Shown here: positions 1 to 64,000 of the stretch, piece after piece
How the letters are laid out: each line of letters starts with the position of its first letter
How positions within the stretch are numbered: the stretch's first letter is position 1
Source of the DNA: Leidyana gryllorum EB-2025a
Lineage: Eukaryota > Protista > Apicomplexa
Assembly: GCA_048772705.1 (NCBI GenBank)
Contig: JBLWGC010000092.1
Span: 62,001 to 126,000, forward strand
Direction of reading: 5' to 3'
DNA length: 64,000 nucleotides
Program-made: the position numbers and the translations under genes
The notes under the pieces: generated by a model
Databases searched by the model: none
Told to the model about the DNA's origin: nothing
What the model saw: the letters and a program-made list of their open reading frames with translations, nothing else

Positions 1-134
1 CGGAGGTCGCATTGGATGTGCTCCCGGACTCAGTGTCTGTCGAGGACCTTTCTGAAGGTGGCAGAGTAGCCGGAAGCTCCCCTGACGTCGGGACCCACAA
101 GACGTATTGCACCTTATTTATTTGATCATCTGCG

Positions 135-387
135 TCATCGATTGCTGAGGATTCGTTGGTGTTGGTGAGCGGCTGCATTGACAATGGCGGCTGATGAGGG
201 GGGTGGTACAACAGGACTGGCTCTCTTGGGTTTGGGGGGGAGTTGTCGCTCCAAATCTCGAATGGGCACCTTTGGGCGTCCAAGTACTTTCCAGTACCGC
301 GAACTAATGATCATTGATACTTTCTCTATAACTATATCTCGCTTACGGTCGTGGTTTTTCGGGGTTCTTTGGTGGGGGTTCACTCAT
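135..387 (-). CDS. Small Pro/Lys-rich hypothetical protein (~69 aa, 2 exons)
   Basis: ATG at 387 and a GTAAG...TAG intron at 346-304 join MSEPPPKNPEKPRP in frame to SRYWKVLGRPKVPIRDLERQLPPKPKR...; no recognisable family. Confidence 0.3.
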
Positions 388-443
388 AAGCGCATGCTCG
401 TGAGAGATTTCAAAAGGTGTGGAAATAACGTGTATGTGCTCGC

Positions 444-1342
444 TCACTCGACTTCGCCCAAATAGTCTTTGATTTCTTCCGTAGAGAGTAATCTGAACTT
501 GGTATCCGGTCCCACAATACCAATCTCGATCGTGGTCTCCGTCAGCGCCCCCTCGAAAGATTCTTTCAGCGTCCGAATTGCCGTGTGAATCGCGTCATCG
601 AGCTCGGCGTTCTCCTGGAACCTGTGGGAAATCCGCATCCAGAGTCAGAAACTCCTAGTCTGCACTCACCTGCGCTCTAAGAAGGTCTTGGCATTCTGCA
701 TTTCACGACCTATGGCGGTAGCCTTCCACCCAAAGTAAGCGCCAGAAGGATCCACTTGATATAGTCGGGGGCCTTCATCGTCATATCCTGCGACCAGCAA
801 GGAACAGCCGAAAGGTCTCACACCTCCAGACTGGGTGAACTCCTGTAATGTATTTGCCAGCACCTTCACGAGTTGTAGTGTCGGAATAGGCTCTCCATAC
901 ATCTTTTCATACATTAAAGCTTCCTTCCGTGCCATGGACAAGATAACTCGGAAATCAGCTGGCATTCCCGCGTACGAGCACCCAATATGGCCGCAGATCG
1001 ACTCCACTTTCGCCAGAGACTTCTCGTCGATTGTCGTGGACCCTAACTTCTTTTCAGCAGCAATGACAACCCCATCACGGGCCTGAAATAGAAGGTTTAA
1101 AACACCATCAGGATGACAACGAGATGGTTTACACATCGAACGGAAGCTGTCGCTGTGGAGATAACGAGAGGGGGACGATCAGCTCACACCACCGTTGAGA
1201 TGCAGACACACGTGTGTAGTCTTACTTTGATGCCCAGAGCGGGCCGCCCTTGTCGGTTGACGGCATTCAAAGCATATTCGATCTGCACAAGCTTGCCAGT
1301 GGGACTGAAAGTGGTTAGACTAAAGCTGTAATCGTCACCCAT
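444..1342 (-). CDS. PSMA2: 20S proteasome subunit alpha type-2 (3 exons)
   Basis: Exon 1 (1342-1226) reads [28 protein letters not shown], the proteasome alpha signature; exon 2 has [22 protein letters not shown]...[19 protein letters not shown]; introns 1225-1083 and 669-622. Confidence 0.96.
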
Positions 1343-1432
1343 GACGGATCAGATACGAAATTTTTACTAAGAGGTGAGACTGGAGTGGCATGTTGGTCCC
1401 ATGCAGGAAGCTACAAAATAACATCTATCACT

Positions 1433-2670
1433 CTAATACACCATCATGGACCCGTCAGTAGACCGTGGTTTGATGACCTTCTGCCAATTCTGCGCCAGGT
1501 TTATATAACTATTGTGTGTGTATATGAGCCCAAACGTACCTTGTGTAGCATATCGTATACAATGGCGTAGTTGTTTCGAGTGTCCATGTTGGTTATCTTC
1601 ATCTGGAACCATTGCTTCTCGTCGAACTCGCGCAGAGCTACACGATAATCTTCCACATTGGGGTACTTGATGACTTTGGTCACCAGCTTGGCCCTGAATT
1701 GTGTTCAAAATCAATTTCAGTAGCTGGATTCTTGCACTCACCGATGCGTAAAGTATTTGGAGATGTTATCGCGCAACGCGAAAGCAGCGTCCTCAACTCT
1801 GCTAAGCTCGGAAATGACGTCCTCCTGGATAGCGACACCAAAGTTGTTGCCATCCTCAATTTTGGGTATGTTCAATTGAATCCACAATTTGACGGACGCG
1901 ACAACCTCAAGCAACTCTGAGGCGTCGTTCTTGACGGACTGAATCTTGTCAGCGACGGCCTTGTTGATCGGCACGTTTGCAGTGTAAATATACTCGCTCA
2001 ACTTCATTGTTTTGCCTTCAGCTTGCTGCTCTCCAGTGCGCATGGCAGTGTCCGTCTGCAGAAAGGGAATCGATAGTAAAGCTGGGAGGAGGTTGATAGG
2101 ACCTACCCGGAAACGTTTGCCATTAGCGTTCCGAAGCTCCTCGTCGTCGGCTACCAGATCGCATTGGGGCACCTTATAGTAGTCACACTCCGGAAAGTCC
2201 GTCACGCTGGTCACGAAGCCTGGGGCAGCTTCGATAGGCTGCAGAAAGAAAGGAATGAGAAGAGGGAAGTAGTATGATGAACAGACGAATGACGAAGGGC
2301 ACGCACACACACATTCACGCAGGAAGCCCGGAGTGCCATTATCTCGCAATGTAGATATTGATACACACCCACACCCAACCGCCGGCCGATTAAGGCCTTC
2401 TGACACGCAATAGGCACTCTCAAGGGGTGAAGATCTCGCGATCTGGTAGGTTGACACTCTCATTTGTGGAGAAGCAGGACTGACCTGCTCTGCATTGTAC
2501 TTCCTGATTCTGTCTGGGATCACTTCAGTCAAAATGAGAAGAGCTTTCTTTGTGACATTTTTTTTGAACTCTTCGTAGTTGGCCTGCAGTGCCTTGTCGG
2601 AGGCTTCGAGCTGCTTTGGCAAGAGGCTCGCAAGATTGCGATCCAGGGCCGATAGTCCTCCAGGGTTCAT
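1433..2670 (-). CDS. PA28: Proteasome activator PA28 (11S regulator), multi-exon
   Basis: Activation loop KLWIQLNIPKIEDGNNFGVAIQE, then AKLVTKVIKYPNVEDYR and C-terminal NWQKVIKPRS...MMVY*. Confidence 0.93.
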
Positions 2671-2797
2671 GGTTGTCAAGACAGTCGGTCTGTGACTGTA
2701 GAAATAATTTTTGGGGTTTGCGGTTTTGTCATTTTTAGGATTGATTATATAGAAAAGGCTACATTTGTGTCTACGCGGTCAGTGGCATTGAAGGGTA

Positions 2798-5700
2798 TCA
2801 GTCTCCGTTAGGGCGGCCGAGGTCGGGGGCGCTGCCAGTGCTTTGAAAGGAGGCGCCTAGGGTGCCGCGGAGTGCGTTGGAGAAGAGGCGACTGGTAGTG
2901 ACAAGGGTGGCTCGGGGGCCTTGTTCCGGCGGGCGTTGCTCTTCCGGTTCGTTTCGAGGCTTCCGGTTGCGCCCAGAACGGTTGACGGGTCTGCTCGAGG
3001 CGACCACAGCTTTGCGTTTCGCGGCGGCCTCGACGCGTGCCCGCCGCTTCTGCTTAGACGAGACAGGTTCGGGTGGCGGCTGAGTGTCCGTTTGCTTGTC
3101 CTCAACCGTAATAGATGCAGCGGCGGGCTCCACCAAAGCTCGCTTTGACGGAGGAATATATAGCTCCTGCTCATCGCGTTTACCGCGCAGGAGTGTTCGG
3201 GAGTCAGGGAAAGAACAAGCCCGTCTCACCGCAATGGGTGACGCGGCCGGACTGGTGGTCACGGCTTCGTGATGCAGCCGCTCAATGGCGTGACTCAGAA
3301 GAGCGGTGGCTTTGGTAAACTCGCCTGCCAGCACGTGATCGGTTCTCGGCGGGATTGTGCTTTTAGACGACGACGACGCCTCAGAGGGAGGAGGTGGCGG
3401 GGAGGAGGGAGGCACTACTTGGGGAGGGGCCGCGACCACTGATTCACTGGTGTCACTCTCGGATCCAGCGTGTTTGTGCGTACGCTCTGATCTCTTGAGG
3501 TGCTTGACCCACCTCTGCCACGCCAAACGAATGACTTCTTGTGTACGCTCTGGCAATTTCGTTTGGAAAACACCCGCCTCAGCGTCGTACTCAGCAGACT
3601 CCCCCAATGATTCCAGATCCTCACCCTCCACGTTGCACGGATGGCACTTAGGAACCGCAGGTTGGAAAGGCTCGTTGAATGTGCGATTATACCAAGGCGC
3701 TTCTTGCAGCGTATCGTGCAGAGCCTCCAGATATGCCAGCTCGTCAGATTCCAGAAAGTAAACCTCGTTGGCCAATAAACCTTCGTTTCCAGCACCCACG
3801 GACTCGTCCACCACCCAACCTTTGAGTCGGCATACGAAATTACAAGGACTGAAAAGCACATCAATTGGTGAACAGTTGTCCCGTGATCGCACGGGCAGCA
3901 GTAAAGAAGGCATCGCTGTACGACCAGTGCTCTCCCACTCGGCAACCTGAGCCCTTCGAGCGGAATTGCTCGTCCAGGTCGCGGGCCAACCGGTCGGAGG
4001 CAGGTGGTCGATGAAATACCGAGACCACCAATCGTCAGTACTCTCGTCGTAACACGTGGTCGTCGTGGTGCTGTCGAGTGGCCGCATCTGTTGTTGTGTG
4101 TCAATTTCAGCCTCTGACACGGCCGGTGGCACGTGGAAGGCGCGTTGATTGTGGTGCTGCATATGTTGCGAACCACTGCGGGACGTGCGATGGGCTCGAT
4201 TATTCTCGCCTGTTAGGCTGGTTGACGAAGGGGGGGGGAGGTAAGTGCGAGTGTCACCCGCCGCAGTGGATGTCGGGTGCTGGCTGTGAGGATTTGACGG
4301 CGTCTTCGGACGTACCACATTGAGGTATTCCTCTGGACGGACGATTTGGTGGAGCGTTCCGTGCAGAATTGACCTAACATCCCGGCGGGAGAGGAATTCG
4401 CGCGTCCACCAAGTGCTCCAATCTGGGCATATCGAAGTGATTCTCAAGACGTGAAGTCGCTGATTTAATAAGACGACGGCCAAATCGGACTTGGGACGGG
4501 AGCAGCACCCGCAGAATGGACGGAAGACGTGATATTCGAGGCCTCGAGCAGAGACAGCTGAACTCTCCCAGCGCTGATCAATTTTGTTGGGGGGGCCGGA
4601 ACAACGACGCCGTTGTTCCTGACGAGCTAATTGCTCCTCCAGCTGGCGCAGACGATCGGCACAACCAGGTATGACGAAGCGGCTCGAATAGCTTTCTTCG
4701 AAGAGAAACGCTAGATGCTGCCGGAATTGCTGGGCAATGAATTCCTGTGCACTTTGGGAAGGAGCAGCACCCGTAGAAGGGAGAAGAGGATTTAATTCCG
4801 CTGAAGCCAAACTCTTCACGCGTGTGGTGGTATCGCGCATGAACCTCATCAGTTTCGACAAGACTCGGGATCCACGCTTCAACTCCAAGATGTAAACCAG
4901 CCACGTCGCTGCGCTTATCTTTGCTGCCAAATCAGTTGGGCCGCCCGGCTCGAATTGCGACGCAGACGTGTGTCCCATCGCTGCCTCGTTGGTCCCGACC
5001 CACCGGACCGAGAGGTTGAAAGCAGAGTCTGGGATTGAGCTCGGGTCCTCCACGGAGACAACTTCGTCCCAGACTCCGTGGTGGTTGGGCAGTGAGGCCA
5101 CACGCTCAGCCACTTCCACGTCATTCTTCTCGATGCACTGTGCCCTCGATATAGTGATTGTGCGCGTCAAGGCTCTGCGGTGCCCACACAATCGGAAGAA
5201 GCGGTACAGGGCGCCGAACACCGGTGCCTCACGGTCGCAAGCAGCGAGCATGTCTTCAGCATTCTCCGAACTCAGCGTTAGGAAATTCTGCAGGGGACAA
5301 GTGCCGTAAAATACCACGAGGATCATCCACACGATCCCGGGCAACCCTCCTTCACGCATCGTCGGCAGCCGTCGAGCTTTCGCCCAGTACTTCAGCATAC
5401 GCATTAGCGGCCGCAGCGATAAATTGTGCTCAATCACGCTTTTGAAATACGTTGTATGCCGGATAGAGTTCAGCGTGTTAACCGATATGTCACACAAAAT
5501 CCCCGAAGGAGTCGTCATCGACAAAAGTGGTACTCGGGCCGAGTCTACCACCTGCACATGGGATTCTCTGCAAACGCTCGAGTCGTCAAGGAATCTCAAT
5601 AAAACACAAGTTCTCCAACGAAATCACCGAACACCGCACCCAACCCTCTCCATTGTCACGCAGAAAGTGACAAGAAGAGTCCGGGTGAGCCTCGGTTCCG

Positions 5701-6209
5701 TCGCGGAGACCTGTTTTGGGATGTTGCACTCACCGAAGGAGCCAGGGAAGGGGAGAAGGTTGCATGCTGATCAGCTGCTGGCGTGTATGCTCGATATTCT
5801 GAAGCATCCACAGGGGTTGGCCAGTGTTGGTGAGAAGGACAATGTCAAGGTCGGAACCGTAGGTATCGGCTTCGTATGCGGTGGAGCCCACCACGGACAT
5901 GGAGATGCGCTGACCGTAGCCCAAGAAGCAGAAGTCCGCGAAGCTGTTGAAGAGGTCTCGCTTGCCCTTACTCTCGGCCTCGGTGGGCATGATACGCTTG
6001 ACATACAGATCCAGGGTGGCTTTGAGTTGGGCAATGAGCCCAGCTCGGAAGACCCCGGGCAGCTCGTGGACTAGTTGGTCAGTCGAGGTGTAGTGCGTGG
6101 GGGCGGACTCGACCACACGCCCAGCGGTGGCTTGGGCCACCACCACCGGACGTGCTACCAAGCCAGGGAAGATATAGCAGGGGCGAAAGGCTTGAGGGGT
6201 GACCTTCAT
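2798..6209 (-). CDS. Non-canonical poly(A) polymerase / terminal uridylyltransferase (Cid1/Trf4-like) with long C-terminal extension
   Basis: Pol-beta NTase motif VVGSTAYEADTYGSDLDIV; ARVPLL..CDISVN (third Asp); LKYWAKARRL...GGLPG; PAP-associated-like SVEDP; intron near 5733-5596. Confidence 0.85.
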
Positions 6210-6565
6210 CACTAAGTTGCCCTCGGGCGGAGGAACCAGTCTAAGGGGGAGCGTTCGGTGGGTGGCAGCATCCGACGCGCGGTGGCGGGCTGATGCGGTT
6301 CAAAAATTCTCGCTGAGACAATGATGCGACCCACCTGGCGGATCAGTAGCAGGCCTGTTCAGAAGCGAAGAAACATGAGGACCTGGAGCGTCACTTGTAG
6401 CGCTTCTCTGTTGCGGCAACCGCAACGAACCAGCCTCAGAACCATCAACACTCATCGCACATTGCTCCACAACAATGTAAGGGGAGGGAAAAAGCAGTCG
6501 AGCCACACCCAACTCCAACTGCTAAACTTTATGTAAATCGTATCCCCAAGCTCAGTTGCACACCC

Positions 6566-7929
6566 CTAACCCCGATTCACATCCTTGTTTCCACTACCTC
6601 TCGGGTTCTCGTCCTTCCAATCATCCCACTGTCGCGCCTTCAACTACGCACAGAAGAACATCAACAGTCCGTCCATGTCCGTCGTGTCACAACGTACCTC
6701 GTTCGCCTCGTCAGACTCACACATACTCGGACAGTCTGTGTGCTCACAGTCCTCCTTTTCACACCACTCCTTCACAGTTCGCTTCTGCCGCGCTCCCAAC
6801 TCGTGAACCTCCATCGCCAGATCGGCTTCTGCAGCTTCCCGAAGGCTGATACTCGGCAAAACTGCACAACCAGTATTCTTCCCCGCCAACTGACGTCAAG
6901 TACTCACTGTGCCCTGGCTGAAAGATGCGGCTCGTGTACAGCTTGCGCAGCTCCGCGCTGTTTCGCTAAAGAAAGCGAGAAACGCTTATTTATGGCCCAG
7001 GTACAACCCACGGAACAACTCACGATTTTAAGTATGAACGGCCGTGACAGCACCTTCCCTTCGCCATCCAGGCGCAGCCCGTCAGACGAGTCGTCCTCAT
7101 TGCTTTTTCCCTGCCCCTCTGCTCCATGACGCTGGGCACTGAATCGTGCCAGCAGAGGCAACTCCTGCACCAAGAGCTCCATATTCGTCACTGCCTCCCC
7201 TATCGCTCGTGCTAGAAACTTAATCCAATACGAACGCCCTTCTTCATTGTCCTCCAGTTTCCACCCCTCACTCATCAACAACTAAAGAGCGGCACACGCC
7301 AACCTTTGAGCTCACCCAATTCGTGGGCAATCCTGACTCACCTCTAACTCAGCGTCCAGCTCCTTACGCACAGCGTTACGCGCTATGATCTGGTTACGCC
7401 GATTCGAGGCTCGCTCAAATTCGGTAGCGCCCTCGTCCTTCTCCCGATTAACGGCCTTTTCGAAAGCGTCAGCTAAACCTCTGAAATCAGAGTCTTCTCG
7501 CGCTAAATTCGTGACTTCATACACGAACAATGAGTAATGTAACTATCAGCAAGTCAGCCAACCGAGCACGAAAGCGGAAGTGGATACCTTGGCCGCTAGT
7601 AGATTTGAGTGGCGAGATTCGATCCCGGGTAAGCCCTCCAGACATTTTGCCGTCACGAAACTAAGCAACAGCAGTGGCAAACTTGTGGTCGGGACGTCGG
7701 AGAGCAGTTCATTGGAACTGAAAAGATATAGGCTTTGTACTTGGTCTGTTATTCAATTCATATGTCAACAAATGTGATGCCAAAACACCATTGCGATACC
7801 TTGTAACACTTTGCACTTCTCAAAAATGGCTTGCTTGGACTCTGTCCGAGTACTAGTCTTGGGGACAAAAGTGTACTCGTCTCCGAATTGCCCAAGCAGT
7901 TCCAGGCACTGACTGACCGCGGTGGTCAT
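6566..7929 (-). CDS. TAP42: TAP42/alpha4 (IGBP1) PP2A-family phosphatase regulator, multi-exon
   Basis: Spliced C-terminus RIFQPGH..LPSISLREAAE and KARQWDDWKDENPRGSGNKDVNRG* match the TAP42 family signature; the start codon is less certain. Confidence 0.88.
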
Positions 7930-7936
7930 ACTATAA

Positions 7937-8719
7937 TTATTTGTAATATCGACCACCACACTTGGGTCGCTTCTCCAAGTATCCTTCAATCGCTTTCAAA
8001 GTGTCAATCCAATTGGTTACTACACACACATTGGTGACATCGTACGGATACGCCGGAGGCACCGCCTCATATGCTTGAAACCAGACTGCCAATTTGACAA
8101 CCTACGAGTGCCCATTGTCCCACAGAGTTCTCTCTATTCGGCCACGCTTACTGGTTGCACACGTTTAATCTGGGATTTTTGATCATCTACGAATATATCG
8201 GTCAACGAGTTCTCGCATATGGCTGCTTTATCCTCCACTCCGCAGTAGATGTGCCCACGATCCAATATATCGTGGGCTTTATGCGCAGCCATATAGTTTG
8301 TAATGAGTTTCCGATCGTTTCCTGCAGAGACCAAAAGGAAACGGCATCCGCGCCGTTTCAATCTACGGCAAACATCGGACCAATCCTCGAACGGGGCTGT
8401 TTGCATTCGGAGAGAATTGAATCCACAACCTGCATCATGTCGTCATAACAGGAAAGCATTACTACATCGATACATACGTCGGCGGATGAGATCCAGTTGT
8501 CCACTTTTCGCAAAGTTACGCCACTCTGTTTTCACCTCGTCCAGCGAAAGCTGACTACCATAGTGCAATGCGAGGCACTGTTGCTTGACTGAGAAAATCG
8601 CCTGATGACCCCCAAAACCTATCTGTAAGTCGCCTACCTTTGAGGAGCGGGAGTATTGTATCGTCGAAGTCGAGAGCCACTCGTACAGGCCAGATCACAC
8701 AGGCCAAGACTGGCCGCAT
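7937..8719 (-). CDS. HAD-superfamily phosphatase, 5'(3')-deoxyribonucleotidase (NT5C)-like, multi-exon
   Basis: Motif I RVALDFDDTI, motif II LLVSA, motif III/IV EDK...DIFVDD; last exon (from 8101) VVKLAVWF...VVTNWIDTLKAI...YYK*. Confidence 0.7.
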
Positions 8720-8907
8720 CGACGCATTGGGCCTCGCCTGTACGCCAAAAAAAAATTGGTTGTGCCACTTGTGGCCCACCACACCACCGATCCTGATGAA
8801 GGTTCTTTGACCCACTACTTCGGCTGATTGGATGTCTGAGCGAGTTCCAGCATTATGCACATTGCTCCGGAAATCTATAGGAGACGCGCGCACGTGTGTG
8901 CTTCATC

Positions 8908-9165
8908 ATGATGTTCATCAAGCCAACATTCTTGTTCTTCTGTCTGTTCACTGGAATGTCTTATGCGGAGGTGAGAAAGATACAGCTTGTATTCAACGGT
9001 TCTCAGAATGACGCTGCAGCTGAAGATCCTCGCCTGGCTACGATCCAAGCTCTTGCAAAAATGCTGGTTCGATTGATGCGCCAAGTAAGATGTTTCCTCT
9101 TCCACTCTCAAGCATTTGCGTAGCTGGACGAAACAATGGCCATTGAACTGAGTACTCCGGCCTAG
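8908..9165 (+). CDS. Small putative secreted protein (~72 aa, 2 exons)
   Basis: Signal-peptide-like MMFIKPTFLFFCLFTGMSYA; intron 9085-9123 (GTAAG...TAG) continues in frame to LDETMAIELSTPA*. Confidence 0.5.
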
Positions 9166-9210
9166 TCTAGAAAGTATGTCCAGCAATATATGTGTCTGGC
9201 ACTTGATGAT

Positions 9211-10251
9211 CTAGGGTGCCAGGCTTGGCACAGGAGGCCGTTGTTTGCCATAGGCAGTATACCAACTTATGTATTTTGCCATGGAGAGGGAGGGGGTTGG
9301 GGATTGATGGTCAGGGGAATGATCGCCTGGGGTCAAGCGGCGCGGAGCGGAATTACAATGGTCCGGGGGTCGTCGAGGCCGTCGCGCAGGACTGCATGGT
9401 GTGGACAAAGCGGCCCGTGTCGATACCCCGGAAGGAACTGGGGCGATGGGATTCTGCAAGGACATAGGTTTCCCCGGGATATCAGAAGACTCGTCAGCTA
9501 CCCCGCTGATCGCTCGGTAGTGATTTGTCATCAGTGAAGCTCCGAGTTGGCGCAACCGCTGAACATTTGCTTGAGCTGTGCCTGGATGAGGCGCGGGCGG
9601 AGAAGGCGATTGACTGGCTGGCGAGAAAAAGATAGGAGGCGGCGAGTTCGCCAGATGTTGCACCGCCGGACTCGAGGTAGTCAAAGCGGAAAATCTTGGA
9701 GACAATTCGTTGGTGGTCTGATCCTGTTCGCACAGCTGAGACGTCAGAGTATTCTCCAACGCCACCAGTTGATTCATGAATCCTATATTAGGACATATAC
9801 ATGGACGGAGGGTTATGACCCGTAGGAAAGCCTCTCGCAGCGTCATGTGCTGAGGCCATGTGCATTTTTCATTGCATTGGCTTTTACTCACCTGAACTCG
9901 CATCAGATAGGCGATGACAATAGTAGCGGACCGGGATACACCCGAACGGCAGTGAACCAAAACCCCTCCGTTCGGATTGCTGATGTGCTTGTCAATGAAA
10001 TGCACTGCTTCGTCCAAATGAGCCAGAATCTGCTCAGCGCTGATGTCTTCAACATCTATCCGCCACTGCTCGACGCCTGGCAAGTCTAAATCCTGAGCGT
10101 ACGCTGAATGTATATTGCGGCGGCTGCTCACTCCGAAGTCGAAAGTGCTGCAGCACGATATGACGCCCGTGATGCATTTCTCCCTGAGGAACCGCGTATC
10201 GGAGGCATCCTTCAGGTCCCCGAGGTACAGGCGGCCCAAGATTTCGGACAT
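9211..10251 (-). CDS. Dual-specificity protein phosphatase
   Basis: LYLGDL, VLVHCRSGVSRSATIVIAYLM catalytic loop, RPCICPNIGFMNQL; probable in-frame 42-nt intron near 9890. Confidence 0.92.
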   Translation of the reverse strand: MSEILGRLYLGDLKDASDTRFLREKCITGVISCCSTFDFGVSSRRNIHSAYAQDLDLPGVEQWRIDVEDISAEQILAHLDEAVHFIDKHISNPNGGVLVHCRSGVSRSATIVIAYLMRVQVSKSQCNEKCTWPQHMTLREAFLRVITLRPCICPNIGFMNQLVALENTLTSQLCEQDQTTNELSPRFSALTTSSPAVQHLANSPPPIFFSPASQSPSPPAPHPGTAQANVQRLRQLGASLMTNHYRAISGVADESSDIPGKPMSLQNPIAPVPSGVSTRAALSTPCSPARRPRRPPDHCNSAPRRLTPGDHSPDHQSPTPSLSMAKYISWYTAYGKQRPPVPSLAP

Positions 10252-10366
10252 CGTTCTTGACGTTTATTATAGAAAGGCGTCTGTTATTGTTTCAAGTCAC
10301 TTATCACTCATCGAATAATCCATCACAGAAGCCATTGATCACGCCAATCTCTCTGTCTTTGCTCGC

Positions 10367-10739
10367 TTACTGTCCCAATCGACCGCCGGCTGCACTACAC
10401 GCCCCAAAACGCTCGGCGGTACGCATTATCAACATCAGATCCTCATACAAACCGTTTGTTTTCTTCCTCAGAAGGTCCCAAGACGTTGCCCGCACAGTTC
10501 TGCGAGAAGGAGTAAGAGAGGGGCTTTACCTACTGAACCTACATGATCAAGGCTCCCGCTGAGTCGATAGTTAGCTCCTTCTCAGCCTTATTCATGTGCT
10601 GTTTTATCTCATCATCCACAGACAAGATAGCCCGCACATCTTCCGCTAGACTTGCTGAGCCCAAAGCCAAACGAAGGGTACTACAAAATAGTCTATTAAG
10701 CCCAGGTTCAGCAGCTTACTGTGCGTAACGCAACCCCAT
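10367..10739 (-). CDS. PCC1: KEOPS/EKC complex subunit Pcc1 (LAGE3-like), 3 exons, 96 aa
   Basis: Exons 10739-10720, 10680-10543 and 10499-10367 splice to MGLRYAHTLRLALGSASLAEDVRAILSVDDEIK...ELTIDSAGALIITVRATSWDLLRKKTNGLYEDLMLIMRTAERFG..., matching the Pcc1/LAGE3 pattern, which ends in RTMQRFG. Confidence 0.75.
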
Positions 10740-11043
10740 AGAGAGACAGGGACTGTCAAGGACGTAAAAAAGTTACTTGCAACTTACAGGGTCCACCGAC
10801 TCCAATTAACTTGATCTTACTTAATTCACTTCTTACGGAGCGTTGTATTAGCTAGCTTTGGTCTTTCACCGTAATACGGTATATATCTTTGTGGTGAGTG
10901 ATCGATCTGACCGGCCGGTGTGGTGCGTGCGCGCGAAACCCGGAGACACCTGTTCAACAACACACTGAATACCTTCGATGTGTTTTGCAGTTTCCCGCCC
11001 TTATTGACTCAATATTGATCTTCTATTATCACCTGCCCTAAGC

Positions 11044-12165
11044 ATGGCTGCCTGTCCGATGACTGTTGATGCGTCCTTGCCCACCAACAACCTGGAATCG
11101 AGCCACGAAGGGCTCAAGCGACGGAAGATGGACTCAGACCCTGCTTCACCCACCTCGTGGGCGAACTTCAACCTGTCTGGTGAGATCAGGAATGTAGACA
11201 TGATTATCTCAGTGTCAGCTCGTGAAGATTGGAAGAAGTTTTCGTTCCTCAACGACGAGATTTGTCACCTAAATGCTACCGAGAAAGCCCCTAGCCGTGA
11301 CGATCTAAACTATTCCCAAGCATGGTTCTCGCACTACAGACGTCGTGAGCACATCTTCAAGCCCTGGAACCCCACCTTGGGTCCCATGACCGTCGAATGG
11401 GAATGGCTTCGGATCCGCGCAATCCAATCTTACTGGCGTGCAACCAAGAATTTCCGAATTAGTCCGATCACCATCCATTTGGCGGTATATCTGCTGAACC
11501 GCATGTTGTTCGTCTTGCGTCGGAAGGATGAAAACGCCCAGTTCACCCGCGATCGCTTTGCTGGTATCGTTGCTGTTGCTTTCCGTACAGCACTCAAGTT
11601 CGAGGAACGGCCAGAAGCTCTCTGGAGTATCCGCAAGATTTGGGAGGTACTCCCCATGTTCGATAGCTGGACAATCGACCGAAGCGAGGCTACCCTAATG
11701 AAGATCGAGTCGGAAGTGTTGCGTGCCACAGATGACTGCCTTGACGTCCCGCTCGCAGTACAGTTCTTCGATAAGTTCATTATCGTCGGCGGTTGGCCTG
11801 AGGACCTGATCAAGGACTACACTGCATTGGGACACTTCCTGATAGCACTTTCCACGTTTGCTGGCGGCGAGAACCATCCTTTGTCTAACATCGCACCCTC
11901 CAAGCTGGCGGCCGCTACGGTTGTTCTGTCAGTCAAGATCGTCAACAATGATTCTCGGAGAGGCTACGAGTTCTTTCCAAAGCGGTTTGAAGCTTTCACT
12001 GAGTGTAGCTTGAAAGAGTTGCAGGGCGCGATCAAGGGTCTGTCCGCCATGTTGCGTCGTCGTCCGGATGAGGTGAGTATTGGAGAGTAGCCGGTGTCAT
12101 ATTACTTTCAGGCCCGCGTGCTTGGGCGTATTTACCCCGAATGGGGTGAGCACGAGTGGATGTGA
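11044..12165 (+). CDS. Cyclin (cyclin box plus C-terminal fold)
   Basis: FRISPITIHLAVYLLNR, ALKFEE, KIESEVLRAT..L.VP.AVQF, PSKLAAA and FTECSLKEL follow A/B-type cyclin helices; intron 12073-12111. Confidence 0.82.
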
Positions 12166-12971
12166 GAATTTCGCACCACTGTTGCTGTGTATTGGCAATG
12201 CAATTCCCCAATGTCAATGGCTCCAATGAAATTAGAATGTCTACCACGTTTGGTCGTTATGCTCCCTGGCCTCAAGGGATGTGCATCATCGTCAATTGAT
12301 TGAAGATGCCAGATAGTTCAGTGTATAGTGAAGCTTAAGGCCGACTGATAGTCCCCCACATTCCGGTATCTTGCCTTTATCGTTTGCTATCTGACCCCTA
12401 AGTTCGATAATATTCGCGCGTTGTGGAGGCGAGTCAAGCAGATGTCAAGATCACGATAGGATCCAGCTGCATTTTTGTACACCTAGAATCTCTTGAGCTC
12501 CACATTCGGAATGAAGTCAGGAAGCTGTTAGCCACCACACCACCACTGAGGGCCCAGATGACGTGTCCTGCATCTGTTGGAGATTCAGTCAGATGAGTTG
12601 CAAGAACACTCCACGGATAGTATGTGTGTGGTGGACTTGGGATCTCACCCAGCTGTCCTCAGCTTGATGAGACTAGAGCGCTCTCTCTTCATTCTTTGTC
12701 AAAAGAGGTGAAAGGTTCGCGATGGCTCATGATTTGTTACAAGAGTGTCCAGAAAGTATAGGCACTACTCTATCGCAGATAGCTTTGACTGGAGTGGAGC
12801 TTTGTGGATGAATGGGTATATCGCTTTGCTGGTACAGAGTTTTGTGTGAATGGATATGTGGGGAGTTGGTGAGAGGGTTGATGATGATTTGTCATCACGG
12901 ATTGAATCGAAACCAGCTTCATTTAAGTCAAGTACTGTGAAAAGTTGCTGATATGTTTTTGACAAAGCGGC

Positions 12972-15212
12972 ATGGCGGGGTCGCATGAGAGTATCACCCC
13001 GAGTCATGGAGACAAGGTACCCCTGAGTCCAGGAGAAGCTGAGTCATTGACCATAGCACGGAGTCCGGTGTCTGGCGATATTGAAGCACATGTTCCGAGC
13101 TATACAACTCCTACTGGAACGCTTGACCGTCGTAATTCAAGCGGTACAGTACGTCAACGAAGGGGCGATTGGAGAACCTATGAGCCACTACGTCCCAGTA
13201 CGTTACCTTTGAAAGAGAAGGAGACAGCAGAGAAGAGCAGTAGGACGAAGGAAAGTGACTCTGGAGGTAGTGATGAGGAGCCACAGGAGGAAGTTGAGAA
13301 GGTGCGGAAGAAATGGGGAATAACGTGCTCCCGTCGTTATGGTGTGCGATTTGGGCGATGTGTTTGTTGCCCAGGAGTGGTTCTGGCGTGGATCCCGCTT
13401 TTGTGTCTACTGATCTTGTTCTCCATTTTATTCGCGGCTGGAGCGTTTACAGCCTTCTACCTGACAAGCACTGGGTTCGCGATCTTGGCACAGGAGAACA
13501 CATGGGATATGGTGACATCGACTGAGAGCTCGGGGGGATTTATTCGGTATTTGCCAGCAGGCGAGTTTCCAATGATGGGTAGCTCTGATGGGTTGCTGAT
13601 TGATGTAATGTTTCCCCTTACCACGTATGTGCCGAGTTTGTGGCGTGTTTTCGTGACGCATTATGGAACGACATTGCGATTCCTTCCACTGGCTGAGAGT
13701 GCCGGGACAAGTGCTTTGGCGGCGTGCGTGGTGAACACCCTGCAGAATACCAGGAGCAATGACGCGAAGGTAGAGCGTGTGTCTGAAGTGTGTGGAGGGA
13801 ACGGGACAGAAGATCTGCAAGAGCGAATGCTGCCATTTGGGCGGAGTCTGACATCAGAGCACAAGAAGGTTGTTCTGGCTGCATACGATCGGCTGTTTGA
13901 CGAGATTCCAGATTTGCCCCGCAATCGTGCTGCTCGTATGTTTCCGGGTGGTTTGACTTACATGCCGAGGTTGGAGAAGGCGGCTTTGGGTCTGGAGGTG
14001 ATGAAGCGAAAGCCTGGGAGCAAAGCCTTGCCGAGGTTGGATCTTGTGTGGTCGTATACGAGTAAAATCGTGCACGACGAGGAGGCAGCTAAATTGTTCC
14101 AGGGGGAGTTGGATGTGAGCGAGGATGAGTTTGTCGGAGCAGTTGAGACAAATCAGACGAAGATCGTCGACATAACTTGGGAAATGAATAATCGCGAATA
14201 CGTCTCGGGTATTCGGCATCATGTGGGGCATAAACGTCTGGCTGTGGCAGCTAAAGATGCCGACTTTGTGAGCGAAGGAATGGAGCCTCAAGTGTTGAGG
14301 CTCAGCCGGATATGGGAGGCGGAGTTGCAGCTGGAGGCTGAGGCGAGGGAAAGGCGGCAGAGAGACCTGAAAGGGAAGGGACCCACGCATCTGAATGCAT
14401 TGCCACGATGGAAGACTCGCAGTGCTATCCGGACTGAACCGCTTCACGACGAGACCCCGACAGCTTCCGAATTGGAGGACTTTTATACGACTCGGATTTC
14501 GCAGCCGCGTAATCTTCGGTTGGGATTGAACCCGGCATTCAGTAATGAGGAGAGCAGCTGGTGGTTGGCCTCACTGTTATTGACCCGACTGAACACGTGC
14601 AAAGACGAGGCCAAGAATATTGGTCCTCTGCTGAGCAGACTGCCTGACGGAGGGGACTCGCTGCCGTTGCGTCGGTAAGAATGTGAATGGTGGGCGGCGG
14701 GTCTCATTGGGTTTTGCTTTAGGTTCGGGGACAGTTGTGGAGAGCTTTGGGCGATAATGACTACTCACATGGCGCAGACGCAGGACCGCGAGGAGCGAAG
14801 TCTGCTGAAGAGCGCGTTGTTGACTGCTATGGCAGAGGAAGTGTCTGTGGAATATGTGTTGCCACCTTCGAGGCTTATTGGTGACCCGTTAACGCGGCAG
14901 CATTTACCGAAAGGTCAGGCAACAGTGGGGACACTGAGCATCCTGCAGGGAATCCCTATGAGCAGTACTGAGGTCAACTACTATCAGGTAGTGTTGCAAT
15001 TAGGATTTGGGTTTCTCTCAATTGAGACGACGTGGCAGGCTTTCTACGGGGACTGTGACAGATGGGGTTTTGTTCTGCTGGAGATTAGGTTTGAGAACGT
15101 CTATCCGTGCGATTGGTGCAGCTTCGTATTTCCTCCCCAGTCATATAGCTATCCCTTTATTGTACCCTGCGACCCCAATGATTTGATCCCTCCCGTAACC
15201 TCGAAAACTTAG
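12972..15212 (+). CDS. Hypothetical single-pass (type II-like) membrane protein, multi-exon
   Basis: Low-complexity N-terminus, Cys cluster CVCC, then hydrophobic VVLAWIPLLCLLILFSILFAAGAFTAFYL; the intron from 14675 joins in frame to ORF 14757-15212. Confidence 0.65.
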
Positions 15213-15236
15213 AGGAGACAAAAAGTGAGTAAGGGT

Positions 15237-16758
15237 ATGGCTGAGGGCAAGTTGGTGAGTGGGGGGACCGAGGAGGGGAGATACATTGCTGTTGTTGTAG
15301 GGGGGGCACCTGCAGGATGCTGACGAGACCACGGTGAAACTGTACTTCCAGTACTATGGGAAGTTGGCGAATCAGATGAATATGCTCCAGGACTATACTC
15401 GGACGTCAGCGTATATGTCTGCTGTATGCGATAACAAGGCTGACTTTGTGGGAAGGACAGTGATGGACGTGGGCGCCGGGAGCGGCATATTATCCTTTTT
15501 CGCCGCCAAAGCCGGAGCAGAGCGGGTGTTTGCTGTAGAAGCCAGTAACGTGGCTACTGCTATTGAGCGGCTCAAGGAAGCGAACCCTACTTACGGTTCC
15601 AGAATTAAAGTAATTCCTAAGCCTCTCGAGGCCATTGACCCCGTGGAAGACTTGCGCTCCCCGCACACTCCACTGCCACCCCAAGCTCCCGCCGAGGTCC
15701 CAGTTGATGCCATGTCGGAAGACACTGCTTCGGCAGGAGGATACGACGCGCCCAAAGTGGATGTTCTAGTTTCTGAGCCAATTGGTACCTTCCTGTTCAA
15801 CGAGCGGATGATTGAGACATACCTCTACGCTCGCGACCACTTTCTCAAGCCGGGAGGCGCTATGTATCCGAATAAGGCCAATCTGTATCTATCTCTCTTT
15901 TCTGATGCCGCCCTCTACTCGGAGATCAGCCACAAAGTCACATTCTGGGAGAACCAGAACTTTTATGGGCTCGATATATCTGGCTTAGTGAGCAGAGCCG
16001 CCGAAGAAGCCTTTGAGCAACCAATCTTGGGTAAGACAACAGCTCGTCTTCTCCCACCCCCTCTTCCGCGCACAGACTTTATCGATCGCCAATGTCTGAT
16101 CGGACCGGCTCGCTGCGAGACTTTCGACTTCAAAACCCTTCCCCGAGGCTCATTGGCTGAGGTGAGCGACGCCTGCCTCCTCAGCTCAATCATTCCTGCT
16201 GCCTTTCTGTAGATGACGTTCAATCTGGATGTTCCTATAACGAGCCCCACACTAATTCACGGAGTCGCGGGGTGGTTTGATATTGTGTTCGACGGTCCGA
16301 ATACGCCTGTGACTCTCTCGACAGCTCCCTGGAATCCCCCGACCCATTGGTAAATACCTCTCCTTCTCTCCCACCCCGAACGCACACACGCGCGCGCGCT
16401 CGACAGGCATCAGATACGATTTATGTTGAAGCAACCTCTGGCCGTGAATAGTGGACAAAGAGTAGTTGGTACTCTGCACATGAAGGGTCACAGTCAACAG
16501 AGTTATAATGTGAAGGTCAAGTTGGCCATTGAGGGAACAACCTTTGCTTCCGAGTCGGCTGTCATCGACTTGAAGGTGAGCCAGACACCCACACACTTTT
16601 TGTTCACTCAACGTCCGCAGGATCCCGACTACCGTTGGTTCTGCGGGTCGACTGGGACGACAGGTGCTGGGGGCAACACCACAACGCCAAACGCCTCTAC
16701 CACTCAACAATACACCAATGTAACAGCGGGAGGAGGTAGTTGGTCAGGGACTGACTGA
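15237..16758 (+). CDS. CARM1: Protein arginine methyltransferase CARM1/PRMT4, multi-exon
   Basis: YFQYYG.L.NQ.NMLQDY.RT, VMDVGAGSGILSFFA, double-E loop SEPIGTFLFNERMIE, THW loop STAPWNPPTHW. Confidence 0.93.
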
Positions 16759-16809
16759 CAGTAATGCGCAATGATAGTGTCTTTTTGAGAGTTTTGAGGG
16801 GAGGATACG

Positions 16810-18324
16810 ATGCATATCTCGGTGGCTTCGGTTCTCTCTCTCTTAACAGCAACATATGTAGCCGCTGATGTGGCGCCCCTGGGAGCCTCCAACTTCACAG
16901 ACTTCATCGCCACCCATCCCATGACTCTGGTCCAGTTCCACGCCCCGTGGTGTGCTATGTGTAAACGACTCGCACCGGAGTATCAGGAGGCCTCGGAGAT
17001 GGTGGCAAAGGAACGCGGAGACGCGGTTATCTTCGCCGAGGTCGACGCGAGTGTGGAAGCCGATCTCGCCAAGGAACATGACATTATTGGGTACCCCACG
17101 CTACTGTTCTTCCGCGATGGCAAACCGGAGCCATATAGCGGTGGGAGAAGCTCCAAGAGTATCGTAGAGTGGGTGCAGCGGATGACCAACGAGGTGGTCA
17201 CGTGGTATACGGACGCTGCTCAAGTTCGACAGGAGAGAACCCGTGTTTTGGAAGACGATGAAGTTCGCGCTCCCGCTGTGTTTGTTGCCTTCTTTGACTC
17301 CAAGGACTCACCAGCGGCTGAGAAGTATCGAAAAGTGGCTAATTCGCAACGTTTGCACGGCGTCTTCCTCGCTCTAATCGACCCCAGTATGCCCGCTTCA
17401 GACATTGGAAAGATTACAGCTTACCGAAGTCGCGAAGATCCCGTCAGCACTACAATTGAAGATCCGGAGAAATTGGAACAATGGATACAAACAGAGGCCA
17501 TGCCGCTATTCGGCATGGTAGGAGCTCACAACTTTGGCAAATACGCCGCCAGAAGTGACCACTGGGTGTGGTTCGCCGGAAAGTATGAAGATTTCGAAAC
17601 CTATGCTCCCATCATTAGACGAGTCGCCGCCAATTACAGAAAGGAGTTCAACTTTGTCTGGCTATCAGTCGAAGACTTCAGGTCGCACGCTACAGGTGAG
17701 TGTGTGTGCGCGCGTGTGTGGCAATAATTGGTGTGATTGACAACAGACGGATTGGGTCTTTCAACTTTCCCTTCCATTGCGATGGTGTGGGAGAACGACA
17801 AGTATCACATGGAGGCTGAGGGACTGCCGATGGGAGCCATTACCGAGAGGGGACTGACCAAGTTTATAGAGGCGGTGAAGGCGGGGAAGGTGAAGAGGTA
17901 TCTGAGGAGCGAGCCGATTCCCGACACCAATGACGAAGACATGAAGATTGTCGTGGGAGAAGAGTTCTCCGATTGGGTCTTCAGCAAAGATCACGATATG
18001 TTCCTATTGATACACGCGCCCTGGTGTGGCCATTGCCGCAAAATGATGGAAGCATGGGAGGAACTGGCAGCTCGCGTGTCGAGCACCGGGCAGTTCATGG
18101 TGGGCAAAATGGACGGCACCAAGAACGATCCCGATGTCGGGGGCTTCGAGGCTCTTGGATTCCCCACAATCTACTTTGTGCCCGCTGGAAGTAACACACC
18201 TTTGCTGTATGACGGAGATCGGACTGTAGATGCCTTCATTCAGTTTGCGCGCAAGCACGCCACATTTCCAGTTATAGACAGTGTCGATGACTACCACAGT
18301 GCTAGAAAGGGAGAGGAGCTGTGA
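16810..18324 (+). CDS. PDI: Protein disulfide isomerase paralog 1 (divergent; CAMC/CGHC, C-terminal GEEL)
   Basis: Signal peptide; a-b-b'-a' layout; FHAPWCAMCK and HAPWCGHCR; one intron near 17696-17746; ends GEEL. Confidence 0.9.
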
Positions 18325-18424
18325 GTCAAATGTGTCATAGCCCACACCTCCCACATATAAGGAGACAGCGTGCGAATTAGTCCCAAAAGCTCCTGAGAAT
18401 TACTTTCGGTTGATTTGTGTTAGA

Positions 18425-19935
18425 ATGAAGGTGTTCGGGTTCTTGTTTGGGTTGTTGGGCGTTGCTGCTGCAGCCGCCGACTCGGACAAGGCCGATTCTG
18501 CCGTTGTCCAGTTGACTTCAGAGAACTTCGACAAGTTCTTGGAGGAAAACAAAGTCTCTCTCGTCAAGTTTTACGCCCCATGGTGCGGACACTGCAAGAC
18601 TCTCGCTCCAGAGTACGAAGCCGCCGCCAAGGAGCTCAAGAAAACTGGCGGTATTCCACTCGGTGAGGTCGATGCCACTCAGGAGAAAGCCTTGGCCGAG
18701 AAATATGAAATCCGCGGCTTCCCTACCATGTTCATCTTCCGTAATGGCCAACCGGAGGTCTACAACGGCGGCAGAACCAAAGCCACCATCCTGGAGTACA
18801 TCCAGAAGATGACCGGCCCCGCTGTCACCTGGGCCAAGAGCAAGACCGAGGCCGAGAAATTGGCCGCCGAAGGCACTGTTGCTTTCGTTGCTGTCCTGCC
18901 TTCCAAGACCGACGCCGCCGCCCAAACTTACGAGAAGGTTGCTGATGCCAACCGTGTCAAGGGTCTCTTCATCGCTTATGAGGACTCCAAGGCCACTGCC
19001 ACCGTCGAAGTCCACCGTCAGGGCGAAGACGTCACCTCTAGCCCCATCGCCGATGCAACCAAACTCGAGAAATGGGTTTCTGCGGAGTCCATCCCCCTGC
19101 TCGGACCCATCAACGCCGACACTTATCCCATGTATGCCTCTCGCGGCAGCAACTGGGTGTGGTTCGCTGCTACCGCTGACGACTACCAACGTCTCGGCAA
19201 GCCCATCCGCAAGGTGTCTAAGAACTTCCGTGACGAGTTCAACTTCGTGTGGCTCAACGTCGATGAGCTCAAGACTCATGCCGAAAGTAAGTGATCCATC
19301 CGTCCGCTCGTTGACGCACAAACACACATACACACGTGTGTGCGTGAACGAAATGTCCATGCGGGTCTTGCAACATTGCTTCAATTGCAGCTGCTTTGGG
19401 TCTCACCAGCTTCCCCGGTGTGATCGTTGTCCGTGATGACAAGAAATACAAGTTCGAGGATGAGCTTACCCACAAGAACCTGGACAAGTTTGTGTCCAAT
19501 GTTATGAACGGCAAGGTTTCACCTTTCCTGAAATCTGAGCCTATCCCTGAAACTAACGATGAGCCAGTGAAGGTCGTTGTTGGCAAGGAATTCTCCAAGC
19601 TGGTGCTTCAGAAGGACAAGGACGTCTTCCTGAAGATCTACGCTCCGTGGTGTGGACACTGCACTAAATTGGCTCCTATCTGGACTGAGCTGGCTGAGAA
19701 GACCAAGAACAGCAAGAACTTCGTTGTGGCCAAGTTCGACGGTACCGCCAACGAGCCTGATGCCGAAGGATTCGGTTTCCGTGGTTTCCCCACTCTCTAC
19801 TTTGTCCCGGCCGGCGAGAAGGCTCCTATCGCATATGATGGTGGCCGTACCTTGGATGATCTGTTGGCCTTCGCCAAGAAGCACGCCAAGCACCCTCTGG
19901 TTGTTGAGGATGTTGAGGAGAAGGACGAGCTTTAG
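18425..19935 (+). CDS. PDI: Protein disulfide isomerase paralog 2 (canonical; CGHC/CGHC, KDEL)
   Basis: Signal peptide, two WCGHC sites, KDEL, intron 19288-19390, strong C-ending codon bias. Confidence 0.96.
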
Positions 19936-20143
19936 AGAGTTGTCTCCATTCCCCCACAAAAAGAAACAAGTTCTGGAACTCAATTGCATACTTAGTACCT
20001 TTAGCTGATTCTGCAACTGTATGGTCCGTTATTGCGCTGAGGCAGTGACTCACTTGCGAAACACGGATTGGTACGCTATCATTCTCTCATTTATTGAGTA
20101 TTCATTCCTCCTCCTTGGTCTCATTTCAAATAGTCGTCTACGG

Positions 20144-21840
20144 CTACGGGGTTTCTAACAGAGATCGGGGGCGTTTGGCGGGCGGTTTGAAGCGGCTGGC
20201 TGATGTGGTGCTGTAATCGTCATCGAGGAGAGTGGAATTGCTTTCTGTGCGCTTGAGGGTCCGTTGAATGAGATTAGGTTGGGAACTCGGCGCTGTGGGA
20301 GGGTTGTTGGCGCCGGCAGTATTGGAAGTTCTTGAGAAGCCGCGAGGCACACCGACATACCAACTCTCAATCCTCAAACCCTCATAGATGGATCCCCAAT
20401 CAGCGATTCGCATAGCGTCGTTTCCTTTGTCCAGAGAGGGCAGTAAGTGTTTCGGAACCCCCTGAGAGTACAGAAAGCCGTCTTCTCGCGATCCAATGCT
20501 GGCGACGATGCCGCAAAAGTTGCATCTGGATTCCCCTATCCGCCACCCCACTCCGCAGGCGTAGCAACAGTGAGATCGGGAGAGTGGAGGCCTCATGAGG
20601 CCCTGGCTGGCTCCCGGTGGCATATAGTGGAGCAGCGATAGGAGCCATCTGAGACTGGAGGAGTTGTCGGCGATGAGTTCCAGCAAGTCCCAATCTTTCG
20701 ATGATACGTCTTCGGGTGTGAGTGGATCGGCCAACTTGAGAGAGAGACAGCTATTGTAGAATTGGAGCCCGAACTCGCGGGGAGCGATACTTCTGACTCC
20801 AACGTAACGAACAGAAGCGGCTTTGCCGCATAAATCGCAGCGTGCGGCACAAATCTCGGGTCGGGGGCCGGCCTTGATGTATCGCGGGAGTCGCATAGCG
20901 ACATGCGACCCGCAGTTGAAACAGGGGAAATAGGAGGGAACCGGTTTATTATACATTGCCACAATGTGCGGTACCGCCCAAGATCGGCCACTTCTTATTA
21001 TGCGCCAGAAGGCTGGCTGATCCAACCAGCAGTGTATGAGACGCTCTCCCAAGGAACGGGGCATTCTGCGGTCATAAGTCACTCCCTCCCATTCCTGGAC
21101 TTGACATATGGCGTCGTCCCAATCGGTGATGGCATCTAAGAATTTCATCAGTGCTTTGTCTCCGGCTCGGACCCATTCTGGAGTCAATGAGCGGCCACCA
21201 CCAAACGAGCCGAGATAGTTGGCGGACCACAACTGGGGAGGCACATTGACGCCGGGTGCCTCCTGTAGGCGATGAAGCAGTTTCGCTTGAATATCGCCGC
21301 TGAGGAAGTGCGGCATTGGCACTGTCAATGGAACACCTCTGAGTCGGGCCAGCATCTCGGAGATGTCAGTGATCATCTTCTGCCGCTCTGCCCAGTGGGC
21401 CCTACGAGCGCGACTCTCCAAACTAATTATCAGAGACTCATGCGATGGATAATAAGTGTTATCATTGTCCTCGTCTTCAGAAGCGGCTTCGCGGATCTGT
21501 GAGCGAAGGAAGAATTGGTCGGCGACGCCGCGGCATCGAAGCCACACTCTCTGTCTGTGTTACTCACCGTGTCGACGTGTTTGATACTTAGACGGGGCCC
21601 CGAGGGCTTAGAATGCGCATTGGTACAGAGGGGTGTCTGAAAGTCGCTGTGATCATCGCAGAGACTTTGGCCGGGGAGGTGGGCGCTGGTAGAGGCGTCA
21701 CCCGCGCGGGGCGAGGTGGCAGCAGTCGCCGCTGTGTGAAGGCAGTCATCTTCCTGCTTGATATGGGAAGCAGACTGGCGAGATGTGGGGGTGGCGGCGC
21801 CAGCTACGGCGGAGAAGATGCCCGTAAGGACGCCCTTCAT
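20144..21840 (-). CDS. Hypothetical protein with two zinc-ribbon-like CxxC pairs (2 exons)
   Basis: Intron 21567-21497 joins ORFs 21430-21840 and 20144-21547; CFNC...CDLC and CYAC...CNFC. Confidence 0.6.
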
Positions 21841-22405
21841 CTATATAAACGGGTCTTAGCATTTGGGAGCTTGGGAGGTTCGAGGCAAAAAAACACTAGA
21901 TCACTGGTTCTCTACTCACGAGACTTGCCCAAGCTCGCTGTCAGGGGGAGAAAGTCGTAGTTCCGCGCGACCCAATAGCAGCGGATCTGAAAAGGTGGCT
22001 TGTGTGTGTGTGTGTGTATGTACCTCAAGATAAATGAACGGAGGTCGATCGACTCGATCGACTCGTTTCTCATGACATCGATTTGGTCCGTAAAGGAAAA
22101 GTAGACTGATTCTTGCGAAGGCGTGTGTATGTAGATGGAGAAGCCGCCACGACATGTGTCGTTATAGAGGCACAGAGAGACGGTTAATGTGTGTGCGAGC
22201 GTGTGTGTGAGTAATCATTCGAGCGAATCGCTGACGATACCCCTCAACTAAGTATTTGAACCTCGTGGGAACGACAGACTGTGGGCAGACTGACGAACGT
22301 TAACAGACAGACAGATAGACAGATCGATCATCGATCGATAGTGGATCACCTTCGGAGAAGTTTAGAATATTCCTTATAGTTGGTAGTTAACCTCAGCAGG
22401 GATCA

Positions 22406-24841
22406 TCATTCGTCTACCAGAAGAGACGTCGGTGTGGTAGACATTGCTTGATGATAAAAAAGTGAAGTGGCTCTTATGCAATTGGTTTGGGGAACCACTG
22501 CTGTAGAGACCGAGGGATCCATCGCCAACGCGGCCGCTCGCAACCAAAGTGGTGACTTATAAACGCCGGGGTACAGGGGAGCGTGAATAACAATCCAATC
22601 CGCGGTCGATGGCTGAGAGGGTTTGCGCGACATATCCATATCGGAACTGTCAAAATCGAAGTGCCCGTGGTCAAAAGAGGTTCGGGCTTCCGAAGTACAC
22701 CGTGTGTCCGCGTCCGATAGGGCCGCTGGGGACTGTCTTCGATGTAGGAAGGAGTCGGAACGTTGGGGGAGTGGGGGGTGGGGCAAAGACTGGGACAGTT
22801 GGGATTGGGAGTGGGATCGGGAGTGGGATCGGGAGTGGGAGTGTTGTGAGGACGTCCAAGTGACCTTTCGTTGAAGAGGCCTTGCTGGGTTCAAGTTGGC
22901 CCCAGTGTCGAGAACTTTGGTTTCTTGGCATCCTCGTTCGAGTATGAGAAATATGGCTGGTTTAGCAACTCTCCTAGCCAACTCCAAAATTGGCGTCTTG
23001 GTGGCACGGACGCGATTATCACTAAGAGCCTTGAAAAAGGACCAAAACTGTGCGCCTGGTCGCTGACCTCGGACTCCACTCATGACCGAAACAAAAACGG
23101 CACTCATTCGTGCTTCCTCGAGCGCCTCATCGTTTCTGCCAGTCCACACCGGGATGGCAAAGTCAAAGTGATGGTACTGTGACGACACCATCAACCCAGC
23201 ACACCTCTGGAAGAAGCTCGAGAGACTGATCTTCATGAGGTGTGCTATGTCGGGCTTAATGAAATGGTTCAGATTGATTTTGTACTCGAGCACCGATGGG
23301 GGTAGAATTTGCTCAAGGCTTCCGCTTTGTCCCCATAGGGCGCGTGCCAAGTCCGAGAAAGGCGTCAACAACCCCTTCGCATTGCTCAGAGCGCGTAGAA
23401 CGCTCAGCCTCGCGATTAGGGAATGTCTCTGTTCGACATCCCACAAATGACGACGGGCATCTACAGCCAGAACGTCCATGATGGCGGCAACCTCGGTGTT
23501 ATGGCGAAGAAAGTTGATAGCCACTGAAGCCAAGAATGGTTCCGACGAATAGGCTACGACTGTATCATTCCGCCCGGAACTGTCCACTTCCATCAGCTGG
23601 CCCCAGCCATGTCGCATTAGCTGGTCGGAGATTTCATCATGATTGCGATACGCAACATATGCCGTCAGACAGACAAGTATACGATGAAATAATGCACTAT
23701 TGTTCATCTTCTGGCGTATCAACGCCATCCTTTGAGTATAGAGAGTAAATATCGTATCGTCGTCTAATCCAATGCGCCAGGCCGGACGGCCAAATCGTCG
23801 CATGGAGGCAGTGGTAGAACAGAATTGTGCAGTATCGATGGAGGGGTGAACAACTTGTGGCTCACCCTGGACTCCTAACGCATAAATAGGCACGACGGCC
23901 GCGTGGAATTGGTCAGTATCATCTTCGATATGGGGAAAATCGGTACGAAGTTGTCGCCGAAAGATCATTGAAGGAGGGAGTGTGTCGGATACGAGCACGC
24001 AATGTATCGAACAACCACATTGGGCCGAGCGATTGAATTCCAGGAGACCCTTTCGTAGTATATTGTAAAGTCGCAATTGCGGGTCATCAAAGATACACTG
24101 CGCTTCATCCAAAAAGAGGAAAAGTCGCTGATGGCCCGCGTCCGCAGTGACTCGGACGACATTTGCTTCCAGTTGCCTCCATAGAAGGGCCAAATTGTTG
24201 TGTGTCGCCTTGTCAATCTGCGGGCCGCGGCTGTGCTTGACCTCCACCATGGCGGCAGCCCGGGCGGCAGTGTGGAGTCCAGCGTTGTTGGAGCTGTTCA
24301 TACTGTCACTTCCGTATGTGTGGCCGTTGGCCGTGTTGTCAATCACAGGGGGGGTGTCAGCGTCGCCATTAGGGCGTGAAAGAGCCGGTCTTTGGAACGT
24401 ATCGGCCTTTATGGACGTGAGCTGGTACTCGAACCATTGACGGCCGTGATATGCAGAAAATTGACCGTTGGTCGTATTCATCATCATCATCATCATCAGA
24501 TTAGTCCATTGCGTGAGTAAGCAGATTAGGTCTGTTGAGTTGCGCAGCGATAATATTGAGGACGCAAACTTGGCTGGCGGGGGATAAGTTCCGTATCTAC
24601 TACTTGCCAGCGCTGCATACAAAGATGGTGAACGCAATGCACTTTCGTATATCAGTCTTGATTTGCCTGTGCCAGAGGACTGCACCAAACAAGTAATAGG
24701 GTGAAGATCAATTGGATGGCTCATGAAGTGGTCCATGAGCTCGGCAGGCGTCATTCCTCCTGATAACCAACGTGTGTGGAAGGCACGTTTGTTAGCTCCC
24801 TCCAGATCGCCGAGGTGCATCAGGACATCAGGGGTGGTCAT
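22406..24841 (-). CDS. Crinkler-type P-loop NTPase + degenerate restriction-endonuclease-fold protein, intronless
   Basis: Walker A LVQSSGTGKSRL, Walker B LFLFLDEA, FGRPAW, YSSEPFLASVA, LNHFI and QRCAGLMV...FDFAIPV occur in the motif order of CR-NTPase/CR-REase proteins of fungi and oomycetes. Confidence 0.72.
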   Translation of the reverse strand: MTTPDVLMHLGDLEGANKRAFHTRWLSGGMTPAELMDHFMSHPIDLHPITCLVQSSGTGKSRLIYESALRSPSLYAALASSRYGTYPPPAKFASSILSLRNSTDLICLLTQWTNLMMMMMMNTTNGQFSAYHGRQWFEYQLTSIKADTFQRPALSRPNGDADTPPVIDNTANGHTYGSDSMNSSNNAGLHTAARAAAMVEVKHSRGPQIDKATHNNLALLWRQLEANVVRVTADAGHQRLFLFLDEAQCIFDDPQLRLYNILRKGLLEFNRSAQCGCSIHCVLVSDTLPPSMIFRRQLRTDFPHIEDDTDQFHAAVVPIYALGVQGEPQVVHPSIDTAQFCSTTASMRRFGRPAWRIGLDDDTIFTLYTQRMALIRQKMNNSALFHRILVCLTAYVAYRNHDEISDQLMRHGWGQLMEVDSSGRNDTVVAYSSEPFLASVAINFLRHNTEVAAIMDVLAVDARRHLWDVEQRHSLIARLSVLRALSNAKGLLTPFSDLARALWGQSGSLEQILPPSVLEYKINLNHFIKPDIAHLMKISLSSFFQRCAGLMVSSQYHHFDFAIPVWTGRNDEALEEARMSAVFVSVMSGVRGQRPGAQFWSFFKALSDNRVRATKTPILELARRVAKPAIFLILERGCQETKVLDTGANLNPARPLQRKVTWTSSQHSHSRSHSRSHSQSQLSQSLPHPPLPQRSDSFLHRRQSPAALSDADTRCTSEARTSFDHGHFDFDSSDMDMSRKPSQPSTADWIVIHAPLYPGVYKSPLWLRAAALAMDPSVSTAVVPQTNCIRATSLFYHQAMSTTPTSLLVDE

Positions 24842-24861
24842 TGATTAGGAAGAGAAGAGAG

Positions 24862-24901
24862 CGTCTGTTGATGCACAAATGAATTTCCCAATCAACAGAC
24901 G
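24862..24901. repeat. Perfect 11-bp inverted repeat (hairpin) just upstream of the NTPase start codon
   Basis: CGTCTGTTGAT (24862-24872) and ATCAACAGACG (24891-24901), 18-nt loop. Confidence 0.8.
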
Positions 24902-25437
24902 GATTGAGATATATACAGAGCCGAGCGAGCTCCTTCTTAGAGTTCTTTTGAGCCTACACTACTTTATATAGGTCCAGGTTGGCTACTCTTGGTTGGGGTA
25001 AAAGGACCGACAGACTGAATGTTGCGGAGGCGCTCAGCCGTTATCAGCGCACTAATGCTTTGTGAAGGAGTCTGTTGTTCATCAAGGCCTAGTTTCATCC
25101 ATCTATTCGATACAAATAGAAACACGAGCATGGAAATTCAAAAGTCGCAAATTGGGATGTGGGGGAGGTTAGGGGATCGGTAGGCGTGGATTTTGTGGTG
25201 CCAGATACGTCTTGCTTGAGATGGGACAATACTTGGTTGGACAACCTCTTAACCAACATAAAGTTGCCTCTTCGTTGACGCCCAACACAAAGGAGGCGAT
25301 AAAACTGGGCATCAAAAATGACTGGATGCTTGGGCCTGGTTGGGTTGGGAGATATAATAATTTCAAGATCACTTAGTACCTCTTCCGCGAAAACATTGGG
25401 ACAACCGATCCATCAGACTTCAGCTTTAAGTGTTACC

Positions 25438-25833
25438 ATGCCGAGTCCAGTGGTGGAGTTAAATAAGCAGCAGCTCTATGACCTTCTGAACGCTCACTCC
25501 GGTCCCGAATTTTGTTTACTTGAGTTCTATGCCCCTTGGTGCCCGCATTGCCACGCATTCGTGCCTGAATATGAGCGGGTCGCGCAAGAAGTGAAATCAC
25601 GATTTGGTGATCAGGTCACCGTAGCCCGGTACAACGGGTCTGATAATCCCATCCCTACGGCCTTCGACATCCAGTATTTCCCCTCCTTCTACGTTGCAGG
25701 GACCAAACTTGAGCATCCCATCCCTTACGATGGACAAAGATCCGTCAAAGGGCTCGTATCTTTTCTTGATCATATCCTCCAATTGGCAGCCCACAATCCA
25801 ACTCGCCGTCAACGCTACTCCAGAGCTGTTTGA
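25438..25833 (+). CDS. Single-domain thioredoxin/PDI-like protein (WCPHC)
   Basis: LEFYAPWCPHC, FDIQYFPSF, YDGQRS; no signal peptide or KDEL from ATG 25438. Confidence 0.85.
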   Translation: MPSPVVELNKQQLYDLLNAHSGPEFCLLEFYAPWCPHCHAFVPEYERVAQEVKSRFGDQVTVARYNGSDNPIPTAFDIQYFPSFYVAGTKLEHPIPYDGQRSVKGLVSFLDHILQLAAHNPTRRQRYSRAV

Positions 25834-26481
25834 ACCTCCATGTCACACCTTCTCGTCAGGATAAACGGCATTGTGCTTGTATGATGAATTTGTTGATACT
25901 GAAACAACCATCAACCACATCAGACAGAGGAACTCAGCCGCAGAAACAAACGATAAAGGCAATTTATGACGACGGTAGATTCGAGCGAGAGCGACATGTG
26001 ATAAATGTGTCATGGTGAGGGTGGAAAAGCAAGATGAGGTGTGTGTGTATAAAAAATGACCACGTAACCATTGAAATCATCCGCACTAACCGATGCGAGG
26101 CAGCATAAGGACCGTTTGGCAATCACTATCGATATATAACGCGTTGCTCATCCTTTGCGGTCTCCGCTTTACGCGGAACAGCTGCCGGTTCAGCAACCGA
26201 TCAATATGGTGAGTAGTCAACTGTGTCACAGAGTCAATCAGTCATCAGATACAATTACAGGTACAAAACGGCGTTGCGTCTCGACACGGAACGTGAGTAG
26301 CAGCTCGCTAGGTGTGGTAGGCTCTCTCCTGATGACTGGTGATGCAACGAAAGCTGTTTGACCAGCTTCGGATGCAGATCGTCCATCGGCTCACTGAAGG
26401 TATTCAGGAGCGCTTGGTGACGCGGTGCAGTAGAGGAGGTCTTGTGATTACTCGGCATTGTTTCAGTCTCAAACTTTTTTT

Positions 26482-27720
26482 CTAAATAGCACTAAAACTT
26501 GATGTCGTATATCCCCAACGGCCTAACAGATCTTGTAAAACCGTCCCAGATCCGTACGCGGCCACACTTGCGACCGCTCCATTGATCATCATGATAAGTC
26601 CTGATTTGATGGGGTTCTGATTTGAGAACCTCGCCTGTCAAGAGAGCACAAAAAGAAAATGTGCCAAAGTAGAATAGAAGAGCCATTACCTTGAACATCC
26701 CCAAGATGAACAGAGTCATCAGGGTCACACTACAAGTCACCAAAAAAGCAGAGTGAACGTTACTGTTGCTGCTCCCTGCCAGCCACAGGGTGAAACCCAA
26801 CAACGGGACCATCCCGAATAAGCCAAAGGAGCAGAACATCACGACTCCGCGGAGCAGAGGGCCAGGCCCATTCGAGTCCTCAATCTGTAGTCCCAACTCC
26901 TCCACCATCATATGAGACAGGAAAAACTTGGGATACTTAAAGGCGATGTCGATCATAGCCACCGCGTCCTCGTAACTTATTCCATACTTCGTTTGGTATA
27001 TATCAACCATCTCTCCCTTCTCTCCCTCAGGACAGTTCTCAATCTCCCTGAACAACAAACGTTGGGTAACTGAATCATTTCCTCACCATTCCTCGCGAAT
27101 CTTTTCAGCGTTCACAAATTCGACTTCGGCTTTGGCACTGACATACTGCGAAGATTAACCAGTCGCTCAAAAGAACAAAGTAGCTGATGCACGCCCCGCC
27201 AACTCAGCGCGCACCACCTTTCAGCCACCTACCTCGCCAAATCCCATACTGAACGCGTCCGCCAGAAGGTTTCCGATACCCACAATGATAACCTGACCGG
27301 GCGTAATCCGAGCACCTACACAGCCAGCCACAATAGCGAAAATCGTGACCACCCCATCTAAGCCGCCAAACACCAGAGCCTTCACGATATCGCCCGACGT
27401 GGCAATGTGAGGCTCCTCGTGAGACTCCCCAAAGTACACTGCCAAGTCTTCCGCCCGTAAAGGCCTCGACCCCAGAACTCCTGCGTGTGCTTGTCTGCAA
27501 GTAATGATTGCAAGTGTGTGCCAGCGAATAGGGTGTGTCTCCAGTACCTTGATGCTTCCAGATCACGATTCTGATAGGCTTGACGAGCACCTTTAAGGTC
27601 TCTAGGAATCACTGGAATGCTTCTGCCTTCATTCGGACTGGTCAGAGCTTGATACAGACCTCCCATTGGTGGAGTAAATTTTTCGGGAGAGGAGGTTTCA
27701 GAGCTTGAGCCACTAGACAT
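26482..27720 (-). CDS. VIT1: Vacuolar iron transporter VIT1/CCC1 family, multi-exon
   Basis: KALVFGGLDGVVTIFAIVAG, GNLLADAFSMGFGEYVSAKAE, EIENCPEGEKGEMVDIY, MMVEELGL, FCSFGLFGMVPL. Confidence 0.93.
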
Positions 27721-28420
27721 GGAGGAGAACGCGTTTGAACAAACTAGTGCGACTATCAAGATTAACAAAGGTAAGGGCTCTTTGTATGAACTCAGACACG
27801 TGTGACAGAGTTGGAGAATTGCCGATGTCTTAACCTTTGTGAGCTTCACCTCATCCTCGCCGACCAAATGAAGCTGAATGCCCGGCGGAACCAACTGGCG
27901 AACCAGTAAGCATATACATTATATGTGTCAGTGCAGGCGGCTGGGATTGTTGGGTGTGAGGACGCGCGTTGTTGAGAGGAGGCAGTCATTGGGCTGAGTT
28001 GAATGATTACTGGACCTCTAATTAGGGACGCTAAGCGTCTGGTGGAGCTCCTTGATACGTTCGCTGGCTGTCAAAAGCGTTACTTTGTCGGATATAATCT
28101 CTGCGCGCATCGGCGTTACATGCACCAGAGGGTTTCTGTTGTAATGTCCTTTTTCGCTGTCTTTCAGATTGATCAAGAGGTCATACGAATATGCGAAGCA
28201 CTTTTCCCAGATATCAAGTCGTCAGGCCATCTTTGACTTACGTTCAGCACTGGAAGCGCACGAATTCCTGAAAGAATTCGAGATGGCTTCGCTGGTGAAT
28301 TTGGTGCCGCGTACAGCCGAGGAGGCCAAATCACTGATCCCTACCCTGAACAGGCTGACGGACGAGCAAGTTGCAGGTGTTTTGCACGACATCGAGAAAT
28401 ATAAGTTGTTCAGCCTCTGA
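27719..28420 (+). CDS. RPB4: RNA polymerase II subunit RPB4 (3 exons)
   Basis: MEENAFEQTSATIKINK|ELENCRCLNLCELHLILADQM...|LIKRSYEYAKHF...FEMASLVNLVPRTAEEAKSLIPTL; introns 27771-27807 and 27906-28167. Confidence 0.92.
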
Positions 28421-28487
28421 GGAACTCTCAAGTCGTTACAAAAAGGAGTAGCTATTTGGATTTGCGGAAATATTTTTGGAGCTGTTA

Positions 28488-29358
28488 ATGGAGTCTGAAG
28501 AGGATCGCACTGCCGTTTACGGAGCTTCCCCTCGGGAGGAGAATGCCAAGGAACCAATTGGCGCTGAGGATCGGGGCGGTTCCCCCGTTGATTCCCAGCC
28601 TGAGGATGATTTACCTCCAAAGCGACGCCGCAGCAACGATGGATACAACAGTCACGGCCCGAGCGGTGAGGGCGAATCGCGATCAGAGCGTCGAAGCAAC
28701 CGCAATGAAGGCGAAACTATGAGTTTGCTGGTACGTCACCTCAAGTTCGCTACGCCTCCTGGGCTCGTGCGCAAGTACTTCGAACAGTGTGGTGAGTATA
28801 GTAGTAGCTAGTTCCGTTCTCAATACTACGATAGGCGAGGTTAAGGACGTCTACCTTCCCCTCGACTACGAACGTGGCAACCCCCGCGGTTTCGGATTCG
28901 TGGAGTTCGCTAACGCTCGCGATGCCGAGACCGCTTTGAGAGTGCTTGATGGCACGGAGTTGGACGGAAGTACCATCTCAATATCAGTTGCACAGCATGG
29001 GCGTAAAACCCCTTCCACCATGCGACAACGTTCTTCCGGCAACAGACGGAGGTTCCGCAGAGAGCCATACGACAACTATGACCGATCCGGCTCGCCCTAT
29101 CGGGGCCGCTCCAGTCGCGGCTACCGCGATGGTCGCTACGGCACTCCACGGGGGGGTTACGACTCATACCGGGATGGACCTCGGGGAGGAGACTCATTTC
29201 GTAGCAGAGATGACGAGCCTCCCCGCAGCAGATACGACTACGACCGCTCGTACAGGGACGGACCATCGAACCGCTCGTGGGCTAATGACTACCGCGACGG
29301 TCCTCGTGACTCCGGCCCACCCCGTAGCAGTTACTCCGGTAGACGCGGTAGCCGATAG
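28488..29358 (+). CDS. SR-family RRM splicing factor (SRSF10/SCL-like)
   Basis: SLLVRHL...G|EVKDVYLPLDYERGNPRGFGFVEF...AQHGRKTPSTMR followed by an RS/RD/YRDG-rich tail. Confidence 0.88.
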
Positions 29359-29858
29359 TGGGTGGTCCCCTAAGAGGGCGAGCCTCAATTGTAGCGTCAC
29401 TCTCTGCCCTTCATAGCGAGCAATTAGCTCGTTCGCATTGTCTCCGCTCGCTTGTATGCTTTTAGTGATGATGGAAACCAACTGGAATTGACAGACAGAG
29501 CCTTCGTATAGCAGCGGAACTACCACGCGGGAAGGAGGAGCCCCCTATTTCATGTAAAACCCTCTCCTCCTCCACTTCGCCTTGATTTGATGAGTCAGTC
29601 TCTCTCTGTATATCAATTCTCTCTCTGTGTGTCTAGCAGCATCGCCCCTCAACCACATCATCAAACCTCAGCTCTCAAGCCCCATCGGCAGCCATCCAGC
29701 TGGCACCTGTCTTTCTCCCACTCGACCAAGAATTGCGTTTTACAACCGCACCAAGCCTCCTCTCATAACGCACACACATGATGTCTCAGTTTGCTGTCCC
29801 TCGTTCGCTCAAGTCCAATAAATTCCAAACTTATTTTGCTGTAAAAAGGAGTCACATC

Positions 29859-30125
29859 ATGTATAACAACAATTACGGACACCCGCCCTCGCATGGATAT
29901 CATGGAGGCCCACCGCCGCCGCACCATCACCATCCTCATCCTCACCCTGCGGGACCGCCTCCCCAGCAGTACTATCCTCCCACGGCTGGAGGCTACCCTC
30001 CGCCCCCAGGTCACATGCCGCCAGGCCACATGCCGCATCCCCCGCCGATGCATCATATGCCCCCTCCTCAGGGCAACTACGGATACGGCCAGAACGGCTA
30101 CCCACCCCAGTATCGTCCATATTGA
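29859..30125 (+). CDS. Small Pro/His/Tyr/Gly-rich low-complexity protein (88 aa)
   Basis: MYNNNYGHPPSHGYHGGPPPPHHHHPHPHP...GHMPPGHMPHPPPMHHMPPPQGNYGYGQNGYPPQYRPY; coherent composition across the ORF. Confidence 0.65.
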   Translation: MYNNNYGHPPSHGYHGGPPPPHHHHPHPHPAGPPPQQYYPPTAGGYPPPPGHMPPGHMPHPPPMHHMPPPQGNYGYGQNGYPPQYRPY

Positions 30126-30480
30126 TTTTTACGCTAAAAACCGATGGATGCGCACCGGAGAAACAACAGAAAGCAGGTCATATAGTGTCAAATCAAACTG
30201 TGATTGGTGTAGGAGGCCACGTGTTTCATAGTGTGTGGCACACACTTGGGTGAAGGTTTGGCAACTAAGGTCCCCCAACCAAGCTGCCCACACAGCCGTT
30301 GTGTCGTTAGCCCTCTTGCTAAGAGACAGGAGATAGCTGAGGGCATTGATTGGGGTTGAGAGCATTGATTGGGATTTGGACGATGAAACTTGACACTTCA
30401 GCCGTCCAATTGTGATGCTGTGAGGAATTAGATGCACGATGGCTGTGGGAGGGTCTTTTTTTTCATTTTGCACCCAGCAG

Positions 30481-32610
30481 ATGAAGGCAGTGTATTTGCC
30501 TGTTCAAGAGTATCGGGGCGGTCATCTTCCGCTGGTGTTAACAGCGTCGTTGCCGTCAGCAACGTGCAGTAATTCGTTGGAAGCGGATTCCTCAATCCGT
30601 TCCGAATGCGAAAATGCGTCTCCTCCGCGCCGCCTGATTGATTGGAGTGGGGGATGCCCATTGACCACCCGGAAAGCGCCCAATGAGAGGATAGTGAAGG
30701 TTATGATGAATGTTCTGTTCAATGATTGGGACAAGGATTCCTGGAACGTTAGTCGTCCGAGCCCGGCGGTCGAATGGGACGCTTATAAGAAGAACATCTT
30801 TCACGCCAGCCAGATGCACGCTGGATTTATCACCACGAGTCCCGTCAGTTTTGAGGAACCTGTGACCGTCGCGCACTTTTGCGAGGTGCTGAGAGGTCAG
30901 AAGCTGGCGGAAGTGCAGTTGGAAGCCTACGATGGGGCGCTACGACACTTCGTTCAGTCTCAATTGGCTGGATTCTTGGACGGCAGTGATGGGGGTGAGC
31001 CCAAGTTGGTATTGTCGTTGTGTTCCGGCAAACCCAACTCTGCCTACTCGACCGCCGTTGTGTTCCCTTTGACCGACAGTCCCGTGGAGGGCAGTCCAGA
31101 GTGTACCATCTACAGCTGGCACGCGAGTCGAGTGCTGAAGCTTGAGCTTTTCAAAACGCACACAATGGCGAGGCAGAGGAGCTCAGGAGTCCAATTCTTC
31201 ACCTACAGAACTACTGCCCGTGCTTACGACTTGTCTCAGAAAAAGCCAAAGGCGGCCGAGTGGACGCTGAGTGGCACTCGTCAAGAGGGGCTGGGATGGC
31301 TCAAATACATTGTCGAGGAGCTGCAAGCCGTGGATATGGCGATTAGAAGTCTGGGAGGCTCTGATCTGCCCGCTGCGGATCTCCAGTGGAGTGGGACTGA
31401 GAATGGACGTAGCCTACGGGTGGCTTCAATGAACCACCCCTATGCAACGGAAGCCATTCTTCGCGAATGCGCCTCCCAGGATATCGATAGGACCATTGAA
31501 GCCGCCTGGAAAGACGAACCGGACAACGTCGTCCTCTGGACAGTCGGACACGTCGCTGACAAACAGAGTCGGCAAAGTGTGCGAGTGTTCGGTAACTGCG
31601 CGAAAGCGCAACAGGCTCTGGCACTCAAACACGCGTTCCGGACGGGTTGTTTGAAGCGAGAAGTAACCCTGCGTGAGGTCGACGGATGCATATGTGCGTA
31701 CGACACTGTTGGAGAGACGGACAACGCGGTGTGGGCTTTCGACCCTGCGTCAGACGCGTTTGTTGAGGTTACGCGTGCCGGTGTTCACGAGCGAGTGATC
31801 CCGCGACGCCCAGCTGAGACGGTGGAACTGCCAGTCGAAGCAGCTGAGGTCACTCGAGAGCAGCCGGTCGACGCTGTTTTGGAGAAGGCGCGGAAGGTTT
31901 ATAGAGAGAAGGCTGGAGACCGGGCGACAGCATTGGCACATAATCTTCTGGGGGAGATGAAGCGTAACCGTCGGACAGAGTGCTCATTGGTGGCCGCTCG
32001 TCAAAGCGAAGAGAGTGATGGGAAGTTGCACCTTTTGGTCGACGGGAGAGGGGTGCCAGTGTACTCTAAGACGCTCGTGTCTGCTGCCACTCAGCGCGAG
32101 ACCGCGTTAGGGCTCGATCTCAATCATGCCAAGGCAGGAATGTGGCTGACTGTTCTCAGCGACATCTCCCCAAAGATCGTTGACATAGCACACGACCTGT
32201 GGTCGGATCTGCCAAACCCTCCCAAAACATATGAAATCTGGGCAGCTCATTTGGGCGAGAACCCTCTTTTGTGGTGGGTGGGTACACTGAAGGCCACTGC
32301 GGCTCATCGAGTGAGACGCGGGGCCGTGATACTGCAAGGGTTCCCAATTGTACGGAATAAGATCGCCCACAAGCCCTATACACATATGCTGTCCGTCCGG
32401 GAGGACTGTGAGAGTATAGAATTGCGCTCTTTCGCGGGCGATAAGCTCTGTAGTCTCGAAGACATTCCGCTGGAAGGGACAGATCTACGCAACATAAAGA
32501 CCGCTCTCAGAGAGGCACTAAAGAAGTTCCGGTCTTTCACGATCACTCCCGAAATGATGACATCCCTCGTGTCCCAAGCCGCAAGAATTCTCAATCCCGT
32601 CGTCCGCTGA
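30481..32610 (+). CDS. Orphan A: intronless hypothetical protein (~710 aa)
   Basis: Long uninterrupted ORF with globular composition; no recognised family; start at 30439 or 30481. Confidence 0.75.
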   Translation: MKAVYLPVQEYRGGHLPLVLTASLPSATCSNSLEADSSIRSECENASPPRRLIDWSGGCPLTTRKAPNERIVKVMMNVLFNDWDKDSWNVSRPSPAVEWDAYKKNIFHASQMHAGFITTSPVSFEEPVTVAHFCEVLRGQKLAEVQLEAYDGALRHFVQSQLAGFLDGSDGGEPKLVLSLCSGKPNSAYSTAVVFPLTDSPVEGSPECTIYSWHASRVLKLELFKTHTMARQRSSGVQFFTYRTTARAYDLSQKKPKAAEWTLSGTRQEGLGWLKYIVEELQAVDMAIRSLGGSDLPAADLQWSGTENGRSLRVASMNHPYATEAILRECASQDIDRTIEAAWKDEPDNVVLWTVGHVADKQSRQSVRVFGNCAKAQQALALKHAFRTGCLKREVTLREVDGCICAYDTVGETDNAVWAFDPASDAFVEVTRAGVHERVIPRRPAETVELPVEAAEVTREQPVDAVLEKARKVYREKAGDRATALAHNLLGEMKRNRRTECSLVAARQSEESDGKLHLLVDGRGVPVYSKTLVSAATQRETALGLDLNHAKAGMWLTVLSDISPKIVDIAHDLWSDLPNPPKTYEIWAAHLGENPLLWWVGTLKATAAHRVRRGAVILQGFPIVRNKIAHKPYTHMLSVREDCESIELRSFAGDKLCSLEDIPLEGTDLRNIKTALREALKKFRSFTITPEMMTSLVSQAARILNPVVR

Positions 32611-32682
32611 GATTGAATTACGCAAAACACGACGATAGTTAGCCGCCCCCAAACCCGACATCATAACAGAAATTAAGTTCTC

Positions 32683-32740
32683 TCACTCACTGAGTGTCGT
32701 TCACTCACTGAGTGTCGCTCACTCACTCACTCACTCACTC
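32683..32740. repeat. Tandem TCACTCACTGAGTGTCG x2 plus (CTCA)n tract
   Basis: Visible directly; each unit contains the palindrome CACTCA-C-TGAGTG. Confidence 0.8.
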
Positions 32741-32879
32741 TCCGCACAAAAGTTGTCGCAGCAGAGACTCTCTATCTCTCCCAAAGATCGATCTGAGTCT
32801 ATCGATTTTCCGTATATTTGTTTGTTGAGTGATTCTTTCCGCGAGTGGCATTCAAAAAACTTTTCTCGTTTGATTCAGA

Positions 32880-34259
32880 TTATCTCATAATGAAGCAGTT
32901 GCGCATTTCTCAGGCGACTATCGGCGATTCCAATGCGACTCGGGTCTTTTTGGTGGGGTTGACTCAGACTATGCCGGCAGCAGAATACGCCGCCACCGTA
33001 GATAACACTGTTGTATCCTTGAGCGAGACGCCGTCTGCCCGGCCCGGTTCGCTGGCAGAGTCTATCGCCAAGGCTCGCAGGGCGATGCTCAACAATAGTC
33101 TCCAGGCGCCATCGATCCCCTGGGACACCCATCCCTTGAAATGCGGCCAGCCAGTGACGGCTATGGGGTCGACCGACTGGAAGCTCTTTCCCACAGACGC
33201 TGTGGAGCAACTCCAGGAGGCGGCCAAGGAGGCGGTAAAGAAGGCTCTGAGATTCCGGGTGGAAATGAATGTAAACGAGTTGGATACCAATAATAAGAGA
33301 CCCGCGGAGACGGCACAAAACGCGGCGTCCGTTCTCAACTTGGACGAGTTGGTGACCAAACCCGAAGACGAAAGAGTGCCATTCGACGAGCTGTCGACTG
33401 CTTCGACTCTGTCGCTGAGCGACTTTGACAACCAAACCGCGCTCGACACGTCGGCGGATAGCGGGGTTGACGGGGACTTGTGCTGCAAGGATGAGGAGCC
33501 CAACAGTCCCTTCGAGTCGTCCAACAGTCCCTTCGAGTCGTCACCAGCCAAAGGAGGCAAAGCCACTTTGAAGCCGGAAGACGTGTGCAAAATTATCGCA
33601 ACCCCGGTGTACAGCCCAGGAGAGACTGACAAAGTGATCGGATCGAAGTGCCTTTTTGAGGTCAGCCCGATGAGTGGAAAGGGCCGAGTCGAGTCAGTGG
33701 TTTGTGAGTTCAGCCGCCAATTGCTTGTAGAAGGAGAGACATACGCCGTTGGCCAAGTTGTCAACACCACCACCGGCCGGAAGAGCTTCACGTTCGCGTG
33801 GCCCCTCGTGACTAACAGATTGCCGCCCTGGGATGTGTTGGCTGATTTGGTCTCGGACAACGAATCGTACGGCGCGAACGAATTGTTTGTGTGCCACCAC
33901 AGAGGGGTGCTGTGCCGCATCGACGAATCGAATAGATATCGGGCATGCGGTGACGATCCGAAAAACGCCTTTGAAGAGGAGCAATCCAAACAGCTCGAAG
34001 GGACGTGCCGAAGACTTCTCAGACTTCTCTCCACTCCGCCTAAGCCGACAGTGGCGACAAACCGACCCCCCTTTGTCAGATCACGCAAGGGCGACAGAGT
34101 GAGAAATTTGGTCGCGCAGCACGAAATGTTCTGTGCAAAGGCCAGCGCTCCACCTCCTCCATCCAACCCCAAAATTGAGGTTGGAAAGTCTGTGAGCCAA
34201 TTGCTCAAGAAAGGGGGGTGGGCACCCTTTGGAAACCGAGTTTAATCATTATGAGATAA
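32880..34259. repeat. 14-bp inverted repeat pair bracketing orphan B
   Basis: TTATCTCATAATGA (32880-32893, contains the ATG) and TCATTATGAGATAA (34246-34259, immediately after the TAA). Confidence 0.85.
32890..34245 (+). CDS. Orphan B: intronless hypothetical protein (451 aa)
   Basis: Uninterrupted ORF from ATG 32890; internal 21-bp tandem duplication (NSPFESS x2, ~33500-33541). Confidence 0.75.
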   Translation: MKQLRISQATIGDSNATRVFLVGLTQTMPAAEYAATVDNTVVSLSETPSARPGSLAESIAKARRAMLNNSLQAPSIPWDTHPLKCGQPVTAMGSTDWKLFPTDAVEQLQEAAKEAVKKALRFRVEMNVNELDTNNKRPAETAQNAASVLNLDELVTKPEDERVPFDELSTASTLSLSDFDNQTALDTSADSGVDGDLCCKDEEPNSPFESSNSPFESSPAKGGKATLKPEDVCKIIATPVYSPGETDKVIGSKCLFEVSPMSGKGRVESVVCEFSRQLLVEGETYAVGQVVNTTTGRKSFTFAWPLVTNRLPPWDVLADLVSDNESYGANELFVCHHRGVLCRIDESNRYRACGDDPKNAFEEEQSKQLEGTCRRLLRLLSTPPKPTVATNRPPFVRSRKGDRVRNLVAQHEMFCAKASAPPPPSNPKIEVGKSVSQLLKKGGWAPFGNRV

Positions 34260-35071
34260 CCAAACGGTTTGATCCGTTTAATTAATTATTTACATTTGTG
34301 ATATTTGAGCAAATCACAAACAGACGCACGCACGAACGAACGAACGAACGAATAGACACACAATTAGACCAATAAAGACTGTCGGACGATACGTCCTCCA
34401 CAAAGTTGTCGCAAAGACAATTGCGGCTGGCCACTGCACCATCTAGTAAAAGGCGAGACGGTGATAAGCTATGGCCAACCGGTCTGTTTGCACAAAGAAA
34501 TCAATGCTTTTGCAATTAAAAGACACAACAAATGGGGTTTACCAAAGACGAGACGTCTCCCGCGACCCGACCGTAATTTAGGAAACTCAGAACTGGTCGA
34601 CGAGGCCCCAGGAGACCCCAGGAAACGCCACGTTAATGATCCGAGGGGTGGAGCCACATTTTGTGGAAAGTGGACGAGGACGCGGGGACGCAGCGGTGTC
34701 CGTTCAGCTGCGCGAAACCCGAGGAGACGCGCCGCTCTCTGCAAAAGGTGGACGAGATTCGACTCGACACTGACAAATTGACTGACACAGAGTAACTGGC
34801 GGTGTCAATCAGCTCCAATGCCTCGCGACCTTTGATCGAGACGCGCGCTATTAGAGGGCTAAAGGTGAGATTTCGGTTTGGGAGTTTCCACCACCTTATT
34901 TGTGGCAGTCGATGGCTATTGGGTGAATCTAAGACTGCGATACTTTTCCGTAACTCTTTCTTCGGGTCCTATTTTATGTCATTCCAATGAGTGGATGAAT
35001 CGTATAAAAAGTGGCAAGTTTGGGCAAAATTCCTTTTGTGAATCCATTCTTATTAACTTTCAGTATCTGCG

Positions 35072-36664
35072 ATGCGCGTTGTCTTCGTGGAATTGAGTCG
35101 CCAATGTGCCGCCTGGTCTCATTGGGCCACGTCTCTGGCCTCTCTTACGTTCGCATGCCCCATCGAGTTGAAGAGCGTCCGGATGCCGGCCCCCGCCTAC
35201 GTGGAGGACAAGAAGATGAAGGCCGACGATCTGAGTCAGCTGATGTCCTCGCGGGCATTCCGACAGCGATTCTTCCGCGTATTGGGGCTGAACGTTGAGG
35301 ATGACTCCCCGGGCAGCAACAATTTCATGATCGAGAATATTCCCAAAGAAAGCTATGCACGGCACGGCTGTGGAGGGCTGACTCCGAAGCTGAAGAAAAT
35401 CTTTCAGACTGGAGAGGAGGTGGCGGTGGTGAAACATCTGACCGCCGACATTGTTCAGTCGGTTAGAGACGCCTGGTCAGATTTGTATCGCCAGGCGGTT
35501 GCCGAGCGACAAGTGGATCCGCGAAACCGGGTCGACTTCAATAAGCTTCTGCAGGCCAAATTGATCGCTAAGAACAAAGTTGAGATCACTGGGGCCCTTC
35601 TGAAACACCCGATGGAGGCGGTGATGGTTTTCCCCAAAACATTGACCGATCTTCCGGTGATCAACTTTTACTCCGTCAAGTCGAGATTGATTGGGTCCAA
35701 ACGCCGACTGGGATTCGTCTACGATGTGGCCACTGGCACAGTGTACCGCGTCTCCAAAGGCAAAGCGGGCGTTGTGAAAGCCCCGATGGGCGAGAAACTC
35801 ACCAAAGATCAGTCCTTGGCCCAATGCGCCGATCTGATCGCCGGCAGAGACCGCTCGGTTGTGAACAGAGACGCTCTGATCAAGAAGATTCTGCCGCTGC
35901 TCAAAGTGGTCCAGACGGACCTGAGACCCCGAACCATCAGTACGGTGCGCTGGGCTCCAACCGAATATGAGCAGTGCTTACCGCCGCCGCCCACCGAACA
36001 GCCGGAAACGGGACACGTAAGCCTCGAATCGATTGGCGAGTCTTCCACAGATCATGACGAGCCACTCTGGAACGCAAGAGTCATTCGTTTCGATCACATT
36101 GGAGAGTCTTCCACTGACGATGGCGTCTCGTTTCGTGAAACTGTTTCCAGCGAGGACCCCAATCTGTTGAACGAAGCGTTGGAAATCATTCAAACTGCTT
36201 TCGATGACGAAGTATTCATCACCGCCAGCACGGACGCTCCAGATAGCGCTACCCAGCCTATTGAAGCTGGCGACGGTGAGTCAGTGGAGTTCATTCCGCA
36301 AGTTGCACATCCCATCCCCCAGGCCCAGGACGAGCCCGCAACCCCTGAAGACTCCTTCCAAACCGCCCTCGGAGATGATTTCGTCCCCGAAGGAGAGGTC
36401 GAAGAAGATGTCTTCAGAAGCTTTCCGCCATCAAACCCGCCCGCTGCTCCCGTTGGCCCATCTGAGGGTATCCAAGTGGAAGAAGCTGAACCAATTCAGG
36501 AGGAAGTTAATGAGATTGTGAATGCTGAGGCCCCTGCTGCTGTGGTCGTGGTCGAGGCGCCTGCTGCCCCCGCAGCAAAGTCGCCTTTTTCCAAGTATAA
36601 GAGCCAAGGAAGTGTCAAGCGGCGTCTGAAGAATGCGCGTATGCACTGGGCTATGGCCCACTGA
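35072..36664 (+). CDS. Orphan C: intronless hypothetical protein (530 aa) with acidic disordered tail
   Basis: Long ORF; globular N-half, E/P/A-rich C-half with IGESSTD repeated twice. Confidence 0.75.
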   Translation: MRVVFVELSRQCAAWSHWATSLASLTFACPIELKSVRMPAPAYVEDKKMKADDLSQLMSSRAFRQRFFRVLGLNVEDDSPGSNNFMIENIPKESYARHGCGGLTPKLKKIFQTGEEVAVVKHLTADIVQSVRDAWSDLYRQAVAERQVDPRNRVDFNKLLQAKLIAKNKVEITGALLKHPMEAVMVFPKTLTDLPVINFYSVKSRLIGSKRRLGFVYDVATGTVYRVSKGKAGVVKAPMGEKLTKDQSLAQCADLIAGRDRSVVNRDALIKKILPLLKVVQTDLRPRTISTVRWAPTEYEQCLPPPPTEQPETGHVSLESIGESSTDHDEPLWNARVIRFDHIGESSTDDGVSFRETVSSEDPNLLNEALEIIQTAFDDEVFITASTDAPDSATQPIEAGDGESVEFIPQVAHPIPQAQDEPATPEDSFQTALGDDFVPEGEVEEDVFRSFPPSNPPAAPVGPSEGIQVEEAEPIQEEVNEIVNAEAPAAVVVVEAPAAPAAKSPFSKYKSQGSVKRRLKNARMHWAMAH

Positions 36665-36706
36665 TCGGGCTCGAGTGGAAATTTTTTTTCGCGGGGTCTT
36701 CGACAT

Positions 36707-37144
36707 ATGCGGCCACCACGAAGCGAGACTCTGGGTGGAGGACTGATACCATCGACCGATTTGATTATCGGTCTGTGGAATCAGTGCTGTTGTTGCAGCC
36801 ACTCGGAGGATTACTACGGGCACACCACCACCACTACGGTGGTGGTCGATCATCACCGTCCTCGGCCTCGGCGGCGAGTGATCCGGCGTCCACGTCAAGT
36901 TGTGAAGAATAATATACATTATATCCATTCCTCGCCGCCGCCACCGCCCCCACCGGCGCCCGAGCAACCCCAGATACAAAACAACATCAATGTTGGACCG
37001 GTAGCGCCCGCACCGGCGCCTCAAGTGACAAACGTAATCTATCAACCGCCCACTTATTACCAACATTTGGCACCTGTCGTACATTATATTCATAATTTTC
37101 CGGCTGTGCATTATCCATCCACCACTACCATTGTGCATTACTGA
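36707..37144 (+). CDS. Orphan D: Cys-cluster, Pro/Val/His/Tyr-rich protein (145 aa)
   Basis: CCCC near the N-terminus, repeated (V/I)HY motifs, polyPro. Confidence 0.6.
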   Translation: MRPPRSETLGGGLIPSTDLIIGLWNQCCCCSHSEDYYGHTTTTTVVVDHHRPRPRRRVIRRPRQVVKNNIHYIHSSPPPPPPPAPEQPQIQNNINVGPVAPAPAPQVTNVIYQPPTYYQHLAPVVHYIHNFPAVHYPSTTTIVHY

Positions 37145-37451
37145 AAAGAGCAATGCGCGTTTCGATTAACGAACTAAATAAATCGATCAAATATCTAACT
37201 ATAATCACTCTTGAGGTCGAGACTTTATATGCGTCCCGATAAAAAACAAAGTAAACTCACTCATTGTGTATGAAAAGGTATCTGCTCTGCTGCTGAGGCG
37301 AGGCTTACGGGTTCGGTCAATTGGCTGCCGACCCATCGGGAAGAAGTGATTGTGTGTCTCCGCGCGGACGTGTGCTTCAATATGCATCGAGCTGTTGGTG
37401 TTACTTACATCCTGATTTATCCTCCTCTATCAATTTTTTTTTTTGGGTACA

Positions 37452-38333
37452 ATGCTGGTCCAAGCGTTCGTCAACGCTTTCATCCCACCTGTCAATGGCG
37501 GATACGCTGCCCAGCCACCGATGCCCAATATGATGCCGGAGGTTATGAATCAATTTGGTGCCTTGGGTGCTGGCGGCCTAAAAACCTCTGCCGGTTTCCA
37601 ACAACAAATCGCGGGCTCCATGGGATATGGTATAATGCAACAAGGTGTTCCCCATCAGCCAATGCCCCAACCACCCGCTACGGTTCAAAGTGCTTTGGCT
37701 ATGGGCCTGGGTGCTGCTGGGCAGGTCCAACAGGCAGCCCCTATGGCTGTCCCTGCGGCTTTCGGTCCGGTTGCCCCGGCTGCGCCCCTAATGGCAATGG
37801 GCGGTGTTGCTCAGTTCCAGCAGGCTGCGGCGCAGCAACATCTCGTTGCTGCTGCCCCTGCAGGGCTCCCCCAATTCGCCCTTCTGTATCAACCGGGCGC
37901 TGTTCAGTATCAAGTGGGACCCGCTGCTTCCCTGGACGCGAGGGGAGAGCACGAGAAAACAAAGGCCCGCATCTGGAGTTGGTTGGGCGCCCAGCCACAA
38001 GGGGCTGCCCAGATTCCGGCCATGTTCGGGAGCGAAGCGGAAGCGCTGGCCTGGGGTGCTGCAGGACAGTTTGCGAAAGGTTTGGAATTTGCGATTGACC
38101 CCTCAAGTAAGAGAGCACAGGTTGCAGATGCGATGGCTAAGAAGATTGAAGATCAGAGAGCCTTTTTCAAGCAGAATCAAACTATTAAAGGACTTCAGCA
38201 ACAGCTTCTGGCCATGCAACAACGAGAAGCAATGGCCAGGATGATAATGGCCCAACAACAACAGCCCCCAACGCAGAGGAGATCGCGACGAGAGGAGTCT
38301 GACTATTCCAGCTCCAGTTCGTCGTCAGATTAG
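37452..38333 (+). CDS. Orphan E: Gln/Ala/Gly/Met-rich protein with coiled-coil C-terminus
   Basis: Uninterrupted low-complexity ORF ending in QQQLLAMQQREAMARM...SSSSSSD. Confidence 0.65.
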   Translation: MLVQAFVNAFIPPVNGGYAAQPPMPNMMPEVMNQFGALGAGGLKTSAGFQQQIAGSMGYGIMQQGVPHQPMPQPPATVQSALAMGLGAAGQVQQAAPMAVPAAFGPVAPAAPLMAMGGVAQFQQAAAQQHLVAAAPAGLPQFALLYQPGAVQYQVGPAASLDARGEHEKTKARIWSWLGAQPQGAAQIPAMFGSEAEALAWGAAGQFAKGLEFAIDPSSKRAQVADAMAKKIEDQRAFFKQNQTIKGLQQQLLAMQQREAMARMIMAQQQQPPTQRRSRREESDYSSSSSSSD

Positions 38334-38408
38334 ACTGCTCAAGTGTCTGTATAGGATTTCCTCGTACGCAAGTAGAATTATTTTTTTGATCAGTCTTTCA
38401 CACCCAAC

Positions 38409-38789
38409 ATGTCCGGCAAAGCGGGCGTAGCCCAAAAGCAGCAAGCTGCTAAGAAGACTGCTAATAAGGGATTGACTCATGACCGTAGAAAGAGGAAGCG
38501 CCGTGGAGAGACCTTTGCACTGTATATTTACAAAGTATTGAAGCAGGTACAACCCAAGATGGGTGTGAGCAAGAAATCCATGGCCATTATGAACTCATTC
38601 ATCAACGATGTCCTCGAGCGACTTGCGAATGAGTCTATTCGCCTTATCCTCATCAACAAGAAACGCACTCTCAGCAGCCGCGAGATACAGACAGCTGTCA
38701 GACTTCTGCTTCCAGGAGAGCTCGCCAAACACGCCGCAGCCGAAGGAAACAAAGCCGTGGAGAAATACAAAAATAGGGGAACCGCTTAG
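38409..38789 (+). CDS. H2B.Z: Histone H2B variant, apicomplexan H2B.Z type
   Basis: N-tail [18 protein letters not shown]...RKRKRR and core YKVLKQV...MNSFIND...[22 protein letters not shown] match the H2B.Z/H2Bv pattern. Confidence 0.9.
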
Positions 38790-38841
38790 ACGGTCGATCT
38801 TTCTTCCATCAAGATAAGGGGGGATCGCCCGATCGATCTTT

Positions 38842-41079
38842 TTATGATTGCCGTTCGGCAAAGAACCTGCCGTGCCTCAGTGCTCGAACATTACGCTCCA
38901 ATGGCTTCAAAAAAACCCGGTATACGTTAGTCTTCTTTGTTTTGGTCGCCTTTCCAGCCCACATTTGGCCCCAGTTGCCGGTAGACTTTGTAAACTTGGA
39001 CCACGCACTCTTCTCGGTGCCACTCAGACCCTTCTTCAGGGGTTTGGAAACAGCGAATCGGTCCATTTCGCCCTCCATAACGCTCAGACGATCGGCCAAC
39101 TCGCTCAGATTCCGACACTCCAAACCCTGTAGCCACTGTAATTGAGGCCACACAGTCCCCAATGCTTCCATGTCGCCCACATCGACATCCCCAATACTGC
39201 TGCCGCTCCGTACCGTTGTCAGCCGAGGCGTCACAGGGGATCGCGGTTGAGACGGGTTCAATCCAACACCCAATCCATGCGTCGGATGTGCAGGCTGAGA
39301 TTGTGCCCCCAATTTTGTTTGGCTCGGAGCCATTTCACCAGAAGAGTTGCCAACACTGCCATCTGCATCGTCTCCGTGACCGGGCCGTAATTTTCTCTCG
39401 ATATCGGAGAGATATTGCCCCATTGGCATCACGATGGTCGTGGCGAACGCAGCATTTCTTTCGAACCACTGTTGAGACCCCAAATCCAGATACGTCATCG
39501 GATCAGAGGGGGGGAGCTCAGAATTAGCCTCCAGAGCTCGCTGGGAGACAGAAATGTGGTTTCGATCACAGAGTTTGTTGTCGACTGCTCACCTGAACAA
39601 AGACTTCTTCAAAGTAGTCAATGACTTGGAGAAGCATATGTTGAGGATTAGCAGCTGCCATATAAGCCACATCACCAGCTTTCAGACACAGTGTGAGTAT
39701 ATCTCGTCGAACTTCGCTCGATTGGAGAACTTGTTGAGCATTCTTCGCCTTGGACACTTCGCCTTTATACCGCACGCGCGCCTCGTTCAACACTCTGTGA
39801 TGATCCATCATGTCAGTGGCCAAGACGAGTTGCAGAATAGTCCGTCTGAGAGCTGCAAACTGCGGAGGAGTCGCTGTCTGGAGCACATTGCACTCGTCCC
39901 TATGGTGGCGATAAAATCATCCAAGTAACGTACGTAACTCACCGTTGTACGATTTGCATCAGACTGGCCGCGTGGTACTGTTCCAAGGCGTGACGATCGC
40001 AGTAGAGCAGAGAGAGCGGGTGATCCGTCTTTCGTATGAATGCATTGTTCTTCCCCGGGTGGCCCAAGTCGTGGCCTAAGGCTGCGATCGCGAGGGCCTT
40101 TTTGTCCAAAACATTCAAATGTTGATATATACCGATAATTCGGGCCAAATGGATTGTGTGGTGCGCGACGAGTGCGGCGTGATGGGCATTGTGGTACGGA
40201 TTGTCGAAATAACGTTCGGCGAGTTCCCCCAAAAGCCTTAGTGCCTGTTGTGGGTTGTGACCATTGTGAGGTAAAATGTACTGTAAACCAATGGCTATAA
40301 AAGTCTCGCGCTGTGGGTAATCGGGGGTTTCAGCAATGGGGTAGCCTAATTCAGCAAACGCGTGTTGGCACACCAATGCTCTTCTTCTGAATTCTAAGCT
40401 ATCTATGGGACTCTCCTCAGACTTTGAGGGGCTGGGCGCCTTTGGGGAGGGGGCTCGCGAAGACTCATGGTCGTCGCCCAATAGGATTCGAAGATTCCGC
40501 AGCGATGCTTTGCTCGCTAATAAAGGGGCTTTCCGTCGGAACCCTGGAATGATAGTCTCCGCCCAGGGCGTAGTGATCAATGTTACGGCATCGACGTCAC
40601 TCTCGTCTTCTCCCATTTTTGGATTAACTGAGGAGGTCATGCGGTGCTGGTGCAGAGTGCATGTGTCATTTTGGCCAGGGCAAGTCAGGAGGTCGAACGG
40701 CTCGATCGAACTTGGCCGGCGGCGCTGCCACTCGGGCCATCTCCAATCCCCCATTCACATCCGCATTCTCATCATTCTGATCTTTAGGCTGCTGCCATTT
40801 CCGCGATCGAAACCACCGCCGACGCGCGTTTGTGCTCCCGCCGCCTGTAGACTCTATTCGGTCCGGTGACTCACACGGGAACCGCAAATTCGGAGAATAG
40901 TTTGTAGCGTATTGAGGGTTCGGGGGGGCACGCGGGGTTAACGGTACACTGTGCGCCCGCGACCGATTCTTCGGCCGACGCCGCAGCTTGAAACAACGCT
41001 GACGGCATCCGGACGGGGCACCCCGCGGGCTCTCATCGTCAATTTGCTGCACGTACTGATCAGCATCTTTCAAACACAT
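38842..41079 (-). CDS. Class I 3',5'-cyclic nucleotide phosphodiesterase, multi-exon
   Basis: YFDNPYHNAHHA, AALGHDLGHPGKNNAF, LEQYHA, VLATDM..H, LKAGDV; the 5' exon structure is less certain. Confidence 0.9.
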
Positions 41080-41130
41080 CTTTTTTCAGCAGCACCCAAC
41101 CCACAACTGCGAGGTAAACCCTAAGAGAAG

Positions 41131-42205
41131 ATGCGGGTTCTGCTGCTTCTCTTGGCTCTCTGTGCCACATTCGGCGCCGCGGCCCCGGAAGTGGCCGTCA
41201 AAGCCGAGGCTGCCGGCGCTATAGAAGATATACCCCTGTCTGGATCCGTACTCGCAATGACTGCTGACAATGGCCTTTTCTCCGCTCTCGTTGCCTCTTT
41301 CTGTATCATTGTCGTCTCTGAGATTGGTGATAAGGTAACCATCAAACTGTCACGACGCCCTCCCCCCACCAAAACGCATCCTCAGACTTTCTTCATCGCG
41401 GCCCTATTAGCCATGAAAAGGGGAGCTTTTGTCACCTTCAGTGGTGCCGCCTCTGCCCTGGCCATTATGACACTCTTGTCTGCACTCGTCGGAAGAGCCC
41501 TTCCAGCTGTCCTCGACCCCAAATATACCCGTTTCGCCTCCATCATATTGTTCCTCTTCTTTGGCGGCAAACTACTCTACGAGGGGTATCACATGGAGAA
41601 GGAGTCTGAAGGGGGTAAGCCATTCCATCGCTAATCTTTCTACACACAATATACAACCTCGCAGAGGGACCTGCCGAACTCGCCGAAGTTGAGCATGCCC
41701 TCGCTGCCGCCGATGAGAAGAAGGAAGTCGATATAGAAGGTTCTCCAAACACCACCCTAACATATCCCAACCCCTTCTTCCACATCTCAACTCACTCCAC
41801 CACTGCAGCTGCTCGTGATGTCGCCACCCCCTCCAAGCCTTTTGCCGACTCCACCGGAATGCGAGTGCTCAAAACCTTGCACTCAATCCCTCTACTATTC
41901 ATTTCCGCTGCTTTCTTAGAGGTAACCCTTCTGTCAACACCTTTCACACCCCTAATTCTCAGGCATTTTCCCTTACTTTTGCTGCTGAATGGGGAGATCG
42001 TTCGCAGATCGCTACCTTTGCTCTCGGAGCCTCCAAGAATTTTGTTGGTGTCAATATCGGAGCCATTCTGGGGCATCTCAGCTGCACTGCGGGCGCCGTC
42101 ATAGGGGGCAAAGTTCTAGCTTCAAGGATTTCAGAACGATTGATAGCGTTCATTGGGGGTGGGACTTTCCTAGTTTTCGCAGTTTTGGGCGCCTTCTACT
42201 CCTAG
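41131..42205 (+). CDS. GDT1: GDT1/TMEM165 (UPF0016) Ca2+/Mn2+ transporter, multi-exon
   Basis: Two signature motifs, SEIGDK|TFFIAALLAM and AEWGDRSQIATFAL; signal peptide. Confidence 0.93.
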
Positions 42206-42517
42206 GAGAGATAATTCATCCCCAGCAAACGATAGCTAACATTGAGCAGCGACAAGTACAATATGTGACGACCATTGTGCCAACAAAGGCCTTCACCCAA
42301 TCTGAAGAGTCTATGCTGACGAGTTTCAAAAACAATTTGTACTCCACAAGTACAGATCACCCTCTTTGAGAACTGTGAAGCGAACCGAAGCGAACCAAAC
42401 CGCTCAAACCTACAGGCAGCGACCAACAACAAGCTTTGCAAGAGAAGAACATATGAGACAAATTAGTGTTGATCAGAAAGACTTCTGATAAATCAAAGAA
42501 AGCAAAACTGTCATCCT

Positions 42518-43834
42518 TTACTTCTTGCCCTTGGTAGTGTACTCCTTCTTCTCAACCTTCTTGATAACACCCACAGCAACGGTGTTTCTCATGTCACGGA
42601 CGGCGAAACGACCAAGAGGGGGGTAATCAGAGAAGGCCTCAACGCACATGGGCTTGGTGGGCTCGAGCTGGACGATAGCGGCATCGCCGTTCTTGACCAT
42701 GGTGGGGGCCTCGTCCATGACCTTGTTGGTACGCTTGTCCATCTTGCTCACAAGCTTGGCGAACTTGCAGGCAATGTGGGCAGTGTGGCAATCCAAGACA
42801 GGGGTGTAGCCGGCCTTGATCTCACCAGGGTGGTTGAGGATGATGACCTGAGCGTTGAAGCTCTGGGCGGGCTTGGCGGGGTCGTTCTTGTTGTCAGAGG
42901 CGACGTTGCCACGCTTGATGTCCTTGACGGAGACGTTCTTGACGTTGAAACCAACGTTGTCACCGGGGATGGCCTGGTCGATCTGCTCGTGGTGCATCTC
43001 AACGGATTTGACATCAGTGACAACACCGTTGGGGGCGAAGCAGACGGTCATGTTGGGCTTCAAGACGCCGGTCTCGACACGGCCAACAGGGACAGTTCCG
43101 ATACCGCCGATCTTGTAGACATCCTGGAGAGGAAGACGGAGGGGCTTGTCATCCGGGCGCTTGGGGACCTCCATCTTGTCCAAAGCCTCGACAAGAGTCA
43201 AACCTTTGTACCAGGGCATGTTGGAGGACTTCTCAAGCATGTTATCACCAACGAAACCGGAAATGGCAACGAAGGGAACGTTATCGGGCTTGTATCCGAC
43301 CTTCTTGAGGTAGCCAGCGACTTCTTTCTGGATCTCATCGAAACGCTCTTGCTTGTAACCGCAGGCATCCATCTTGTTGATACCAACGATCATTTGCTTC
43401 ACACCAAGAGTGAAGGCGAGCAAAGCGTGCTCACGAGTCTGACCTTCCTTGGAGAAGGCACCCTCGAAACCACCAACATCAGCAGGGACAACGAGAAGAG
43501 CAACATCAGCCTGAGAGGTACCAGTAATCATGTTCTTGATGAAATCACGATGTCCAGGGGCATCGATGACGGTGTACTCGAATCTGGGAGTCTCGAACTT
43601 CCAGAGGGCGATATCGATGGTGATACCACGTTCACGCTCGGCCTTGAGCTTGTCAAGAACCCAAGCGTACTTGAAGGAACCCTTGCCCATGTCATTGGCC
43701 TCCTTCTCGAACTTCTCGATGGTACGAGCATCAATGCCACCGAGCTTGTAGATCAGATGACCAGTTGTAGTAGACTTGCCAGAATCGACGTGGCCGATGA
43801 CAACAAGGTTGATGTGCTGCTTCTCCTTGCCCAT
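42518..43834 (-). CDS. EF1A: Elongation factor 1-alpha copy A (438 aa, intronless)
   Basis: [21 protein letters not shown]; ends EYTTKGKK. Confidence 0.98.
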
Positions 43835-44016
43835 TGCGTTGAAGTGGTGGAAGTGAAAGAAGTGTAAGAAGAAAGGTAAGAAGGCAGAAAACCGCTGATC
43901 GTATTGATCAGAAACTGGATTAGAAAGCTTCTGGGACTTCGCACACACGTCTCCGCACACATTATGACTTGGGCAGCAGTACGGTTACTGTTGCCTATCT
44001 TACGACTATATGGCGT

Positions 44017-44478
44017 TTATATTTGGCCAGCGCCAATACCAGGTTTTGGTGGGTAGCTAGGACGTGATGGAGGCCTAATGCCGGGGCCCCCTCCGTAAGC
44101 GAAGGGAGGTCCTAAAAGAAATTGTGCTGAACGGGAGCGACCGGCTTGACTCACTAGGAGGTGCCACACCACCAGGGAAGGCTGCTGGGGCCATCGGACG
44201 AACTATCATGGGCACCTGAGGCTGATAGAAAGAGCCGCCAAAGGGTGGGGGTCTGAAAACCGTTTCATTGAGGTGTTGCGGAGGTCTGAAGTTAGGATCC
44301 CGGATGAGTGCTGACATTGTAGAAAGGGCATTGCTTAGCTTGGATATGACTTTTGCTTACACTGGTAGTACTCAATCTTATTGTTAATGTGCCGCCTGCC
44401 TGTGTTATGTTGGCGTCGTCCAGCGGGGGAACTGTGCGTGAGGTTGATGTCACAGTACTCACAGTAGTACTTGGGCAT
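44017..44478 (-). CDS. SNRPC: U1 snRNP protein C (3 exons, 122 aa)
   Basis: Exon 1 (44478-44361) [39 protein letters not shown] is the U1-C zinc finger; introns 44360-44311 and 44154-44112; Pro/Gly-rich tail. Confidence 0.93.
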
Positions 44479-44619
44479 GGTGATTAAAAAGGAGTTGAGG
44501 GGCTAAACGGCCGTTTCCGTTTTGTCCAGGGGTATCGGCTCCAAGAAATTCCCTTAATTTTTTGCAGCCTTCGAGGAGCTTTTCTTAAAGACTGAGCTTG
44601 ATTACTTACTGTTCTCAAA

Positions 44620-45936
44620 ATGGGCAAGGAGAAGCAGCACATCAACCTTGTTGTCATCGGCCACGTCGATTCCGGCAAGTCCACCACCACCGGTCACCTT
44701 ATCTACAAGCTCGGTGGCATTGATGCTCGTACCATCGAGAAGTTCGAGAAGGAGGCCAATGACATGGGCAAGGGTTCCTTCAAGTACGCTTGGGTTCTTG
44801 ACAAGCTCAAGGCCGAGCGTGAGCGTGGTATCACCATCGATATCGCCCTCTGGAAGTTCGAGACTCCCAGATTCGAGTACACCGTCATTGATGCCCCCGG
44901 CCATCGTGATTTCATCAAGAACATGATTACCGGTACTTCCCAGGCTGACGTTGCCCTCCTCGTCGTCCCCGCCGATGTTGGTGGTTTCGAGGGTGCCTTC
45001 TCCAAGGAAGGTCAGACTCGTGAGCACGCTTTGCTCGCCTTCACCCTCGGTGTGAAGCAAATGATCGTTGGTATCAACAAGATGGATGCCTGCGGTTACA
45101 AGCAAGAGCGTTTCGATGAGATCCAGAAGGAAGTCGCTGGCTACCTCAAGAAGGTCGGATACAAGCCCGATAACGTTCCCTTCGTTGCCATCTCCGGTTT
45201 CGTTGGTGACAACATGCTTGAGAAGTCCTCCAACATGCCCTGGTACAAGGGCTTCACCCTTGTCGAGGCTTTGGACAAGATGGAGGTCCCCAAGCGCCCT
45301 GATGACAAGCCCCTCCGTCTTCCTCTCCAGGATGTCTACAAGATCGGCGGTATCGGAACTGTCCCTGTTGGCCGTGTCGAGACCGGCGTCTTGAAGCCCA
45401 ACATGACCGTCTGCTTCGCCCCCAACGGTGTTGTCACTGATGTCAAATCCGTTGAGATGCACCACGAGCAGATCGACCAGGCCATCCCCGGTGACAACGT
45501 TGGTTTCAACGTCAAGAACGTCTCCGTCAAGGACATCAAGCGTGGCAACGTCGCCTCTGACAACAAGAACGACCCCGCCAAGCCCGCCCAGAGCTTCAAC
45601 GCTCAGGTCATCATCCTCAACCACCCTGGTGAGATCAAGGCCGGCTACACCCCTGTCTTGGATTGCCACACTGCCCACATTGCCTGCAAGTTCGCCAAGC
45701 TTGTGAGCAAGATGGACAAGCGTACCAACAAGGTCATGGACGAGGCCCCCACCATGGTCAAGAACGGCGATGCCGCTATCGTCCAGCTCGAGCCCACCAA
45801 GCCCATGTGTGTTGAGGCCTTCTCTGACTACCCCCCTCTTGGTCGTTTCGCCGTCCGTGACATGAGAAACACCGTTGCTGTGGGTGTTATCAAGAAGGTT
45901 GAGAAGAAGGAGTACAACGTCAAGGGCAAGAAGTAA
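44620..45936 (+). CDS. EF1A: Elongation factor 1-alpha copy B (438 aa, intronless)
   Basis: Near-identical to copy A; ends EYNVKGKK. Confidence 0.98.
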
Positions 45937-46121
45937 ACAGCTCAGTCGACAATAGTAGCTTAGCGCTGTTTCTTTGTTGACTATCGACATTTCACCTGTA
46001 AAGGCTGCCTCGATGGAAAACGAAATCCACTAACCTAAGTACTACAATCCTATCCCTCGCCAATAATGGAACAGTTCGTTGCACATTGTGCAGAGCAAAC
46101 TTCTGACTAGAGTAATGTAGA

Positions 46122-46551
46122 ATGGCTACTCATTGCCCCTTCCTAAAGTTCTGTCAACAATGCCAGCACGATGAGTGGGTAGTGGGAGATGACTGTATGT
46201 GGTGTTTTGACCCGCTCACTAATTCAGGCGCTTGCCTGTCAAGACGACTACATGTATGCGATGGAGTCGAAATCGAGTCGTACAGCGAGTGTACTGATGC
46301 TGGCTACCCACTATGGGGGATAACACTCGTGTGCTGCAGTGGTTAGTCAATATTGTTCGTGTACACACCGTCGCTCCATTGTCTAAACAGGTCTGGTCAT
46401 TGTGCTGGTGATGCACATCGGTCTGTGGCTCCTCTCTTCTTTCGCACGTCACGTGTTGAAACAGAAACGGAAACCCTCACCGCCCAAGCAACGACATTCC
46501 ACCAAGGAGCCGTCGGGGTCAGACACGGCGACTTCCTCACCACTGTACTGA
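46122..46551 (+). CDS. Small Cys-rich (PSI-like) single-pass membrane protein
   Basis: C...CQQC...CMWC...GAC...C...C, then hydrophobic LWGITLVCCS|GLVIVLVMHIGLWLL via intron 46342-46390, then a basic tail. Confidence 0.45.
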
Positions 46552-46667
46552 CCAGCTCACTCGTACGTGGATCAGCTCCCAAGGGGTGTATATGTGGAGC
46601 TATCTTCGTCACCCAACTTCGTTTTGTCGTCGAAACACCCACTCCGCAAGTCCTTGACCTGGCTGCA

Positions 46668-47682
46668 TCAACCATCCATCATATTATCGTCATCCATTTG
46701 GCCTTCGCTTCCGACGTTGGGAGGCAGCGTGTAGACCGGTCCTCCAGTCCGCCGTGCTGCAGCTCTTGTGAGCAGCTCTTTAGTATTCTGAGATGTTATC
46801 CTCAGCGCTTCTTGCGGGTTGGTGAAGCCTAACATCTGAAGAAGGGCCGTCAAGTCAGTGGGCGCTCTCATTGCCAGTGGAGTTGTCGCTCCCGTGCTCA
46901 GAATCAGCCTGGACGGCGGGAGGTATCTGGTGATGTACGGAAGATTCTTGAACAAGTTTTTACAGCTCCGAGGATCCTGGAGTGCTCGATCCAAACACAC
47001 TTCAATGTAGATATTTTGGCTGTACGTACGCACATTCAGTGGCACTGGAACGGTAAATCTTTGCTTACCGAGCAGCCAGCCCCAATTGAGCTCGTCTTAC
47101 AGTGAAGGGCATTCTGGCATCGTACAAATCCAGCGAGACCATATCAACCATTCCCTGCGGGCAGCAGAGTGAAGAAATCGGGATAAGTACTGATAACCCA
47201 CCTGATTCAGGGTGTGATGCCAACTCTTTTCGTCAGTGATGTCCATCGATACCACATCGTATATCCCATTGGGGCCCGTGGCTTGTGATGCTTGCGTCCG
47301 CATGAAGCTGTGTACCATAGCAGAGTCATTGGGACCTGTAACCGTGACGTGCAGCCGGCTGATCTGCAGGAGGTCAGTGGATCGCTCTGGAGGGGTTGTC
47401 AGGTTGAAGGTGGCCAAATCATGAGCCAACCGAACGTCATTCGACGCCACCCGTCTCCGAGGGCCCTGAGAAGAGTAAATTTGGACACGAGATTCTTACG
47501 GGTAGTACGCTGGTGGGTTGGGCAACTCTCTCTTGTTCTTTCTTGTGGGTTTTGAAGGTATTCGGGCTCAACTTCTCTATGAGAGTCGTGAAAGCTATTC
47601 CATGGTATCCCAATGCCCTGGCTTCTTCCAGCAGTGCAGGTGCAGTGGCTTTGTTGTAGGGTACCCGGAAGTCAATGTACAT
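46668..47682 (-). CDS. RPP30: RNase P/MRP subunit RPP30 (Rpp1), multi-exon
   Basis: MYIDF...LGYHGIAF, SRLHVTV, YDVVS, IYIEVC..AL.D, LILSTGA.TPLAMRAP.DL..LL..LGF. Confidence 0.87.
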
Positions 47683-47702
47683 CTCCTTCGAAAAAACCCA
47701 AA

Positions 47703-50700
47703 ATGGCCGCGACCTTGCGGCTGGTGAGCCGTCTTGGCCTTCCTTTGATACGGAGAGATATCTGGTTCCTCATTCTAGCACTCTACCCGCTCATAATCAC
47801 CCTCGTGAGTTGCACACACGCACTATTGGTTACAAACTGTATGGGTCCAGACGTACACCACATGGGACTTGTGGCATCCAACGGCTAATGAGATTCTCTC
47901 GGGAGTGGAGCTCTATTGCCCATTGACTCAAACCAACACTTGCCCGAATGTGCGATGGCTCTTTGACATTGTTCAACGTTTGCCTCCTGGCGTTCCTGGT
48001 GCTTACCCGAGCGACGACGTTCCGGTGGAGTTCATCGAGCCACTGCTCCAGAGTAACAATCTGGCCCTTCTTTTGTATGCTGGCTGGGGTATAATCGTCA
48101 CTCTCACGGCCTTGGCATTCTTGTTGCCCCACTGGAGCACCAAGTATGCTTGCTGGGCTTTGTATAAGAACGCACAGAGTCTCGAGACTGCAACTCACAT
48201 CTTAGTTCTTGCTCCTGGCAAGAAAGGTGTATTTTGCCCGCTTCGCACAGGCACTCGTTTCAAAGACGCCAAGGATCGATCTGAGTTGGAACAGGTGAAG
48301 CTCATAAGTTACCTGAAGAAGACCTTCCATGTGGCTTACGCCGACTCAGTGAAGAACACTGGGACTGATGCCAAGCTCACCAAGCGTCTACAAAAGTACC
48401 TAACGGTTGGGAGTGATCGAGCGTTGGCGCTCTTCCCGCTGCAGTACGACATGGACTGTCCCATCAGTTATTACCAGAAGAAGCTGGACGGCCCCGGAAT
48501 CCCCGATCAGAGAGCGGTTTCCCGGCACACCGAAGTTTTCGGGAAGAACGAGCAAGACATACCTATTCCGTCTTTCATAGAGCTGTTTGGAGAACACGCG
48601 CGTGCGCCACTCTTTGTGTTCCAGATATTCTGCTTACTTTTGTGGCTCATCGATGAGTACTGGCAGTACAGTATGATGACATTGGGGATACTGGTGATGT
48701 TCGAAGGACAGATGGTTCACAGAGTGAGTCTTCGCAGCCCACTGCTTGCTGCTTTCATCACCCACATCCCTGACAGAGGAGGAAGGATTTGGGAATGATC
48801 AAAGGGATGCATATGCCCCCCATACCCATTGCTGTTCGCCGTGGAGGTCGATGGTATGTAATGTCATCCGTGGATCTGCTCCCCGGCGATGTTTTTTCGT
48901 TGGCAATGGCCAAAGATCTCAAGACTCTGAGCCCCTATCCCGGTGGTTCCCCCATACCGACTGCTCGATTCACGGGCGAAGAGCAATCAGTGTCGAGTCC
49001 TTGTGATGCAGTTTTGCTGAGCGGATCTGCCATTGTCAACGAGGCTATGCTCACAGGCGAGAGTCTCCCTCAGATGAAAACTGCTCTGGACTTTGTTGGA
49101 GTGAGTGTCCAGTGGCCAACCCCCTTCCACACGGTGCTTCCGACTCTTCTTAGGTTTCTGAGGAAGAGTGTTTGGCTGTGCAGCTGAAACACAAAGGCAG
49201 TGTTCTGTTCGCGGGCACTTCAGTGTTGACCGAACAACAGGGCAACGACAAATCCATTGATGGAGCTATTTGCTACTGTTTGAGGACGGGCTTCCAGACT
49301 ACACAAGGAAAGCTCATCCGCACTGTACTGTACAGCTCAGAGCGCGCTACTGCAGCGTCCACCGAAGCCATGTGGTTCCTCTTAGTTCTTCTGGTAGTGG
49401 CGGTGCTCGCGTCCGGATATGTGCTCAAGGCGAGTTGGGGTTTGCCCAACCGAAACCACTTTAAGCTCCTGCTACATTGTGTGATGATCATCACCTCGGT
49501 AGTGCCGCCTGAGCTCCCGGTGACAATGTCGATGACTGTTACTCTGGCGCTGGCGGGCTTATTCAAGAAAAAGTTGTACTGCACTGAGCCCTTCCGGATT
49601 CCCTCGGCGGGCAAACTTACCATGTGCTGTTTCGATAAGACGGGGACCCTCACATCGAGTGAAGTCGTTCTGGAAGCGTTGGTGGGGCTCCCGCGTCAAG
49701 ACGCCGGTAAAGTGGATATGCTTAAGGTTGACGCCGCTCGTCTGGACGATCCGAGCCAGTTCAACGTTGACGCCTGGGAGACACACGCTTCCAGCGGGGG
49801 CACCAAAGCTGACCTGGGGGAGCTTCCCCATGCGTGTCAAGTCGTTATGGCCTGTTGTCACTCTCTGGTGGCAGTTGCCAAAAAACGCCAATTACCATTG
49901 TCAATGCGGACCAAAGGGAATATTGAGACCCAAATACTCGGTGACCCATTGGAACGCACTGCTATGGAACGTACAGAGTGGAAACCTCGTATGGGACAAA
50001 CCGGCGAGTTGATCGGCCCCAATGACTCGGTTGCGACCATACTGAAGAGATATGCGTTTGCTTCCGAGCACCAACGTATGACAGTTGTGGCCAAGTTCCC
50101 ACATCCTGAAACCGGTAAACCGGTGGTGTACGGTGAGTCTGGACACTCTTTCTGCCATGAAATGACGCGTCTGTAGTCACTTGTAAAGGAGCAGCGGAAA
50201 GGGTGGGGACACTGCTGGCTCACGTTCCGGCGTGGTATCGCGACACGGTTGAGAAACTCGCACTCAATGGTCGGCGCGTGCTCGCTATGGCGATAAAGGT
50301 GTGGGAGAAGGATGAAGCGGCCATCAAGACCGCTACGAGACAAGAATTGGAGTCGAACCTCCATTTCTGTGGCTTGTTGGTATATGGATGTCCCATCAAG
50401 CCTAAAACCAAAGAAACTCTGGCGATTCTTCGACAATCTGGCCATGGCCTCATGATGATCACTGGCGACGACCCACGCACAGCGGCATATGTACGTGGTG
50501 CGAACACCTGCTTTGCCAAATTCGTGTGCTTCTGCAGATCGCGTTGGACACCGGTTTGACTCCTTCGGAGAAAGACGTGTATTTCGTGAAAGGCATCGTC
50601 GATAGCGATGACAAAGATGTTCAGCATCTTCTCCTCGAGAGCCGGGATAAGCAAAAGACGTCCCAAATCCATGTCCACCAAATAGAGTAAGTTGACTGGA

Positions 50701-52253
50701 GCTGGCTGTCGTTGATATCTTATGACTCAGCCACGCATACAGCACGGACCCGGAGTGGTTCCACACCAAAGCACTGACTTTGACGGGCAAGGATTTGCAG
50801 CTGATGAAACCTGAGACTCAAAAGTGGTTGGTTCCACACACTTCAATCTTCGCGCGAGTGACACCGAAGGATAAGGTGAGTAGTGGGACAGCTCCAGCCA
50901 CGTTGACTGCAAATTGTCGTCAGGAATTCATTTTGCGTCTCTTGGCGGCGGAAGGAGAAACCACTTTGATGTGTGGTGACGGAACCAATGATGTGGGCGC
51001 GCTGAAAGCAGCCAACGTTGGGATTTCGTTGCTCAACTTTGACATAGAGAAGATCAAACAGAACAAAAAGAAGCAAATGGATGCCATTGCGCGTCAGGAA
51101 CGCATGACAGAGACTCTGGAAGAGAGTAGAAAGCGTCGGATGGACTTGGGTCTGACAGCAAAACAGATTGCGCAGCTGGAAAAGGTGGAAGCTAATCTGC
51201 GTCAGCAGGAGGCGGGTTTCGGATTGCTGCCTGCAGCCCTGCGGGATCGATTCGTGAGCGCTATGCGAAAGACAGTTGCGCAGAGTGAGGAGAATATGGC
51301 CCAAGCTAATCTGGCCAAGGCGGCTGGCCACCAGCCCGGGGGGGCTTCACCCCTGAAGGATATAAGTCAGGCTCTGGAGGACGAAATGCCAATGTTGAAG
51401 CCCGGTGATGCTTCGATGGCCTCTCCTTTTACGTATAGAGGGCAGACCATCAAGTGCGTGAAGCTTCTGGTGCGGTCTGGGAAGGGTACACTAGCGACAG
51501 TGATGATGATGTATAAGCTGATGGCCCTCAACTCGTTGACCACGGCATTCTCCTTGTCGGTTTTGACGCTGAACGGTGTCAAACTGGGGGACCGCCAAAC
51601 CACCATTGAGTCACTGTTCATCAGTGCCCTGTTCATGGCGGCGAGCAACGCACGGGTGAGTAGGCTGGAACAACTTGTTTTCAACTCCATATTTCAGAGT
51701 GCCAAGAAGATCACTCAGGATCGAGTGATCGATTCTCTCTTCGACCCGTACTTTTATACCAGTATAATATTGCAAAGTGTGGTGCACATCAGTACTTGTT
51801 CCATCGCTTGGTTTCTGGCCTCATTGTACGGTCCGGCTAGTGCTGAAATGGACGGTCCCTTCAAGCCCAATCTGGTGAACACTGTCATCTGGTTGCTCTC
51901 GGCTGCGCAACATGCAGCCTCATTCACCGCGAATTACGAAGGCGACCCATTCTTGATTTCAATGAAAGAAAACAAAGTTCTACACAAAGGTAAATTCAAT
52001 AGTGGGTATGTATGTATCATATGAAATGCCAATAGGCTTGATGGTATTCATCGGGGCTCTATTCTTCATCGCGATGGAATCGTTGCCGATACTAAATTCT
52101 GGTCTTCAATTGGTTCCCTTCCCCAACCCCACTTTCCGATATGCCATTGTGGCTCTGATTGGCCTCGATCTTGCTCTCTCCACTGCCGTGGGCAAATACT
52201 GCACAATGATTGGACGTCGGAGAATGACCCAAGCATTGCGAAGAGATTTGTGA
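47703..52253 (+). CDS. ATP13A1: P5A-type ATPase (ATP13A1/Spf1), multi-exon
   Basis: PLFVFQIFC..LW.IDEYWQYS, NEAMLTGES, TSVVPPELP, CCFDKTGTLT, MITGDD, MCGDGTNDVGALK, GDASMASPFT, FKPNLVNT. Confidence 0.94.
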
Positions 52254-52264
52254 CCGATATGACT

Positions 52265-55200
52265 TCACCTTCGTGACTGTCCTGCCGTTCTGTTCATTGC
52301 GAAGTATAGCCCTCCCTGCATTTGTACTAAGCCTGTCTTCTGCATAGTATAGAGAGTGGAGTTGAATTTGGTCTCATTGAACGATGGGAACTTTCGCAAC
52401 ACTGCACTATTCAATTTCGCCAGAGGTACACCGAGTGGTAAACCTCCCTGACGCTTCTCTTCCTCCAACAGAAGGGCCAACACGTATCGCTGTACCTCAT
52501 CTCCCGTCACCTTGAATTTCTCCTCATTCTCTCTCTCCAAAAGCGTCTCCGCATCTTCATCTTCGTCGTCGTCATCCACCTCTCCACCACTAATCGTCGT
52601 TAGCATCATGTCTTTGTCACCGGCACCCCCCGATGTATGCGATTGGTCTTGGGTTCCTTTGTTCTCAACGTCCTGTCTCTCACTATATGACTCTTCTCGA
52701 ACCGACGAGGTGGCCGCTGCAGACCCTCGCCCAAATTTGATCCGTACTTTGGCGTTCCATCGACCTTTGGTACCATTTCCATCGCCCATCAATCTATGGA
52801 TCAGTCCCGCGCCCTCCAAGCCGTCCAAAGCCCGAGTCATCACATCGTCTTTCACGTCCAAGTTCAGGTGCTCTGATACTGTTCGCACATCGGCAGATCC
52901 GTCTTCCTTCGAACTCAACAAACTCAGAATTTCAGCCTCACAGGCCGGCAGAGAAATCACACGACTCTGTCCTGCGGCATCCACGAGTTTCATCTGGACC
53001 AGAGTTAGAGTGGTGTCAAACACAATGTATCGATTTTCATGTGTTGCACCGTATCTCTGGGCCAATGCTTTCAATCGTCGTCCGATTTCAGTCACAGGAT
53101 CCTTTATCCATCCAGACTTCAGATGGAATCCATCTACACTCCATTCTTGTTCATCATCCACTGAAAATCCGTCACCGTTGTCGTTGTCGTTCTCCTTGCT
53201 ATTCCCATCCAACGGCCATAGTGCTTTCGTGAATGCAAACATTGTGTCCCTCGGTTCTTCGGTCGCTGTCAATGACTCTGTGACGGGCTGTCGGTCAGGG
53301 GAAACAGTATCGATCTTTTCTTCACCCTCGCCCTGGTCTCTCTCTGTGGTATTAGACTTCTGTTCCGCGTCTTCCGTGGACTCGGTGGCGGGGTATCTGC
53401 AGCCGTCGGCCAGTTCCTTCAACACCTGAATCGCCTGTTCGCATGTAGAGATCGCCCCGTCGCCCTTTGAGTTCCCTCGTGTTGTGCTCAGAGCACTTTT
53501 GTACGCCTCAAGTGAAGACAAGGCTTCTGCGACCAGCTTCAATGACGTCTTCGAATCAGCAGTTACTTCGTCTGTCGACTTGGAGATCTGCAACACTTCT
53601 TCGACCATTTCCTTCGCCACTCTGCTGGCGAAGCGTTTGGGACCTCCATGAAGTGCAAGAAAGATCTCCAAAGCCTCATCACGAGATCCCTGTTGCTGCG
53701 GCGCCTTGCGAGTGTTCTTTTTGGATTGTCTGGGCCATCGCCGTGTTTCATCCGGCCCCAGAGTCTCCTTGGACAGTCTCACTGGCCTTCGAGCTAATTT
53801 GGACAGCAGATCTTCGATCTGTTCCACCTGTAGGGTCCCTCCGTTCTCGGCCGCACCATTGGATCTGTGACTCGTCTCCGGGACACTTGGGTCACACGTA
53901 GAGATAAGGGTATCTAAGACGCTAATGTTCAAGTGATGAGCTGACCGTTGCAACGCTAGTGTCAACAGGTCATGGATTCGATCCCATTTGGGTCGTTGCT
54001 CCACCAAACACTGCTGCACTACGCTATGCTCTGCCAAACGGTTTCGCAGATCGTCGTGCAGTCGGAAGAATTCTCGAGCGCAGTTAGGAGCATTTGAAAG
54101 ATGTGCGCCGAGTGCTTTCAGACAGTGAGCGACATCTATGGGACTTGACAGCAACGGGCATAGAAAAGATGAGAGATCCAGATAGCAGGTGAAAGCTGCA
54201 CGATAGTTCAATTTCGGCAGCAATGCGGGTATCGAGCGTGCCACCATATCTTTGAGAGACTCTCGGGTTTTCGTTGCTCCCACCAAACATCTCAGTTGGA
54301 GCAGGGCAGTTGGCAAGGTTGCTGGTATTCGGATGGTCCTGGGTGCTAGATAAGAGTCCAAAATTGTTTTGGTATGGACGGCCATGTTGATGTTCAGCCA
54401 TATCTCCAACAGGACCAGAGCGTCCGGTTCGCAGTCAGAGCAGCCTTGTTGATCCAGCTTCAAGCGCGGAAGTAATCGCTGAGTGGCAGGATCTAAAATG
54501 CTGGTGACAGAATGGGATGACCGGCGGAGACATGTTTCACACATCTGACTGAATAATGGTCGAATGGCTTTCAACCAGAGCTCCAATTGAGCAAGTGGAG
54601 AAGTGAACTGCATTGCCGGATCTGTAGTATCTGTGGCGTTCTGTAATACGATATTGGCCAGAACTATGATTATCTGAAGCCGCGCACTTTGAAACGCCAA
54701 CTTGGAGTCGTGGAATGAGTGTTTTATCTCGTGCAAGCACTGCTCAAAGTCCCTTTCGAAGTCGGCAGGGGCTGAAGGCAAAGACTTGATTAGCTTTCGT
54801 GTGATGCGGCGGGGCGACGGGCGAGCGGCTACTAATTGGCACTGTTGTGGGTGTGTATGCAGCAGGATTCTGAGAATGTGGGACAATTGAGAGGCGACAT
54901 GTGTGGCAAAGTGTATGCTCTGACTGCCGATTAAGGGCTGACGGTGGTTGAATACTTGATTAAGGAGGGTCAGAATGTGTGTCCACACACATGGATCGTC
55001 GCGGTGCAACACAATTCCGCCGTGTGACAGAGCTGCTGTTCTTCGTCTAAGGCGTGCCAGGAAGGCTCGGCGGACGATACGGGTTGGTTTAGGCGACTGT
55101 TGAGAGAGAAATGTGAGAAAAGGCGAGGGGGAGCATATTGGATGTGGGGGTCGTGATTCTGGTGCTGGTTTGGCGAAGGTGTTTGGTTTTGATTTCCGGT

Positions 55201-55270
55201 GTGGTGTGATGGTAAGCGACGGCCGGGTGGTTGGTGGGGGCTGCGTATAGCGGAAGTGGGGAGAAGGCAT
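52265..55270 (-). CDS. Divergent APC2 / cullin-homology protein
   Basis: Cullin-like segment (ALWPL...RYGATHENRYIVFDTTLTLVQMKL...EAEILSLL) and an APC2-type C-terminal winged helix (QRYVLALL...PLAKL...TMQKTGLVQMQGGLY). Confidence 0.62.
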   Translation of the reverse strand: MPSPHFRYTQPPPTTRPSLTITPHRKSKPNTFAKPAPESRPPHPICSPSPFLTFLSQQSPKPTRIVRRAFLARLRRRTAALSHGGIVLHRDDPCVWTHILTLLNQVFNHRQPLIGSQSIHFATHVASQLSHILRILLHTHPQQCQLVAARPSPRRITRKLIKSLPSAPADFERDFEQCLHEIKHSFHDSKLAFQSARLQIIIVLANIVLQNATDTTDPAMQFTSPLAQLELWLKAIRPLFSQMCETCLRRSSHSVTSILDPATQRLLPRLKLDQQGCSDCEPDALVLLEIWLNINMAVHTKTILDSYLAPRTIRIPATLPTALLQLRCLVGATKTRESLKDMVARSIPALLPKLNYRAAFTCYLDLSSFLCPLLSSPIDVAHCLKALGAHLSNAPNCAREFFRLHDDLRNRLAEHSVVQQCLVEQRPKWDRIHDLLTLALQRSAHHLNISVLDTLISTCDPSVPETSHRSNGAAENGGTLQVEQIEDLLSKLARRPVRLSKETLGPDETRRWPRQSKKNTRKAPQQQGSRDEALEIFLALHGGPKRFASRVAKEMVEEVLQISKSTDEVTADSKTSLKLVAEALSSLEAYKSALSTTRGNSKGDGAISTCEQAIQVLKELADGCRYPATESTEDAEQKSNTTERDQGEGEEKIDTVSPDRQPVTESLTATEEPRDTMFAFTKALWPLDGNSKENDNDNGDGFSVDDEQEWSVDGFHLKSGWIKDPVTEIGRRLKALAQRYGATHENRYIVFDTTLTLVQMKLVDAAGQSRVISLPACEAEILSLLSSKEDGSADVRTVSEHLNLDVKDDVMTRALDGLEGAGLIHRLMGDGNGTKGRWNAKVRIKFGRGSAAATSSVREESYSERQDVENKGTQDQSHTSGGAGDKDMMLTTISGGEVDDDDEDEDAETLLERENEEKFKVTGDEVQRYVLALLLEEEKRQGGLPLGVPLAKLNSAVLRKFPSFNETKFNSTLYTMQKTGLVQMQGGLYFAMNRTAGQSRR

Positions 55271-55311
55271 ATATGGTGCAAGCGTTTGTTTTTGTTTTTG
55301 AGAGAGGATTT

Positions 55312-55689
55312 ATGGTGCTACCGCTGACATTATTGCGCGCTGCAGGCAATCAAGCGGTACTGGTGGAGTTGAAGAATGGCGAAACTTACAGTGGCACGTT
55401 AGTAAGCAATGATGGATTCATGAATCTCCACCTCAAGTCGGTGGTATGTACGGCGAAGAACGGCGACCGTTTTTGGAAGATGCCAGTATGCTATATAAGA
55501 GGAAGTTCGATCAAGCTGGTTCGATTCAGCGAAGCAGTGGTAGCTTCTGCCCGTGAAAACCCCGCGGCCTTTGCGCCTCCCCAGCAGCAAGTGCGAAAGG
55601 ATCTGGGTAGAGGACGAGGGAGTAACCGAGGTGGACGGGGTCGGGGTCGTGGAGGGCGAGGTGGTGGCGGTTTCACACCTCAAAAGTAG
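55312..55689 (+). CDS. LSM4: U6 snRNA-associated Sm-like protein LSm4
   Basis: MVLPLTLLRAA...LVELKNGETYSG.L...D.FMNLHL..V.CT...GDRFWKMP.CYIRG..IK; RGG tail. Confidence 0.95.
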   Translation: MVLPLTLLRAAGNQAVLVELKNGETYSGTLVSNDGFMNLHLKSVVCTAKNGDRFWKMPVCYIRGSSIKLVRFSEAVVASARENPAAFAPPQQQVRKDLGRGRGSNRGGRGRGRGGRGGGGFTPQK

Positions 55690-55715
55690 AAAAAAATTGT
55701 GTTATCGTTTGATGG

Positions 55716-56816
55716 ATGGTAGAGGCAACTAGTCCCGCACAGATAAGAGTAGCATGGCGTCGTCTTCAAGATGTCCCCAAGCTAAGGCTTGAGTTTGACA
55801 GTGCTGACTTCAGGAAGTGGGTGACGGTGGTAGAGTCTATCCTAACCGACTGTCATATTCCTGATGACCTGCGACTCAATCTGCTGATACCGATGATGCC
55901 AGCCGAAGCCAAACGTTTGGTTTATGAAGGCGGTTGCTTCTGCTGGAACGACGCGCATGAAGTGATACGAACACACTTGTTCAACGACCAACCTCCGCCA
56001 AACGCAGACTACTTGGAACTGCTGAATCTGCGTCAGTTGCCGGGTGAACCTCTGGTTGATTTCGCCAAGAGGATAGAACTCAAGGCTAAGCAGGCTCCCG
56101 TTGGATTCGAGTGGCCGGAAAGTGTATTGAGGAGTACCTTCACTCACGGCGTACAAGATCCCCACCTGTCAGTTCTGCTAGTGAAGGCAGAAGTATTTTT
56201 CTCTGACTTGCAAGGAGCCTTGAAGTTCGCTGAGGAGACGGAAGCATCACCCACACACGCGCGAAGGTTGAACAAACAAGATTCTACCTACTCGAAACAG
56301 GCCTCGTTCGCTACTGGCGAACATTCCTCTCTGGTTTGTAGTGGTAATGTGAAGTCGATTGACGAGGCCGCTGATCAAAATGACGGGGAGCCCGATCAGT
56401 TAGACATGGAGATCCTTAATGATATCTTAGAAATCTTACGAATCTCACGACGGACAAGGACGATAAAGGACTACCGGCGATACCTGCGGGCCAATGCGCC
56501 GGGTTTAAGTCCGGAGGAAAGGAAAATGATTTTGGACATGCCGATGGACGATTACGCAGAGGTCTTTTTTGTGGTGGAGATGATTCCCTGGTTCTTTCCG
56601 TGGGGTACCATGCGCTTCGGGCGACCGCTCTTCACGTATACAGCCCACGTGCCGAGACTTGGGCGCCTGTTCGCCCACCTGAATGACGGAAAGCCGGTAT
56701 TCACCCCAGGACTCTGGATCGCACGTTTGAAAGAATTGTTCGTTTCGTCCGAAGCGTTCAGTTTGTCAAATTCGGCGACAGATGAGAAGCCCAAGGTGGC
56801 CTCTAAAGTTTGTTGA
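55716..56816 (+). CDS. Solo Ty3/gypsy-like Gag capsid-domain protein with unknown C-terminal domain
   Basis: DFRKWV..VE..L....IPDD.R..LL...M...AK...WND.......F; major-homology-like LRQLPGEPLVDFAKRIELKAKQA; FTHGV.DPHL...L......LQGALKFAEETE; no CCHC knuckle, protease, RT, integrase or LTR visible. Confidence 0.78.
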   Translation: MVEATSPAQIRVAWRRLQDVPKLRLEFDSADFRKWVTVVESILTDCHIPDDLRLNLLIPMMPAEAKRLVYEGGCFCWNDAHEVIRTHLFNDQPPPNADYLELLNLRQLPGEPLVDFAKRIELKAKQAPVGFEWPESVLRSTFTHGVQDPHLSVLLVKAEVFFSDLQGALKFAEETEASPTHARRLNKQDSTYSKQASFATGEHSSLVCSGNVKSIDEAADQNDGEPDQLDMEILNDILEILRISRRTRTIKDYRRYLRANAPGLSPEERKMILDMPMDDYAEVFFVVEMIPWFFPWGTMRFGRPLFTYTAHVPRLGRLFAHLNDGKPVFTPGLWIARLKELFVSSEAFSLSNSATDEKPKVASKVC

Positions 56817-56865
56817 TCACCGTACCCGTTCGAGAGGTGCATAGTGTGGCAACCACACAGATACC

Positions 56866-59864
56866 ATGTGGCTGAATATTGCCTGTGTATCTGTGTTTGG
56901 TATTCTGTATACCCATGCGATATCTATCTCCGGACGTCTATCGAAGAAATCTAACTATCATCTGGAACGAGCTTTCATCTGTCGATGCTTTTGCGCCCTG
57001 CAACGGTATTCGGTTAATGGTTCTATAGCTTCATACATTCCTGACTCTCTCATATATGCATTTGATCCTCAACCCATACACGCGCCGTCAAATGAAGCGC
57101 TCGCTCAGCAATTAATGACCAACAAGGCTCTGGCGGGCCTGGGAGTTTACTTTCGGTCTTCTAACAAACAAAAGGAGATTGTAGAGTTGCTCTCTGGTAC
57201 CGTCGTTGAGCGCCCTCCTGACCTTACTCCCTCGGAAAAACTTCAGCTTGGAAGTGACATCCTCCAACATGGCAGTCCTGAAGCTTACGAATCATTTTTT
57301 CTTCACCAACTCCCTTCTACAATGCGGCTTAGTGCTGACCGTGCACTGTCCGCGACTCCCCTTTCTCTGCAATCTTTACTGGGTGACCCCCATATCAAAG
57401 TGTTCCGTGTCCCTCCCGGCGTCGATGCTAACATTGCAGGACGTATCGAATGCGTAGAGCAGTGCCGTGACAAAGTACTCTCCGTACCGACACCAGTTAC
57501 TAAACTCATCCCTCACACCGGTTTTGCTTTACTGAAACGACCTAAGGATCCGCCTTCTCGAGGCTTCATTGACGGAGAGAACCCGGCATATGGCCGTGCA
57601 CGTATTGCTCTGCCGGGGAAGACCATTCCTCAAGCCCATAGACCTTTCTTCGCCCGGATGATGGACCGCTGGCTCGGGCTCTACTCTCTGGCAGCGCGGT
57701 TTGACCCTTACCGTGGTGCCCCCCAGTACACTACCGCTGCCGACCAGAAAGTGGCTACGGCGCTTGGTATCCACGAGAGTCGCATATGTCCCGATCTTGT
57801 CAACGAATTCAAGGAGACTGCCGTTTTTGAAACTAATTGGAAAGAATTAGGCCAGAAGCATAAGATCTTCAAAGATACCGACCAGTTCCTCCATCCAGAC
57901 GAAGTCGATCCTCCTTCTCTCAACTTGCCCCCTTCTTTTACTTCATTCCTCCAACTTGGACAATATGGACAGATGATGGCTCCAGCTCGCGCCCCGACTA
58001 CTGCCGACATTGTCGCTGGATACGAGCCCGCAGTGCCCAGCAATCCAAACGCACGGTCTCTCGTGCCCCCGGAACGGCTGAAGCTGGCTCTCGGCAAAGC
58101 AGATATGGGCCCGCCGGCCATACCACGTGACAGTGAGTGCTCAAACTGACGTCCCTCATCAGCTTTTATACTCATTTGCTTCGCAGAGAACGCCATCATT
58201 CCTGTGGTAGTGCGCGACGCGACCTTCCCCGAGGTCGCTCAATCAATTCGAGAGAAAATAGAAGAACGGACCCCCCTGGCTTCGTGGCCCACTGGATCTT
58301 CCCAACTCTTGTTGGAGCAAGTGTCCCCTGTCTACAGAGTGAGTCGATCTCTGAATTCTTCGTGATCGACAATTTCCAATTTCAGTTCCGGGGCAGTGCC
58401 GCTATCGACCGTGATAACAATCCCATAATAGGCCCCATCTTCAGTGGGATGCAAGGACCGAAGAATGACAGCTTTCTTCATTTCTACATCTCTCCTCAAG
58501 AGGGGCTCGCCATTCGATCTTCCCAACGGCGCCTGATGGCCCTCAGCTGGGTGACAGACACCATCAATGGTCTGTATGCGAGACTGCAAGCGGCCGCTGA
58601 CGCCACACCGCCGACAGTCTACGTTAATCCCGAGGGTCAGATCATTCAAACAGACTTCTCCAAGCCAGACCCCATCAGTCTCATAAAGGAGATGACTTTT
58701 GAGTATCACGGAGCAATGTTCGCCGCCTGTGGAACCTTCAAGGATCAACGAACGCATTTGATGAATGCCCGTTCAGTGCTGGTGAGCAACACTTGCTTGA
58801 TCCTTCCGACACACACCCTTTGCGTTAGGTATTCGCAGTACACCCCGTTGTGACAGAGTTGCTGTTCCAAGATGGCACTCGTCATCAGAGTGCAATGCTC
58901 GGCGCCGCTGAGATTGTCGCTATGATGGATAAAGACATCCTCACCACGCTGGTCCAAGGTAGCCTAGATACCACCGTTATAGAACTGCGAGATGCTTACC
59001 TTTTTAGATGCTCACCCCCTCTTGAGGGACGAACTGCGGAAAGCAAACGGCGAGTTCGCCAATACGCTCTACGATCAGATAGAAGCGAAACTGCGGGGCG
59101 ACAATGTGGAACTCATAGACCGCAATACCTGCCCCCTAGACAGAGCTAACGACAGAATCAGTCTATACAGCCCCGTTGCAGAAGGCCCCTGGCAGGTTTA
59201 CACCTTCTCGGGAGAAGCTGAAACACAGCAATTAGACTATGAACCCGTGATATTCAACCATGACACTCGCCGGGCCGCCGCTTTGATGGCCAAGTGCTAT
59301 GGCAGAGCGCTTCCCGGTTCCCAGTTTGCTGAAGCCCTCACTGGCGATCCTCGACTACCCCCATTCCTTCGTCAGATGGAATCCAACAGACTGTCGAAAA
59401 TGCGTATCTGTCTCGACATTCCACCTTTGGGACGCCACCGGTTCCAGGAAGCCCCCATGGCTGTTCCCCTCCAACCCACTCCTCCGACGGCACCTGTGGC
59501 TGCTGGCGTAGACCGTTCAGCGACACAAAACTCCCAACAGCAGCAGCCTCAACAACAACAACCAATGAATCTGGATCTATTGGCAGGTCCTGAAATGAGC
59601 GGTCAATGGACGTACAACAAAAGGAGCAGCGAGAGCAAAAGTGCTGGCGCGAGTGCGAAATCAAGTGATGGGCAGTCCGAAAGCGTTTTCCGGTCATCCG
59701 CAGAACTGTCTGGGTCTGGGGGCAGCTCAGCTGATTTCACTTCGTACGAAAGCGGCCATCGTCACTTCCGTCGAGGCAGAGGGTCGTCGAGTGGTGCTTC
59801 AGGCGGCAGCTACGGAGAAGCCATTGTAGCCCCAGTTGCAGCCCCAGCACCGGCATCTCCCTAA
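56866..59864 (+). CDS. Large putative secreted hypothetical protein, multi-exon
   Basis: Hydrophobic N-terminus MWLNIACVSVFGILYTHA; GT-AG introns near 58133 and 58781 link the consecutive + strand coding segments; Ser/Gly/Gln-rich tail. Confidence 0.62.
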
Positions 59865-59869
59865 ATTGA

Positions 59870-61264
59870 TCAATTGACCACCTTTTGAAGCTCATTCAAG
59901 TCCACAGGACGGTACTGAGGCGGCAGAAAATTGGTTTCTCCCCTTGCATTTGCCTCTGTCAGAATATGTCTTAACAGTTCTTCTTCTGTCCGAGGGAACG
60001 ATGATGGTGACGAACCAGTCGAGCCAGCTTCGGCATACTGGAAACCACTCCTCGGCACTGCATATCTTTCCGCCTCCACCAAACCATAACAACATTTCAT
60101 CGCGAGAACAGCGTAGTAAATCATCTTCTTAACTATGCCTTCGTCGGGCTTCAACAGTCGCTGGAACTTGAACAGTTCGGGAGTGCATAACTGCAGAAGC
60201 AAGAGAAACGCAGTATCAAATGTTCAGTCTCAGAGCGGTGGGCACTCACTATCGTCGGGCATTGTCCTATCGGTCGTACGGTAATGAGAGGTATTATTCC
60301 ATTCAAAAGATCTGCGATCCATCCATAGTGTTGTGAAAAGTATACCATTCCACCAGGATAGTGGCAGACCTGCAGCAATCGTGTCTCCACCCACACACAC
60401 GACAAGGGTGTTCCTCACCTCCATTAAGGCTTTGAACAGCCCATTCCAATTGGTTTCGAGGAAGGTAGTACACGATGGAGGAAAGGCTTCAGGGTACGCC
60501 TGTTTCACACCATTCATAACTTCGTGCATGGAGGAGATGATGATCAGAAGGGCGCACACACAGATCAAACTGCAGGGGACTACTGTGGTGACGCCATTTA
60601 CCGTTGTGACATAGGCAACAGTCAATACGGTATCGTAGAGAAAAGTACATAGTTCAGTACTCTCAAGCCATATCATCCAACCTCTAAACACTGGGTGGGC
60701 GTACATTCTGGCCATCCAGGTATCTATTAAATCTGCCGGGGTGTGATTAAAGTTCAGGTCGCCATTTAAAGCCTCTATGAGTTCCATTTGGAACCGCAGA
60801 GTGGTGGAGGTTGACTCATCGGTTGTCAGTTTGTGATGCTTATGTCGAGTTTCACGCAACGCACTCGCTGTATATAAACACGCCAACGCCACCCCAGCCT
60901 CATCCCCCACTGATAACTTGTTTTTCGTACACCAAAGAAAGCCATCAAATGCGGTTTGCGCAGCAAAGAATGTTCCCCAACTCCACTCCGCTTCACTACA
61001 CACCTTTCCCATATGTTGGAAGAGTAGTGAGCGGTTTTTCAAAGTCACGGAAGGGTGCATAGGCCCGTGATAATGTGACTTGTCTTCGGGGCCCCAATAG
61101 TCCGCTGTGCGCCACATACTCTCTTTCAAATATATATTTTCCCAGCATAAGTGAGTCATCGTCCCGGCCAGTCTCACCCGATGACGCAAGAAAGACCAGC
61201 TCCGTTCGGCGGGTACAGCTAGCCGTAACACCTTATCGCATATTGCGGCGTGGAGTGTACTCAT
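59870..61264 (-). CDS. Divergent cyclin-fold protein, multi-exon
   Basis: NRSLLFQHMGKVCSEAEWSWGTFFAAQTAFDGFL, VALACLYTASALRE and FQMELIEALNGDLNF.HTP follow cyclin-box helices; introns near 60419-60371 and 60249-60192. Confidence 0.65.
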
Positions 61265-61299
61265 CAGGAGAAACTCAAAAAACTTAGCAACACAAGCCG

Positions 61300-63374
61300 A
61301 TGAACAAACAACCTGACGATGTTGCAGTCACACCCTGCAGTGGGGAAGGCATCACATTCGACTCCAAAGCTTTGGAGAATTTGCTGAAACGTCGTTTCTT
61401 CACGGCCCCGTCCTTTGAGATATATGGGTCCACTGCCGGTCTGTTTGACTTTGGCCCTCCAGGATGCGCTATGAAGAATGAAATCGAGAGTGCCTGGAGA
61501 CGCCACTTTGTCTTGGAGGATGACTTGATGGAAATCGCAGGTAAGGGCACGTTTTGAGCCCGCGCTCATCATGTGGCGCACGCGTGTGCGCCTCTTTGTG
61601 TTACAGGTCCCAATCTTACCCCACACGCTGTGTTGAAGGCTTCTGGCCATGTTGAGCGATTCCTGGATCTGATGGTTGAGGACGTGGTGACCAAAGATTG
61701 TTATCGGTGTGACAAGATCATTGAAGAGTGGCTGGACCGTGTCTATCTGCAGGACCCCAAGCAGGCGAACCGCAAGGAAGAGGTCGAGCAATGCTTGGCT
61801 ACTCTTGAAGGCGCTACTGCGGGCGAGATGGACGAGATTATCAAGAAGTACGGGATCAAGAGTCCTCTTAATCACGATTTGTGCTACCCGTATCCGTTCA
61901 ATCTGATGTTTGGAACTAAAATTGGTCCGAAGCCGGGGAACGATGAGTCGGGTATCGCTTACCTGCGACCAGAGACGGCTCAGGGAATTTTTGTCAACTT
62001 CCGTCGTCTCCTGGAGCAGAACGGGCGGCAAATGCCGTTCGGTGCGGCGTGTGTGGGCACATCATTCCGTAATGAGATTGCCCCAAGGAATGGTCTGTTG
62101 CGTGTGAGAGAATTCCCGATGGCCGAGATTGAGTATTTCTGCGATCCAACCAAGAAGGCAAAGTTTCCCAAGTATGAAAGTATCAAGGACGTGCGGGCGC
62201 CCTTTTATCCGAGGGATCGTCAGATGAAGAACTTGGGTCCAGTTTTCATGACTGTAGGGGAGGCAGTGGATAGCGGAGTGATCGATAATGAGACTTTGGC
62301 TTACTTTATCGGGCGAGCATACTTATTCCTGACTGCCATCGGTATCAATCCGAGCGGTTTGCGATTCCGTCAGCACCTCGACACGGAGATGGCTCACTAC
62401 GCATCGGATTGTTGGGACGCTGAGATATTGACGAGTTACAAGTGGGTTGAGTGCGTGGGTATAGCAGATAGATCCGCCTACGACCTGACTCAACACACAC
62501 GAGCGACGAAAGTGGACCTGCAAGCCCCGCGACCCTTGGCAGAGCCGAGGATCGAAGATCGTTTGGTGGCGAAGCCGAATCGGAAGGCTATGGGTCCAAC
62601 TTTCAAGAAAGATTTGCAGGAAGTATTGAATATCATCGACACGTTGTCAATGGAGGAAATGCAGAAAGCGGAGGCAGAGGTAAGTAACTACATTCTTCTC
62701 TGAATTGGCAAATGATTGCTGGATTTCAGCTCGCCGCTGAGGGCAAGTGTGTTTTGGGCAAGGACGAGAGACAATTCGTATTGACCAAAGATCTCCTTGC
62801 ATTTGAATGGATCAAAGTCAAAGGTGCGTTTCGTCACCTTTTGGCTCACTTTCATTGTGTATCTGCAGTCACTGAGGAGCTTTATACTCCGAATGTTATC
62901 GAGCCTTCGTTCGGCATTGGTCGTATAATATACGCCGTTCTTGAACACGCGTTCCGACGTCGGGGCATCGAAGATCAAGAAGATCGCAACTATCTGGCGC
63001 TTTCACCGCTGATAGCCCCCTACAAGTGTTCAATTCTTCCGATCTCAAACCAGCCACAATTCGAGCCCATTATCAGGAGTCTTCAAGAACATCTCCGGAA
63101 AAAGGATTTGAGCTGCAAACTGGACTCAAGCACAGCAAGCATCGGGAAACGATATGCCAGAACCGACGAAATCGGTATTCCTTTCGGCATCACGGTTGAT
63201 TTCCAAACTGTCGAGGATCATACAGTCACTCTGCGTGAGATTGTCAGCATGACGCAAGTGCGTCTACCGCTCGCTGATGTTCCCGAGGTTCTGAGGAAGC
63301 TGGTGCGAGTCGAAGAGACATGGGACAATGTAAAAAAGCGCTATCCAGCATTCACTCAGCAACAAGTTAACTGA
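61300..63374 (+). CDS. GARS1: Glycyl-tRNA synthetase (eukaryotic alpha2 type), multi-exon
   Basis: LKASGHVERF, FNLMF, YLRPETAQGIF, SFRNEIAPRNGLLRVREF, EMAHYA.DCWD, VIEPSFGIGRI, SIGKRYARTDEIGIPF. Confidence 0.97.
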
Positions 63375-64000
63375 GTATGAGTTCCTCCAAGTACGGCACA
63401 GCTTCACGGACGAGATCGTCGATGGATGGCAGTTTTCGCTCCCCTTCTTCATCAATAATGAGTGGCTCTCGACTGACTGAATGAACGATGAATCAAATAA
63501 TAATATCCCTCGATGAATTAATGATTCAGTGTGTGTGAAGGGGGGGGGTGTGTGTGGCAGTGTAAAAGAGTGTGTGTGGCAGTGTAAAAGAGTGTGTGTG
63601 GCAGTGTAAAAGAGTGTGTGTGGCAGTGTAAAAGATGTGTGTGAGTGAGTGAAAGGGAGGAACGTACGAGCGACATATTTCCTTTTCAATTCGGAGAGGG
63701 CATTTATCTTCTGCTTAGACAACGGCTGGGGGTTGGCAGCAATGATGTTTCCAATTGCTTTGCGCAGGGCAAATTCTATCTGCTGCTGACGCTGTGAAGC
63801 ACCTTGCGGCGCGGGCCTCGGCGAAGGCCACTTATATAGGGGAAGAGCCTGGATTTTAGGCCAGATTTCAGCAACTACCATAGCTGCATGGTTATTCGCC
63901 ACCTCGAATACTCTGCCCCGCTCAAATGGACGTAGCGTTTCCGAGCGAGCGAGATTTTGAGCTAGCAACAACGCCTGTCGACGGATGACTATGGGCGGTA
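63367..64000 (-). CDS. 3' end of a hypothetical protein running off the window
   Basis: ...ELKRKYVAL|SREPLIIDEEGERKLPSIDDLVREAVPYLEELILS* using intron 63667-63477. Confidence 0.55.
63548..63635. repeat. 22-bp minisatellite x4 (GTGTGTGTGGCAGTGTAAAAGA) inside an intron
   Basis: Four perfect tandem copies visible directly. Confidence 0.95.

Follow-up and report, generated by a model that had tools for sequence, protein, structure and literature searches.

The window analysed here is the whole 64,000-nucleotide stretch of Leidyana gryllorum DNA. On its forward strand, positions 55716..56816 hold an intact, intronless open reading frame that runs from ATG to TGA and encodes 366 amino acids plus the stop codon. 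Its product is made up, in order, of a Gag-capsid-like half, a variable linker and a conserved basic C-terminal domain. The upstream neighbour on the same strand (55312..55689) carries an LSM domain (PF01423, Pfam E-value 5e-16) and is an LSm4-type gene, which lies outside the Gag-derived gene and serves as its synteny anchor; its start at 55312 was inferred from alignment with the LSm4 ORF of L001, the corresponding locus of a second genome. The LSm4 stop codon TAG ends at 55689, leaving a gap of 26 nt to the Gag-like ORF, and the next ATG, at 56866, follows after 49 nt, exactly as the original prediction had placed them. The genes around the ORF are housekeeping genes, as judged by Pfam searches on flanking ORFs. 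The CAI of the Gag-like ORF is 0.81 in frame and 0.77-0.78 out of frame or antisense, and does not tell the frames apart.

A Ty3/gypsy capsid pattern had been predicted for residues ~25-175. We compared the window protein with 1.84 billion representatives by exhaustive phmmer, which matched its residues 9-201 to P0006 with a library-wide E-value of 8.8e-4. The family alignment of P0006 (A2, 17 members) contains zf-CCHC in 11 members, gag-asp_protease in 6, Retrotrans_gag in 5 and PNMA in 4, while RT and RNase H are found in 1 of the 17. Aligned by hhalign, the gregarine family matched P0006 with 96.5% probability and the P0006 Gag family with 97.4% (E-value 1e-11, 150 columns, columns 26-177, 25% identity), the latter being a family seeded by the match of the query itself. 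The gregarine profile is shallow, because the family has five members only. From 1,147 six-frame ORFs of the window and L001, an HMM of the Gag family picked this ORF alone (E-value 4.4e-9). With the threshold relaxed to E <= 1, the window protein still had no Pfam match, Retrotrans_gag and PNMA included, and on the ortholog P0004 Retrotrans_gag (PF03732) scored 15.7 bits, below its cut-off of 24.1; Retrotrans_gag is matched at E <= 0.01 by only 5 of the 17 members of the bridging Gag family. When the profile of the N-terminal domain was compared with PDB sequences, the best alignment joined positions 73-166 to dArc2 at a non-significant E-value of 0.064, and positions 96-137 aligned to HIV-1 CA C-terminal-domain chains in 14 of the 18 PDB matches (E-value ~1 each).

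The predicted structure points in the same direction. The AlphaFold model built on the alignment of the five orthologs (A1) has a pLDDT of ~80-90 over residues 10-184 and contains ten helices there; a single-sequence model was of no use (pLDDT 42). Together with Foldseek and hhalign, it delimits a capsid (CA)-like region at about residues 10-180 (55743..56255, forward strand), in which the ten helices are arranged in two lobes. We searched 350,542 PDB chains with the model by Foldseek: the best 50 matches were all capsids, from PNMA2, dArc1, rat Arc, HIV-1, MLV and BLV, so that the Arc and PNMA capsids proposed for comparison were both among them. PNMA2 (8rb3) was the top PDB match with a probability of 0.97, and dArc1 reached 0.99. 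The best viral structure match was a retroviral Gag (E-value 8e-4, probability 1.0). Individual PDB E-values were marginal (0.02-0.09) and TM-scores low (0.2-0.4), the latter probably owing to a differing angle between the two lobes of the model.

The lobe boundaries were read off the helix list of the model, not from structural superposition. The N-terminal lobe comprises the helices at about residues 29-88 (55800..55979, forward strand), with W35, L54, Y70, G73 and W77 invariant, and the C-terminal lobe those at about residues 97-177 (56004..56246, forward strand), with P134, E135, L138, F142 and G145 invariant. The C-terminal lobe starts with a motif, [Q/M]-x3-E-x4-[F/Y]-x2-R, which a regular expression and the alignment located at residues 107-119 (56034..56072, forward strand) and which is present in all five orthologs, E111 and R119 being invariant. 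We take this motif to resemble the consensus of the retroviral major homology region (MHR), in agreement with the weak alignments to HIV CA C-terminal-domain chains at this place.

Could the likeness to capsids have arisen by convergence or chance in an unrelated all-helical protein? The silence of Pfam, the marginal Foldseek E-values with their low TM-scores and the tendency of helical bundles to draw spurious fold matches would all fit this explanation. However, the sequence link is significant library-wide and spans the full domain, none of the best 50 PDB chains is anything other than a capsid, and an independent sequence-profile search of the PDB also raises dArc2 and HIV CA C-terminal-domain chains. 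We therefore consider an origin outside Gag very improbable. By phmmer, hhalign, the Gag-family HMM and the predicted fold, the pattern exceeds chance, and on these profile and model comparisons the N-terminal half is a Ty3/gypsy-type Gag capsid domain. Its parental gag-pol was not found in gregarines; the nearest Gag family is an animal one, whose sole named member comes from a sponge.

The other parts of a retroelement were searched for both within the protein and around the gene. A CX2CX4HX4C knuckle is absent from all five orthologs by regular expression, and zf-CCHC was unmatched in Pfam. The D[ST]G signature is likewise absent from the window protein and from the C-terminal half of every ortholog; in P0004 a single DSG occurs by chance at residue 67, within the capsid domain. 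Identical regular expressions detected both knuckle and D[ST]G in genuine Gag-Pro proteins, so that the predicted loss of the CCHC knuckle and of a DSG/DTG protease holds against a positive control. No LTR-like direct repeats were detected at the window locus or L001, no protease (HMM) or RT (phmmer) in either, and the flanking ORFs carry no domain of the pol type by Pfam, in line with the claim that the gene lies apart from LTRs and pol. The features of an autonomous LTR retrotransposon, namely LTRs with PR, RT, RNase H and IN, were not found at this gene. No second copy turned up in the 64-kb window or in 21 kb of L001, and the gene appears to be single-copy as far as these two loci show. 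The original prediction had named a missing capsid fold, or many dispersed copies with LTR or pol remnants, as evidence against itself; capsid folds were matched, and neither locus holds such copies.

Beyond the capsid half, the composition is as predicted, an acidic linker being followed by an aromatic-rich domain (12% F/W/Y). The linker (residues 181-227, 56256..56396, forward strand) has a pLDDT below 50, is 9 to 47 aa long depending on the ortholog and defies alignment; it is probably disordered. The C-terminal domain occupies residues 228-366 (56397..56813, forward strand) with a core at ~245-338, as delimited by alignments A1 and A3, and R245, D252, R255, E268, L273, P276, E288, P304, G316-R317, T330-P331-G332 and W334 are invariant in it. 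The domain, of ~130 aa, is basic in each of the five orthologs (pI 9.2-10.3), whereas the CA half is acidic in four of them; this arrangement mirrors the charge polarity of CA and NC. AlphaFold is unreliable over this domain (pLDDT below 50).

This domain had been described as unrecognised, and it has stayed so: it is conserved in the orthologs and has no relatives in PDB sequences, Pfam, metagenome contigs, the retropepsin profile or the N-terminal half. Three resemblances were considered and rejected. The segments ILETPD and IITPGKWLAK, ~57 residues apart, evoke the hhD[ST]GA and ILGxDWL motifs of retropepsins, but a decayed retropepsin was rejected because hhalign against the protease alignment (A5, like A2 made of animal retrotransposon sequences and used solely as a profile) gave a probability of 0.03%; the whole Gag-Pro alignment likewise yielded no match. 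Nor is the domain a diverged copy of the capsid half, a comparison to which hhalign assigned 0.5%. The weak matches to PmoB in the PDB (E-value ~1) and, in one member, to SH3_6 in Pfam (E-value 0.12) are chance motif matches.

We aligned the window protein with four full-length orthologs of 305-358 aa, which match it end to end. Pairwise identity among the five is 21-47%, and 28 columns, spread over both domains, are invariant. Set against a linker that cannot be aligned, these invariant columns and an ORF kept intact in five species argue for constraint on the protein sequence. The orthologs P0001-P0003 are transcriptome sequences of trophozoites, from Gregarina spp. and Protomagalhaensia wolfi, and represent three other species; the two genera represent two eugregarine families, Gregarinidae and Hirmocystidae. 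Relatives were confined to gregarines in the exhaustive phmmer search, and full-length ones were found only there, which agrees with the original prediction in placing the gene in an apicomplexan. A word-indexed search with the single protein returned no relatives, and the same search with the family alignment added P0004 only; metagenome contigs, searched with patterns of the N-terminal and of the C-terminal domain, contained none. The 6,203-aa protein P0005, considered as a longer relative or fusion, was rejected as a chance local match: the family profile gave 0.6%, and the region in question carries Kre9/KNH Ig-like repeats.

Two genomes were compared for gene order. Window positions 45000-56726 are colinear with L001 645-10903, the gene order from eEF1A to LSm4 is shared, and in each of them LSm4 is followed directly by the Gag-like gene, which answers the proposed synteny check. 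This neighbourhood has been kept across genomes of 52% and 44% GC. Such a record is hard to reconcile with a decaying, neutral retrotransposon fragment that is still open by chance. The gene is intronless and Gag-only, as such a fragment might be, and codon usage fails to set its reading frame apart from the others. Against this stand orthologs that are intact and full-length in five species, 21-47% identical, and that share conserved residues across both domains, the LSm4 synteny between genomes of unlike base composition, mRNA in three species, and the lack of LTRs, pol remnants and other copies in the window and L001. Neutral decay is thus the least credible of the explanations, with next to no likelihood.

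Taken together, profile comparisons and the predicted fold show the gene to derive from the gag of a Ty3/gypsy-type LTR retrotransposon, kept as a host gene. Gypsy-like LTR elements are present in gregarines and represent a donor pool (PMC9141347). From the distribution of the orthologs, the co-option is shown to predate the split of Gregarinidae and Hirmocystidae, and the gene has since been kept, intronless, immediately downstream of LSm4. The two CA lobes were retained together with the MHR-like motif, as alignment and model show, and the zinc-knuckle nucleocapsid, the protease, the rest of pol and the LTRs were lost. Where NC, protease and pol would be, the alignments show the basic ~130-aa domain without detectable relatives. 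The suggestion of a host-co-opted gene is therefore borne out by full-length orthologs in two eugregarine families, by trophozoite mRNA in relatives and by conserved gene order. Our preferred explanation, to which we assign a probability of roughly 0.8, is a Ty3/gypsy gag-derived host gene whose CA half likely self-associates and whose basic C-terminal domain likely binds cargo, the mechanism being the conjectural part of it. The capsid half most likely still contacts copies of itself, whether in dimers, in a lattice or in closed shells. The basic domain most likely replaces the nucleocapsid and would bind a negatively charged partner, probably RNA. The protein would then assemble around nucleic-acid cargo or scaffold it, much like the animal proteins Arc, PEG10 and PNMA2; particle formation and cargo scaffolding are inferred.

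A capsid need not be formed, though. The CA half may be a dimerisation or protein-interaction module and the basic C-terminal domain may bind DNA, RNA or another partner, which would make the protein a regulator or adaptor. The conservation of the basic domain is in keeping with such a role, and many co-opted Gag genes are not known to have capsid activity, which also speaks in its favour. A documented example is the SCAN domain of vertebrate transcription factors, a Gag CA co-opted for oligomerisation (PMC8321522). However, SCAN keeps the C-terminal lobe only, whereas both CA lobes are kept here, and comparison with PDB sequences and Pfam revealed no DNA-binding domain in the C-terminal half. 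We regard this function as possible, though rather doubtful.

Retention of both lobes and of the MHR-like motif would also suit a Gag-derived restriction factor, one that co-assembles with the capsids of gregarine Ty3/gypsy elements, or binds them, and poisons them. Gypsy-like LTR elements do exist in gregarine genomes (PMC9141347), and the loss of NC and PR fits a decoy that joins the lattice without supporting replication. Fv1 of mice and the truncated Ty1 Gag p22 of yeast are precedents, described in part in PMC8321522. Most restriction factors are fast-evolving and subject to turnover, whereas the gene described here is old, syntenic and apparently single-copy and carries a conserved extra domain; moreover, no closely related gregarine Gag was found as a target in the exhaustive phmmer search. 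Restriction is unlikely to be its function.

A co-opted capsid gene with a cargo-binding partner domain, which remains our preferred explanation, has several counterparts in other organisms. Like the gregarine gene, Arc and dArc1-2, co-opted from Ty3/gypsy Gag in tetrapods and flies, are stand-alone host genes with a two-lobed CA and neither LTRs nor pol, and the capsid domains of dArc1 and rat Arc are among the best fold matches of the gregarine protein (probability 0.89-0.99). In contrast to a shared descent, however, the gregarine gene represents an independent co-option in another eukaryotic supergroup and is no ortholog of Arc. The flanking parts differ as well: Arc has an N-terminal coiled-coil or matrix-like part and dArc1 a C-terminal zinc-finger tail, and the gregarine protein has its basic ~130-aa C-terminus. 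Capsid formation has been demonstrated for Arc and is putative for the gregarine protein.

The PNMA, PEG10 and RTL genes of mammals are, like the gregarine gene, Ty3/gypsy Gag or Gag-Pro kept by the host. The link to the PNMA family passes through the four members of the bridging Gag family that match Pfam PNMA, the window protein itself being unmatched. PEG10 has a CCHC knuckle and an active protease produced via a frameshift; the gregarine gene is without both, and its C-terminal domain is no decayed protease. Since no Pfam match to the PNMA or Arc families was obtained on the window protein or the orthologs, the predicted label 'Arc/PNMA-like' stands as an analogy at the level of the fold and fails as a statement of orthology, the co-option being independent. 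The Gag of autonomous Ty3/gypsy elements (Metaviridae), represented by the animal family P0006-P0036, has a homologous CA, and in both the CA is acidic and the C-terminal part behind it basic. Unlike these elements, the gregarine gene has no CCHC, protease, RT/RNase H, integrase or LTRs, and is syntenic and apparently single-copy.

A bolder version of the capsid explanation, which we consider quite improbable, is that eugregarines have Arc-like capsids. The CA half would form closed shells, the lineage-specific basic domain would be a new RNA-packaging module, and RNA would be carried between paired gamonts in syzygy or into host gut cells. If true, capsid-mediated RNA transfer would have been invented independently a third time, and for the first time in a unicellular eukaryote.

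Wang and Han (2021) described 14 deep gag co-option events, Crtg1-14, in animals, plants or fungi (PMC8321522). Their survey, the broadest, of 2,011 eukaryotes recorded zero gag co-option in protists and named under-sampling of protists as a caveat (PMC8321522). The operational criteria used for Crtg1-14 were derivation from Gag and occurrence in at least two taxonomic families (PMC8321522), and the gregarine gene is Gag-derived and common to two families. In the literature we found no protist for which a co-opted capsid gene of this sort had been reported before. Animals are the familiar setting of gag co-option, its discovery in plants and fungi is recent, and the gregarine gene would extend its range to Apicomplexa and Alveolata. 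The architecture is new, with a capsid domain, a variable linker and a conserved basic domain without relatives, and it offers a tractable case of a capsid protein gaining a new partner domain after loss of the nucleocapsid. For the gregarines themselves, most of whose proteins have no annotation, one lineage-specific gene acquires a plausible one. Gregarine genomes are very small, with densely packed genes, and the pressure on them to lose DNA is strong; retention of a Gag gene in them therefore implies a real cellular role.

The open reading frame (ORF) at 55716..56816 (+) runs uninterrupted from ATG to TGA and encodes 366 aa. The upstream ORF on the + strand carries an LSM domain (Pfam PF01423, E 5e-16); the TAG of this LSm4 gene ends at 55689, leaving a spacer of 26 nt, and the first ATG on the 3' side, at 56866, lies 49 nt beyond the stop. 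Pattern searches, positive on control Gag-Pro proteins, found neither a CX2CX4HX4C knuckle nor a D[ST]G in the 366-aa protein. The original prediction had thus described accurately an intact ORF, closely hemmed in and devoid of both motifs.

Single-sequence Pfam, phmmer against PDB sequences and a word-indexed protein search gave no match to the protein, and a collection of 15 billion proteins has no identical entry. Run exhaustively over 1.84 billion representatives, phmmer returned six matches, four of them full-length: P0001 from Gregarina sp. Pseudo9 (346 aa, E 5e-33), P0002 from Gregarina sp. Poly1 (324 aa, E 3e-22), P0003 from Protomagalhaensia wolfi (358 aa, E 2e-19) and P0004, encoded on the 25-kb Logan contig L001 (305 aa, E 1e-15). 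P0001-P0003 derive from mRNA of hand-picked trophozoites (PMC8051059), so the gene is transcribed at this stage in three species. Gregarina belongs to the Gregarinidae and Protomagalhaensia to the Hirmocystidae, a separate family. Since the full-length relatives come from eugregarines only, the earlier assignment of the gene to an apicomplexan is reasonable. The orthologs share 21-47% pairwise identity, and their alignment with the ORF (A1, five members only) contains 28 invariant columns in two blocks, separated by an unalignable linker of 9-47 residues. P0002 is entered twice in EukProt (P002902 and P003055), which could reflect separate transcripts or a recent duplication in Gregarina sp. 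Poly1. The remaining two phmmer matches were weak, and P0005 was rejected as a chance one.

The other, P0006, is a Gag protein matching query residues 9-201 with a library-wide E of 8.8e-4. An indexed protein search assigned it to a family of 34 proteins, 17 of which were aligned (A2); these include zf-CCHC (11 members), gag-type aspartyl protease (6), Retrotrans_gag (5) and PNMA (4) domains, with RT plus Ty3-type RNase H domains in 1/17, and for one member the annotated source is the sponge Ephydatia muelleri. With hhalign, the gregarine family matched P0006 at 96.5% probability over 166 columns and A2, a bridging family seeded by the query's own phmmer match, at 97.4% (E 1e-11, 150 columns, A1 columns 26-177). 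Searched in reverse against 1,147 six-frame ORFs, the A2 HMM matched this ORF alone, at E 4.4e-9. Pfam Retrotrans_gag stayed below threshold for the gregarine family. Searched against PDB sequences, the profile of the N-terminal half found dArc2 first (E 0.064), followed by 14 chains of the HIV-1 capsid (CA) C-terminal domain, which align to profile positions 96-137. Within this stretch all five orthologs carry the motif [Q/M]-x3-E-x4-[F/Y]-x2-R, with E111 and R119 invariant, which we take to resemble the retroviral major homology region.

Some features of P0006 were observed in passing. Its environmental contig, L002 (regions 3020-3649 (+) and 4144-5148 (+)), also encodes a separate protein of DUF1759, a Gag-associated Pfam family. 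The stored gene model of P0006 is not colinear with the translated DNA, and the gene is probably spliced; its first ~125 residues look like hydrophobic low-complexity sequence.

Residues 10-184 were modelled by AlphaFold from the five-sequence alignment as ten helices (pLDDT ~80-90). When this model was compared by Foldseek with 350,542 PDB chains, the best 50 matches were retroelement capsids only (PNMA2, dArc1, rat Arc, HIV-1, MLV and BLV), with probabilities up to 0.99 but marginal E values of 0.02-0.09 and low TM-scores. The top match among viral models was a retroviral Gag (E 8e-4, probability 1.0), and a single-lobe lentiviral fragment gave a TM of 0.54 over 104 columns. Homology of the N-terminal half to Ty3/gypsy-type Gag CA, as originally proposed, is therefore well supported by the combination of sequence matches and predicted fold.

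The second conserved block forms a C-terminal domain (residues ~228-366, core ~245-338). Its invariant positions number 14, with G-R and T-P-G-x-W among them. The domain has a basic pI of 9.2-10.3 in every one of the five orthologs, with a net charge of +3 to +14, and the capsid half is acidic in 4/5. AlphaFold was unreliable over this domain (pLDDT < 50). The domain matched nothing in PDB sequences or Pfam, in the sequence that follows CA in Gag-Pro family members, or among JGI metagenome contigs when searched alone. A retropepsin was rejected (0.03% against a dedicated retropepsin alignment), as was a repeat of the N-terminal half. The exhaustive phmmer search, run without a length filter, could detect the domain alone or fused in a protein of any length; beyond the query it found it in the four orthologs only. 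The domain that the original prediction had failed to recognise is thus a conserved one, and the gene consists of a two-lobed Gag-derived capsid domain, a variable acidic linker and a conserved basic domain.

We also considered whether the gene could be a decaying transposon fragment. Window positions 45000-56726 are colinear with L001 (44% GC), the two genomic loci compared, which share the order eEF1A, P-type ATPase, a long minus-strand gene, LSm4 and the Gag-like gene; on L001, 9846 is the last position of the LSm4 ORF and P0004 starts at 10001. Synteny goes no further than the Gag-derived gene and breaks off precisely at its 3' end. The window holds no second copy of it, and the direct repeats flanking it are chance pairs of 22-25 nt, none LTR-like. 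With the window and L001 translated in six frames, neither an HMM of the protease nor a query with RT/RNase H found a match, and no flanking ORF has a pol-type Pfam domain. Taken together, these results rule out a decaying fragment. With the trophozoite mRNA from three species, they bear out the predicted host gene, retained in synteny across eugregarine families and co-opted by the usual operational criteria. We put the probability of a Gag-derived host gene at about 0.8.

The window is gene-dense, with ~52% GC. Its sole Rfam match is a U5 spliceosomal snRNA gene at 34376-34487 (-) (RF00020; 52 bits, gathering threshold 40), and ARAGORN found no tRNA gene across the 64 kb. Housekeeping genes include a dual-specificity phosphatase, a cyclin, a P-type ATPase (47869-52024, +) and a class II aminoacyl-tRNA synthetase (61573-63374, +). 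The last two are each spread across adjacent same-strand ORFs, with only ~8 nt between the synthetase core and its anticodon-binding part, which implies very short introns or frameshifts and suggests a genome with small introns; the Gag-derived gene, unlike them, is uninterrupted. No Pfam domain (E <= 0.001) was found in 7/10 large ORFs screened, some of 723-1001 aa: the proteome is very divergent. A segment of 1,320 nt is duplicated in inverted orientation (42517-43835 against 44619-45937, 97.3% identity) and appears to give two eEF1A copies, arranged divergently or convergently; the right-hand copy is 84% identical in amino acids to the eEF1A of L001, which has one copy in the portion examined. 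Immediately 3' of the Gag-derived gene, three ORFs of 427, 238 and 290 aa (56866-59864, +; the first two overlapping by 13 nt) have no Pfam match and no L001 counterpart, and may form a single intron-containing lineage-specific gene.

How the protein acts can be proposed only tentatively. The capsid half may still self-associate, and the basic domain may fill the place of the missing nucleocapsid and bind a partner of negative charge, RNA being the likeliest; the whole protein would then assemble around, or scaffold, a nucleic-acid cargo. From the same origin, it could instead be a Gag decoy restricting the gregarines' own elements, and gregarines do carry Gypsy-like elements (PMC9141347), or a SCAN-like interaction module that forms no capsid.

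Like Arc, PNMA and PEG10, the Gag-derived host gene is a Gag kept by its host. It lies outside their orthologous groups, because it has no family-specific Pfam match and its relatives are gregarine-only, and PEG10 retains the CCHC knuckle and protease that it lacks. Among 2,011 eukaryotes, Wang and Han counted 14 gag co-option events shared between families: animals account for seven, plants for four and fungi for three. Protists, whose under-sampling they acknowledge, contribute none (PMC8321522). Full-text literature searches found no earlier description of Gag domestication in gregarines or apicomplexans. Our data support Gag co-option as an ancient and independent event in Apicomplexa, whose product has a new partner domain at its C-terminus. 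The gene is relevant to transposon domestication and apicomplexan evolution; its relevance would be much greater if the protein does assemble capsids.
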